In this document: piece by piece, positions 1-64,000 of the stretch | How the letters are laid out: every line of letters starts with the position of its first letter | Position numbering within the stretch: position 1 is the first letter of the stretch | Program-made: the position numbers and the translations under genes | From: Squalus acanthias | Taxonomy: Eukaryota | DNA length: 64,000 bases | Reading direction: 5' to 3' | NCBI GenBank assembly: GCA_030390025.1 | Contig: CM059426.1 | Span: forward strand, 88,412,001-88,476,000 | Notes under the pieces: generated by a model | Told to the model about the DNA's origin: nothing | The model's database searches: none | Seen by the model: only the letters and a program-made list of their open reading frames with translations

Positions 1-1906
1 TGACCTGGGCCTGCAAGGAGGTGCAAATCTGCAGCCAAGATTATCATGGCTGCTCAGAGGCCCAGGGAGAGAGCTCGCTGGTTCAGCGACCAGGCATTGG
101 TGGCTCTGGTTGTGGCTGTGGAACGCCAACAGGCAGTGCCATTTCCAGACACTGGCAGGAGGTCATTGCCCTGGGAGTTTACAAGGGTGTGGAGGGAGAT
201 GGCCCATTACATATCATCCAGAAGCCTGGTCCAAAGGACTCACACCCAGTGCCGCAAGAAGTTCAATGACGTCACTCGGGTGGTCAGGGTGAGTAGATAC
301 TTGAAATACCTCGACATCCCACCATCTCAACCTCACTCTGTGCACAGACAGTATAAAGTGCCAAATCCCCAACACTCACCCAACAACTATGCCCATCTAC
401 TAAAAGTCACATCTGCATCTCACACCTTGAGGGTGAGTGCGCGCACGAGTTCTGCTGCATAGGACTCGGATGAGGACCTTGATATCGCAGCGATGAATAC
501 TCAGGCGATGAGCATGCATGCATGGGTGCAATGGCAAGGGTGCCCGAGAGCATGGTTGTACTGGCTAGGAGCGTGGAGGAGTCCGCCACCAGCACAGCTG
601 TCATCTGTGCGTAAACCGTCGATCCCATCCTTGCCTCGTTGCAGAGGATGGTTGACTTGCAGAAAGACCAGGGGGACCCAGACCCTATGCCGCGTGTAAT
701 GGGTGAGGTGGCAGCACCTATTGCAGCACAGGGCGAAGCAACGCAACGGCTTAGTGCAGGAATCGAGTCATTGGTTGGTGCCGTCCAATCTCAGACTGCT
801 CTCATGCAGTCTCAGATTGATGTCACGCAAGCGCTGACTGCTGCCATCGTCGCTGGGTCGCCCACAGTCCATCGGGGATTTGACGGTGCCGCAGCAGGCC
901 AGCAATCTGTGCTCGAGCAGATTGCTCCAGATGCTGTGGTTCTGCCCTGGGGGAGTGGCAGTGTGTCGGTCGAGCAGGAAGGTGCTGTCCTCTCTCAGGA
1001 TGACAGCATTCCTGCTCCCACCACTGCCACTCTGCCATTGCACTTGCCACAGCCTGTAACACAGCCAGCCCAGACTGCTGCCGCCCATGCAGAGTTGGTG
1101 CAGTCTGCAGCCGGGCCCTCCAGGCCCAGAGCTGGTTGAGGGCATCCTTCAAGGCCATCTGCAGTCTCTGGATCAGAGATTCAGCAGCTTTTCACCAGCC
1201 TTCCTGCAGCCACTGGGGCCACATTACAGAGGAGCAGTAGGGTTGGAAGTTGGGGCACTGAAGCCAGGTTGTGGGGGCCGGTCTCGGTGATCTGGTCACA
1301 TGTCGTTCTTTCTGGAGGGCCTCCTGGCCCCTGTGAGTACAGGACCTCTCTTGCAGCGGTGAACCCCTGCAGAAAACTGGAGTACTGTGTGCGAGACGCT
1401 GGGTGCCCCTTCCCTGGCTTGCTGAGCCATTTGTGTTAGTGCTGAAGCACTTAGCCCATTTTTTTTTAGGTGCGGAAGGGAATTCAGCTTTACGAGCTGA
1501 AGACTCCCATTTGGGAATTCTTTTTAATGTTAATTTTTTTTCAGAAGGCAGTTGAGCTGTAAGGTGTAAAAACTGCCTACTTTTAAATTAATTTAATTTA
1601 TTTTTCATTTTAGAAGGCAGTTCCCCTTTAAGAGACCGGACTGCTTTCTAAAATGAGAGCCTTGCTTTAAGTGAAGGCTGTTCTTGCTGCAATGACACTA
1701 CGGCCACGCTACATTGAGCCTCCTGCTGGGACTACCGCCATGTACAGTAGAAAACGGCCATTGCACGGTGAGTTTAGCGCTGGGCTAATGTTAATTAGCA
1801 ACCACCGCCAATATCTGGGTCCTGCCAGCGCCATTAATTTCAGCGGCTGTTACCTCCAGCCCACGGTGGCACCGGCAGATTTTTAGCGATCTCGAATTTC
1901 TAGGCC
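1..1906. mobile_element. PIF/Harbinger-type DNA transposon derivative (left end outside the window) carrying Myb/SANT-like gene relics
   Basis: Myb/SANT-like ORF at 46-288; right terminus CGAATTTCTAGGCC (ends 1906) resembles the GGSCNGRAWTT TIRs of other Harbinger-like elements in this window. Confidence 0.7.
46..1139 (+). pseudogene. Harbinger-associated Myb/SANT-like DNA-binding protein gene (spliced, frameshifted relic)
   Basis: MAAQRPRERARWFSDQALVALVVAV...WREMA...RTHTQCRKKFND is a NAIF1/MSANTD-like Myb_DNA-bind_5 pattern; donor AGG|GTGAGT after 288; candidate acceptor CATAG|GAC at 462/463; later coiled-coil-like frame at 639-1139. Confidence 0.7.
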
Positions 1907-3489
1907 TTTGTTTTTAGTATCTCAGTGGTTCTTGTTAAACTTGAGTAAATAATTTTCTCTTTTTTCTCTCAAGTTAGGGCAGTGGGTTAAACAAAGAAGT
2001 TTAGTTCGTAGTCTAATCAATAGGGGCATGGCAGGGCACCTCAGTCCCAGTGCCACGTGGGAAATCCAGGATTCTTCTCGGGTCCTGGACAACCACATTT
2101 GCAGGAATTGTCGTCAGCTGGAGGAGCTTGAGCAGTAGCTGGCATCACTGCAGTACATCTGCGAGGCTGAGAGTTATGTGGATAGCACGTTTCAGCAGGT
2201 GGTCACCCTGCAGCTTACGAGTTTGCAGGCAGAGAGGGAAAGGATGACCGTCAGAAAGACAAGGAGGACCATGCAGGTAGTGCAGGATCCCCCAAGTGCA
2301 TCTCGCTTACTAACCAGTATTGTTCTGAATACTGGCGAGGGCGATGGTTCCTCTGGGGAGTACAACCAAAGCCAAGGCACCATGGGTGGCTCACCTGTAC
2401 AGGGGTTGGGGAAAGGAGGAAGGTTAGGAAAGCAATAGTGATAGGGGATTCAATAGTTAGGGGAACAGACAAGCATGTCTGCGGCCACAGAAGTGACTCC
2501 AGGATGGTATGTTGCCTCCCTAGTGCCAGGGTCAAAGATGTCACTTAGTGACTGCAGGACACTGTGAGGGGGAAGGGTGAAGAGTCAGAGGATATGGTTT
2601 ATATCAGTACCAATGACATAGGTAGAAAGAGGGATGAGGTCCTGCAGGTAGATTTTAGGGAGCTAGGAAAGAGATTAATAAGTAGGACCTAAAAGGTAGT
2701 AATGTCCGGATTACTCCCACGAGCTAGTGAGTACAGAAACAGGAGGACAGAGCAGAAGAATACACGGCTGGAGAGATGGTGCAGGAAGGAGGGTTTTAGA
2801 TTCCTGAGGCATTGGGCTGGTTCTGGGGGAGGTGGGATCTGTACAAGCCGGACAGGTTGCACCTCAACAGGGCCAGGACCAATATCCTCACCCGGGGGGT
2901 TGCTCGTGCTGTTGAGGAGGGTTTAAACTAGCTTGGCAGAGGGATGGGAATCTGAGCATAGATTCAGAAGGGAGAGAAGCAAAGCGGAAGGCAGGAAATT
3001 AGTAAGTGAGTTTGGAGGGCAGAGGGAACAAAGGCTAGAAAATAGACAAAGGGCTTTGAAAGTGCTTAATAGTATATATTTCAATGCAAGGAGTCTAGGG
3101 AATAAGGTAGATGAGCTGAGGGCACAGATAGACATGTGGAAGTATATCATCATAGCTATTATTGAAACATGAAGGGCAGGAATGGCAGTTCAACATTCCT
3201 GGTTACACGGTTTTCAGACGACATATAGAAGGGGATAAAAAAGGAGAGGGGTCGCAATATTGGTTAAAGAAACAATTACAGCCATGAGGAGGGATGATAT
3301 GTTAGAAGGATCATCAAATGAGGCCATATGGGCTGAACTGAAGAACAAAAACGGGGCAATCACACTGCTGGGAGTGTATTATAGACCCCCCAAATAGTCA
3401 GAGGGCGATAGAAGAGAAAATATGTAGGCAAATTTCTGAGAATTGCAAAAACAATAGGGCAGAATGAGTAGGGGGTTTCAACTAACCTA

Positions 3490-4588
3490 GAATCATAGAA
3501 TGGTTACAGCATGGATGAAGGCCATTTAGCCCGTCAAGCCCGTGCCGGCTCTCTGCAAGAGCACTTCAGCTAGTTCCACTGCCCCGTCTTTTCCCTGTAG
3601 CCCTGCAAATTGTTTTCCTTCAGGTACTTATCCAACTCCCTTTTGAAAGCCACGATTGAGTCTGCCTCCACCACCCTTTCAGGCAGTGCATTCCAGATCC
3701 TAACCACTCGCTGCGTAAAAAGGTTTTCCCCATTCTGCCAAATCCTTCCTAAAGTGCGGTGCCCAGAATTGGACACAATACTCCAGTTGAGGCCGAACCA
3801 GTGTTTTATACAGGTTCATCATAACTTCCTTGCTTTTGTACTCTATACCTCTATTCATGAAGCCCAGAATCCCATAAGCTTTTTTAACTGCTTTCTCAAG
3901 CTGCCCTGCCACCTTCAACGATTTGTGCACATATACCCCCAGGTCTCTCTGTTCGTGCATCCCCTTTAGGACTGTACCCTTTAGTTTATGTTTCCTCTCT
4001 TCATTCTTTCTACCAAAATGTATCACTTCGCACTTTTCTACATTAAATTTCATCTGCCACGAATTCGCCCTTTCCACCAGCCTGTCTATGTCCACTTAAA
4101 GTCTATCACTATCCTCCTCACTGTTCACTATACTTCCAAGTTTTGTGTCATCTGCAAATTTTGAAATTCTGCCCGGTACACCCACATCCAAGTCATCAAT
4201 ATATATCAAGAAAAGCAGTGGTCCGAGAACCGACCCTTGGGGAACACCACTGTATACCTTCCTCCAGTTCGAAAAACAACCGTTCACCACTACTCTCTGT
4301 TTCCTGTCACTTAGCCAATTTCGCATCCATGCTGTCACTGTACCTTTTATTCCATGGGCTTCAACTTTGCTGACAAGCCTATTATGTGGCACTTTGTCGA
4401 ACGTCTTTTGGAAATCCATGTACACCACGTCAACCGCATTGCCCTCATCAACACTTTCTATTACATCATCAAAAAACTCGATCAAGTTGGTTAAACATGA
4501 TTTGCCTTTAACAAATCCGTGCTGGTTTCCCTTAATTAATCCACACTTGTTCAAGTAACTGTTAATTATGTCCCTGATTATTGTTTCT
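3490..4588 (-). mobile_element. 5'-truncated, internally deleted CR1 LINE nested antisense in the CR1 at 1975-7575
   Basis: RT ORFs 4096-4554 (FADDTK) and 3700-4095; CR1 tail at ~3490; host sequence AACCTA repeated on both sides (TSD-like). Confidence 0.9.
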
Positions 4589-6364
4589 AAAACCTAATAT
4601 TAACTGTGATAGAATCAGTGTAAAAGGTATAGAGGGCACAGAATTCTTAAAATGCATTCAGGAAAACTTTTTTAGCCAGTACGTAGCAAGCCCAACAAGA
4701 GAGAGGGCGGTTCTGGACTGAGTTTTAGGGAATGAAGCTGGGCAGGTGGAAGGGGTATCAGTGGGAGAGCATTTTGGTGGCAGTGATCATAATTCAGTTA
4801 GATTCAGCGTAGTTATTGAAAAGGACAAAGACAGACCAGGCATAAAAGTTCTTAATTGGGAAAAGGGCAATTTTACGAAGCTGAGATGTGATTTAGCAAA
4901 ATTGGACTGGAAACAACTACTTGAAGGTAAATCAGTGTCAGAGCAGTGGAAGGCAATCAAGGAGGAGATAGTGAGGGCACAGAGCAAAAAAGTTTCCACA
5001 AAGAAAAAGGGTGCGATCCCAAATCTAGAGCCCCATGGATGTCAAGGGGCATACAGGGTAGGATAAGGAAAAAAAGGGAAGCTTGTCAGATACCGAGAGC
5101 TCAATACTACAGAAAGTCTAGAGGAGTATAGAAAGTACAGGGGTGAAATTAAAAAGGAAATTAGGAAAGCAAAGAGAGGGCATGAAAAATATTGGCAAGT
5201 AAAATCAAGGAAAACCCAAAGATGTTTTATAAATACATCAAGAGCAAGAGGATAACTAAAGAAAGAGTAGGGACTATTAGAGACCAAAAGGTCACTTTTG
5301 TGTTGAGGCGGAAGAAGTGGGTATGGCTCTTAATGAATACTTTGCGTCTGTCTTCACAAGAGAGAGGGACGATGCCGACATTGTAGGAGGAGGAGTGTGA
5401 AATATTAGATGAGATAAACATAGTGAGAGAGGAAATATTAATGGGGTAAGCATCTTTAAATATAGATAAATCGCAAGGCCCGGATGAAATGTATCTCTGG
5501 CTGTTAAGAGAAGCAATGGAGGAAATAGCGGAGGCTCTGACCATCATTTTCCAATCCTCTCTGGCTGCCGGAGGACTGCAAACGTTGTACCGTTGTTTAA
5601 AAAGGGAGAAAGGGATAGACCGAGTAATTACAGGTCAGTCAGCCTAACCTCGGTGGTGGGCAAATTATTGGAAAAAATTCTGAGGGACAGTATTAATTGT
5701 CATTTAGAAAGGCGCAGATTAATCAAGGACAGTCACCATGGAATTGTTAAAGGAAGGTCAGGTCTGACTAACTTGAATTAATTTTTTGAGGAGGTAACAA
5801 GGAGGGTTGATGACGAAAGTGCATTTGATGTAGTCTACATGGATTTTAGCAAGGCTTTTGACAAGGTCCCACATGGCAGACTGGTCAGAAAAGTAAAAGC
5901 CCATGGGGTCCAAGGGAAAGTGGCAAGTTGGATCCAAAATTGGCTCAGTGGCAGGAAGCAAAGGGTAATGGTCGACGGGTGTTTTTGTGACTGGAAGCAT
6001 GTTTCCAGTGGGGTTCCGCAGGGCTCAGTACTAGGTCCCTTGCTTTTTCTGGTATGCATCAGTGACTTAGACTTCAATGTAGGGGGCATGATTAAGACGT
6101 TTGCAGATGATACAAAATTTGGCTGTGAGGTTGATAGTGAGGAAGAAATCTGTAGACTGCAGGAAGATATCAATGGACTGGTCTGGTGGGCAGAAAAGTG
6201 GCAAATGGAATTCAATCCGGAGGAGTGTGAGGTAATGCATTTGGGGAGGCCTAACAAGGCAAGGGAATACACAATAAACGGTAGGATACTGAGAAGTGCA
6301 TGTCCACACTTCCCTGAAGATAGAACAGGTAGATAAGGTGGTTAAGAAGGCATAAAGGATACTT

Positions 6365-6975
6365 TACATTGGAGGACCAAACACAGATTGGGTGGCCGCT
6401 TTGCGGAACACCTCCGTTTTGTCCGTAAGGGTGACCCCAAGCTTCCGGTCGCCTGTCACTTTAATTCTCCGCTCCACTCCCACTCTGACATCTCCGTCCT
6501 CGGCCTCTTACACTGTTCCAATGAAGCTCAACGTAAGCTCGAGGAACAGCACCTCATCTTTCGATTAGGCACTTTACAGCCTTCTGGACTCAATATCGAG
6601 TTCAACAATTTCAGACCATAACCTCTGCCCCTATTCTTTTTCACATGGCAGCTGTTGATGATTCTGCCATTGCCATTTTCATTTCATCTAGACTCATCCT
6701 TTGTTTCTTAACTTGTCCCATTACCATCTTCTTTTGCCTTGCACCATCGTCCCTTTTGTCTCTTAATCTCTCCTGCCTTCCTTCCCATCAGACCTTCCCT
6801 TTTGTTCTTTCCTCCCCTCCCCCCTTTCCCTGCCCCTACACTTCCTTAAAAACCTTTTACATCTCCAACATTTTTCCAGTTCTGACGAAGGGTCATCGAC
6901 CTGAAACGTTAACTCTGTTTCTCTCTCTACAGATGCTGCCTGACCTGCTGAGTATTTCCAACATTTTCTGTTTTT
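6365..6975 (+). mobile_element. 5'-truncated Penelope-like element (GIY-YIG C-terminus plus pLTR) nested in CR1
   Basis: ORF 6388-6621 RFAEHL...PVACHFN...RKLEEQHLIFRLGTLQPSGLN is a PLE GIY-YIG C-terminus; flanked by degenerate TSD ATAAAGGATACTT / ATAAGAGATACTT; hammerhead motif at 6878-6914. Confidence 0.85.
6878..6914 (+). ncRNA. Minimal type I hammerhead ribozyme motif in PLE pLTR
   Basis: AGTT-CTGACGA-A-GGGTC(ATC)GACCT-GAAA-CG-TT-AACT: stem I, core CUGANGA, stem II, GAAA, palindromic ACGT stem III, UH site. Confidence 0.75.
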
Positions 6976-8107
6976 ATAAGAGATACTTTCCTTTATTAGC
7001 CAAGGCATAGAATGTAAGAGCAGGGAGGTTATGCTTGAACTGTATAAAACACTAGTTAGGCCACAGCTGGAGTACTGCGTACAGTTCTGGTCACCATATT
7101 ACAGGAAAGATGTGATTGCACTAGAGAGGGTACAGAGGAGATTTATGAAGATGTTGCCAGGACTGGAGAATTCTTGCTATGAGAAAAGATTGGATCGGCT
7201 GGGATTGTTTGCTTTGGAACAGAGGAGGCTGAGGGGAGACTTGATTGAGGTGTATAAAATTATGAGGGGCCTTGATAGAGTGGAAAGGAAGGACCTATTT
7301 CCCTTAGTAGAGAGGTCAATAACCAGAGGCATAGATTTAAAGTAATTGGTAGAAGGATTAGAGGGGAGTTGAGGAGAACTTTTTTCACCCAGAGGATGGT
7401 GCAGGTCTGGAACTCACTGCCTGAACGGGTAGTAGAGGCAGAAACCCTCATCACATTTAAAAAGTACTTGGCTACAGACCAAGAGCTGGAAAGTGAGATT
7501 CGGCTGGATAGCTCTTTTTCGGCCAGCACAGACACGATGGGCCGAATGGTCTCCTTCTGTGCCATATATTTCTATATGTTTGTGGGGGTGGAAGAGATGG
7601 AGGAGATACTGTGGAGCCGGGTGGAGGGAAAGAGCCCTGAGGGAGGGGATTGATCAAAGAGGAGGGCTGGGTGAGGGTTTGATTAGAGGCAGCAGTACAG
7701 ATGCCTTTGATTTGGGACACTAAAACATCCATGACCTCCTCACATTTGCTGTCTGAACTGAGCATAAAAATTTCAGTGGATGGTGGTTGAAGGAGATAAT
7801 TTATTGTGTACAGGAATTTGGAGCTGTTCTTACTCTCCAGAATTATCTTAGATTAGTTCGAGGACTTGGGCATGAAAAGGGAGCAACAGAAGATCTTGAG
7901 GTGATCAAGCCAAAAAGCAAAAGAATTCTGAAATAAATGGTGGGAAAAGTGCTGTCGCCATCAATAAACTCCAGTTACTCTCGATACTTGCTTAAATATA
8001 AAGAATATCTTCAATGAGAACTTTCATTCTGTTCACATTTTTAAATACCGTGTATAATTTCTAACATTCCTAACACCGCCATGCAGCACACGTCGGTTTT
8101 GATTTAC

Positions 8108-8292
8108 CTTGTTCTGTGTGTTAAGAGTGAAAATGCTGTCTTTTTGATCTAGGAGTTTACAGGCATAGGCAATGTTAACAGCAGTTTCCTGTTTGTCTCC
8201 TGTTAGGACCCAGGTCTTTATCCTTGCCTTTCGAAGTGCCATAATAGTATCTGGGACACCCTCCTGTAAGCGATCTACAATGCCCGTAGCAC
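8108..8292 (-). CDS. ATP10D: P4-ATPase exon (P domain, TGDKQETA)
   Basis: [48 protein letters not shown]; AG/GT boundaries; phase consistent with neighbouring exon. Confidence 0.93.
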
Positions 8293-9236
8293 CTAAACAT
8301 GGGATTACAAATTGTTCATTATTTCCACACACAGAATCAAGTGGAACAAATCAAGGAATGATTGTGTTTTAAGCATTATTACATTTTCTGATGCATCTAA
8401 AATTATGGATTTGAGCTTAAGTTCATAGGTTTATTGAAACATCATGAAAATGGCTCCAAATGATCAGCTTTTAGTTATTGCCTCCAAAGCAGGGCAGTAG
8501 CTCCTGGGATAAGGGTGTAGGCCTGTGGAAAACTGCTCCTGCTGCCTTTCTAAGAATCCCAGTTTCAAGTGAATATGTGGAAGCCAGGTGAAGATGGGGT
8601 CAAGTTTGCTGGTAGGTTCAGTGGTTGAATATGATATATATATTACAAGTCTTATGTCTGCATGCATTTCCTGTCTACAAAACCTGTGCGCTGATCCAAT
8701 TACGCCCCACCCTCGAACCCTGCTTCACCCGAGACTACGCATGATCTCGACTCCTTTGGTGAAGTTTTCCGCTACTGTGTTTGTTAGCCCACGATTTTCC
8801 ACTAATTAAAGTGAATGTGTGAAAGATTGCAGGCTGGCGAGCTCACGGCAGAAAATCCTGGTCCCTTTGTGCAATTCCACAGACATAGTTCTTCTTAAAA
8901 AAAGATTTCACCAGCAGTTTTTCAAGGGAATGCAGAAAAAAATGGTGTATTTTACAGCAGGTGCATAAATAAGTCCAGCTTCATTAAAAAAAATTAAAAC
9001 CACAGTCCCCCACAATCTAATATGTTTGGATAGGGATGTAAACAGACAAGACAACCTGCACAAGACTCTGTTAGAACTGTATTCAGCAGCTCTCCTAGAG
9101 TTAATCACCACCCGCTGAACGAGGAAAGCATTTAGAAATTCTGAACACATCCTTAACACAATACTAAAATAAATACATCAAGTTAAGCTGCTGTAAGAAT
9201 GTGGAACGCGCCACGGTTTGGATTGTGATTATTTAC

Positions 9237-9363
9237 CTAGCAGCGTTAGGTTAGTTTCTAGTTTAAGAGCTGATTCGAGCAGGAGCTCCTCTTGGTTATC
9301 AATACTTGTCTGTGCTAAGAGATGGAATTTTAGCCACTCTGAGTACTCAGCATCATTCATCAC
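9237..9363 (-). CDS. ATP10D: P4-ATPase exon
   Basis: VMNDAEYSEWLKFHLLAQTSIDNQEELLLESALKLETNLTLL; CAG acceptor, GTAAAT donor. Confidence 0.93.
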
Positions 9364-10029
9364 CTGCAGAAAAGAAAATGTGAGGTTTAGCATGAACTGT
9401 CTCGAGCCCAACTATCTCTAAATATGGACACTGACCAACTCTGTAAAATCTATCATTACAAAAGTATTTGATAACTGCTGTAGCATTCTACTTGTAAATT
9501 TATACTGATGCAGCAAGATAATATATATATATATATATATAGTTTATTCCAAAGTTATGAATAAATATCTGGTTTTCTTTCACATTTCTCAATTTGCAAT
9601 ATGACCATCCTTAGAAAGGCCCAGAATGATCAGTTTGTACCTGTCCAATGAATAAAGGTATATATTTCTGAAAAGCTGTGATGTCTCTACACACAAGAGG
9701 TTAACATTTTACATAAGACATCATTGTCCTCCCAATCCAACAACAGCATCAGCTTCCGAACTAAGACAACAATAAGCAAACAGGAATGCACGCAATCAAG
9801 CAGACGGCATTCAGTTTCCAAGGTAACTCATTAGCTTCTGTGATTGGATGATGTTAAAAGAGTACTCCGAGGTATTTGCATCCACCTTATGAGCACATTA
9901 CTTCATATTCTTCCTGTGTGCCAAAACTGCTTCAGTTGACATCTCATAGTCCTAGAGTGCATCTTAGTACCAACTGTCTTCACTGGAGAAGAAAATGATG
10001 CCAATGTCACAGTAAAGGAGGAGTTTGTA

Positions 10030-10883
10030 GACTTCATGAGGTCATAGACATACTGGTGAAATGGGCAGACACATGGCAGATGAAATTTATTGCAGAGAAG
10101 TGTGAAGTGATACATTTTGGTAGGAAGAATGAGGAAAAGTAATATAAACTAAATGGTACAATTTTAAAGGGGGTGCAGGAACAGAGAGACCAGGGGGTGT
10201 ATGTACACAAATCTTTGAAGGTGGCAGGACACATTGAGATGGGTGTTAAAAAGCATACGGGATCCTGGGCTTTATTAATAGAGGCATAGAGTACAAAAGC
10301 AAAGTTGTTATGTTAAACCTTTATAAACATTGGTTACGCCTCAGCTGGAATAGTGTGTTCAACTCTGGGCACCACATTTTAGGAAGGATGTCAAGGCCTT
10401 GGAGAGGGTGCAGAAAAGATTTACTAGAATGCTACCAGGGATGAGGGACTTCAGTTATGTGTAGAGACTGGAGAAGCTGGGGTTGTTCTCCTTAGAGCAG
10501 AGGAGGTTAAGAGGAGATTTGATAGTGGTGTTCAAATATCATGAACGGTTTTTATAGAGTGAATAAAGAGAAACTGTTTCCAGTGACAGAAGGGTCGGTA
10601 ACCAGAAAACACAGATTTAAGGTAATTGGGAAAAGAACCAGAGGCGATGTGAGGAAACATTTTTTTAAGCAGTGAGTTGTTGTGATTTGGAATGCACTGC
10701 CTGAAAGGGTGGTGGAAGAAGATTCAATAGTAACTTTCAAAAGGGAATTGGATATATACTTGAAAGGAAAAAAGTTGCAGGGCTATGGGGAAAGAGCAGG
10801 GGAGTGGGATAGCTCTACCAAAGAGCCGGCACAGGCAGACTGGGCCGAATAGCCTCCTTCTGTGTTGTATCATTCTATGATTC
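10030..10883 (+). mobile_element. CR1 LINE 3' fragment
   Basis: RT C-terminal region (KCEVIHFGRKN, LVTPQLE, LRGDLI) with stops; ends in CR1 tail CATTCTATGATTC. Confidence 0.9.
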
Positions 10884-11303
10884 GATAAAATTACTCAAGC
10901 GACAAAAACCATTTCAAAGGACATGACGCTTATCTTTTGTTTGTATATTACAGGAAATGTCACTCAAAATCCAGTGATAAAACCTCCAGGAATATGTCAA
11001 ACGGAGTTGGTGACCCTAGCTGGGATGGCAGTTGGAGTGCTACAATCAGCCTTCTGGGTTAGAAGCAGACAGTTGGTGAGGGTTGCTAATCCTGATCACT
11101 ATTCAGCAACCCCTGTGGGAAGTGTGGCAGTCTGATGACATCAAGACCGGGCTTGACTATCGTGCCCCCAAAGGTCAAATTGCCTGCTGACAGTCACCAT
11201 GAAGGTTTCCAGATGAATAAGAGCCACTTGGACAAGGTACCAGAGACTATACATCAGCAAGGAGAGAAAACTGGTGAAAGCAAAAAAAAAACCTAAATAC
11301 TAT

Positions 11304-11579
11304 GGGCTGGATTTTGATACTGGGGCGGGTTGGGGTCGTGTCATCCGCATTTCGTGTTATCCACCCGCCTGCAATTGGATGTGGGAGATTGATGCAATTT
11401 TCACTTAATTGGGCAATTGCGTTCCAGCATGTGGGAACCCATGAACCAATTAGTGGTTTCAGTCTGAAAGTCGCCTCTGATGATGTCATCATTGCTGCTG
11501 CATTGCAGGTCAGAGACTACCTGGTCTCAGAGATTGCCTGGCCTTTGCTGTGAGAGGACCCGGATGCAACATGAGCAGC

Positions 11580-11637
<58 letters not shown>

Positions 11638-12126
11638 GAGGAGAGAAAGAGAGAGAGAGAGAATTTTTTTTCCCATCCAGGTCCTCTCACAGCAAAGGCC
11701 AGGCAGTCTCTGAAGACATTCAATGCAGCAGCATCAGAGGCGACTTTCAGACCTAATACTACTACTACCTTCATCACATCTCCGTTGTAATAGTGGACCT
11801 GCAAGCTGATAGTCAGCTATCCACTTGTGCTCCCGCCAGGTTTCACTGGCGTGTTTCACATCAGGCGTGCTTCACGTCAGAAAAGGGTTAAACTAGCTAA
11901 AATGTTTCAAAATGGCATTACAGAGCCAATTTAGGGCTTGTTAAGGGCTTTAATGGCCTCTCCCGCCTCTTGGAGGCGGGACGGAGTCGGGAACACCGCA
12001 CACGATTTTATCAAAATTGCGTGGAGGCGGAATGGAGGCGGGATCAAGTCCGCCCGCCACTTTTCGCAATTTTAACCCCCCACACGCCTCCAAACCCGCC
12101 TCCACGGCCCTATGAAAATCCAGCCC
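11304..12126. mobile_element. Harbinger-like MITE with internal inverted repeat around a (GA)n tract
   Basis: TIRs GGGCTGGATTTT / AAAATCCAGCCC; 3-bp TSD TAT at 11301-11303 and 12127-12129. Confidence 0.8.
11584..11661. repeat. (GA)n microsatellite
   Basis: Direct observation. Confidence 0.95.
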
Positions 12127-12146
12127 TATGAAACTTTGTCTTAATA

Positions 12147-13700
12147 ACAAGAACCTACATTTATATAGCATCCGCTAATGTAGATAAAACGTGTCAAAGC
12201 ACTTCACGAAGGTGTAAGGAAAAAAATGGACGCAAATCTTGAGGTAGGAGATATTAGGAGGGTGCTTGGTCAAAGAGATGAGTTTTAGGGAGGGTCTTAA
12301 AAGAGGAGAGGAAAGGGGAGAGGTGGTGTGCTCCAGAGAATTCCAGAGCATGGGGCCTAGGTGGCTGAAGGCACGACAGCCAATGGTAGCATGAGGGGAG
12401 GGGGGTAAGCACCAGAGACCAGAGTCAGAGGAACGGAGAGACTGGAGGGGGTCGTAGGGCTTGAGGAGATTACAGAGATAGGGAGGGACAAGGCCACAGA
12501 AGGATTTAAACACAAGAATGATAACTTCCAATTTGAAGCAGTGGGGCACTGGGAGTCAATGAAGGTCAGAGTAAGTTGGTGGGGCCACAATACGGGTAGC
12601 AGAGCTTTAGATGAGCCTTAGATTACGGAAGGTGGAGCATGAGAGTTCAGCTATGGAAGCATTGGCATAGTAGAGTCTAGAAATTACAAAGGCACGGATG
12701 AAGGTTTCAGCAGGTAGGGATGGAGTCAGGAAATGTTATGGAGGTGGAAGTAGGCAGTCTTTGTGATGGAGAGGATATGGGGTCGGAAACTAAGCTTGGG
12801 TTCAAATAGTACACCCCGATTGCGAACAGTCTGATTCAGCCTGAGACAGTGGCCAGAGGGAGATGGAATCGGTGACAAGGTTATGGAGTTTATGATGGAG
12901 GCTGAAAAAGATGGCTTCAGTCTTCCCAATATTTAGCTGGAGGAAATTGCCGAGCATTCAGCACTGGACGTTTGGACAACACAGAGGCAATGGAAAGGCT
13001 GAGAGAGGTGGTAGACAGGTCGACCTGGGTATCGTCAGCATACATGTGGAAGCTGACCCCATGTTTCCAGATGATGCCGACAAGGGACAGGCCAACATGT
13101 AGATGAGGAAGAGGAGGGGCCCAAGGATAGACTCTGATGGACTCTGGAGGTAACAGTGTGGGGGTGGGAAGAGAAAACATTGCTGGAGATGCTCTGGCTA
13201 CAATCAGATAAATATAAAATGGAACCAAGCGAGACAAGTCCCACTGAACTCGACACCAGAGGAGAAGCATTCGAAGAAGATGGTGTGATAGATTGTGACT
13301 GCAGTGTGGTTGAGGAGGACAAGGAGTGATAATAAAGCATGGTCACAGTCCAGAGGATGTCATTTGTCACTTCGATTAGGACATCACCTGTGAACAAAGT
13401 TTCAATCAAAGCTAGGATATCAATGCAATTATGGATGGCAAGGGCCTTGTTTATTAGTGAACGGGCATTACGGAGGGTAATGTGGAGAGGAATGGAGTCC
13501 AAAGAGTTAGTGGTGGGTGGGTGATTAGGATAGGAAAGAAGTTGGCGAGGTTAGCCCCCAGTAGGCATGCTGGGCAGGAAAGTTGGCAAGAGAAGAGGAT
13601 GGGGCAGTTGGGGTTGCTGCTCGTAGGAAGGCAGCAACGGGTGCCTCGATAAACCCTTTGGAGAATTACAAGAAAGGCATAGAGTGTATCTGTAGGCTTA
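12147..13700 (-). mobile_element. Degenerate L2-clade LINE fragments
   Basis: HMYADDTQ RT motif (12917-13270 frame); C-terminal FK..LVFKS..GL.PPYL..LRSSD pattern; 3' tail GCTATATAAATGTAGG; APE-like NARSLINK at ~13470. Confidence 0.8.
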
Positions 13701-14565
13701 TTCATGGGGCATTCAAGCCTGGAACAGCAGCAAGAGAATAGGAAGGCAGAGGAGTAATGATCGGTATGGGTAGGGATTGGGGGGGGGGGGGGGGGGGGGA
13801 TGAGGAAACCAAAGCTGGCTGACAGGAAGGGGAGGAGACAGGAGAAAGGCCCGTGAGGGGTGAGGAGAAAAAAGGGGAGATAAAAGTAATGGACTTGGGT
13901 CCGGAGTAACAGCCAAAAGGCACTCGTGATTAGACACAGGGAATTCGGGTTGCATAGTGACAGAGATTAGAAGAGACAGGTCCTGGTCATAGATAGAGGA
14001 CCTTCCCCTTATTCCAGGTGCCTTGTATTGGATAAATCAAAAATTGGTACAGTTGGTATTTCAATTTTGCAATAAATGCTAGAATATCTGATTAGCTGTC
14101 AGCCCCCAGGTGCAAAGCTTCACTGGAGCAACAACCTCAACAAACATCAAAGCACTAAACAAAGCAAGGTTCATAAATTCAATAGAGGAATTCAACTAAG
14201 GAAACAACTTTTTTTTAAACAGCCAATGTGGCCATTTGTACCAGAGCAGGTATCAATGTCCAGAACCCATGGAATTGTCAGGACTCGTCCACTGAAGTAC
14301 TTTCCATTAAAAAAATTCACATGCTGAAATTTGAGCCAGGTGCGTAAAGTCACCAAATCTAACTTGACTACATTGGTGCAGGTCCCACTTTGGTAATAGA
14401 ATGTTTAATACACCCATGTTTTAAACCTGTTTATAGTAATTAGGCCTAACAAACAAATTGGTGGTGAAATTGGTCTATGCCAGTAGCGGGAAAAGGACTC
14501 GTAGCGAATTGGCCGCCCATTTTACTCTCCCACACAAGAATAAAGGGTTACCACAGTATTCATGG

Positions 14566-15112
14566 TAGGATGACCATACGTCCCCGTTTTCTGGGGACAG
14601 TCCTGGATGAGGTACTATATCCCCGGGAAAATAATGTCCCCGGAAGAGTCCCTGGTTTACAAAACTCGTCCCCGAAGTGTATCCCTGGGCAGTGAGTGTA
14701 CCCCCGGGCAGTGAGTGTACCCCCGAGTTGTCAGTTTGTTGCTCTGAGGCTAAATTAAACAACAACTTGTATAATGGCCAGAGTGAGTCATTGCGCATGC
14801 GCGACTAGGTGAACTTTCTGCGCATGTGCCGGTGAGTTTCCGGCAGGGCTCGTGCTGCTGGATAGTCGGCGCCGGAAGTGCCTGGGAGAATGGCAACCGG
14901 AGCGGGTGAGGGAGAGGCTGCGGGGGAGGGCCCGGTCACAGTCACCAGGGGCGGGCTAATCCTAGACACTGTGGAGGAGTCAGGTGTGACCTCAGTCATT
15001 GGGGGGGGGGGGGGAAGAGGGGCGGCAGATCAGGTGTCTGAATGCGCTTCAATAGTGGGACATCACATCCGCGGTAATTTTACGCACATTTGTTTTGCAT
15101 TTGTAGTGTATG

Positions 15113-15146
<34 letters not shown>

Positions 15147-15248
15147 GTTGCCTCGCTACGCTGCGTAACCTACATTTCCATCCTGGCTACTTGCTGTGCT
15201 CCCACCCTGTGTGTCCCTGGATTCGGTTTAGAAAATACGGTCACCCTA
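14566..15248. mobile_element. hAT (Blackjack/MER81-like) non-autonomous element
   Basis: Termini TAGGATGACCATACGTCCC and GGTCACCCTA; subterminal GTCCC/GGGAC repeats; no clean 8-bp TSD. Confidence 0.6.
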
Positions 15249-16014
15249 GTGTATAGGAAAGGGACAGTGAAAATAACATTCCATGCTGTTGCAGTGAATC
15301 TGGGCATCAGCGCAGTTGGCAACTCAGAGCATAAGCTTTTGTTTTGTTGAAGCTGAAGTATGTGACAAGATTTATATAACACAAAGCAACTTGCATAGAA
15401 TTGATTGCATGCAAACACGAAGAGTACTGGGGGCCAAGTTGCAATAGAACACAGATTCCTACACAAGCTCCCTTAAGGCCCATATTTCAGCTGCCTGATT
15501 GTTTGCACGTTCCCACTGTGCTCGGGAGGACTGCAGGAGCCACTTTCGAGTACCTTTGAGCAGCTGCCTCAGAGTGGAATGGAGTAGCCTGGAAGCAGTT
15601 TCTTTTCTTCCGCTACTGGTGTGTGGTTACTACTATTAACTCCAATCATTGAAATGTACATGTAATTTAGAATTCTATATAGTATTCTAGCTCATTTTCT
15701 TCTGCAGTAATCAAGTGATATATAAGCAGGAGCTCACTCTCCCCTATTGGCTATCACGTTACCCCGTTGCCAAATAAACCAAAAACAGTAAATCAAAACA
15801 CAGGAAGAGGTAATAAATCATATTATATTTCTATGAAGAATATACCGTAAAACAGATGCATTCAAATCAGTAATAAATTGAGACAATGTTGATAAACTGT
15901 GAGCATTGCTCTTGCATGCTATTTCATCTCCATTCCCTGATGTGTTACTGCTTTTTAACACACAACATTGTGATATATCTACAATATTCATCATGCGTTT
16001 TCTTACTTTCTTAC

Positions 16015-16109
16015 CTTCTTAGCAATGCATAGAGTACGAAGACCCTCTTTGGCATAATAGTCTAAGTAATTCTGTGTCCTTTCCTGAATGGCCCTCTGTT
16101 GCCTGTGGC
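16015..16109 (-). CDS. ATP10D: P4-ATPase exon (N domain, EGLRTLC)
   Basis: [32 protein letters not shown] read manually; TTGCAG acceptor, GTAAGA donor; not shown in this frame in the ORF track. Confidence 0.92.
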
Positions 16110-17989
16110 CTGCAAGGTAAGCACGAGTCAATGAAGAACCAGCTCAAAACCCTGCAAACTATCCTGTATGACAGAAACCATATTTGATTCCATTTCACGT
16201 ACAATTAAACATGACCCATGTTACCATTGAAAACAGATGGTCTGTGGGTAAAAGAAAGGCACAGTGAAATCACAGAACCACTCTGCAATCTGTGAGTCAA
16301 TATAGTCCGCAATTACAATTTTACATCAAATATTTATTATTTCAGTAACAAAGGACTGTGGGATACAACCTATATTCCCACTCATGGTTTGACCATAATG
16401 CACTCATGGCCTAGTAAATTGCCAGCAAATTTGTGTGATACAAACCAAATCCCACATCTGATCAGGTATCCTCCATAAACGTTGTTACAATTCAAGCTTT
16501 CTCCCAACACTTAACTGTGCTCACATCAAATTGCCAGTTTCGATAAGCAGGCTGAGGCTCCCATGCAGTGAAACTTGCAATCTTGTGTGCCATGAATGAG
16601 ACAGTGTACCACAGGACTAACAGTTGCCCTTTAAAATGATCCTGTGCATTGCAGGCTATGTACTAAGCCCACCACTCTCTCCTGTCCACGGAGGTGATAA
16701 GTACCATTCTGTTGGACTGTTACACTCAGGCTCCCTTGGCCCTAATCTCACTGAACTCCTGACCACCAACTTTCCTTCCTGGCTTCCATGATAGCTGACA
16801 CTATAAATGATTCCCTCTACCTCATTTATTTGTGCCATGAAAAATAAAGGCTGTGATATCCCACAAATAAACACAATTGTTTTAAACTTAATTGACGTAT
16901 CTTATTAATCAAACACACTATTTGAAATATGATCAGCTTTCAAGATTTCTTTCACTGATGTCGGCGAGACCGAGAACCTCAGCTACTGACAGTTTCAAAG
17001 AGAAATAATTTTCACTTCATGTCAGTAATTACTGAATAAAATATTGGGAGCATCTAGCAGCACATACAAAAGATTATTATAATTAATGTGAAATTGAAAA
17101 TACATTTCACCTACAAAAAGAGTAAGCCAAAAAATCTATTTGTGTGGTGAAGGCAGAAACTCGGCAGCTCTCCGGATCGGTGAGCAGAAAATGGAGCACA
17201 ACCTGGTTCCACTCCGCTTCTTAGGTCCTTCCATTTTCCGCTCGGGGCTGGGGGGGGGGGGGGGGGGGGGGCGGGGGAGTCGGGTGTTTGGATCTTCCAG
17301 CTACATCTCCTACATCAAGAGGTTGTGTCTGGGGAGTTTCTGGACTACCCTGGGAATTCTACCCCTCTGCCCTGATAAAGGTCTGAATGGAACTCTCTCC
17401 AGCTGAGACCTAAAAGTTTAATTGAGGCCTTCGGAAAGGTGCCCATCACCTCTGATGACGAGGACAATCAATCTCAGAGGGGATGAATTACCTTTGCTTA
17501 GCCTGCAAATGGCTTTCTTTGCAGCAGAAAACTTATATCACTTCTGTTTCTTCAGCCCGTGAAGGGTCTGGCCTCTAGGTGGGAACCTATAGCAGAGTGG
17601 CTATGACTCACTCTGCCTTTCAAGGGTGGATGAGGGAAGGCTCCACTGAAATGAGCTTGCAGGCTCCAACAGTCCATGGGTTGCCCCGACTATGCTAACA
17701 GCTCAATCCCTGTGATATGGGTTGGGGGTCAATGTCTTTGGGGATCAATGGTGGGCTTAGGCCTTCGCTACCATACTTCCACGGGTGGAGTGGTCTAGAA
17801 GTTTAGATAGTGTATCTGAAAATCAAACTTGGGTAATTAAAATGGACGATTAACTATAATGGTAAACCAACTCTGCAGAACAGAGATTAAGATCTTTGTA
17901 TCAAGTCTTAATCATAAGAATTTTTATGAATAGGAACACTGGACTCAAATAAGCAGTCCCTCTTTCATATATCAATTCCACTTGCCTGT

Positions 17990-20420
17990 CTTTTCACCAT
18001 ATCTCTCAATCCTTCTCTCTCCAAATCCAATTATCTTTTTAACCCGCTTATTGTTCTTGCTGCAATGGCTTTCCCTTGCTTATTCTACAACTCTATTACA
18101 CATTGGTTGAAAAAGTTCCACTTGATTTTCGTTCTTACTCTTAACTTTGTCATTTTTAACCTGTGCCACCTAGTGTTTCAACCTTTCACCACAGTGAACA
18201 ATTGGCCTGTTTCCTTCATCATAATCTTTAACATTTCAATGAGCTCAATTCAAATGGATTTTGGGGAAGAGTGTTCCAGATTTTCACTACCATTAGAGTG
18301 AAAAAGTGCTTCCTGATTTGACTCCTAAATGGCCGAGCTCGAATTTTAACATTATGCCTCCTCATTCTGGATTTCCTCACCAGAGGAAATAGTTTCTCTG
18401 TATCTACCCTACTGAATCCCTTTATCTTTTTAAAGACTTTGATTAGGTCACCCCTCAACCGTCTAAATTCAAGGGAATGCAAACCAAGTTTACGGAACCT
18501 GTCTTCATAAATTAACTCTTTAAGCCGTGGTATAATTTTGGTGAATCTGTGCTGTACCCCCTCCAAAGCCAATATATCATTCCTGAGGTTTGGTGCCCAA
18601 AACTGAATGCAGTACTCCGGATGGGGGTTTGACCAAGGCTCCGAACAACTGAAACATAATTTCCTCACTTTTGTATTCCAACCTCCTTAAAATAAAGGCC
18701 AACATTCCATTAGCCTTTTTGTACCTGTGCACTAGCTTTAATGATCTTTGCACATGGACAGCGAAAATCTCTTTGCTCCTCCACAGCTCCTAGTCTCTAA
18801 CCATTAGGAAATTATTACATTTGTCTTTCTTGGATCCAAAGTGGATGATCTCACACTTCCGCACATTGAACTCCAATTGCCACAGTTTTACTCAGTCACT
18901 TAGTGTGTCTATGTCTTTTTGTAACTTTCTGCTCCCATCTACACAAATTACTGTACCTCCTAACTTAGTGTTATCTGAGAACTTGGATATACAACTCTAT
19001 ATTCCTTTCATCCAAGTAATTGATAGACATGGTGAAAAGTTGAAGCCCCAGTACAGATGCCTGGGGAACACCACTTGTCAAATCCTGTCAATTATGAAAC
19101 AAACCCTTTATCCCTACTCTCTGTCTCCTACCTCCCAACCAATTATCAACCCATGTCATAAGGTTACCTCCAATTCCATGTGCTCTTATGTTTGCTAATT
19201 ATCTACTGTGCGGAACCTGACTAAATGCCAGAGGGTGGGGGTCTGGAACTCACGACCTGAAAGGGTGGTAGAGGCAGAAACCCTCATCACATTTAAAAAG
19301 TACTTGGATATGCACTTGAAGTGCCATAACCTACAAGGCTATGGACCAAGAGCTGGAAAGTGGGATTAGTCTGGATAGCTCTTTTTCTGCCGGCACAGAC
19401 ACGATGGGCCGAATGGCCTCCTTCTGCACTGTAAACTTCTATGATTCAATGCTTCTGGAAGTCCATATAGACAATATCCGTAGACACTCCCCTATCCACT
19501 AGGCTACTGGCCGCCTCAAAATATTGAACTAGATTAGTCATACATGACCCACTTTTCACAAATCCATGCTGACTCTCTTTGATCAGCTCAGTCACTCTCT
19601 CTCTGATAATAGATTCCAGTAACTTCCCCTCAACTGATGTTAAACTGACAGGTCTATAGTTTGCTGGTTTCTCCCTCCCTCCCTTCTTAAATAATGGAGT
19701 GACATCTATAATTTTCCAATCCAAAGTCATAATTCCTGAATATAGAGAGCTTTGGAAAAATTTGATTAACACATCTGCAATTTCCTCTCCTATTTCTTTT
19801 AATACTCTGAGGTGGAAATCATCAGGTTCTGGAGATTTGTCTATCTTAAGTCTCATTATTTTCTCCATTTCCATTTTTTAAAAAGCTTATATTAAATCCA
19901 TTATTTTCCTCCCCATGACTTATTTTTAGGTTCCTTTGTACAGCTGGTATTTTGTTCTCTTCCTCTACTGTGCAAACGGATACAAAGTACTCATTTAACA
20001 AGGCTGATAGTCTCGCCTGCATCTGTCTTTAATGGGCCCACATTTCCCTTTACCATTCTCTTTCTCTTAATATATCACTTGCAAGTTTTTTTTATATTCC
20101 CTTTCTGCACCTCTTATTACTTTATTTTTATCCCTTTGTTACATTTTATAGCTCTCCCAGTCTGCTGGATTTCCACTTTTCCTTACATTTGTGTAAACCA
20201 TTACTTTTAGCTTGATACTGTCTCCTACCTCATTTCTTGATCACAGTTACTTAATTACACAAATGGAGCCTTTGCCTCATTGTGGGACAGAGCCCTGCAA
20301 ATTTACTGGTTTTGTATTGTACCAAATACTTCTTTGACTACTTCTCACTATTTGTCTGTAGATTTACCCATCAACAGCTTACTCTGGTCAATTCACTTCA
20401 CGATCCTCTGAAGTTTGCCT
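17990..20420 (-). mobile_element. Degenerate CR1 LINE (ORF2 fragments)
   Basis: ORFs 19446-19874 (KSPEPD, NYRPVSLTS, QHGF, YMDFQK) and 18228-18668 (EYCIQFWAP, RRLRGDLI). Confidence 0.85.
19230..19447 (+). mobile_element. Short CR1 3'-end insertion nested in the antisense CR1
   Basis: Similar to the 7389-7575 CR1 tail; AATGC repeated on both flanks. Confidence 0.75.
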
Positions 20421-20739
20421 TAATTAAATTTAAAAGTTTGGTATGAGACTGGTTTGTAATACAGGAGGTGTGCCTGTCGTGAGCAGCCAATTGTTAACAG
20501 TCTAACCTGGGAAATGTGATCCAGAGAGTCAGGGCTCAGACTTGTTAGTTGCTAGATTCTTCTTGGCTGGGTTATGGTGTACAAGAGACAGGAAAAGAGA
20601 AAGAATTGTTTTTTTTTAAAAAGCAATTTTGCTGCGGTTTTACAACAGATATTGTGAGCATTTTGAAACTGAAAAAAGGTACCCAGAATTCAAAGAGTTA
20701 ATGGACAGGCAAATGCAAATACTGTAACCGTCTACGTAC

Positions 20740-21373
20740 CTTTAGCAGAAGTGTCCAGAAGATCCATCATGACTGAATCGGCACCTTTTGTATAAACAAC
20801 TACTTTATTAGTCAGTGGATGCCGGACTACCACAGACATCCTCTTTCTAATTGAGTCAAATGGTAAGATGTGCAAGAGTTGAAAATGTAATCGCCCTACT
20901 TTGCTGAGCTCCACAGTGACTTGATCAGAAGTCTTAGATAATAAAATACACTTGTAGGCCCGAGCCGCATGTACCAGCGCAGCTTCATCTGGGCTCTCAG
21001 CTTCATAACGCAATTTAGAATTACTGCATTTCTCTGCGACTGTGTCCGGACCTGTGGATGAACCGCCTGCAGCTTCATCATGCTCTTCTGACACATTCTG
21101 AACACTTTCCTCAGCTGGACTTTGGCCACCAGTGGCTTTGATTCCCTTGGCTGATCCAGCAGCTGCTTCATTTTGTTCCTTGAGTGCACAGGGTGAAGCC
21201 GGCTTCACTCTATTTAATAGTCTGTTCGCAAAAGTACTTGGACTTTCTGCAGATGAATCTTTTCCACTTGAAAGAGAGGATGGGCTCATACGAGACACCG
21301 AGAATCTTTGAAACATCTGCTTTATCTCTTCCAGGGACTTCAATGGAGTATTGCTGACTGAAGGTACTCTTAC
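20740..21373 (-). CDS. ATP10D: P4-ATPase exon (large N-domain exon)
   Basis: [15 protein letters not shown]...KPASP...[18 protein letters not shown]...[17 protein letters not shown]...YTKGADS; the KSLEEIK/KPASP insert is ATP10D-type. Confidence 0.95.
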
Positions 21374-22629
21374 CTTTATTGACATAAAAATAAATTTAAA
21401 TTAGATAGACAAGCTTCACCATTTTCACATGAATAAAAAATAACTGTTACTTCACTCCAATAGGAAAAGATTACTTGTTTTTAAATAACTTAAAAATCAT
21501 GTTGGGATACATTTACTAAGTCAGGGTTCATTGCTTCCAATAATAATGGATTTTGCCTGAATTTATTACTTCAGAGCTGTTATTATAAATCCATTCACTT
21601 TGTCCATGACCAACATCGCAGGTGGCAAACCAGTATGTAATAAAATCAGGCTGTGGGCTTTCATCAAGCACATCTTTTGGGGTCGAGAGCTTGTGAGGTA
21701 ATGACGGCTCAAAAGAAGCCTTCTTAAAAAAAGTTATTAACAGAAACAATAATTCAGAAAAGCCAGTGATAATACTTATTGAGTTATATTTCTCTTCAGT
21801 TCAATTGTCAGCCTTAGCTCATCTTCTCTAACTTATACCAATTCCACTCCACTCATTATGGAACTTTTCCAACTTATGCACATGTGAACTTGAAATGGAC
21901 ACCCAGCTGACAAAATATAAATCCCTCTTCAACTTGCCATGCTTATTTTAGGAGGCAGCAATCATTCTGTGATCACTGAACACATCCATATAACACCATC
22001 CATATAAAACAGAAATCTCCTGGCTTTAGTTAATTGTACTTCTAGAGCAGAAGACTCAAAGGAGGGATTTGATAGGTGCACTGTCTAACAGCCTCAGAAC
22101 TCTTTATTGCTTTACATCAGAGTTTCTCCTCAGTCAGAAGGTGTCATAAGCAGCAATTGGGAAGAAATTTAACATTACACAATCTCATAATTTTTGCATC
22201 TGCAATTCTTCCAAAATCAAACATTGTAACAGGTAAAATAGAGTGAAGTTATTTTTCTTTAAAAATACAATTTGTTACACCCATTTCAAAGTTTTCTTGA
22301 CGTGCAGATCAATTATCAGATCTCATTTTGTCCATCAGTCTTAGAAGACAGGAATATGAAATGAAAATATTAATGCAAATTAATGGTAATCTTATGGAAT
22401 ATTACATCTTCAAGAACTGGTGAAGATGGAAAAACTAGGTTAATTAAAGTTCATTGTATTTGTTGCACCCTTTTCATAAATAGCCTGAACTATGTCACTG
22501 CACAAAAGTCAAGAAATCTGATAAGCATTCAACAATCTATCCGTATAGGAACTTCAAACCTGGAAATATAATTCTAACATGGAGAAGAGTAATCCAGTTA
22601 CACCTTTTCAAACCATTTTTAATTTTAAA

Positions 22630-22950
22630 GAACTTATCACATCTCTCAAACTTTCCAAAGTGCTTCACAATAAGTGAATTACATTATGCAGTTACTATTA
22701 TGTGGATAAACCCAACAGCCATATTGTGCACAGCAAGGTCCCACAAACAGCAATGAGCTGAATGACCAGTTGATCTGTTTTTGGTGGCATTGGTTAAAGG
22801 AGGCAAGTTGGCCAAGACACTAGCAGAATTCTACTCTTTTTCAAATAGTGCCATAGGATCTTTAACATCCACCGAACAGGCAGACAGTGCCTCATTTAAC
22901 ATTTCAGCTGAAAGATGGCCTTTAAAACAATACAGCTCCTTCAGTGCACA
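22630..22950 (-). mobile_element. DeuSINE (SacSINE1/AmnSINE-like) relic
   Basis: GCACAGCAAGGTCCCACAAACAGCAATGAG...GACCAG and TAGTGCCATAGGATCTTT motifs shared with other copies in the window. Confidence 0.65.
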
Positions 22951-23297
22951 GAAACACATTTTTTGGAACAAGCTATACACATAATTATACACAAAGTTTA
23001 TTATAAATTCCTGTGCTGGTTCTGCTGTTAAAACAATAATTACCTCAAAGTAGTGCACTTATCATGGGTTATAGCACATTTTAGCACTTAGTTCATATTA
23101 GTGGCAGTTTTGTACTGAGAGCCCACACTCACTTGTAACTGGGTTGAAACTATCCCATCTAATTTCACACAGAACCCTACAGTTATCAAACAGGAGAGTT
23201 TCACACTATCAGTCAGTACTCGATTTAAAACCAGATTACAGAGTTCCAAGAAAAACTTATTTAAACAAATCAAATATTGAATAAACGTTGGCCTTAC

Positions 23298-23486
23298 CCG
23301 CTGTCTTTGCTGGTTAAGAGATGACACCACGACAGTGTTACAGATGGCTAAGGCAAGGAAAAAGTCAACAATGTATGTGAATTCCAGGGAGAGCCCTTTA
23401 TCTGCCTCATCCAACAAGTCCAGTGGCCGAGATGTAATGTGTTCTAATTTCCTTAGGAGTTGAGAATCTGGTGCAACATCCCTCTC
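23298..23486 (-). CDS. ATP10D: P4-ATPase exon
   Basis: ERDVAPDSQLLRKLEHITSRPLDLLDEADKGLSLEFTYIVDFFLALAICNTVVVSSLNQQRQR; canonical splice sites. Confidence 0.94.
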
Positions 23487-24617
23487 CTGCAAATTATAAC
23501 ATTATTATTAGGCTGAGGGATCTGTTAAAATCTGCAGTGTAGAGGAGGCAGAAGTGGAGGGGCGGGAAGGGAGAGAGGAATGTAGTTAACTTGTTTTGTT
23601 ATAATTCTAATGGCTTCACTTTCCATAAGCATTTAAGTTTTTTTTATTTCTGAGGGAAAGAACTTTAAAAAGAAAAGTTACAGGAACATTCATCCATAAA
23701 GACTAAGTTAGTCACAACAGCTTTTTTTGTTAATTCCAAGTTCTTGCTCTTTCACGCTATCACGTAATACCAGTACTTGTAAACTATGTAGCCCACTGTT
23801 AAACACCTCAATTGATTCAGTATCTCTATAGCTTTCTGGGACAGTGCATTCCACGTTCTCAGAACCCTTTGTATGAAGAATTTTTATCTTTGTTAATTTT
23901 AAATGAAGCACGTTCTAATTTTAAGAGTATGTTCTGTTGTTCTGCATTCCCCTACTATAGGAAACACTTCCTTCCATTATTTTACTATTCTTTAATAATT
24001 TAAGGATCTCAGTAAAATCATCCCTTTGCCTCCTTGTCTCTAGGAGATATAACCCAAGTTTATTCATGCATCTACAATAAATCTCCCTGGGATTTTCCAT
24101 TTTCTGTTTACAGGAATAGCCTGTCTTTGCTTGGCATCTGCCCTTACGGCCGAACCTGGGAACTCACCATGTGGAAGTGAGCAAGTTGGAACCTATGCTG
24201 CACTATTCTCTGATACAGAAGCCTAATGTACTTTTCAAGTTTAATAAATACCTAAAGTAAAATTGTCCAGAGTATTTGCAAATAAGAAAAAGCTGAGCCT
24301 TAGGATCAGGTTTTTATTTCTGGTTAAATGTTAAAGGTGTCACATTTCTCGTACTTTTTCATCCAAAAAAAGGAGTAGAATGTGATTTGATCGCACACCT
24401 GTTGCAGCTTTTGTTTGTGTCCTATAAACTTTAGAAAGTATATTAAGCTGAGAAAGCAAGAGCGAGAGTGACAGAGTGAGAAAGGGTGAGTGAGAGGAAG
24501 TCTACTGTGTATTTATTGTGGTATTGCTATGTATTCAAACTTAGAACACTGTACAATGGAGATATGAATTAGAAGACTTTATAATCAAAAGAAACAGCAC
24601 AGAGCGGGCATACTCAC

Positions 24618-24856
24618 AATTGAGCTGCTGAATGCCACATGACATGAGTGTGTAACATTTTCATGTTCATCTTCACATGCATCTCCCTCCCTGAGTGTTG
24701 AGCAATTAGCAGTTAGGCAATTCAATGAGCTGTGGCTCCGCAGCACAGGTAAAGATCTGCAGCTGTCTGAACGGTGCCCAAACTTACAAACGGATCCCAG
24801 AGAAATGTTCGATAAATCTTCAGTGTTAAAATCCTGATACAACTCCAGTCTTTTTG
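24618..24856 (-). CDS. ATP10D: P4-ATPase exon (variable cytosolic region)
   Basis: AKRLELYQD...CHVAFSSSI; CAG acceptor, GTGAGT donor; phase fits flanking exons. Confidence 0.9.
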
Positions 24857-26122
24857 CTGAGGGGCAGGGAAAAGACAAAACCAAGATGAAAGTAAAGAGT
24901 TATACTGGAATGGTTCAAGTATTCCAGCTTTCTCTTTTCACACAAATGACATAGATGGCATTTCCTCATTGAATTGAATCCTTTCACCATCCAATGCTGA
25001 ACAGAAATGCTGTTCCTTTCGACGTACCTTGTTTGAAGATCTTAAAGGGGCACTATGCACATCTTCAGTCCACGTGTGCACAAAATTACAGTGTTGTCCA
25101 ACAGATATTGCTAACTAGACACAAGTGTGGCTTGGGCAATATCGTTTTAGCCATATGCACTAATTTTTGTAGAAAATGCCTTGCATACACTCACACAATA
25201 CAGGTAAATATACTACCCATGTGTATATTTACTTAACAAATATCTACCACCATTCAGTAATCAAGGAAATAAAGCATTCACAAATGATCAAAAAACACTT
25301 AAACTCTGCTTTTCATCCACCATTTTAGCAACAAACACACAAAAAGGTTAAAGTGCACATGCATACACCGTGCCAATAGGAGTATGGAGATCAAATGCCC
25401 AACGACAGTGTTTATTACTCATCTTTATTTACTAACCAGAAATACAATTAACCACATGTGGATTCTCAATTAGTCATATGTGGCTAGTGGCTGATGTATT
25501 GGGCAACACTAGCGTACAATAGGTACACTGGGATGCTCATAGAGCCTGTCTGCTGGCTGGTACGGAGCTTACTATAACTGGTTAGATTACAGATAGATTG
25601 GGAACTATCTTTTTCACAGTCTCCATCAGATACTGTACTCACAATAGAACTCAACAAATACTGTGTAAAAAAGACAAAGATGGTTCCTGATCTGTGTGTA
25701 AAAAGATGATTGCCAGACAGTGGACATGCCCCTTCCTTAAAACATGTCTGCCTCACTTCCACTTGAATAGATTAGCCTTCCAGTCCATTTTCCAATGATG
25801 TTTAAAAAGGGCCATTATAGGCCAACTGTGCAAAATGTGCAGGAGGTTAAACAGCTGACACGATGTAGTCCCCTCTTCTTTACCTTGTCCTTCACTTTTA
25901 AAAGTTTAATTAATAATTTATTTTCGACTAGTAGCTTCTTGTTTTAGAAGCATTTTTTCTTTTTAATTTGAGAACATGGCACAGGCTGCCCAGGTTCAAA
26001 TAACAGTCTTAAATGGTCCATACAGAAGAGATCATGATGTGGAGATGCCGGTGTTGGACTGGGGTGGACAAAAGTGAGAAGTCGCACAACACCAGGTTAT
26101 AGTCCAACAGCTTTATTTGAAA

Positions 26123-26160
26123 TCACAAGCTTTCGGAGCGGCTGCTCCTTCGTCAGGTGA
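26123..26160 (-). ncRNA. Minimal type I hammerhead ribozyme motif
   Basis: Minus strand reads TCAC-CTGACGA-A-GGAGC(AGCC)GCTCC-GAAA-GC-TT-GTGA. Confidence 0.78.
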
Positions 26161-26347
26161 AGTGAAGAAATACAAATGGGCACAGCATATAAAGACAGAG
26201 AACAATGCCTGTGCAGAGAACAATGTCAGACAACTACAGTTAATCTTTAAGGCAGTTAGAAAGATTAACTGTAGTCGTCTGGCATTGTTCTCTGCACAGG
26301 CATTGTTCTCTGTCTATATATGCTGTGCCCATTTGTATTTCTTCACT

Positions 26348-26385
26348 TCACCTGACGAAGGAGCAGCCACTCCGAAAGCTTGTGA
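26348..26385 (+). ncRNA. Minimal type I hammerhead ribozyme motif (mirror copy, one stem II mismatch)
   Basis: TCAC-CTGACGA-A-GGAGC(AGCC)ACTCC-GAAA-GC-TT-GTGA. Confidence 0.72.
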
Positions 26386-27689
26386 TTTCAAATAAAGCTG
26401 TTGGACTATAACCTGGTGTTGTGCGACTTCTCACTTTTATACAGAAGAGAACATAAGAACTAGGAGCAGGAGTAGGCCATTCGGCCTTCTGAGCCTGCTC
26501 CACCATTCAATAAGATTATGGCTGATCTTCCACTTCAACTCCACTTTCCCGCTGCATTCACTGACAAACAAAATAATGCAACAGAAATTAAAGACAAGAT
26601 TTTAGATTTTACAGGGGAAGCAGCACCAAAAATTTATATTTTCACATAATTTAAACAAATATTTTTTTTAAATTTCAAATCCCATTCCATTAAGTAGAAT
26701 TGTACAAAAGCTCAAAGTAAATGGGAGTTTTATTGGCACTACTGTAATATGTTTTCATTTACTTTGTTTATGCGCCAACCAGATTTGACCAAAACAATTA
26801 AAAATATTGGAAATAGACGACAGGTTGATCAGTACCCGAAATAGAAAGATAGGTAACTTCTTCCTGTCGTTTTCCCTTCTTTATTCTCTTGGATATGTCC
26901 TGACTTGTTCCATAAGATGGGCTCTTTAGCCTGACCATGCCAGTTCTGATGAAAGGTCACACCCAGGACATGAACCTATGCTCAGTGACCTGCTGTGCAC
27001 TTTCATTATTTTATGTTCTTTTTTCAGATTTCCCACCTTAGCAGTTTTATTTTTGCCGCTACTTGGATACTACGATGGATCTGCTTTAATCTGAGTGGAT
27101 GTGCTTTTCAAGCAACTTTTAAAATTACATGTCACAGGATATTGAATCACAACAGTATTACAGAAAGAGGTAGTTTTTTTTAATAGAAGTTTTGCATTGC
27201 TAACCTGGAGTTATGTCAGAGCCAGGAACAAGGTAAAACGTCTACGAAACTAATGGCAACTCACTTCTATAGCGGAGATTTTATACTTAAAACAGGTTTA
27301 AAACACCCTTTTGGGTAGCTGCACAATGCCGCTAAGTGTTCGAATATGAAGCTGTGCCCGCAATTCTCATATTCTGCATTCCAAATCAGGGCATGAGGCT
27401 TAATACCAAGCAGATGGCAGACACTTTCCATGGGGAGGGAGCGAGGAAAGGAAACAAAAAAATTGGAGACTCACATTGATGTCAGTTTAAAAAAAAGTAC
27501 TGCCAAAGGCCAAGCACCAAGTCATGTGCTGTTTCAGCCAGAAAATAGTGCATTGCAGGTAAAAACGAAAGAACTTGCACTTATATAGCACCTTTGATGT
27601 CCTCAGGATGCTTTACAACTAATGAAGTCATTTTGAAATATAGGCAAACGCAACAGCCAATTTGTGCAGGGAGACAATAAATGCATAAT

Positions 27690-28926
27690 GGCCCGGAATT
27701 TGTGGTGAGTAATAACAGCAAACGAACAGCGTTTGCTCTTATTACCCCTTTGAAACTGACCGCAACTTCAGGATGAAGTGCATTTGCATCCTAACGCGGA
27801 AATCCTGAAGTTGTGGTCAGTCATTCACTGCTCTGACACTGGCTGCACTGTGGCCACCGCACCCCCGCTCCCCACAACCGGTAATCAGTGTAATCTGTCA
27901 AATCAGGGAAACTGACGAAAACCTTGGCTCTTCTGCAGTAATATTGCTGTTAAATACCCCATTAAAAGTTAGACACTTTTGGATTGGGTGTAACTGGGGT
28001 TTTAACAGCGGATTGACTGCTAAACAAACGTTATGATCTTGTAAAACTAATTTAAATTTTGTGGAGTGTCAAATTTATCCATTTTAATAAAAATTAAAAT
28101 TTTTAAGAAACTTCCTTTATTTCAGGTTTACCTTTCCCCATGTGAGGGCTCCAATTTTGTTTTGCCCACTATAACATTTTTAAAAAGTTAGAATCAAAGG
28201 ACCTTACTAACTTCCTGGTTCTCAGTCTGTGAGAATTCTGCTTTGTGATTGGCTGCTTAGACAGATTGTTCACGTCACAGCAGCTTGCGTTAGAGATTCA
28301 TAGGAACAGGAGTAGGCCATTCAGCCCCTCGAGCCTGTTCCGCCATTCAATGAGATCATGGCTGATCTGCGACCTAACTCCATACACCCACCTTTGGCCC
28401 GTATCCCTTAATACCTTTGGTTAACAAAAAGCTATCAATCTCTGATTTAAAATTAATAATGGATTTAGCATCAATTGCCGTTTGTGGAAGAGAGTTCCAA
28501 ACTTCTACCACCCTTTGTGTGTAGAAGTGTTTCCTAATTTCACTCCTGAAAGGTCTGGCTCTAATTTTAGACTATGCCCCCTAGTCCTAGAATCCCCAAC
28601 CAGCGGAAATAGTTTCTCTCTAACTACACTATCTGTTCCCCTTCATATCTTGAAAACTTCGATCAGATCACCTCTTAACTCTTCTAAATTCCAGGGAATA
28701 CAACCCTAATTTGTGGAATCTCGCCTCGTAACTTAACCCTTGAAGTCCGGGGATCATTTTGGTAGTCCGGGGATCATTCTGGCGCCCCACTAACTTACGC
28801 TGATTTCAATTGCACGTTGGAAAAGCTGAAATTCTCGCCACAGAGCTCACGAGATCTTTGTGGGAAGCTTAATTCGGGGCCAGCGAAGAACGCCTTTGCT
28901 TTGCCGCTGACCGCAAATTCCAGGCC
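27690..28926. mobile_element. Harbinger-like MITE containing a nested antisense CR1 3' fragment (~28299-28780)
   Basis: TIRs GGCCCGGAATTTG / CAAATTCCAGGCC; TSD AAT on both sides. Confidence 0.8.
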
Positions 28927-29080
28927 AATAGGAAAGAAGATTTTAAAAATAAATACTTATGTGGATGTATAAAAAATACCACCAAGTCATCAGATCACAA
29001 TTATATCTGGTGTTACAATGTAATAAGTACAACAGTGTTTATCAGAATACATACTATAATGTTATGATCTTACAAAACTC

Positions 29081-32000
29081 TTTTTTTTTATTAGTTCATG
29101 GGATGTGGGCGTCGCTGGCAAGGCCAGCATTTATTGCCCATCCCTAATTGCCCTTGAGAAGGTGGTGGTGAGCCGCCTTCTTGAACTGCTGCAGTCCGTT
29201 TGGTGAATGTACTCCTACAGTGCTGTTAGGGAGGGAGTTCCAGGATTTTGACCCAGTGACGATGAAGGAACGGCGATATACTTCCAAGTCAGAATTGTGT
29301 GTGACTTGGAGGGGAACTTGGAGATGGTGGTGTTCCTATGTGCCTGCTGCCCTTGTCCTTCTAGGTGGAAGAGGTTGCGGGTTTGGGAGATACTGCCGAA
29401 AAAGCCTTGGCGAGTTGCTGCAGTGCATCTTGTAGATGGTACACACTGCAGCCACGGTACACCGGTGGTGGAGGGAGTGAATGTTTAAGGTGGTGGATGG
29501 GGTGCCAATCAAGCGGGCTGCTTTGTCCTGGATGGTTTGGAGCTTCTCGAGTGTTGTTGGAGCTGTACTCATCCAGGCAAGTGGAGAGTATTCCATCACA
29601 CTTCTGACTTGTGCCTTGTAGATGGTGGAAAGGCTTTGGGGAGTCAGGAGGTGAGACACACGCCACAGAATACCCAGCCTCTGACCTGCTCTTGTTGCCA
29701 CAGTATTTATGTGGTTGGTCCAGTTAGGCTTCTGGTCAAAGGTGACCCCCAGGATGTTGATGGTGGGGGATTCGGCGATGGTAATGCCATTGAATGTCAA
29801 GGGGCGGTGGTTAGACTCTTGCTTGTTGGAGATAGTCATTGCCTGGCACTTGTGTTGCACGAAAGTTACCTGCCACTTATCAGCCCAAGCCTGAATGTCG
29901 TCCAGGTCTTGTTGCATGCGGTCATGGACTGCTTCATTATCTGAGGAGTTGCGAATGGCACTGAACACTGTGCAGTCATCAGCAAACATCCTAATTTCTG
30001 ACCTTATGTTGGAGGGAAGGTCATTGATGAAGCAGCTGAAGATGGTTGGGCCTAGGACACTGCCCTAAGGAACTCCTGCAGCGATGTCCTGGGGCTGTGA
30101 TGATTGACCTCCATCCACCACAACCATCATCCTTTGTGCTAGGTATGACTCCAGCCAGTGGAGCGTTTTCCCCCAATTCCCATTGACCTCAGTTTTACTA
30201 GGGCTCCTTGATGCCACATTCGGTCAAATGCTGCCTTGATGTCAAGGGCAGTCACTCTCACCTCACCTCTGGAATTCAGCTCCTTTGTCCATGTTTGGAC
30301 CAAGGCTGTAATGAGGTCTGGAGCCGAGTGGTCCTGGCGGAAGCCAAACTGGGCATCAGTGAGCAGGTTGTTGGTGAGTAAGTGCCGCTTGATAGCACTG
30401 TCGATGACACCTTCCATCACTTTGCTGATGATTGAGAGTAGACTGATGGGGCGGTAATTGGCCGGATTGGATTTGTCCTACTTTTTGTGGACAGGAAATA
30501 CCTGGGCAGTTCTCCACATTGTCAGATAGATGCCAGTGTTGTAGCTGTACTGGAACATAGAAACATAGAAACTAGGAGCAGGAGTAGGCCATTCGGCCCG
30601 TCGAGCCTGCTCCACCATTCAATACGATCATGGCTGATCATCCAAATCCAGTACCCTGTCCCTGCTTTCTCACACCGAATCCCCACATCGAGCCTGCACC
30701 TATCCCATCCTATCCCCATAACCCCACATATTTAATCCCCCCCTAACACTAAGGGTCAATTTATCATAGCCAAATCAACCTAACCCGCACATTTTTGGAC
30801 CGTGGGAGGAAACCGGAGCACCCGGAGGAAACCCACGCAGACACGGGGAGAATGTGCAAACTCCACACAGACAGTCACCCGAGGTCAGATTCGAACCCGG
30901 GTCCCTGGCGCTGTGAAGCACCAGTGCTAACCACTATGCCACCGTGTTCTGGAGCACAAGTCTTCAGCACGACAGCCAGGATGTTGTCGGGACCCATAGC
31001 CTTTGCTGTATCCAGTGCGCTCAACTGTTTCTTGATATCACGTGGAGTGAATTGAATTGGCTGTAGACTGGCTTCTGTGATGGTGGGGACCTCAGGAGGA
31101 GGCCGATATGGATCATCCATTCAGCACTTCTGGCTGAAGATGGTTGCAAACGCTTCAGCCTTGTCTTTAGCACTCACGTGCTTGGCTCCACCATCATTGA
31201 GGATGGGGATATTCATGGTGCCTCCTCCTCCCGTTAGTTGTTTAATGGTCCACCACCATTCACGACTGGATGTGGCAGGACTGCAGACTTTTATCTGATC
31301 CGTTGATTGTGGGATCGCTTAGCCCTGTCTATAGCATGCTGCTTCCACTTTTTAGCATGCATGTCGTCCTGTGTTGCAACTTCCCCAGGTTGGCACCTCA
31401 TTTTTAGGTACGTCTGGTGCTGCTCCTGGCATGCTCCTCTGCACTCCTTATTGAACCAGGGTTGGTAATGGCAGAGTGAGGGATATGCCAGTCTATGAGG
31501 TTACAGATTGTGGTGGAATATAATTCTGCTGCTGCTGCCCCACAGCGCCTCATGGATGCCCAGCTTTGAGCTGCTCGATCTGTTCTGAATCTATCCCATT
31601 TAGCTGGGACAGGACATACCCAGGGATGGTGATGGAGGAGTTTGGGACATTGCCTGAAAGGTATGATTCTGTGAGTATGACTATGTCAGGCTGTTGCTTG
31701 AGTAATCTGTGGGACAGCTCTCCCAATTTTGGCACAAGTCAGATGTTGGTGAGGAGGACTTTGCAAGGTTGATGTGCCGTTGTCGTGTCCGTAGCTGGTG
31801 CTGGGTGGTCCGTCCAGTTTTATTCTTATTATTGTTTCTTGTAGCGGTCTTATAGCGGTTTGTTCGGCCATTTAAGAGGGCAGTTAAGAGTCAACCACAT
31901 ATAGTCCAGACCGGGTAAGGACGGCAGATTTCCTTCCCTAAACGACATTAGTGAACCAGATGGGTTTTTACAACAATCCGATGGTTTCATGGTCACCATT

Positions 32001-32097
32001 ACTGATACTAGCTTTTTTATTCCTGACTGAATTTAAATTCCCCAGCTGCCGTTACTGAATTACTAGCCCAGTAACATTACCACTATGCTACCATACC
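29081..32097 (-). mobile_element. CR1/L2-group LINE (clade uncertain) with APE and RT remnants, poly(A) end and tRNA-like 5' head
   Basis: APE PKLGELSHRLLKQQPDIVILTESYL (31550-31735); RT QFGFR, LDIKAAFD, FADDC (29336-30420); A-rich 3' end at ~29081-29090; A-box TAGCATAGTGG at 32080-32090. Confidence 0.85.
30554..30946 (-). mobile_element. HE1-type V-SINE (full length) nested in the LINE
   Basis: tRNA head with A-box TGGCATAGTGG and B-box GGTTCGAATC; V-domain GTGGGTTTCCTCCGGGTGCTCCGGTTTCCTCCCAC; CR1-derived tail ending in (TTCTATGT)n. Confidence 0.88.
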
Positions 32098-32820
32098 CTT
32101 TCCCAGTGAATTCAACTAGTTTGGCTGGGTGGGGTTCAAGTAGGAGGAAAAATTTGTTTGGTTGGTTTTTCAGAAGTGTTTTTGTTGGAGGTTTTTAGTG
32201 CATTTCGTTTTGAAATCACAAGGTGACAACATTGAAACTGCTTGTGAATGCCTGAGGAAGGTTTTTCCCCTTGTTCCTCAGTATTACAACAGTGACGATG
32301 CTTCATTGGCTGTCAAGCGCTTTGGACATCCTGAGGTTGTGAAAGGTGCTATATAAATGCAAGTCCTCCTTTCTTTTAGGTGCAGTCCAGTTCCACCGTG
32401 ACCAGCTGCTCTCTGGCGTCCTGTCAACTAGCCATGTGTGAGCTTTGATTGGGAGTGTTGGGAGGCCATTCAAACCATGAGGAGTCTGATCCTGTCCACA
32501 CATGCAGTTCCAGCAAATGTCACTGGATAGCATTCAGGAAAGCCCGACTGATTTTCTCCTTTCTAACCCTGGGGCTTTGAAACCAAGTGTAGCACTCTTA
32601 CAGCTTCCATGATGAGTTAAGTCACCACAGACTTGAGATTGAACCTAGAACCTTTTTGGTCTGTATATTCATGACTCACTGGACAACCTCAGACAGTGGG
32701 GTAGTTAGTCCATGTGCAGATTTAAGTGCCCTTAAAATCTAGCAAATTGTAATAATATCAGTAGATGCCACTGAAATCTGCAAATGAAAGTCAGAAGCCA
32801 TAGACAAGATAGGAACATAC

Positions 32821-33073
32821 CATTTTCTTCATGAAAATACTCAACCCCAGCAATGTTGCACCTGCAGAAGACCATTTTGTTCTCAGTTAGTGTCCCAGTC
32901 TTATCTGAGAAGATGTATTCAATCTGTCCCAGGTCTTCAGTGATGTTCAAGGCCCGGCACTGTATGGTTGAATCTGTGTTTTCATTGTACAAGTCAGTGT
33001 CACTCTGGAGGAGGAGTATTTGGACCAGCTTGACAACTTCAATAGACACATACAAGGAAATTGGGATCAGCAC
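32821..33073 (-). CDS. ATP10D: P4-ATPase exon (TM4 PISL and phosphorylation site DKTGT)
   Basis: [16 protein letters not shown]...[31 protein letters not shown]; canonical splice sites. Confidence 0.96.
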
Positions 33074-34027
33074 CTGAGAAATAAATAGCCAGACTGGTGT
33101 GAACAAAAGCAGGATTTGCACTGAACCAAATTGCTTAGGATAAGTTTCAGTTTGAACAGATGTATTTCTGATGTTATCACTGTACTTTCACGGAATGTAA
33201 AATATGGTTATCCAGCTCCCGATACCGTTGAAATGTTTATGAAACGGCAATACTGAAAATAAAAATTTTATGGAAAATTAAGCACCTTATCTTTTTTTAA
33301 ATCGCCCTTTTAGAACCTCTGTGTTGGGCATCAATTTCCAGTTAAAGGCTGGTTAGCCAGCTCCCAGAGTTCAGCCAATGCAATTTCTGTAAACTCACTG
33401 TAACCTCTCTGCGGGGATGTGCCTTCCTCTCCACTCAATTTGTACCAGATGCTGAAGTGCTCTGTGACTCCGTTTCTCTTTAAGTATCAGACTAGGCATT
33501 CATCACAGACTTGCTGGTTTTTAGAAAGTTTGGCCAACATTAGAATAACATTATGGTATAATTATTGGTTAAAAGAGCTCTTGTGTCTCTCTCAGTGGCT
33601 CAGTTGGTTAACAGCAGTGAGTAGTTGTCCCATACAGAACCAGAAGATCCCAGTTTTAACTCTGGGTCTGCATTGAGTTAGTTGATCTCAGTCAAGGCAG
33701 TATCAGGAGCACTACAATTAAAGAGGAAAATTGGCCTGGGTTCAGCACTACTTTGATCCTTACTCTGAATTTGCCCATATTACACCCAAATATACTCTGG
33801 GCCAAAAGTAGAAAGTGTTCAGTTCCTCAACAATGACATTACTCATCTTGATAAGAACAAAGATTTACCATAAAAGTATAAATTTAAGAATTGTCTTGTT
33901 TGGATTTTCTTCTTTTCTGTTTACGAAGGGATCAAACTTTCAGTGAGGTTAGATTTTAGTGACCTGGATCTCAGTTTCAAAACAATAGTAATCAATATAA
34001 ACTAAGTCATTTGTGCAGTCTCCTTAC

Positions 34028-34155
34028 CTGTAGTAATATGATCATGGTCCAGAACATGTAGAACGCTGCCAAAGCTGGAGGAGTATGTTCTCCATCTGGC
34101 TGTGGGACATTAAAAATAGGGATCTGCGAATAGCCACTTAACCAAATCCCATGAC
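34028..34155 (-). CDS. ATP10D: P4-ATPase exon (exoplasmic loop 2 and start of TM4)
   Basis: HGIWLSGYSQIPIFNVPQPDGEHTPPALAAFYMFWTMIILLQ read manually; AAG acceptor, GTAAGG donor. Confidence 0.93.
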
Positions 34156-34386
34156 CTTATCATAAAAAGAGGCATTAAAGTTAGACATCTAAGAAATTAA
34201 ACGGCATTATTTTCAAACATTACAGAAAACAAAAAGTTACTTGAAGCCATTTATAAAAGGGACTACTATATTCACAATACTTCTTTTGAGAGTCACATAC
34301 AAGCAAAAAATAGGAGTCACAGAATTTTTGTCGGCTCCATAAGATATAAAATTGCAATGCTCTCTCTGCACAAGACTGGTCAATAA

Positions 34387-35026
34387 GATGTAGACATTGC
34401 CCTCGGCGCTAATGGGGCGCAAATCAACTAGCGACTGGGCGCGGCGCCGCTAACGCCGCCCGCGAAATTCAGCGGGAGGTTAGCGGCAGCGCTAACTGTT
34501 AGCGCCGCCAGCGATGACGTCATCGCAGTGCGCAGCGCCCCGCTCGCGGCCCGGCTGTAATATTGGATGGCGCCCCCCGATTTACCACCGGACGCTATGT
34601 CCGCCGGGGTCAGGGGGGCCTACCTGTGGCCAGGCTGGCGCTAATTAAAGGGAAGGTGCCGGGTGGCCATTTTTGTTGCTGGCCGCCTGCCAGCACCTGC
34701 CCCCGTTGCTGTCCACGGCCCCCATGAAGCCCCCCCACAGGGTGCCGGCTGCTCTCCGTGAGCCGCACTCCTTGAGTGCCGGGCTCGTTTGCTGGCACTC
34801 CCGATCCCTGGTGGCCCAGCTGGGTGCCGGGACGCGCTGCGCCAGGCCCCTTCCTTTTAATAAGGGGAGGAAGGCTTGCAGTACCGCAGCGTGACATGTC
34901 GCAGCGCCTCGTAGCGCCGCGATATTGGCTCGCAGCGCCTCAAGAGGGACGCGGGGTGCTTCCAGTGGTGCCCCTCCTCTCTCTCGGGGCGCTAACTTTT
35001 TCAGGGCACTACCCAATTTTTACCCC
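34387..35026. mobile_element. CpG-rich Harbinger-like MITE
   Basis: Abrupt GC/CpG-rich block with repeated GGCGCTAA motifs near both ends; right end CAATTTTTACCCC; left TIR degenerate. Confidence 0.55.
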
Positions 35027-36244
35027 TGTGTATTTTGATACAGGCTGGCATATCATGGAGTAAGACAGAAAATGCTATTGAGAGCCAAGACAAAGTCAAT
35101 TACACAAAGGAGATGCAGACCAGTTTGGAGACCAGTTTCCAGCGGTAGCAATTCTAATTGGGTAACAGTGATCAGAAGACTCTCTCGGTGACTGGTCCAC
35201 AGGCTTTTGCTGTTCACAATATTTATGACAACATTAAGATATTAAAAGTAGCATATCCAGGCTTTCAAACAACATCTAGTTGTCTGGGAAAGCAGGATAT
35301 TTGAAGGATACATCAAAGATCGACAGCAACGTGGCAAATTTACAAATTATTTAATGTTGAGAAATATATGACATTTATGCCAAAAATGGCAAAAGGGTAT
35401 ATTATTAAATAAGGTTTAGCAGGAAAGAAGATTTGAGTATGCTAGCTGACTAGACATTGAATGTTGTGCGGCAGCAATTGCCACAGTAAGTAGAATGCAC
35501 TAGTAGATGCAAGTGTGAGAAGGTTAACAGTAGAGCAATAAGCAGAGCACCACATTTTAAACTAATATTAAGTAAAGCTATGGAACCTAAATCTGTTCTG
35601 ACAAGAGGTGAACATGAGAGGGGGAATGAAGAAAGAAAGAAACAAAGGCAACATTTTAACATAATTAAGAGAATTAGAGTGGTGGATGTGAAAAAGTTTT
35701 TTGTGCTAGAATAAAGACAGAGAAGGTTACGAGTCTGCAAACTAGCTGGCACTTAAAGCTGCTAACCTATATAACAGAAACCCAGTACAAAAAGTACTGC
35801 TATGCATTCTTCGTGTCTTGCTTAATCCTGAGCTAAGCTTCAAAACCACAGCAAGTCCATTACCAGGACTGCCTACTTCCACCTTTGCAACATTATCCAC
35901 CCACATTCCTAACTCACGCCCATCACTGCCAAAATTCTCATTCATGCCTTTTGCTAAATCTAAGCTTGATTTCTGAAATGCTTTCCTCACTGGCTTTCCA
36001 AGTGCTACCTTACATGACCCCCAACTCATCTAGAACTCTGCCTCTCCTGCAATAAGTCCTGCACGCTTATTAGCCCCATCATCTCAGAACTTCACTGGCT
36101 CCCCATTCCCCAACACATCAACTTTAAAATCCTAGTCTTCAGTTTCAAATCCATCCATGGCATTGGTCCAACCTTCCTCTTATCAAATACAATGGAGATT
36201 TCCAAGCTTAAATCTAAGATACTGGATTAGCGTGAAAACAGAGG

Positions 36245-38620
36245 ATTACAGAGGATATACGGCACAGAAACAGGCCATTCGGCCCAACCAGTCCATGCCG
36301 GCGTTTATGCTCCACTTGAGCCTCCTCCAGTCTTTCCTCATCTAACTCTATCAGCATAACCCTCTATTCCCTTCTCCCTCATATGCTTGTCTAGCCTCCC
36401 CTTAAATGCATCTATACCTTTTGCTTCAACCACTCCCTGTGGTAGCGAGTTCCACATTCTCACCACTCTTTGGGTAAAGAAGTTTCTTCTGAATTCCCTA
36501 TTGGATTTCTTGGTGACTATCTTATATTGATGGCCTCTAGTTATGCTCTTCCCCCCAAGTGGAAACATTGGCCGCAATTTTGCCGACCAAGGTGGGTCCA
36601 GGGCGGCCGGGGTTGGTGTCGCGGTCCCAGCCCGCTGCCTACTGCAGCCCGCACTCTCCAAGCGATTTTCCGTTGATTGGGTTTGGTAAGTGAGGTTCCC
36701 GGACAATTAATAGGAAGCGGGTCTGATGATGTCGACACGTCATCAGTCTGTTTCCTTAAAGGGGCCATGTCCAAATTGATCTTGACAGTTCTGCTGTCAA
36801 GTGTTCTGCAGCATTGAGGTGCTGCAAACACTGACAAGCACTGCACAAGGTGCAGGCTGCACCCAGGCTCTCCCATGACTCCCTCCATATGCTTATGGAG
36901 GGAGTCACAGCACGCAGGGAGGTTCTCTTCCTTTCCAATGGGCGGAAGAGACCTCCCCAGGAGATCAACGCAGCCTGGTTGCACATTGTACAGGAGGGCA
37001 GAAGCAGGGATGTTGTCAGGAGGACCAGGCTGCTATGGCGCAAGCCTTTCAATGATCTGAGCAAATCACAAAATGTTACTGCCAAGCCACACTCAACCTC
37101 ATCCTGCTGTGCCACTCATCACATCCAAATCGCTCTGCCTTCCCTACCCTACTACTGCACATCCTTACTCACCAACTTACCTTGCACCTCCACCCATCCC
37201 TATCTATCTACACTATCACTTCCCCATCTCACTAGCCACCCCTCACACTCACCCTGAACCTACTGCAAGCATACGAACTAACACACAAGGGTAGCCACCT
37301 GGGTGGTTTAGCCAATGTTCATGTGAAGTTTCTGTTAATGTGTTGTCAAACATTGAAATCTATATTTTCAACACTTTACCATATGGGACAGATCTGTGCT
37401 CACCTTTGTAAGTGTCTTCGTGAGTTTCAGTGAATGTTGAGACATAACTTCCCCCCAATTGTGATGAGTGTGAAAGGAATAGCTTGGGCATTGCAGGGAT
37501 GCTTTATGGTGATGGTGTGGGGTGGTGTCAACCTGGCGCATCATGTGACAGCCAGGGTGTACAGTGTCAACTGAAGTAAATCTGGCCACGGTGATGCCAT
37601 CCCTGGCCTCCTGGGCAGCAGTGTTGTCGGGTGCTGATGCCCTGTTTCCTGCACAGCATCAGGTGATTGCGGAGAAGGCTGATGTTGTTGTTGGTGCTGC
37701 TGGCGTGCCTGGTGATGTTGGTGCTGGGGCTGATCGTGGAGGGATTCTGAGGACCATGGTGAGATTTTTTCAAGGGCACTGATGTTGCTGGAATAGATGG
37801 CAGCTGAAGTTGAGATGACAGAAGTGATCTGTCAATGGTGAGAGAGCTTGCTCCAAGGAGGTGACAGTGGATAGAGAGTTTACTACAAACACTTCCAAAC
37901 TGCAGACAGCTCAAAAGTGTCTTCCAAGTCCTGAAGGCTCAAGCTTCTGACATTGGAAAGTGAACAGCTGTGAAAAGCAGCTGTCAACTATTCACAGCAA
38001 TGGGGAAACGTAGTGAACCCGACCTACTTACCTGACGTGATCTCCGAACAACGTGAACTCCGTTAAAAAAGTGGGAAAATAGAAATAGGCTGGCAAAATA
38101 GTAGTTAACAAGCATTTAACAAGCTTTTAACTATCTTAAATGCCTCCCCTGCCGCTTGGTGTCGGGTCTATTCTGAAATCGTAGACCTGACACTTTGGAA
38201 ACTTATATGGAGGCAGGTTCGGAGCGGGTTCCCAACCCGCTGTCAATCATTTTGATTTTGACAGCGGACCCGCCTCCAAACCCCAACTCTGAGCACTGGC
38301 AAAATCGCGGCCATTCTCTCTGCATCTACTCTATCAAAACCTTTCATATTTTAAAGACCTCTATTAGGTCACCCCTCAGCCTTCTTTTTTCAAAAGAGAC
38401 CCAGTCTGTTCATCCTTTCCTGATATGTATATCCTCGCATTTCTGGTATCATCCTTATAAATCTTCTCTGCATCCTCTCCAGTGCCTCTATATCCTTTTT
38501 ATAATATGGCGACCAGAACTACACGCAGTACTCCAAGTGTGGTCTAGCCAAGGTTCGATACAGGTTTAGCATAACTTCCCTACTTTTCAATTCTATCCCT
38601 CTAGAAATAAACCCTAGTGC
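36245..38620 (-). mobile_element. CR1 3' fragment split by a Harbinger insertion
   Basis: RRNFFTQRVVRMWNSLP at 36338-36570; reading resumes after 38312 with CR1 C-terminal sequence. Confidence 0.8.
36570..38312. mobile_element. PIF/Harbinger internal-deletion derivative with Myb/SANT relic
   Basis: TIRs GGCCGCAATTTTGCC / GGCAAAATCGCGGCC; TSD ATT; Myb-like APRLSHDSLHMLMEGVTARREVLF...AAW...RKPFNDL at 36850-37065. Confidence 0.85.
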
Positions 38621-39241
38621 AAAACCCTAACAAAAAACATTCTGCTTTAATAAGAAGGCATTCGTCCAAGTGACAGGAAGCAGACTCGACAGTATATCTG
38701 TGTGTATGGATACCTTCACAGCCCTGAGAGAAGAGGAAGCTGAGCTAAGCTCCAGTAAAATGCATTAGCACTACGTAGCAATGAAAAGTTCTTTATTTTT
38801 AAAATGGAGTGTTTGAGCATTTATCAAGCTGGCTCCAGACTACTGGCATTAATTGACTGTATACAGTGAGTGAGCATGTCCTTCTTGTGAGATGCTATAG
38901 AACATTCCCCTATCTACAGGGATTCTTGTATTCCACAGGAACAGATATCTTAATTGAACACAGGAAGTAAAATACTGAAAACACTAAAGCAGTGGCCATT
39001 ATAACTTCAGGTTTCTGACTCATTTCAAAATGGCTGCCTTATGTTTCTAGAATATAAGATGGCATCCTGAGTTGTACTGTTCAAATTACACCACAGACTA
39101 ATTAGCACTTCACACTTCAACAAGGATATATTTTACTGTATTGATAAGGGAGTGTTGCGCAATTTCTCACACAGAAAGATATACTTAATTCATCGTGTAC
39201 AGTCAAGCCAGGCTTCTTTCATTCACATTTTGTCCACTTAC

Positions 39242-39373
39242 CAAGTGCTCCAATCAGGCACATCACCAATAGTAGGACCACACACCAAAGAACATCTGTA
39301 TTAAGCTGCCTTTCTAGTTTGCTGCGTTTGTAACGAGGGCCACTGTTATTCATCATCGCTTTGGTTTCATGCC
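39242..39373 (-). CDS. ATP10D: P4-ATPase exon (GHETK and TM3)
   Basis: [44 protein letters not shown]; canonical splice sites. Confidence 0.95.
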
Positions 39374-40265
39374 CTGGTTCAGAAAAAAACAATGAAAAAT
39401 AAACTGAAAATCCAATGTTATTGCTAAATAAAACTGGAAAGAAAGTGAGCATTTTATTTAAATACTGTAATTAAACAACATAAAACAGGTATACAAATAG
39501 GAAACTGAGAATGAATGGCTGAAAGATAAAACTTCCTAGTGGGCTCCTTTAGTCAACTCCTTAGTTCCCAGAGCAGCACTAGTAGACACATGCTAACATT
39601 GTTACCAGCTCATAACACCTTTCACACCATGGTTATAGTCTCCGACATCATTTTGATTTTAAACTTCCATCTGAATACGAGTGCTGTAGATGTAGGGAGG
39701 TATTACTTGGGGTTACTGAGACTAATGGAAAGTGGAAACTGAATTGACATCAGTAATCATCATTAACATAAGAACTCTGCGTGCTGACTGATGTTAATTT
39801 TAGCTCCTCCAAATTGGTCAGAACCATTAAATCCTCCCAATCGGTGAACCTGAGAGTCTGTCATCAAGACGCATTGTTCAAAATAAGAGAGACAAAAATA
39901 TCACAAGTAGTGTTGAAATTAAGCATAATTTGGATTTCAAAAGGGAACCATGAGAACAAATCTATAAAAAATGCTTCAATTCCATTTTTCCCAAACAAAA
40001 ATTAACACCATCACATTCCTAAACCAGAGTGACTAGAAGGGCGGACATAATAGTGATCCCAATACATCTGTCCTGGCTCACATTTTGTTTTCACATGGCA
40101 GTTACCTTAAGTTTTTTACTATCAGCAATACCTATTAAAGAATGCAGCTCCTCCTATTTTTATGGAATCTCAATGTGAAAAACTTGTGGTCAAGAAAGTT
40201 TATCACAAAGGTGTAGACTTACCATACTATTTTATACCAAGTGAAGGCTCAGCTCTAACACTAAC

Positions 40266-40372
40266 CTGCATAAACAACGATTCCCACAACAGCCTCAGTG
40301 TTCCTAATGGCACAACCTCGGAGCAAAAGGTTCTCCTTACTGAGACCAACCCGCTCTTTATTCCGGTGTTCC
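40266..40372 (-). CDS. ATP10D: P4-ATPase exon (A domain)
   Basis: [35 protein letters not shown] read manually; CAG acceptor, GTTAGT donor. Confidence 0.93.
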
Positions 40373-41495
40373 CTGCAGACAGAATAGCAATTTTCAGGAC
40401 AGATGATTATTAATGAAGGAAAAACAACAGACGTATTTATTATTCTTCTAAATATTTATTAAGACAAATTTCAAAGAAACAGATTGAGAAAGCATATTTA
40501 TATACTTGAGCTATTCAAACAAGATGGCGATGGGGTGTGATGGGACTGGTTAAATTACCTATTCATTTTCTCTCACCATTAACACTTCCTAGCCTTTAGA
40601 AACAAATGGGTGTGTCACATAAATCTACAGGATGCATCTTAATTTAAAATCAACTTTTGGAGGTTGCAAGTCTTGATTTCCCTTGGTGAATGATTGGCTC
40701 ATTATCATTTTCAATGGGTGAAACTTTTTTTTTTACAATTTATTAAGGGTAAAATGTCTTTGTTGTTGTATTGGGAGAAGAACTAGAACAGTTACGAAGT
40801 CAGAAACAACAACTTGCATCTTGATAGAGCCATCAACATGGCAGAACACCGCAGTGACCTCACAGTGGGGGCAGAGCCAAGAGGGAGCAGGACAGAAGTT
40901 ACGGGAAGTGGCTGTAGGGTGGTGAAAGTAGGTTTTAAGTTGAAATAGGAGAGATATAGCAAGGCAGAGAATTTCATAGTGCAAGGGCTCTATTACCAAT
41001 GGTAGACCCAAGTCAGAAGAACAGAGGGTGTGAGGAGAGGGGTAGAGTGCAGCAAGGCAGTGGAGGGATTGTTGACAATGATAAGGATTTTAAAGTCAAA
41101 ACACTAAGTATTGGGAAGCCATTGAATGTGTGGAAGGAGGATGTTATCGGTAAACGGAATTAGTATGGGGCAGGATACGGATGGCAAAGTTGTTGGAGGA
41201 GTTAGAGGTTATGGAGGACGCAGTTTAGGAAGTCAGTGAGGAAGCACTGGAAAAATTGAAGCTCAAAGTGACAAAGACATGAATGAGGATCTCAGTGCAT
41301 TGGAAGTGAGATAGGGAGGGAGATTGGTGATATTTTGTAGGTGGAAGTAGGTAGTCTTGGTGGATGTGGGGTTTGAAACTCAGTCAAGCAAGACACCAAG
41401 GTTGCGCAATAACCTATTTTGATATAGGTTTCCCAACACTTAAAGCCTGCATCTTAAACCTTTACATGGTTAGCTGTGAAACACTGAACACTTAC

Positions 41496-41581
41496 ATATA
41501 GCCTTTGAACTTGTTTAGATCATTGTTCGGATTTTCACATTCTATTCTGCTGGTGAACCTTTCAGGGTCAGCTTCAGAGTC
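41496..41581 (-). CDS. ATP10D: P4-ATPase exon (A domain)
   Basis: DSEADPERFTSRIECENPNNDLNKFKGY read manually; CAG acceptor, GTAAGT donor. Confidence 0.93.
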
Positions 41582-42279
41582 CTGTACAGAAAATCAATGT
41601 GTAAGGGACAAGCCAATTTATGTAATTTACATCATTCCCAAATGTTATCTGTAGAACATCAGAAAACCTCTGATCTCTCCTTTGTTGCTTAGTCATCAAG
41701 AAATGGTCACTAAAAAGTGTACAGGTATAGTAATTACAACACAACAGATTGTTTCTCAATTAATTCAACAGCTTCAGTTGAGGGGTGGGTCTAATCATTC
41801 TCCTTTAATGTCGACTTCCTCTCATGAGTATTGGGAATGTAGCAAGAGGATAAAAACTCAAAAAGTATAATGATATGGTTAGTTCCATGATCCCTTGGGA
41901 AAGCTGTGCTCAAAGGGATCATACGTTAGAGACAGGGCTACACAGCGAGCTCTGCTCCCTGCGCATGCAGCTCCCTTCTAGGAATTTAGGATCATGGAAT
42001 TAACCCTTATAAATAGACAAGCAATTAATGGGGAGATATTTTTAAAACCTTGCTAGTTGATTAGTAGTAATTTACCATCAGGCTCTTACTAACCTCAATC
42101 ATTAGCCCATGTACTGAAACTCAAATGCATATTTCTATTGCTAAATACTTTACAGATAAACACAAAAATACTGGGTAATTCTGCCTGAACAAATACAGAA
42201 CTATCAGCATGTGCAGGAGTGATGGAATAGTTGTAGTTTTTTGTACTGCTGGCCATTAGTCCCTAAAGAAGTGTCTCAC

Positions 42280-42484
42280 CAGCTCGGTGAACCCCTTCAC
42301 CACCTGCCTCTGCTTCAGGTTGGTCTCTCCATCCAGATTGGAGGTTTCAATGTGGCAGATCCCATCAATATCAGTGGAGTACAGCAGCACCATATCGGCA
42401 GGGATGATCTCATTGCAAGATAATCGGATGAAATCTCCCACGTGAACTTCCTTCCACCATTTTGCAAGGTACCTTTTCTCGCGT
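42280..42484 (-). CDS. ATP10D: P4-ATPase exon (A domain, DGET motif)
   Basis: [68 protein letters not shown]. Confidence 0.95.
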
Positions 42485-43259
42485 CTGGAATGACAAATAT
42501 AACAGCATCTCAGCAACAAAGAAGGGCTGCAGGGATTGAATTCAAATTACAATTGCTGTTAGTGATATTCCATTTTATTCTGTCAGTATGAATCATATTT
42601 TGACAGCGCCAGAAGGGGATACATCACACCAGTGAAAATGAAGGGCTGAATCACTCTTCCAATAACACCGGTTGGTAACTAATGGTGCACAAAATTAAAC
42701 TGAATCTTAAGCTCTATCTGGAGGCAGCCAGTTTTACTGCAATAAAAGGCAATTCAAACGACAAACGACAGCTGTCATTATTTTCTCTGTGATTCTAGTC
42801 AAGTTCAATTGGAAGTGGGAGATTAAAGCAAACTGTTTGCAGGTCAAGATTAGCAGGACTGCGATGGAGCTGCATTGCAAGTAAACACTCTACTCAAAAA
42901 ATGACCTATTATCCATTGTTGCCAACCCGCTCACTTTTTTAGTGATCGTCAGAGATTCTGGCCTTCATTTGTGCTACTCACAAAGTGCCCCAAATGTATG
43001 CATATTTGTGCTGCACATCCCTCCCACAATCCACTGCACACCAGCTCTTCTGTGCAAGTTCATCAATCCCTTGTGCCCCGTGCGAACACTGGGGATGTCC
43101 ACTTAGCTGAACCAACCAAAGCAAACAGATTTAAAGGTGCTAATCACACATGAGTTGCAGTTATGTTTCAAAGGATAAATGCATTTTTTTATGGGCTTCA
43201 CATAGAGAGATAAGAGAAATCCAGCTATATATACACAATGGACTCATTAAACAACAGAC

Positions 43260-43340
43260 AGTTCTGATGAAAGGTCATCAACTTGAAACGTTAACTCTGT
43301 TTCTCTCTCCACAGATGCTGTCTGACCTGCTGAGTATTTC
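43260..43340 (+). mobile_element. Solo PLE pLTR 3' end with degenerate hammerhead motif
   Basis: AGTT-CTGATGA-AAGGTCATCAACTT-GAAACGTT-AACT followed by the same tail as 6915-6975. Confidence 0.7.
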
Positions 43341-45673
43341 CAGCATTTTCTGTTTTTATTATACACAGATTGGCTTCAAATTCAGAATAGCAATCTTGGC
43401 CAGTCTGAACCATATTGGAATGCTGATAAAATACTTTGGGGAAAAAAATGCTAGCCCCAGGGACCCTTGTACACTATCTTTTGTGCTATAAGTATCTTTC
43501 CTCTGTTGTGGCTGCTGACTATAGCTAGGTCCAACAACAACAGTGGATTCTTTAAAAAAGAATTATAGCAGTCATGTAGTTGTTGACGGCTTCATTTGAC
43601 CCTATCCAAACTGGTGTCTGCATGCAATGCAGATGTGGGCGGTAATTTTATTCAATTTCTGCTGGTTTTGTGTGTGTATCTCAATTTATTGTTCATGTTA
43701 AACATGAACAATCAGCTGTTCAGCTCCCTTTGCACTGTCCGCCACACCGGGGAAGAGGGGTGCGGTGGGTAAAGTCTGATGTTTTCTAGCCTGTATGTAT
43801 TCTCCACTCCCGTGCCGTGTACATGCATTGCAAAGAGCCGATCCAAGGCCAGGCTGTCCCCTCTTATACTGCCCTCGGACATTGTCTGAAGTTGCTCCAA
43901 TCCCACAATGTCCTTGGGTGAAAGTGATCTAAGTCACACTGTTGTGACCAGGAGTTGTCGGCTCCCTGCTCTCTGTCAAACATTCACTCAGGGGCACAGT
44001 GAGCACAGGCTGCATGCTCCAGTCCTCAAGACTTCTTCAAAGGTGTCCTGGGGGCTCACCTGCTGTGCTGCTCATAGAAAAACTAAGGTAAAGTTGAGAA
44101 CTCCCTGTATGGGGATGGTAAGGACTAGTTTGTAGTACAGTACTATACAGGCCATGGTTCACAAAGACACTGGGCCTTCACGGGAAATTACTTATTATTC
44201 AGATCTCAAACACTTAACTGCTTTCACTTGCTAACTTAATTATGGACATTATTTCGTCTAATTCAGGTATTGCACCTCAGTTCTATTTTTCTCCTGTTCA
44301 CATCTTTTTGTTCTCTTGCTAGCAAACCAGAAAGTATTTCTCCCCCACTGTCCTCCTAATGAGTTCTCCTGGCTCAGGGCGCTGGCTGTTATGTGAAGGT
44401 GCAGCTCATGCCTCATCCCATGTGGGTGGAAGTTTGCTTGCGGGATTTCTCTCTCCTCACAGCGCGCACCCAATTCTCCATCCCACCGTGTTAGTGGACT
44501 GTGTGGGTCCTGCTGTTCAGGGCGCTGACTTAGGGGCAGTGGAGCAGCACGGAGGCAACACTGTTCAGTCCTTGTGGGTGAGAGCTGAGCTTTATCCTGC
44601 TGGTCAGAAGAAACAGGACAGGTCCCACAGCAACCCACTTCATTATTATAGATTCAGCCATACACTGTTGAACCTACGGCTTTCAACACAAATCATGGCT
44701 GTACGTTAAAAGTCCTATCATTAGGCCAGAGGAATTACAATAAAAATTGGATTTGTTATCATTCTCCGTGTAACTCCCAATACTATAGCAGGGATGACTT
44801 GGCATTTGAGCATGGCCCTGGTAGACAACACTTTGCACCCTACCATCAAGTAAGCATTAAAAAAAAGCCACATTATAAAATTATGAAACAATAATAAAGC
44901 AAGTGGAGGGTATATTGTTTGTGGGTTCATGTCATTGATTCTTTCCAAAGTGACACTTTGAAAATCAGCAAGGTTTACTGACTTGTTCATACACACTCAT
45001 CTGCAGCGCACACCTCCTTTTAAATTGGCCGATATCAACATTCAGTAAAATCTCAGCATTCAAAACACCATTTGAAGAAATATTCCTGTGTGAACATCCC
45101 GTACTTCCAGCATCAACACAAGTCATAAAAAGTGACAAAGACACTATTTTAAAGAATCTGCAAAAGCTTACTGAACAAGGACTTTGCAGAAGCTAGCAAA
45201 TATACGGAGGTTAAATGTACGTGCAAACACTCCATGTTGACTTAAGGGTGAGACATGCCCAGTGTGCTTACTCGAGTAATGGGGGCTGAAAATCCGTGGT
45301 CCTTCTGGAGCACTCCTGGCATAGCTCTAACAGGGGCCGCAAATTAGGTCTGGAGCTGGGTTCAGACCGTCACCAGAAGTTTCCTAGAATGCTTGCTAGG
45401 GGAGGGCGAAGCCTCCATCCATCTCAGACAAGGCTATCATCAGAGGACGGGGCAGAGACGCCCTTTGTCGGGAGCTTCCACTTTCAAAGCACTCAGAGGG
45501 ATCTGGCATAGGGATGGAAGCGATTCACCTGGTGGGAACAGGCATACCTACCTGCCAAACAGCAGAAGTGCCCATAAAATAGCAGCAATGGTGTGATCCC
45601 TTTGACATTCAAAAGACCCATCACCTACACCACACCACCTACAGGAGTAACAGGTACTGCAGGTACTTACAAT

Positions 45674-46403
45674 GGGCCGGAGTTTGCTCTGAGCAGCGAA
45701 TGCCATTCGTCAGACTTCCACTCGCCCACAGACTTTCTATGGGTTTTGCACAGCAAGTTGCTATCAGCCAAACATCCAAAAAGTGCAGCACCCTCTACAG
45801 GGCATCTGGGACCTGTGTGAATAGGGCAAGCAACTGTGTGTTTCTCCTTAAACCAATCAGTTTGAAGAATCGTTAATGGGCAGCGCAGAGTCTGAACTAG
45901 GAAGTGTCAGTTAGAATCGTGAATTCAATGTCAAATCAGGTACAGAAAGCAAAATAAAGAAAGATTGGATTAAGAGAGATAAAAGATAAAAGAAAAAGTT
46001 AAAAAAATGTTTGTTTTTTTAAATCTCCAACAATACTTAAAAGCTGAAGGAGTGAGACTCCACACCTGTAAAAGTTAATTTTCAGTGCCAGAGTGGTTGT
46101 TTGGCAGTAATTAAGACTTACCACACCGTTAAAAGGGTACTTACACTGGAGTGGACAAGCCATAACTTTTTTTGGCGAGTTTAGTCTGTATCTATGAGGT
46201 AAGTACAGGAACTTCATGCTGTTCAATGGATTTGAATGGTGAGTCAGGTGATGAGATGCCATTTTCATGCAGCTTTTGGAGGATGTTGAATCTTGGACAG
46301 CAACTTCCGTATTTCCGCGGTCACCGGAAGTTTTTGCCTGATTTGCATCATTAATGGTGAGCGCTGATAGCCGCACCGTTATTTTTACAGCAAAATCCAG
46401 CCC
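45674..46403. mobile_element. Harbinger-like MITE
   Basis: TIRs GGGCCGGAGTTTGC / GCAAAATCCAGCCC; internal similarity to the 27690 and 56311 elements; TSD not matched. Confidence 0.7.
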
Positions 46404-47039
46404 ATGAGTTTTCAATAAACAGTGTGCCCATGTACTGAATTCAATATATGAAAGATTATCTATTATATGTTAAAACAAATTTGGGCAAGGCACTGAATCT
46501 GAATCACTGTTGGTCTGCACCACAGAGAGAACCTTCAGGAGAGAAGGGAAATATATATATATATATATATACTTTTTAAATCTTGCAGGAATCAAAGATG
46601 TTAGAGTCAAGTTCTATACCAATACTTTTTACTCATGCACAACATAAAAGTCAGCTTGCATTAGCTAGCATGCACTTACTATGAACCAAAACTCAACTTT
46701 GTGCACAAAGTATCTAGGAGAGGAGGCTCCCAGGCAAACAATGTGCCTTTTTACTGTCGATAGTGTATAGAAAGAAAAAACCTGCATTTACATCACACCT
46801 CATCATATCTTCAGGACGTCCTAAAGCACTTTACGGTTATTGGATTACATTTGAAGTGCAATCACTGTTATGTAGGTAACCACAGCAGCCAATTTGTGTA
46901 AGGTCCCACAAACAGCAAATGAATGAAAGACCAGATCATTTGTTTTTGCTGATACCCTAGACCCTCAGCCACCAGCAGGTAAATAAATTGTTAATCAATA
47001 ATGGATAATGGATCTGGTTCTTTCTCACAATAGCTAACT

Positions 47040-47965
47040 CAACAACAATAACTTGCATTTATATAGCGCGTTTAATGTAATAAAACATCCAAGGCGCTTC
47101 CATGGGAGTGTTATTGGACAAAATTTGACACCAAGCCACATAAAGAGATATTAGGACAGAAAGAGGTATTCCCTGGAATTTAGAAGATTAAAAAGTGATT
47201 TGATCGAAATTTTCAAGATATTAAGGGAACTGATAGGGTAGATAGAAACTATTTCCACTGGTTTAGGAAACTAGGATTAGGGGACATAGCCTAAAAATTA
47301 GAGCCAGGCTTTTCAGGAGTGAAGTTAGGAAACACTTCTACATGCAAAGGACGGTAGAAGTTTGGAACGCTCTTCCGCAATCAGCAGTTGATACTGGGTC
47401 AATTGTTAATTTTAAATCTGAGATTGCTAGATTTCTGTTAACCAGTAGTATATTAAAGGATATGGGGCGAAGGCGAGTATATGGAGTTAGGTCACAGATC
47501 AGCCATGATCTCATTGAAAGGCAGAACAGGTTTGAGGGGCTAAATGGCCGACTCCTGTTCCTATGTTAAGGAGCACCTTAAAGGAGAGAGAGGTAGAGAG
47601 GCTTAGGGAGTGAATTCCAGAGCTCAGGGCCCAGGCAGCTGAAGGCACGGCCGCCAATGGTGGAATGATTAAAATCGGGGATGCACAAGAGGCCAGAACT
47701 GGAGGGGTGCAGAGATCTCGGAGGGTTGTAGGATTGGAGGAGGTTACAGAGATAGGGAGGAGCGAGGCCATGGAGGGATTTGAAAATAATTCACCTGAAC
47801 ATGCAGATGAGGCCTCAGTTTAACATCTTATCCAAAATACAGCATCTCTGACATTGCACCACTCCTTCAGTAGTGCACTGAAGTATCAGCCTAGATCACG
47901 TGCTCAAGTCCTGCAGCAGGGCTTGAACTCACACCCTTCTGATTTAGAAGTGAGAGTGCTACAAC
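47040..47965. mobile_element. L2 3' end (minus) with nested CR1 3' fragment (plus, ~47160-47566), followed by a DeuSINE-like head fragment
   Basis: TTGCATTTATATAGCG L2 tail; CR1 QRTVEVWNALP and tail; L2 sequence resumes at ~47567 and is similar to 12290-12520. Confidence 0.7.
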
Positions 47966-50900
47966 CGGAACCAGCAGGTAGACGTGGATTTGATCAAGCA
48001 ACCCCCTCCCACCCCCCACCAAAGACACCAAGACAAAAGACTTTTCTTCTGGAAAGCCATTACACAGCCAATTTAAAATTGTTACAAAACTGGCATAACC
48101 ACAATATTTCATATAACTGTATAATAAAGAGATTCTTACGATCTGAAACAAGATGCTTCTTGGGTCTATCTCAACTTTGCCCTCAGAAAGACAGCACTCG
48201 CTAGTGTTACTCCTACATGGGGCGGGCAAGAACCTTACTTACACTTCTACAAATGAACTGTATAACAATTATACAATGCGCACAATTCTCTCCAGTGGTC
48301 AAGGAGACACACAAAATCCTGCCTGAAAGACACACTTCTGCTGACCCAGCACCTTCTGCATCTTATTTTTATTGTGGCCTTGTGCACAAAATAGACCCTC
48401 AGGTCCTATCCCATCAGTTCGTGCAAAGCATAAGCTAGTTCTGATGCAAGTGTAAAGATAAGAAAGGATTAAAGGAAGAAACTTAAAAAAAAAAGTTAGC
48501 ACACTCTATTTTGTCCTGGGGGGAGCTAAACAACTGGTCACATTTTTTGGTAGATGCACAATACATTGAATTTAGCAGCAAGGCATTCCTGTTTATGCTG
48601 AACAGAATAATTCTAAGGGTTTTACTGTCAGTGTCTTGTTAATAACAAAAAAGTACAAGATTTATTTCATAAACCATTCCCTCAAACAAACAAAATCCTT
48701 AAGAGAATAGAAAACTTGAACTTCGATAACATTACAGGTTAAGACAAAGCCCTGCCCAGCGAAAACCGGGCAGGCGGGTGTGTGGTAAAAATACTCCATT
48801 CTAATTTTAAGATGCCTGATTTTTCAGGTGTATGAGCCACCCACCTGAGTCAGCGGTCGCACCGACAGCAAGAACCTAGTCTGAAGACCAAAAAGGCCTT
48901 TCCAAGTAAATTTAAACTTTTCCTTTGTGGGGCCAGGAGGAGCCCCCCAAGCAACTTGTTGGCTTCCCCTGCCCCGAACTCCTCTCCGTTCATGAACCGC
49001 TGACCGCCCTGGAACCCTTGTCCCCGCACTGACCTTGGGCCTGGGAGGTCGCCCGACTTCCCTCCTGTTTTGGGTAGGAAGTTGGCCAGCGACATGATAA
49101 TGAGGCACAGCCGTTAAAATCAGCTAGGTCCCCCATTGCTGCTCCTAGGTGGGTCGGTTGCTTGATAGGCCGCTTTCGCGTCTGACTGTTAAAATTCCTA
49201 CCAAAGTCTGGAACTGAGGACACAGGCTCAAGCTTAGAAGAGGGAAAGTGCAGATAGTTTGAATTTAACTCTTTTATACAAAGGATGGTGAACGTGTGGA
49301 ATGGACTGCCCAGGGAGGCAGTCGAGGCTGGCAGTACACATAAATATTTGAGAATATGGGCACCTGAAAGGTATTGCTTTTGGGATTAGTAGGACAACTG
49401 TAGAGACTTTTCTGGCTCTGTATCTTTCTATGTTAACAGTGTCAGAATGAATGTCTGAAAATAAGCCTCTTATGGGAATGCCTTTTGTAGTATATTGATA
49501 CAGTATTTCTGTACTTAATGTATTTAAGGGGAAGGCTAGATAAACACATGAGGGAGAAAGGAATGAAGGTTATGCTGATAGGGTTAGATGAAGTAGGTGG
49601 GAGGAGGCTCTTGGGGAGCATAAACACTGGCATGGACCAGTTGGGCCAAATGGCCTGTTTCTGTGCTGTACACTCGATTGATGTAATGTATCTGCAAGAG
49701 CATCTTAGTAAAATATATGGATTTAATTACTTTTGCTTTTTAATATGATTTATACATTTATATGTTTATGCATTTTTGCTTAGAACATGGATTTGTTTGT
49801 TCTCTCTGCATTATTGTGCATTTCTGCCATTAATGCTCAAAGATTAATAACATTGTAAATATAAAATAACATATACTATTCCTAAAAGAAAATGCAAGTA
49901 TATACACGCCTAACCTTTTTGGTAAGAGGCTCGACAAAAAGAAACACAGTAAAATCACGTCATTTGATCTGTTGCCGTGTAGCTGCATCACTGCAATCGA
50001 AATTTTTAGAAGTCTCAGATTACCCATCACTTTAGATACCTGCGCCTCATTTCACAAAATAGCACCTAATTAGCCAAGTGTATTCAAACAGAAGATTGCT
50101 GGCACGTTAGCTGTTACCTAGGAAAGTTTGCTTCATGGCCAAGTGCTTTCTTTGTACAAACTGCACTGAGACAGTATGGTAGGAATTGATTACTTCAGTT
50201 CCCTATGCTCCGCAATCAAAAATGTCACCAGTCAATGGTCCAGGACCAGCTATTCTTAGATTAGGGCCAGCAGAAACCACTTCTTCCTGCTCTGATTTAC
50301 CACTTGATGCGGAAACTGATATTAAAGGAGCATTTTCTGGTAATTACCATCCATGCCAATTTACAGCACTGTAACTCGAGAGAAGCATAATGATCCATTT
50401 GGTCACAAAGTTACGCCACTCTTACTGATCAGCTATGTCACTATCAAATAATGAATAGAAAATTATAAATCAAAAACTAAAGCAAGTGACCCAAAATGTC
50501 ATTGTGAATTATGAACTGCAGTGCACACTTTTACCAACAGTCAACATGGCGATTTTATGGCTGAGTTTTGAGAGCACGTCAGGTGACTGATTAAGGAACT
50601 GAACCCACCCCTTAAAATAAAGAGATGCAACTCTAAGGAAAAGATGAAACTGCTTGGTAGTTCAGTTTATTTAAAAATCATACATTTGTGACCAAAATGA
50701 ACCATGTTGATCTAAAGAAATATGAAGTGAAGTATAAAGAAAAGGGCAAGAGAAAACACAGTGAAAAGTATTACAGAAAAAAACTTAAGCACAAGAAATA
50801 GAAAAATATTTATGACATTATTTGAGTATTTTGTGCTTTCCTGTTCATTATAGTAACTTGAACAGTAACTCTTAATCAACACCAGTAGTTCTCTATTAAT

Positions 50901-51685
50901 ACTAGGTCCATCTCTATCAGACTTCTCCTGTCGATGATACTTTTTCCCTGTATTTTGATTTTCCTGCATAGATATGTTCAAAAACACCACCAAAATGAAC
51001 CAAACAATGAAATAGTTTCCATAGTTTTTCCTTCATGACATTGTACTCATGGATGCAGGATTTAAAAAAATCTAAGGTACAGGCTAATCTATATATCAAT
51101 TTAAAAATTATGTCTGTTTGTTTTCCAGCCCAGTAAATTATTGATCTGTGCTAACCACACAATTATTAATATATTACCAGTAATGTGGTTACCAGGGACC
51201 AATTTCTGCACTCCCAGCTTGATTTTCATACTGCAGCTAACCTCACAGATTAGCTGCAAACTTTGCCCCTTGCTTCCCTGGTACCAGCCACAGGCTCAGA
51301 TGGACTTTACTGCTTTTTCTAGGTACGGTCTCCCTATTTGCTTACTCCCTTCCAAACCTCGATAGGCCTCCTCAGTTGCTCCCCGACAGGCCCCAGCCAT
51401 CTGCTCCGTCTCTATCATAAGCTCCATTTCCCCTTCTTTATACAAATGTGGCAAGATAATTCTGGATCTGTGCCCCCATGTCCAGGAAGCGACTATTAGA
51501 GGGTTAGTCGTATATCTGATTCCACGTCTCCATGGGAGGTGAAAGCTAAAGGATTTGAGACATATAGAATGAAGAGAGTGTGTGAGTACAGAAAGAAAGA
51601 GAAACACATTACAGACAGGGAGAAAGGAAAATAAAGTATGAGAGGAATAGACAGAGAGTGAGAATAAGATACAGTGAGAGGAGAA

Positions 51686-51757
51686 AGATACAGAGAGAAA
51701 TAGAGGCAAAGATACAGAGAGAAATAGAGGCAAAGATACAGAGAGAAATAGAGGCAA
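51686..51757. repeat. 24-bp tandem repeat (AGATACAGAGAGAAATAGAGGCAA) x3 in a purine-rich tract
   Basis: Direct observation. Confidence 0.8.
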
Positions 51758-52448
51758 TATGCATGGCATGGAGAGAATGGGAGGGGTACAGAACAGGGAG
51801 GAGACAGATGTGAGGACAAACAAAAGTGATCGAGGCACGCAAGAAATATGGGACTTATTGAACTTTGGGTTCAGATGGTCATTTTCAGCTCTGATTTACA
51901 GAAAGGGAGTGTTAGCAAAAATGTCAGAAATAGAAAAGAAAGAGATAGGAGGGAGAGACAAGAAAAAGAGAGACACGAGACGGACACAATTTTAATTTTG
52001 CTCCTGAGCAACACCATGGGTAATCAACTAATATTTATAATTTGTTCTTTATTCTCATGTTGCGTTTCGCTGCTTAATGTCTGTGCATCTCCATGTTATT
52101 GTTTTCTGGCTCTACTTCTTATATTTTTTCCTATTACAGGAAACTTTCGTTTATCCGGCACCCAAATAACCGGAATTCTCGCTTAACCGGCAAAAATCAT
52201 CCTCCGAAAACTCCTCTCAAATAACCGGCAATGTTGCCGAGTCGCAGTCGAGTCTCCGCGAACGCCGAGTGCTCCGAAAACTCCTCTCAAATAACCGGCA
52301 ATGTTGCCGATCCCGAGTCCGAGTCCGAGTCCGCGAACGCCGATTTAGTCAGTAGGGGTACTTTTCAAAAGTGCCACTACTCGGCCTCCTGGCGCTGTCG
52401 CAAGTCCGAAACATTGCAGTAGCATGAGTAGATTCTCCCGCGCTGCCT

Positions 52449-52846
52449 GGAGTCTCTTCGGATCGGCCATTTTGCTGGGTGTCTCCCACGATGCTGGTAC
52501 TGTAGTCTCTTCTGATCCACCATTTTACTGTGTGTCTGCCACGCTGCTGGTACTGTAGTCTCTTCTGATCCACCATTTTGCTGTGTGTCTCCCACGCTGC
52601 TGGTACTGTAGTCTCTTCTGATACACCATTTTGCTGTGTGTCTCCCACGATGCTGGTACTGTAGTCTCTTCTGATCCACCATTTTACTGTGTGTCTGCCA
52701 CGCTGCTGGTACTGTAGTCTCTTCTGATCCACCATTTTGCTGTGTGTCTCCCACGATGCTGGTAGTCTCTTCTGATCCACCATTTTGCTGTGTGTCTGCC
52801 ACGCTGCTGGTAGTCTCTTCCTAGCCACCATTGTTCTGTGTGTCTT
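52449..52846. repeat. ~53-bp tandem array (about 7.7 units) upstream of the transposase
   Basis: Unit GTAGTCTCTTCTGATCCACCATTTTGCTGTGTGTCTCCCACGATGCTGGTACT; two units lack 5 bp. Confidence 0.92.
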
Positions 52847-52884
52847 TCCATCTTCATCGGCAATTATCTCCTCCATCTTGCATT

Positions 52885-54642
52885 ATGGAATTCCCAAAAG
52901 CTGGTCCAAGCAAAAGGAAGAGAGTGGTCTTAACTTTAAAACAGAAAATCGAGATATGCCAACGACTAGAAAGGGGAGAGAAGCGTATCAACATTATGAA
53001 TGAATTCAAAATCGGTTCGTCAACAATCTACGACATCAAATCGCAGAAGGATAAGCTGCTCAAGTTTTATTCAAGCTCGGAGACATGCAAGAGTGTAGAG
53101 AAACGGCGTACGCTTCGTAAGCCTAAGCTTGAAGAGCTGGATACCGTGCTTTATGAATGGTTTTCTCTTAAGCGTTCAGAGGGTGTTCCAATTTCCGGAC
53201 CCATGCTCATCGAGAAAGCGAAGGAATTCTACGATAGGATGGAGCTCACTGACAAGTGTGCTTTCTCCGATGGATGGCTAACGTGCTTCAAGTTACGGCA
53301 CGGGATACGACGACTCGATATTTCCGGGGAGAAGAAATCAGCTGATCACGAAGCCGCAGAAGAATACTGCAATTATTTCAATCGGATTGTGCAGCAACAT
53401 GATTTGTCGCCAGCACAGATCTACAATGCCGATGAAACTGGCTTGTTTTGGAGGTTTTTGCCAGAATCAACGCTTGCTGGGGCTAGTGAGGCTAATGCTT
53501 CAGGTTACAAGAAAAATAAAGATCGTGTAACCGTGCTAACATGTGCGAACGCTGCTGGATCACACCGGGTTAAACTTCTTGTTATCGGGAAGTATAAAAA
53601 TCCCCGTGCATTTAAAAATGTGAGGCACTTACCTGTTGAGTACAAAGCTCAAAAAAATGCTTGGATGGATAAGGAAATCTTCTCCGATTGGTTCCATCAT
53701 ATTTTTGTTCCATCTGTGAAGGAACATTTCCGCAGAATAGGGAAACCTGAAGATAGCAAATGCATTTTATTGCTTGATAATTGCAGAGCCCATCCGCATG
53801 AATCCCAGTTGGTTTCGGGAAATATTTTCACCATTTATTTGCCACCAAATGTAACTTCTCTCATCCAACCCATGGACCAGGGCGTTATCCAAAATCTGAA
53901 GTGTCATTACAAGAAAGACTTCCTACGTAAACTGCTAAGCCAAGATGAGAATATTCAAGATTTGCAGAAGGAATACAATATTAAAGATGCCATCTATAAT
54001 GTTGCATGTTCCTGGAAATTGGTGAAAGGTCACACTCTGAGGCAAGCCTGGTGCAAATTGTGGCCTTCTGTAATGTTTGCTGAAGGTTCTTCTTCAGAGG
54101 AGGAATTTCATGGGTTCAGTGTTCGTCCCAAGAAGAGTACAATAATGGAAATGGCTGGAATGGTGAAAAATGCAGGCCCAGCAAACCCTCTACGTCACCT
54201 CAGTGAAAGTGATATCGAGCAGTGGGTTGATGCAGATAGAGAAGTTGGTGTTGTGCATATGCTAAGTGATGATGAAATAATTCAGAATGTTTTGAATCCA
54301 AAGAAAGAAAAGGAAAGCGAGATGGAAAGTGAAGAGGATGAGATTTCTGAAGAAGAGAAGATTTCTTGGGCTAAAGCTGCAGAAGGATTTTCTACAATCC
54401 TCAAATTTGCTGAAAGGCAGAATTGCTACACTGCACAAGAAGTTATGCAACTCCATATTTTGCATTCCACCTTTCTACAGAAAAGGCAAGAGTCCACTAA
54501 GCAAACCGACATCCGCAACATGTTTAAGAAAGCTTCCAAAAGAGTCGCAGCAGCGGAAGTGCCTGAAGAATCGGTGGAACTGCGTGATCCTGATGACCCA
54601 GCTGGCACGGATATTTCTGATGAACCAGATGACTCGGAATAA
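52885..54642 (+). CDS. Tigger/pogo (jerky-like) DDD transposase, 585 aa
   Basis: ATG at 52885; CENP-B-type HTH ([15 protein letters not shown]), Tc5 HTH (LYEWF...[10 protein letters not shown]...FSDGWL..FK.RHGI), catalytic YNADETG / LLLDNCRAH / QPMDQG with 32 residues between the last two Asp; no stops. Confidence 0.95.
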
Positions 54643-55463
54643 GTGTACAGTCAACTACAGTACTGTAGACAGTCGTTTATAAGTTTTGTTTTACTGTTAA
54701 GTAATTAAAGAGTTATGGATTACCCTCAACTGGCATTACTGTACTTAATCAAGCATCTTCCACCATCCATTTAACACAACATTCTGTAGGTGAGTACCCA
54801 AATACTGTATACTGCACATTTCTTGATTTTTTTAGGTTAAAAATAGCCTCGGTAGATATAACTCTCCGTTATCCGGTACTTTCGATAAACCGGCACCACG
54901 CCGGTCCCGTCGATGCCGGATAAACGAAAGTTTCCTGTATATATCTTCCAGTTTTTGCTACATCAGAGACATGCCTCTAGCTCCCTACAACCAGGTGTCT
55001 AATTCCTTCCCTCTACAGTCAAGTCTGTGTGAAACAGCAGTAGCTTGAGAATTCCTTTAAGGCAGTTTAAAGATTTAATTGGGAAACAAACACCTAGGTG
55101 ACAGGGTGTATTGCACAAAGGATGTTTATGGAAAATATTATACGTTAAAATTATCTCCCCTATTTGTGAAACAGACAATTTACTTGAAAGAGAGATTAAA
55201 AACTCCAACAAATTGGCTAAAATGTAACTATTTATGAAAAAATTCAACTCATCTGCACAGATTTAATTTGTTCATTTTATGTTTGATTCAATAACTTCTA
55301 AAGTCTCTTTATTTTCTGCTATATTCTATAAGCCAATGAATAAAGTTCCAATACCTCTAATCAGCTTTCTACCTATTAGCCACCAAAAGTTCTCCCCATT
55401 TGTGCCTTAAAGTACAAAGAATTATCAGGGGAGTGTGATCTGTTTATTTGAAGATGTCTTTAC

Positions 55464-55813
55464 CTGTTGTAGAGAAGACATATGTTCCGATTGATTTTTT
55501 GGTCTGAGCGGTAACGTCTGTGATCCTCCCACATATCTTTGAGAGCATTCGGGAGGAGGACGATCAGGATGGGGATGAGGCTGATCACTGGCTGGAAGGC
55601 ATTGACGATGGGCACAAAGTTGAGCGCGGCAATGCAGATAAAATATACATTGGCCAGCCGGTGCAGCTGCTCAAAGAGATTCTTGGGCACAAAGGACCAC
55701 ACCGTGTACTTGGTTGTCTTGATCCCATTTCCCAAATATGGTTGGTTTGTAGCTTTTGTGCTCCCTTCATACAACAAATTCGAAACCACGATCCTCTTGG
55801 TGCCCTCCTTCAT
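55464..55813 (-). CDS. ATP10D: P4-ATPase first coding exon (N-terminus, TM1-TM2), ATP10A-like 'NFVP/AFQP' type
   Basis: MKEGTKRIVVSNLL...IKTTKYTVWSFVPKNLFEQLHRLANVYFICIAALNFVPIVNAFQP...KDMWEDHRRYRSDQKIN; phase-2 donor AG|GTAAAG fits the acceptor at 42484. Confidence 0.85.
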
Positions 55814-56310
55814 TTTTCATTTACTTTCCTTATTTACAATTATGCAGCCTGCTAGCATTGCCATGGTTTCAAAGTTGTTTCCTTCTATCTAAATGGCCAC
55901 AGCCCAGTAAATCCTGCTGCCCCAATCTCCGCATGCTCCTCTCGACTGGTTTGGAAAGTCTGTTGTTTTGTGACTGGCAATCCCTGACACAGTTATCACT
56001 CCGGTCCTTCACTTGTTAATCATAAACTTGCATTTGGCTCAGCTTGTTTCCTGCACCACCCACTTGTAAACTACCTGGACGCACACATGCCAGATTCTTT
56101 GGTAACTGTAATCCAATTGCATTTGTGACGCTTAATGCCTTAATTTCCTTGTTACCAGCAAACGTTGCTACGATAGACGCAGAGCGCATACAGTAGAGTG
56201 TTCTTTATTTCACTGGTCATGAAAATCCATGAACTCACCAGTGGCAAATCACACAAGGGTCACACTCATTTGTAGAATAAGGTGGATATTCACTGTTTGC
56301 ACAAGAGAAT

Positions 56311-57014
56311 GGGCCAAATCTTGCTGGAAAAATAACTGTGTGTATTAATGCGCAAGTTATGGGGATTAACAGATACACCGCGAGATGCGAATCTCCAGAA
56401 CTTATTGGTCGATTTGCGCTGCTCCGCCATTTGCTTTGCACAAACGGCATCTTGCCTCCCTGTTATTTTTAAGAACTTGCTGGATTTTCACATTAAACTC
56501 ACTGCAGAAAGTTAAGTCTGGTAATTAAGAGCGCAAATATCCTTTTAATGATGTTATAATTGTTAATGCAATGCCAATCAACCGCTCAGGTCCAGAAAGG
56601 AAACAACTGAAACTATGGAGTCTCATTTCTTCAGGTAGTAAATTGTTCTTAGAAATTTCAAAATAAAATTATATGTTTTCATACTTTTTCTTTCTGTCTC
56701 TTTTTTCTCTCTCTCTTAATCCAATCTTTCTTTTCTTCTCTTTATTTCTCTTTCTGTATTTGATTTGACTCTAATTTACCCTGCTTCTCAGTCATTCCTC
56801 TGTATTTTCTCAATCCTTAAATCTCTGGTTAGGGAGATACACTGTTGGTCCCATCGTTCACAAAGGTCCCAAATGCCCCATTGCCCTCGTCGCAACATTA
56901 TCAGCTCTCACTTCCAGCAACTTATAGGGCAAAAAATTTGAGCTGAAGGGTGAAGAGAGAAGTCTAACTAACAGCACATGGCACACAATGCCCCGCTCCA
57001 ACAAGATTTGGGCC
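56311..57014. mobile_element. Harbinger-like MITE
   Basis: TIRs GGGCCAAATCTTG / CAAGATTTGGGCC; flanks AAT / ATT. Confidence 0.7.
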
Positions 57015-60000
57015 ATTGTGATCACTTGGTTTAAAGCGGCCGGGCCAAGCCTACAGTGCAATTTATAAACAGTGAAAACCAAAGCAATTTAATTTCTCTT
57101 CCTAAATAGGTACCAATCCCCTTCTAAAGAGCAAAGTATACCTTGGAGTGTGTATCATGAGTAGTACTTGTTCTAAAATCCACATTGTTCTCCCTGGCAT
57201 GAAGAGGATATTATTAAAACAAACTGGAAAGTATTGGGCTCCTTCATGAAATGCTACATTCATCCATTTCAGCAGACAATTAGTGCAGTGCATGTGCTTA
57301 AGGAGTGTAATCCAATGAAATCCTCCAACATGAAAAGAAGCGACTGTGTGGGACCCTCTGAGGCATAGAAGATGGTAAATGGTATATAGAGAAGGTAAAT
57401 CAGAAACACTACTTCAATTTAAAGTGCCATAGCAACATAAGGAGGCAGAAGTTCGACTCTGGCTTCAGGACAAAGTTCAAACTGAACAAATAGTTCCTCT
57501 TCACACAAAAGGTGATCAACACATGAAATGGGCTTCAGGATAGGGTAGCGGAGGCCAAAAATCTTGGAAGTATTTAAGAAAGTTAAATGCTGTGATAGGG
57601 CAACCTAAATTATTTTTTAATGATTGAAGTAACATGGACTGAATGCCCTTTCCCATCCGTAACTAACTTGTGTCTAGTCCTTACTAGATGGTGTCTAGTC
57701 CTTACTAGATGGTGTCAGTGAGTCAAATTTGATTTAGTCAGTCACAGGTGTCCTTTTGAAAAAAAAGTTAGAAGCACTGCCCACTGGACAGTCAAGTGCA
57801 CTACTGTAATAACATTTGATTTACAATCAGTACTCAGTTCAGCACGTAGGTCAAGAGAGTTGAACGTGACATCCATCACTCCTGTGTATCAGTTTGATTC
57901 AGTGACAGCACATTAACCTCTGAGGATTCAAGCCCCACTACACGACAAGCACATGATCTAGGCTGATACATCAGTGCAGTACTGAAGGATTGCTGCATGG
58001 TTGGAGGTGCTGCCTATCAGATGAGACATTAAACCAAGGCCCCATCTGCATGTTCAGATAGATCTCATGGCACGATTCAGAAAAGAGGAAGGGAGTTCTC
58101 TTGGTGTCCTGGCTATGATAAATTGACCTTTAGTGTTAGGGGGGGATTAAATAAGAACATAAGAACAGAAGAAATAGGAGCAGGAGTAGGCCAATCGGCC
58201 CTTCGAGCCTGCTCCGCCATTCAATAAGATCATGGCTGATCTGATCCTCACCTCAAATCTAAGAACACAAGAAGTAGGAGCAGGACCCGGCCACTCAGCC
58301 CCTGGGCCCGCTACGCCACCCACAGGGCCTCGACCGATCCGAACTCAGCCTCATGTCCAATTTCCTGCCCGCTCCCCGTAACCCCTAATTCCCTTTACTT
58401 CTAGGAAACTGTCTATTTCTGTTTTAAATTTATTTAATGATGTAGCTTCCACAGCTTCCTGGGGCAGCAAATTCCACAGACCTACTACCCTCTGAGTGAA
58501 GAAGTTTCTCCTCATCTCAGTTTTGAAAGAGCAGCCCCTTATTCTAAGATTATGCCCCCTAGTTCTAGTTTCACCCATCCTTGGGAACATCCTTACCGCA
58601 TCCACCCGATCAAGCCCCTTCACAATCTTATATGTTTCAATAAGATCGCCTCTCATTCTTCTGAACTCCAATGAGTAGAGTCCCAATCTACTCAACCTCT
58701 CCTCATATGTCCACCCCCTCATCCCGGGGATTAACCGAGTGAACCTTCTTTGTACTGCCTCGAGAGCAAGTATGTCTTTTCTTAAGTATGGACACCAAAA
58801 CTGTATGCAGTATTCCAGATGCGGTCTCACCAATACCTTATATAACTGCAGCAATACCTCCCTGTTTTTATAATCTATCCACCTAGCAATAAAAGCCAAC
58901 ATTCCGTTGGCCTTCTTGATCACCTGCTGCACCTGCATACTAACTTTTTGATTTTCTTGCACTAGGACCCCCAGATCCCTTTGTACTGCAGTACTTTCCA
59001 GTTTCTTGCCATTAAGATAATAACTTGCTCTCTGATTTTTCCTGCCAAAGTGCATAACCTCACATTTTCCAATATTGTATTGCATCTGCCAAATTTCTGC
59101 CCACTCACCCAGCTTGTCTATATCCCCTTGTAGGTTTTTTATGTCCTCCTCACTTTCTACTTTCCCTCCCATCTTTGTATCATCTGCAAACTTTGATATG
59201 TTACACTCGGTCCCCTCCTCCAAATCGTTAATATAGATTGTAAAGAGTTGGGGACCCAGCACCGACCCCTGCGGAACACCACTGGCTACTGGTTGCCAGT
59301 CCGAGAATGAACCATTTATCCCAACTCTCTGCTTCCTGTGAGATAACCAATCCTCCACCCATGCCAGAATATTACCCCCAATCCAGTGATTTTTTATCTT
59401 GAGCAATAATCTTTTATGTGGCACCTTGTCGAATGCCTTCTGGAAATCTAAATACACTACGTCCATTGGTTCCCCTTTATCCACCCTGTACGTTATGTCC
59501 TCAAAGAACTCAAGCAAATTTGTCAGACATGATTTCCCCTTCATAAAGCCATGCTGACTTTGTCCTATCAAATTATGTTTATCTAAATGTTCCGTTACTG
59601 TCTCCTTAATAATAGACTCCAAAATTTTACCCACCACAGATGTTAGACTAACTGGTCTATAATTTCCAGCTTTCTGCCTACTACCCTTTTTAAATAAGGG
59701 TGTTACATTAGCAGTTTTCCAATCTGCCGGGACCTTTGCTGAGTCCAGGGAATTTTGGAAAATTACCAAAGCATCCACAATCTCTATTGCCACTTCCCTC
59801 AAGACCCTAGGATGTAAGCCATCAGGTCCAGGGGATTTATCCGCCTTGAGTCCCATTATTTTACTGAGTACCAATTCCTTAGTGATTTTAATCGTATTTA
59901 GCTCCTCCCCCCCAGAGCCCCCTGTTTGTCCAGTGTTGGGATATTCTTAGTGTCCTCTACCGTAAAGACTGAAACAAAATATTTGTTCAGCATTTTTGCC

Positions 60001-61129
60001 ATCTCCATGTTTCCCACCATTAATTTCCTGGTCTCATCCTCTAAGGGACCTACGTTTGCCTTAGCCACCCTTTTTCTTTTTATATAACTATAGAAACTCT
60101 TGCTATCTGTTTTTATATTTTTTGCTAATTTATTTTCATAATCTATCTTCCCTTTCTTAATCAATCCTTTAGTTACTTTTTGCTGTCTTTTGAAGACTTC
60201 CCAATCTTCTATCCTCCCACTAAGTTTGGCTACCTTATATGTCCTTGTTTTTAGTTGGATACTATCCTTAATTTCTTTACTTAGCCACGGATGGCTGTCA
60301 TTTCTTTTAGACCCTTTTTTCCTCAGTGGAATATATATTTTTTGAAAGTTGTAAAATAACTCCTTAAATGAACAGCACTGCTCATGTACCGTCTTACCCT
60401 TTAATCTATTTTCCCAGTCCACTTTAATCAATTCCGCTCTCATACCATCATAGTCTCCTTTATTCAAGCTCAGTACGCTTGTCTGAGAACCAATCCTCTC
60501 ACCCTCTAATTGGATATGGAATTCAACCATGTTATGGTCACTCATTCCAAGGGGATCCTTAACTAGGACATTATTAATTAATCCTGACTCATTACACAAG
60601 ACCAGGTCCAAGGTTGCTTGCCCCCTTGTAGGATCAGTTACATACTGCTCAAGAAATCCATCCCTAATACACTCAATAAACTCTTCCTCAAGGCTGCCCT
60701 GCCCAATTTGATTTGTCCAGTTAATATGATAGTTAAAATCCCCCATAATTATAGCTGTTCCCTTATTACATGCCCCAACTATTTCCTGATTAATACTTCT
60801 TCCAGCAGAGTTGCAACTATTAGGAGGCCTATATACTACTCCCACTAGTGTTTTTTTCCTTTTATTATTCCTTATCTCCACCCAAACTGTTTCATTATCC
60901 TGATCCTTTGACCCAATATCATTTCTCTGTAATACAGTGATTCCTTCCTTTATTAACATAGCTACCCCACCTCCTCTTCCTTCCTGTCTGTCCTTCCTGA
61001 TTGTTAAATACCCTGGCATATTTAATTCCCAGTCGTTGTCACCCTGCAGCCATGTTTCTGTAATGGCCACAAGATCATAATTGAGAGGTCGCACAACACC
61101 AGGTTATAGTCCAACAGTTTTATTTGAAA

Positions 61130-61171
61130 TCACAAGCTTTCGGAGCTATCGATTGCTCCTTCCTCAGGTGA
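61130..61171 (-). ncRNA. Minimal type I hammerhead ribozyme motif (inverted arm)
   Basis: Reverse complement of 61996-62037. Confidence 0.75.
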
Positions 61172-61995
61172 AGTAAATTAGATACAGAATCGCCAAAGCA
61201 TATATAGATAGAAAACAAAGCATGTGTACCTTACAATTGCAGACCACCAAATTAAATCATCCTGACTATCTGCCGAGGTGCGATAAAGTTAATTAAGTCA
61301 GCCAGGAAGGTACCACATCAAAGACATAGCAAGATACAACTGAGACAATGAGGTGTAGTCGCAGGGGTTCTAACGTGTCAAAAGCTGCCGTCTGTATGTA
61401 AAACGAAAAGCTTTAAAATTTTTACTTTTTTACTGGGAAAATTTTTACTTTTTTACTGGGAATCACATCTGTGAACAAGCTAACGACGACTCGAGTCCGG
61501 ATCACGTCATGTATCGTGTCATAAAGCGGGTAAGCGTTCTCCAAGGCAACCTTAGAAACACACGACAACACAAAATCATCGAGTAGAAACTGATAGCCAA
61601 GTTCCGCACTCATGAAGACGGTCTCAATCGGGATCTTGGGTTTATGTCACGATACATGACGTGATCCGGACTCGAGTCGTCGTTAGCTTGTTCACAGATG
61701 TGATTCCCAGTAAAAAAAGTAAAAATTTTCCCAGTAAAAAAGTAAAAATTTTAAAGCTTTTCGTTTTACATACAGACGGCAGCTTTTGACACGTTAGAAC
61801 CCCTGCGACTACACCTCATTGTCTCAGTTGTATCTTGCTATGTCTTTGATGTGGTACCTTCCTGGCTGACTTAATTAACTTTATCGCACCTCGGCAGATA
61901 GTCAGGATGATTTAATTTGGTGGTCTGCAATTGTAAGGTACACATGCTTTGTTTTCTATCTATATATGCTTTGGCGATTCTGTATCTAATTTACT

Positions 61996-62037
61996 TCACC
62001 TGAGGAAGGAGCAATCGATAGCTCCGAAAGCTTGTGA
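61996..62037 (+). ncRNA. Minimal type I hammerhead ribozyme motif
   Basis: TCAC-CTGAGGA-A-GGAGC(AATCGATA)GCTCC-GAAA-GC-TT-GTGA. Confidence 0.78.
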
Positions 62038-62427
62038 TTTCAAATAAAACTGTTGGACTATAACCTGGTGTTGTGCGACCTCTCAATTTTGTCCACCCCA
62101 GTCCAACACCGGCATCTCCGCATCATGACCACAAGATCATACCCATACGTAGTTATTTGTACCGTCAATTCGTCTATTTTGTTACGAATGCTGCGTGCAT
62201 TCAGATAAAGAACTTTTAAATATGTTTTGTGACAATTTATTCCTGCTTTTACCCCCTTTACTACTTTACCTTTATCTTTATATATTCTGTCCCTTCCTGA
62301 CACGCTCTGGTTTTTAATTACCCCACTGCTACTTTGCTCTATTGCCTTCTCCGTTGACATTTTTATTTTTTGCTCTCTTGAAACCTCCCCCCCATTAATT
62401 AGTTTAAAGCCCTCTCTACAGCCCTAG

Positions 62428-63339
62428 TTATTCGATTCGCCAGGACTCTAGTCCCAGCACTGGCCAACGGAACAGCTCTCTCCTGTCCCAGTACTGGTGC
62501 CAGTGTCCCAGGTAGCAAAACCCATTTCTCCCACACCAGTCTTTGAGCCATGCATTTAACCCTCTGATTTTATTTACCCTAGCCAAATTTGCTCGTGGCT
62601 CAGGTAGTAATCCAGAGATTACTAACCTAGAGGTTCTGTTTTTTAATTTGGCCTCTAGCTGCTCATACTCCCTCAGCAGAACCTCATTCCTTGTCCTATC
62701 TATGTCATTGGTACCAACATGGATCACGACAACTGGATCTTCCCCCTCCCACTCCAAGTTTCTCTCCAGCCCAGAGGAGATGTCCTTAACCCTGGCACCG
62801 GGCAGGCAACATAGCCTTCGGGACTCTCGCTCTCGGCTGCAAAGAACCCTATCTATCCCCTTAATGATACTATCCCCTATCACTACAACATTTCTTTTTA
62901 CTCCCCCCACTTGAATGGCTCCCCGTACCACGGTGCTGTGGCCAGGTTGCTCATCCTCCCTGCAGTCCCTGCTCCCGTCCTCACAGGGAGTAAGAGCCTC
63001 GAACCTGTTGGACAAGAGCAAGGGCTGCGGCTCCTCCAACACTACCTCCTGGATCCCCGTACCTGCCTCACTCGTAGTCACACCCTCCTGTCCCTGACCA
63101 CGGACTACATCTGAATTAGTTAATCTAATTGGTGTGACTACTTCCTGGAACACAGAGTCCAGGTAACTCTCCCCCTCCCTGATGTGTCGCAGTGTTTGAA
63201 GCTCGGACTCCAGCTCATCAACACGGAGCCGGAGTTCCTCGAGCAGCCAACACTTACTGCAAATGTGATCACCGTGAACATCAATGGTGTCCTCCAGCTC
63301 CCACATATTGCAGCAGTAACACATCACCTGCTCTCCCAT
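62428..63339 (-). CDS. CR1 ORF1p (Cys/His zinc finger-like motif, coiled coil, SGNH esterase); C-terminus probably altered by a small deletion
   Basis: CYCCNMW...HICSKC, LEELRLRVDELESEL, VVVIGDSIIKG, CCLPGARVKD, VIHVGTND. Confidence 0.9.
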   Translation of the reverse strand: MGEQVMCYCCNMWELEDTIDVHGDHICSKCWLLEELRLRVDELESELQTLRHIREGESYLDSVFQEVVTPIRLTNSDVVRGQGQEGVTTSEAGTGIQEVVLEEPQPLLLSNRFEALTPCEDGSRDCREDEQPGHSTVVRGAIQVGGVKRNVVVIGDSIIKGIDRVLCSRERESRRLCCLPGARVKDISSGLERNLEWEGEDPVVVIHVGTNDIDRTRNEVLLREYEQLEAKLKNRTSRLVISGLLPEPRANLARVNKIRGLNAWLKDWCGRNGFCYLGHWHQYWDRRELFRWPVLGLESWRIE

Positions 63340-63403
63340 TCTATGTAATTAATTAAATTTATTATTATTTACCCTTTAATTAATTTAAATTAAAATACAC
63401 TTC

Positions 63404-63639
63404 TGTGACAGTTTGTTCTGAGTCTCCTCACTCCGTCCTGTGGCAGTTTGTTCTGAGTCTCCTCACTCTGTCCTGACAGTTTGTTCTGAGTCTCCTCACT
63501 CTCTGTCCTGACAGTTTGTTCTGAGTCTCCTCACTCTCTGTCCTGACAGTTTGTTCTGAGTCTCCTCACTCTCTGTCCTGACAGTTTGTTCTGAGTCTCC
63601 TCACTCTCTGTCCTGTGGCAGTTTGTTCTGAGTCTCCTC
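63404..63639. repeat. 33-37-bp tandem monomers (about 6.6 units) forming the CR1 5' end
   Basis: Unit GACAGTTTGTTCTGAGTCTCCTCACTCTCTGTCCT. Confidence 0.92.
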
Positions 63640-64000
63640 GTGTGGGGTTACGGGGATAGGATGGGATATGTTAGGGGCAATTAAATACGTGGGGTTACAG
63701 GGATAGGGTGGGATATGTGTCGGTGCAGGCTCGATGGGGACTCTGTGTGAGGGGGCAGGGACAGGGTGCTGGATTTGGATGATCAGCCATGATCGTATTG
63801 AATGGTGGAGCAGGCTCGACGGGCCGAATGGCCTACTCCTGCTCCTAGTTTCTATGTTTCTATGTCTATGTTTCTAATGTTTGTTCCTCAACCAACACCA
63901 CCAAAAATTAGTCATTTATCTCACTGCTGTTTGTGGGAACTTGCGGTGCGCAAATTGGCTCTCGTGTTTGCCTGCACTTCAAGTATTCAGTTGATGAATC

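Follow-up and report, generated by a model that had tools for sequence, protein, structure and literature searches.

The hairpin insertion lies in an intron of ATP10D, a gene on the minus strand of the window (the whole 64,000-nt stretch of DNA that was analysed). This location had been claimed in an earlier note made from the DNA letters, and it held: tblastn mapped 13 exons on the minus strand, and one exon was 92% identical to ATPase VD from Pristiophorus japonicus and 91% identical to that from Heptranchias perlo. The insertion is 1.2 kb from the ATP10D splice acceptor. Pfam applied to 14 frames of the window missed the ATP10D exons and some short endonuclease pieces; protein searches found both. 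The features are as follows.

About 24857-32820, minus strand: ATP10D intron of ~8 kb holding the insertion, placed by tblastn with shark ATP10D proteins P0010/P0012, GT and AG read
26020-26031: left target-site duplication, 12 bp, identical to 26439-26450
26032-26438: whole element, 407 bp, with two inverted arms, a loop and a one-sided tail
26032-26069, minus strand: one-sided Penelope tail, 38 nt, 71% A+C, the 3' end of the tailed copy
26070-26248, minus strand (ATP10D sense): tailed arm, 179 bp, a 5'-truncated terminal repeat (pLTR) of a Penelope-like element
26123-26160, minus strand (ATP10D sense): minimal type I hammerhead motif, with core CUGACGA from 26156, stem I of 4 bp, an extra A, stem II at 26148-26135, loop AGCC, GAAA, and a palindromic AGCU replacing helix III
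26249-26259, plus strand: loop, 11 nt
26260-26438, plus strand: tailless inverted arm, 179 bp, a second 5'-truncated pLTR copy
26348-26385 (core starts at 26352), plus strand (ATP10D antisense): mirror hammerhead motif
26439-26450: right target-site duplication, 12 bp, abutting the end of an interspersed repeat
61080-62128, plus strand: comparison element of a sister Penelope-like subfamily, with a tailless inverted arm (61080-61525) and a tailed copy (61526-62128, 603 nt)

Re-deriving the coordinates upheld the architecture first described, of inverted arms, a one-sided tail, a 12-bp target duplication and no coding spacer; no ORF is left. The tail ends CATCATGA on the minus strand and lies outside the inverted repeat, at the left end only. 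A 12-mer match at fixed positions, like that of the target duplication, has a chance probability of ~7e-8. The minus strand of the element folds at -338.6 kcal/mol (z = -43.5), and none of 100 shuffles was equally stable. The interspersed repeat at 26450-26550 recurs within the window, and an AATAAA occurs at 26117 on the ATP10D sense strand.

The arms differ from each other at 4 of 179 positions (26139, 26192, 26226 and 26232), two of them at CpG. Three of the four changes are placed on the tailed arm, 26192 by family majority (T in 99.7% of the depth of run X1 contigs) and 26226 and 26232 presumptively. The four differences look like neutral decay, and since they look like later decay, the arms were probably identical at insertion.

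Hammerhead motifs within the arms

The motif on the ATP10D sense strand is intact, as had been claimed: it keeps a perfect 5-bp stem II, and its cut is predicted to fall after 26127 (CUU). In the plus-strand motif stem II has lost its loop-closing pair to a G>A change at 26369, an instance of CpG decay. A hammerhead descriptor matched six times in the 64-kb window, always in Penelope-like ends, against 0.01 matches per random window in 100 simulations. The Rfam search gave no hammerhead match at E<=1. Its sole match here, MIR821, scored 138 bits against a gathering score of 249, and was rejected as a sub-threshold, generic long-hairpin match.

Compared with the minimal metazoan PLE hammerheads (Cervera and De la Pena 2014, PMC4209133), the motifs are alike in having a short helix I, one additional nucleotide ahead of stem II, a G-C pair at the stem II base, a palindromic helix III remnant and a variable loop II; no substantive difference emerged, and the motifs are shark variants of that type. 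The paper also describes opposite-strand motif pairs 100-700 bp apart in Schistosoma.

The stem II loop does differ between the elements at 26 kb (AGCC) and 61 kb (AATCGATA), confirming an observation of the earlier note, and loop II was the most variable part among contig copies. Selection on ribozyme structure, which the note had drawn from this difference, stands for the source retroelement lineages, where loop II varies widely and the stems are kept. It does not stand at the ATP10D intron, where decay looks neutral and one change falls in stem II. As a part of the terminal repeat, the hammerhead is carried along as its passenger.

Equilibrium predictions gave the minus-strand stem II a probability of 0.93-0.98 alone, falling to ~1e-19 in all seven transcript prefixes tested; the plus-strand motif was at 0.18-0.19 alone and at ~1e-18 in three plus-strand prefixes. 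Also at predicted equilibrium, forcing stems I and II in the hairpin context costs ~69 kcal/mol. By this modelling the hammerhead would be sequestered in the 179-bp duplex, zipped to its complement. The 3' ends of the arms point outward, so any read-through transcript makes the antisense arm before the ribozyme. Each strand carries one motif and the mirror motifs are never on one RNA; there is therefore no cis dimer and no excision of a circle.

The shark unit resembles non-LTR retrozymes, as described by Cervera and De la Pena (2020, PMC7229834) and in a preprint by Li et al. (2026, 10.64898/2026.07.22.740005), in being non-coding, on a 150-450-nt scale, equipped with a type I hammerhead and derived from or related to PLE pLTRs. 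Retrozymes, however, are tandem repeats standing head to tail, with same-strand ribozymes, and release circles, whereas the shark unit is head to head with one ribozyme per strand. One of nine retrozyme dimers cleaved in the work of Li et al. (2026, 10.64898/2026.07.22.740005). We rejected a non-LTR retrozyme as the identity of the element, given one motif per strand in place of a same-strand tandem, and folding in the transcript that is predicted to be blocked. The earlier note had left two options. That of a recurring insertion geometry is supported, and agrees with what is published for Penelope-like elements; that of a MITE-like hairpin retrozyme family finds no support, given one hammerhead per strand, inside a 179-bp duplex.

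The comparison element and the source lineage

The tailed copy of the 61-kb element begins in the C-terminus of GIY-YIG, and the target duplication is 12-13 bp. The element interrupts an endonuclease frame of CR1 type, where YDL occurs again on its other side, and as judged from that frame it is a clear insertion. Its spacer represents the terminal part of a Penelope-like ORF with RT and GIY-YIG, being 86% identical over 44 aa to the C-terminus of shark protein P0002. Pfam identified the RT in P0002, and a GIY-YIG match in its close relative P0004; a PDB search with P0002 gave no matches.

It had been thought that the 26-kb and 61-kb elements share only a terminal module of ~130 bp. Instead the entire 26-kb tailed arm aligns to the 61-kb pLTR, at 83.6% over 220 nt. 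The inner-arm part of the alignment is nearly gap-free, with 56 of 77 columns identical, and its score of 68 was reached by none of 1000 shuffles (mean 28.4, maximum 49). Because the whole arm aligns, inner part included, the two elements are on this alignment sister subfamilies cut at different depths, and not a common module on different bodies.

All four related proteins (P0002, P0006, P0007 and P0008) have a CX4CxxC or similar linker, within the pattern CX2-5CxxC; these proteins are relatives of the 61-kb element, not directly of the 407-bp copy, which has no ORF. Such a CX2-5CxxC linker between RT and EN marks Neptune/Nematis, not Poseidon (PMC8557442). By its linker, P0002 would be a candidate member of the Neptune/Nematis clade. 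As one would expect of a repeat from a shark, the terminal module had no pattern matches in the viral and prokaryote collections or, with two patterns, in the metagenome collection.

Copies, ends and a probable empty site in public contigs

Public contigs of 4 of 24 listed runs (X1, X6, X12 and X18), none of the 24 being recorded as RNA, were mapped to 25660-26259, which comprises the left flank, the tailed arm and the loop. Run X1 is from organism A and may be the source sample, and X18 is from organism E and has no coverage of the flank. Summed depth of the X1 contigs, which is not a copy number, was 10.7 on the flank and 3.5-6.0 million on 26040-26139. It fell steadily to 136,000 at 26220-26239 and to 41,000 in the last bin, again not as copy number and with loop and arm inseparable in that bin. 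These depths show the terminus to be a very abundant repeat and the inner arm to be a smaller subfamily. At 85% identity, neither organism C nor organism E showed the inner arm beyond 26220.

Two classes of 3' end were found at many loci, ~40 nt apart and matching the tailed and tailless ends of the 407-bp element. Contigs with long unrelated flanks end at 26032-26034, numbering at least 73 in X1, at least 26, 36 and 47 in X12, and at least 8 and 11 in X6, among the 24 loose ends listed of 525; X18 also has pieces ending there. The second class, near 26077, mirrors the tailless end, and contigs with unrelated flanks numbered at least 21 in X12 and at least 237 in X18, again among the 24 of 525 listed.

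The left junction of the insertion itself is held by an X1 contig, which runs 25 nt into the element with one flank difference from the window. A contig from organism B, RNA by guess, spans the flank and extends 8 nt past the junction, which is suggestive only. In the related organism C one contig tracks the flank with 12 substitutions over 372 nt, up to exactly 26031, and then continues with at least 50 other letters. The insertion is probably absent from organism C, leaving a putative empty site as judged at the left junction. The earlier note had proposed looking for an empty site in related sharks, and this contig provides a probable one, for the left side only. Arm divergence (4/179, or 2.2%; CI 0.6-5.7%) and divergence of the flank between A and C (12/372, or 3.2%; CI 1.7-5.6%) fit an insertion dating from the A-C split or later.

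Among the joints listed within the repeat, fold-backs were rare: of eight, one was across strands (X18, 26088/26139); at least 12 of 18 further rows are without strand. Among the joints listed in the four runs none falls at the centre of the 407-bp element, an insensitive result given that the centre of this very locus is also unlisted. One X1 contig departs from the arm at 26246, and its continuation differs and is similar to the 61-kb pLTR. Up to seven X1 contigs extend past 26259 (eight overrun an end, one of which is the left flank).

Origin of the head-to-head arms

The head-to-head layout of the 407-bp element is already described for Penelope-like elements. Inverted pLTRs carry a tail on one member and, in the rotifer examples, 8-10-bp duplications, and head to head is the commonest arrangement (Arkhipova et al. 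2013, PMC3846280). An inverted 5'-truncated copy with a one-sided tail of 30-40 bp is typical of Penelope-like elements, by a mechanism described as undefined (Craig et al. 2021, PMC8557442). The 26-kb insertion shows the corresponding features of endonuclease-bearing (EN+) Penelope-like elements: pLTR homology to an RT/GIY-YIG element (indirect, via the 61-kb spacer), a head-to-head 5'-truncated inverted copy, a tail of 30-40 bp at one end only, two 3'-end classes, a pLTR hammerhead motif, and a target duplication with an empty site (the latter on the left side only, in organism C). Against the published EN+ inverted-pLTR insertions (PMC3846280 and PMC8557442), it is alike in its head-to-head pLTRs, one-sided tail, 5' truncation, target duplication and pLTR hammerhead. 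It is unlike them in having no ORF, in being a near-perfect 407-bp hairpin, in its 12-bp duplication, compared with 8-10 bp in the rotifer, and in its shark host. We hold with considerable confidence that the hairpin is a Penelope insertion of this known geometry.

An endonuclease-bearing Penelope-like retrotransposon would have inserted two heavily 5'-truncated terminal-repeat copies head to head. A double nick staggered by 12 bp would give the target duplication, and each nicked strand would prime a separate cDNA in a single event. The outer start site would yield the 217-nt tailed copy and the inner one the 190-nt tailless copy; both cDNAs would stop early, their truncated ends would be joined, and the arms would afterwards decay neutrally. 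The known geometry and this two-primer step, taken jointly, are an account that we favour with moderate confidence.

The two-primer step has a possible counterpart in the Poseidon element PAc of the lizard Anolis carolinensis (Frangieh et al. 2024, PMC11167929). Its protein nicks and extends both strands, and reverse transcription starts at two internal sites that bound the tail. PAc and the shark element are alike in two 3'-end classes bounding an AC-rich tail, with the hammerhead just upstream, and the both-strand nicking and extension of PAc would explain the two shark arms. They are unlike in clade, PAc being Poseidon and the nearest protein here, P0002, having a CX4CxxC linker; nor is an ORF start overlapping the hammerhead evident in the shark element. 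The element studied in vitro is thus of Poseidon type and the P0002 linker of Neptune/Nematis type. The abstract and main text of PMC11167929 do not tie two-strand extension to inverted copies.

The loop bears on how the second arm arose. The six loop letters beside the arm match the 61-kb pLTR at 5/6 in plus orientation and at 2/6 in minus, and the plus reading matches the continuation of an X1 contig at 6/8; the remaining five loop letters match the 61-kb repeat at 2/5. From these matches the loop is likely extra 5' sequence of the tailless arm, and neither filler nor part of the tailed arm. At 26 kb, then, one arm carries the tail and the other appears to own the loop; at 61 kb the spacer is on the tailed copy. 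Each 26-kb arm appears, as far as these short matches go, to hold sequence absent from the other, which would favour two separately primed cDNAs, since a single fold-back cannot give it. The spacer on the 61-kb tailed copy is allowed by either model.

A single cDNA could also have given the inverted arm of a Penelope-like insertion, by priming on itself, folding back or switching templates, or the arm could have been made on an antisense template. Self-priming on an antisense template is the explanation preferred for Penelope head-to-head structures in PMC3846280. The arms were probably identical at insertion, all four differences looking later, and the 61-kb spacer on the tailed copy fits fold-back of a single cDNA. 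Two observations weigh against this route: the 26-kb loop reads as the tailless arm's and the tail as the other's, so that neither would be a simple copy (by a short match), and the tailless end coincides with the second end class at many loci, as it would for a second start site. We regard a single-cDNA origin as unlikely.

In a third account, the hairpin belongs to a non-autonomous palindromic family with a fixed centre, the whole of it copied in trans by Penelope proteins. In organisms A and B the inner arm occurs in multiple copies as far as the centre, and this and the up to seven X1 contigs past 26259 are in keeping with such a family. There are precedents as well, in the mobilisation of DNA in trans by pLTRs alone in a rotifer (PMC3846280) and in putative non-autonomous Chlamys elements (PMC8557442). 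The contigs otherwise run against it: no joint at this centre is among those listed in the four runs (insensitive as that listing is), an X1 contig departs past 26246 into letters resembling the 61-kb pLTR, and depth falls steadily toward the centre. Moreover, a hairpin of -339 kcal/mol would have to be traversed by the RT, nothing on the strand sets a 5' end at the tailless boundary, and the window's other element is centred differently (n=2). No description of a fixed-centre palindromic non-autonomous Penelope family was found in the literature, with Repbase and most subscription papers outside the scope of the search, and passages of PMC5753468 and PMC12910113 do not mention one. On this evidence a fixed-centre family is improbable.

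Still less probable, and by our estimate very much so, is a host-relevant element whose ribozyme cuts ATP10D pre-mRNA, or whose 179-bp duplex is edited or diced, so tuning the gene. The perfect motif does lie in sense orientation to ATP10D, with the acceptor 1.2 kb away; there is the AATAAA at 26117, and the organism B contig (RNA by guess) takes in the flank and the first 8 nt past the junction. A 179-bp intronic duplex would be an ADAR or Dicer substrate, and passive editing or dicing of it is plausible, as distinct from a selected function. Yet the motif is predicted to be sequestered, and the insertion is young, probably absent in organism C, and carries neutral-looking changes. Minimal hammerheads were without activity as monomers and had low activity as dimers (PMC4209133). 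The lizard motif worked only with its protein, insertion could proceed without the motif, and RNA-seq revealed no ends where it would cut (PMC11167929).

The long inverted repeat and the sub-threshold MIR821 match might suggest an assembly palindrome, a microRNA precursor or a DNA-transposon MITE. Any of these is scarcely credible in view of the tail outside the repeat, the 12-bp duplication, the homology to retroelement ends, arms differing at four sites with CpG decay and a left junction present in X1. A class II MITE was rejected specifically on inverted repeats that do not reach both ends (38-nt tail) and on sequence that is retroelement pLTR.

The insertion, read as a head-to-head Penelope product, is young and was likely dead on arrival, by extrapolation from the lizard element. 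The lizard protein requires RNA to +172 of the ORF, past the start sites at +111 to +118 (PMC11167929), so a copy stopping at the tail may fail to recruit the protein. pLTR-only units nonetheless need not be dead, since in a rotifer pLTRs alone mobilise a host gene in trans (PMC3846280).

The locus itself matters little, being a young and probably inert insertion. Short shark hairpins of this kind keep their arms, tail and target duplication and seem numerous, which makes them clean specimens for the head-to-head mechanism. Ownership of the loop, together with arms of mixed subfamily, could decide between two primers and fold-back from assembly alone. If a fixed-centre family were true, it would add a novel type to the non-autonomous retroelements, the head-to-head counterpart of the tandem retrozymes, and it would have seeded long double-stranded RNA into introns of this shark lineage.

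Penelope-like copies in the window

Besides the 26-kb copy, a 407-bp hairpin in an ATP10D intron, the window also holds these Penelope-like stretches:

61080–62128, sister Penelope-like insertion; arms of ∼446 bp with 2 differences, tail of ∼41 nt, target duplication of 12–13 bp
6346–6975, second, distant Penelope-like family, copy 1; GIY-YIG C-terminus, then a repeat with a minimal hammerhead motif at 6882
43259–43359, the same distant family, copy 2; terminal fragment of 101 bp with a hammerhead motif at 43264

The sister insertion splits a CR1-type endonuclease frame (59901–61103 plus 62061–62423, minus strand) and, judged by arm divergence, is of more recent date than the 26-kb copy. In the distant family, the GIY-YIG C-terminus is 36–40% identical to P0002 (a shark RT and GIY-YIG protein) and P0006, both relatives of the 61-kb element, and the terminal fragment of copy 2 is 93% like copy 1. 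No inverted copy was seen at either place.

The GIY-YIG C-terminus of the 61-kb element forms the C-terminal end of two Heptranchias perlo proteins annotated as isoforms of XRCC5 (P0001) and FAM204A (P0009); these ends are either exonised copies or annotation artefacts.

Neighbouring repeats, frames and signals

Other repeats and open frames in the window were as follows:

26450–26550, interspersed repeat; its end abuts the right target duplication of the 26-kb insertion
52825–54639, plus strand, 605-codon open frame in an ATP10D intron; domains CENP-B_N, HTH_Tnp_Tc5 and DDE_1
52434–52845, tandem repeat of ∼53-bp units adjoining that frame
4–459 and 36835–37254, both plus strand, open frames
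63406–63639, tandem array of ∼34-bp units

The interspersed repeat, which we take to resemble a SINE/CR1 3' end, has relatives within the window at 28301, 30562, 47482, 58162 and 63776. The 605-codon frame encodes a pogo/Tigger-type transposase that seems to be intact; the two shorter frames, by eye, presumably resemble Myb/SANT proteins of Harbinger transposons.

On the ATP10D sense strand, the 26-kb insertion itself introduces one AATAAA together with a pair of pyrimidine-AG sites that resemble acceptors (26117, 26220 and 26363, minus strand), all within the hairpin duplex.

A possible tandem hammerhead unit

Among the joints listed for contigs of the public run X1, one goes back from 26191 to 26070 with 1 letter between, at a summed contig depth (not a copy number) of 70 versus 10.7 for the flank. 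If it lies on one strand, this joint would mark a head-to-tail repeat of a tailless ∼122-nt unit carrying the hammerhead. A retrozyme-like tandem would then be present elsewhere in the genome.

Follow-up and report, generated by a model that had tools for sequence, protein, structure and literature searches.

A probable 5'-truncated Penelope-like element joined head-to-head to its own inverted copy within a CR1 element of Squalus acanthias

In a 64,000-nucleotide stretch of the Squalus acanthias genome (hereinafter, the window), we characterized a 1-kb palindrome that is very likely the 3' end of a 5'-truncated Penelope-like element (PLE), joined head-to-head to its own inverted, tail-less copy inside a CR1 retrotransposon, likely through a single target-primed fold-back event, and likely inert. 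The features of this insertion, its target and a second copy in the same window are listed in Table 1.

Table 1. Features of the focal insertion, its target and the second copy (window coordinates)
Feature	Position	Strand	Remarks
Host CR1-type LINE interrupted by the PLE insertion	58351..63348	-	ORF1 esterase, ORF2 APE endonuclease and RT; Pfam Lipase_GDSL_2, Exo_endo_phos, RVT_1; translations
Left TSD, 13 bp	61067..61079	.	Part of CR1 ORF2; 13/13 identical to 62129-62141
Left arm, 446 bp: PLE 3' end without tail, in inverted orientation (inverted pLTR)	61080..61525	-	Reverse complement of 61641-62087, 2 differences
Minimal type I hammerhead motif, inverted arm	61130..61171	-	Core start 61167; motif scan; identical to the plus-strand motif
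Single-copy spacer (hairpin loop), 115 bp	61526..61640	+	Native PLE sequence from 61527
Final 45 codons of the GIY-YIG endonuclease ORF	61527..61661	+	In-frame TAG at 61584-61586 (residue 20); translation; tblastn with P0004
Sense arm, 447 bp: end of the ORF followed by the pLTR	61641..62087	+	
Minimal type I hammerhead motif, sense arm	61996..62037	+	Core from 62000; motif scan; fits the min-HHR description in PMC4209133
One-sided PLE tail, 41 nt, element 3' end	62088..62128	+	Right side only
Right TSD, 13 bp	62129..62141	.	
Second, independent fold-back copy, sister subfamily	26032..26438	.	Mirror-image plan, tail on left

Anatomy and identity of the insertion

The initial annotation, made from the letters of the sequence, had described two inverted arms of about 446 bp with about two differences, a 40-nt tail on one side only, and a 13-bp TSD around the whole unit, and all of these features were recovered. 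Self-comparison gives arms of 446 and 447 bp with exactly two differences: a T run near position 61449 differs in length by one base, and the base at 61519, located 7 nt from the inner junction, is substituted. The tail, on the right side, is 41 nt long, or 40 nt when a shared A is attributed to overlap at the junction, and the TSD is perfect over all 13 positions (16 of 17 if extended leftwards). On the plus strand, the parts of the element follow in the order endonuclease end, pLTR, hammerhead and tail. The sense arm includes a 23-24-nt tandem duplication (61704-61751). A TATA-like run (61961-61967, plus strand, mirrored in the left arm) is located 32 nt before the hammerhead core; it could mark an outward-pointing pLTR promoter, and a putative TATA box has been noted in rotifer pLTRs (PMC3846280).

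When the insertion and one copy of the TSD are removed in silico, an open CR1 ORF2 endonuclease frame is restored across the site, which fixes both ends of the insertion. The host CR1 is otherwise nearly intact, with long ORF2 frames and one frameshift near 59900-59946; its ORF1 is cut short near 62428, and a short tandem repeat of 33-35 bp lies at 63403-63500, just past the start of the ORF1 frame.

The CR1 is collinear on both sides of the palindrome; this argues strongly against a fold-back artefact, in which such collinearity would be lost. Assemblies are known to have difficulty with inverted PLE structures (PMC8557442), and among the 32 contig pieces listed from four sequencing runs, a small share of all pieces, none bridges any of the three focal junctions. 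Nevertheless, a chimeric fold-back read introduced in the library or the assembly, or arm identity inflated by consensus polishing, appears extremely improbable given the perfect TSD, the same orientation of the CR1 on both sides with the frame restored, the one-sided tail at the family's own boundary, and the arms of the second copy, which differ at 4 of 179 sites.

The spacer had been read as the C-terminus of a PLE GIY-YIG endonuclease interrupted by one TAG, and the element as a shark PLE; both assignments are borne out by protein comparisons. In a tblastn search, residues 600-643 of P0004, a Neptune-type shark RT+EN protein (Heptranchias perlo as named by its source), match the window with 86% identity (E 7e-18); at the focal copy, the match is to 61527-61658 only. 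A search of longer proteins with the 45-residue peptide yielded matches for all 18 candidates, 8 of which carry shark names and one of which is labelled 'hypothetical'. The relative P0005 matches the Pfam GIY-YIG domain (E 2.3e-5); Pfam searches with the 45-aa spacer peptide and with the left-arm frame 61461-61580 gave no match. A family contig from one sequencing run (X10, record 9) aligns from 61527, and its 53 further upstream letters do not fit. As a side observation, in a shark XRCC5 (Ku80) isoform (P0003), the PLE endonuclease C-terminus is annotated as the last exon, and a FAM204A isoform (P0017, identified by name only) also matches the peptide; these matches reflect either exonisation or annotation error.

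Together, the endonuclease C-terminus, the inverted copy, the tail, the variable TSD and the hammerhead identify the focal insertion, with high confidence, as a 5'-truncated EN+ PLE with an inverted pLTR. An autonomous full-length EN+ PLE is ruled out by the presence of the C-terminal fragment alone and by the in-frame stop. Affiliation with the Neptune clade is likely, judging by motifs in the relative P0004 rather than by an RT tree: P0004 carries the linker, and the corresponding region is absent from the truncated focal copy, which has no RT. The linker marks both the Neptune and the Nematis clades (PMC8557442), and Neptune and Poseidon are given as the vertebrate PLE clades (preprint 10.64898/2026.07.22.740005).

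The initial statement that PLEs can insert with inverted pLTRs agrees with the literature, where this is the usual form (PMC8557442, PMC3846280): the typical layout has a 5'-truncated copy in inverted orientation at the 5' end, with a tail of 30-40 bp on one end (PMC8557442), and the Pen2/Pen2a copies are described with an inverted pLTR that is 37 bp shorter, a tail, TSDs of 9-10 bp and in-frame stops (PMC3846280). Inverted pLTRs and 3' extensions are presented as routine features in repeat curation (PMC8969392). The focal copy shares with canonical EN+ PLE insertions the 5' truncation, the adjacent inverted copy that is approximately 37-41 bp shorter, the one-sided tail, the variable-length TSD, the insertion into another non-LTR element and the in-frame stop. 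It differs from those described in that it retains only the last 45 ORF codons, in its shark host, and in its 41-nt tail compared to 30-40. Similarly, P0004 is 86% identical to the focal copy over the last 44 endonuclease residues but comprises the RT, the linker and the full EN, whereas the focal copy keeps only the C-terminal piece with a stop. In a search of titles and the opening parts of abstracts, with most subscription papers and Repbase outside its scope, none of the papers listed dealt with shark PLE fold-backs; a description of the family may exist. The focal copy is a real, well-preserved, ordinary PLE insertion of a published type, and likely a dead copy.

Hammerhead motifs, the second copy and the family

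The annotated presence of a complete minimal hammerhead core in each arm was confirmed by a motif scan, with cores at 62000 (plus strand) and 61167 (minus strand). Across the 64-kb window, the scan returned four matches, these two along with 26352 (plus) and 26156 (minus), all within the two PLE copies; none of the 40 Markov-resampled 64-kb sequences contained a match. Rfam reported no hammerhead family at E<=5. Its sole match, to the MIR847 precursor (36.9 bits versus a gathering score of 184), was rejected as hairpin-driven.

In the plus-strand motif, stem I is formed by 61996-61999 and 62034-62037 and stem II by 62008-62012 and 62021-62025, with the cut predicted after 62033; the parts include a 5-bp stem II, an extra A between the core and stem II, GAAA-GCU-U, and a 4-bp stem I. 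At the sequence level, the motif shows the characteristics of min-HHRs, namely, the CUGANGA and GAAA core, the extra nucleotide 9/10.1, the G10.1-C11.1 pair, the palindromic 15.2-16.2 and a helix I of 4-5 bp. The core, the extra nucleotide, the G10.1-C11.1 pair, the palindrome, the 4-bp helix I and the arrangement in opposite-strand pairs are all shared with the minimal hammerheads described in metazoan PLEs (PMC4209133). In contrast, helix II consists of 5 bp compared to 7-8 bp in the Schistosoma families, and the focal cores, whose cleavage is predicted, are approximately 830 bp apart compared to the 100-700 bp given for opposite-strand pairs in the same source.

Between the two subfamilies in the window, the motif differs at N7 and in loop II, and in the family contigs, 4-21% of the depth shows A>G at 62010, which leaves the pairing intact, or G>A at 62036, which disrupts a pair; no two-sided, compensatory stem change was seen in the two window subfamilies and the family contigs. 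Unconstrained cofolding of two hammerhead monomers produced no stem-III dimer, a result that is uninformative for a 4-bp helix. The hammerhead is probably an ordinary pLTR ribozyme that is doubled only through the duplication of the pLTR.

The second copy is approximately 80-84% identical to the focal 3' end. Its 179-bp arms are identical at 175 positions, its loop is only 11 nt long, and its TSD measures 12 bp; both strands carry a hammerhead motif, and in the right arm, one G>A disrupts a base pair of stem II. Over its last 38 nt, the focal tail shares 37 positions with that of the second copy, the inverted arm of the second copy ends no more than 3 nt from the register of the focal arm, and in both window copies, the inverted arm ends at the inner tail boundary. 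The second copy is located in an intron of an ATP10D-like gene, between the exons at 24857 and 32810.

Several other elements were observed in the window. At 6340-6620 (plus strand), another PLE GIY-YIG endonuclease, distinct from the focal one, is represented by a C-terminus with a frameshift that is 36% identical to P0004, and the motif scan found no hammerhead match near it. Two old, diverged inverted repeat pairs with approximately 69-70% identity are present at 4010-6248 and 11462-11752, and an open frame of 605 codons at 52825-54642 (plus strand) encodes a Tigger/pogo-type transposase (Pfam CENP-B_N, HTH_Tnp_Tc5 and DDE_1).

The wider family was surveyed by aligning contigs from 4 of 24 sequencing runs (X1, X5, X10 and X7, with X5 at approximately 55%) to 61500-62420, which includes one arm only; the filter required contigs to be at least 88% alike, so that more distant coding copies drop out. 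The family is very abundant, with 18,681, 12,311, 2,369 and 1,941 aligned contigs across the four runs. Many of these contigs leave the alignment at 62126-62127 into unlike flanks (62 and 50 in X5, and 12 in X10), and two further opposite-strand joints were found in family contigs within the last 110 bp. Summed depth, which does not measure copy number, drops from the bin 62058-62088 to the tail bin in all four runs, a pattern that fits many tail-less ends. The T>C differences in X1, X10 and X7 are all accounted for by listed places, none of them at 61584, and X5 has one that is unlisted; by this account, the stop codon seems to be the common state among contigs that are at least 88% alike. 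Given an in-frame stop apparently common to the closest relatives, the parent is likely defective, and the contig data suggest a stop-bearing subfamily mobilised in trans. The initial inference of an active shark family is only partly upheld: there are many copies, but the stop seems common in the closest subfamily.

Origin and age of the palindrome

At positions 61886 and 61919, approximately 94-100% of the aligned depth differs from the focal copy (the focal allele at 61886 is absent from the depth of run X1), and both arms carry the rare allele. Shared rare alleles imply either a single molecule or locus as the template of both arms or subsequent homogenisation, for instance by gene conversion. 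The initial annotation had proposed fold-back or template-switch synthesis, and the origin of the unit in one retrotransposition event is supported by the anatomy, the shared rare alleles and the short loops. Within this scenario, we give a slight preference to fold-back over the other routes to the same structure, given that loops as short as 115 and 11 nt point to coupled ends.

Under the fold-back model, a PLE RT/GIY-YIG protein, probably acting in trans on the stop-bearing subfamily, would cut the CR1 with a 13-nt stagger. Reverse transcription would start at the outer tail end (62128) and halt after approximately 602 nt, at 61527. The cDNA end would then snap back over the 115-nt loop and be self-extended to the inner tail boundary (62087), and the extended cDNA would finally be connected with the left end of the target. 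No direct trace of snap-back priming is seen, because microhomology at the inner junction (61525/61641) does not exceed 1 nt and there are 2 mismatches in the first 8 nt.

The stop of the inverted arm at the inner tail boundary appears to be better explained by two RT start sites (PMC11167929) than by fold-back. A dimeric PLE protein could prime both cut target strands at the outer and inner RT start sites, with the truncated cDNAs joined head-to-head. In vitro, the Anolis PLE protein, a predicted dimer, cuts and extends both strands, and its RT starts at two sites that bracket the tail (PMC11167929); the position of the arm ends in both window copies and the virtual lack of inner-junction microhomology are compatible with such priming. 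Conversely, loops of 115 and 11 nt imply close truncation points, which should be rare for independent cDNAs (n=2), palindromic junctions are reported as abundant (PMC3846280), and the Anolis element belongs to Poseidon, not Neptune (PMC11167929). Two-strand priming is accordingly a possible but doubtful route. Self-priming on antisense RNA has been proposed earlier for the inverted pLTR (PMC3846280). All three routes, namely, fold-back, two-strand priming and antisense-RNA self-priming, yield an identical dead product.

Several other classes of elements and events were considered and rejected. L1 twin priming inverts without duplicating and does not fit the duplicated, inverted structure. MITE/TIR DNA transposons possess symmetric terminal inverted repeats and a short TSD of family-fixed length, whereas the focal copy has a one-sided tail and a retroelement ORF remnant, and the TSDs of the two copies are 13 and 12 bp long. 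A preprint on L1 fold-back (10.1101/2024.12.14.628481) concerns flanking genomic DNA and provides an analogy only. Like the focal copy, non-LTR retrozymes are non-coding PLE derivatives with a type I hammerhead (10.64898/2026.07.22.740005); however, they are described as head-to-tail tandems, whereas the focal copy is head-to-head, with one motif per strand, and the absence of head-to-tail units with hammerheads excludes a retrozyme here.

A related scenario is that the palindrome itself is mobile, as a member of a MITE-like or retrozyme-like family whose copies move in hairpin form. The long terminal inverted repeats and the TSD fit such a family, non-autonomous PLE derivatives exist (10.64898/2026.07.22.740005), and the stop codon is apparently common to close relatives. 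Yet, the ends are asymmetric, there are no head-to-tail repeats, the window copies differ in the inner junction, arm length and TSD length (13 versus 12 bp), and none of the joints listed in the family contigs repeats the 61525/61641 junction. Together, these observations render a mobile hairpin very improbable.

A very recent origin, as initially claimed, is possible, but the arm differences do not establish it. At the mutation rate of the epaulette shark, 7e-10 per generation (PMC10587355), one or two differences in 446 bp correspond to 1.6-3.2 million generations (95% bounds, 0.07-11.6 million), and zero post-insertion differences would still be compatible with up to 6 million generations, so that 0-2 arm differences permit up to approximately 6-12 million generations. 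Arm identity was moreover rejected as a clock because one of the differences is a homopolymer indel, the other is located at the junction, and the arms can be homogenised.

Ribozyme, double-stranded RNA and genomic context

The initial annotation had also raised the possibility of a built-in on/off switch or a source of long dsRNA. Because the arms are head-to-head, any read-through transcript, from either strand, would contain the antisense arm first. In the MFE fold of such a transcript, 445 arm-arm pairs are predicted, and the ribozyme was paired in all three transcript prefixes that were folded; forcing stems I and II changes the energy from -860.1 to -788.8 kcal/mol, a cost of approximately 71 kcal/mol. 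Each strand has a single sense motif, and single minimal hammerheads are reported not to cleave in vitro, with dimers cleaving only weakly (PMC4209133); the Anolis ribozyme required the protein for cleavage, and insertion in vitro did not depend on the ribozyme (PMC11167929). A transcript that started inside the pLTR would point outwards and lack the hairpin, and its ribozyme would still be a monomer. For the read-through transcript, folding predicts an off state of the ribozyme and no evident on state. The antisense-first geometry, the energy cost and the single motif per strand all speak against the proposed switch.

Long dsRNA, in the form of the 445-pair duplex, is predicted if the locus is read through, but the idea has already been published for Penelope: inverted regions of rearranged copies have matching siRNAs in Drosophila (PMC3681739). 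The focal copy shares the long inverted repeat with those siRNA-yielding copies; it is known from DNA alone, and its dsRNA is predicted. That the palindrome acts as a regulated ribozyme switch, or has been selected for the production of long dsRNA or siRNA, is highly improbable, considering that the layout recurs as a by-product in the second window copy and that the focal copy sits inside another repeat, even though its site may be in an intron of the ATP10D-like gene.

This gene is encoded on the minus strand. A first coding exon of a P4-ATPase, with an ATG and a splice donor, was detected at 55463-55747 (minus strand) and is 37-50% identical to shark ATP10D-like N-termini, compared to 72-100% for the remaining 12 exons (8108-42492); this first exon may belong to a paralogue or be an alternative one. 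The PLE site is 5.3 kb upstream of this divergent exon. The orthologous first 160 residues of four shark ATP10D-like proteins were not found in the 43-64 kb interval, so that the PLE site may be intronic to a longer isoform.

In one further scenario, shark genomes would contain near-perfect PLE fold-backs in large numbers, many of them derived from a stop-bearing subfamily and mobilised in trans. Those located in introns, the focal copy in the ATP10D-like gene possibly among them, would give rise to long dsRNA in pre-mRNAs, which would be edited or diced and would silence the family, while the antisense-first order would keep the ribozyme off and spare the host transcript. We regard this scenario as very improbable; if it is true, it would represent a self-limiting loop in vertebrates, in which fold-back copies within genes would be favoured by selection over tandem ones.

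Taken alone, the focal copy matters little, being one copy of an insertion type that has been described. It is nevertheless a clean example, both ends being fixed by the intact target frame, and a collection of such copies could settle whether the inverted pLTR originates by cDNA fold-back, priming at both ends or self-priming on antisense RNA. Should small-RNA silencing in sharks prove to be fed by fold-backs in introns, the observation made in Drosophila would be extended to vertebrates.
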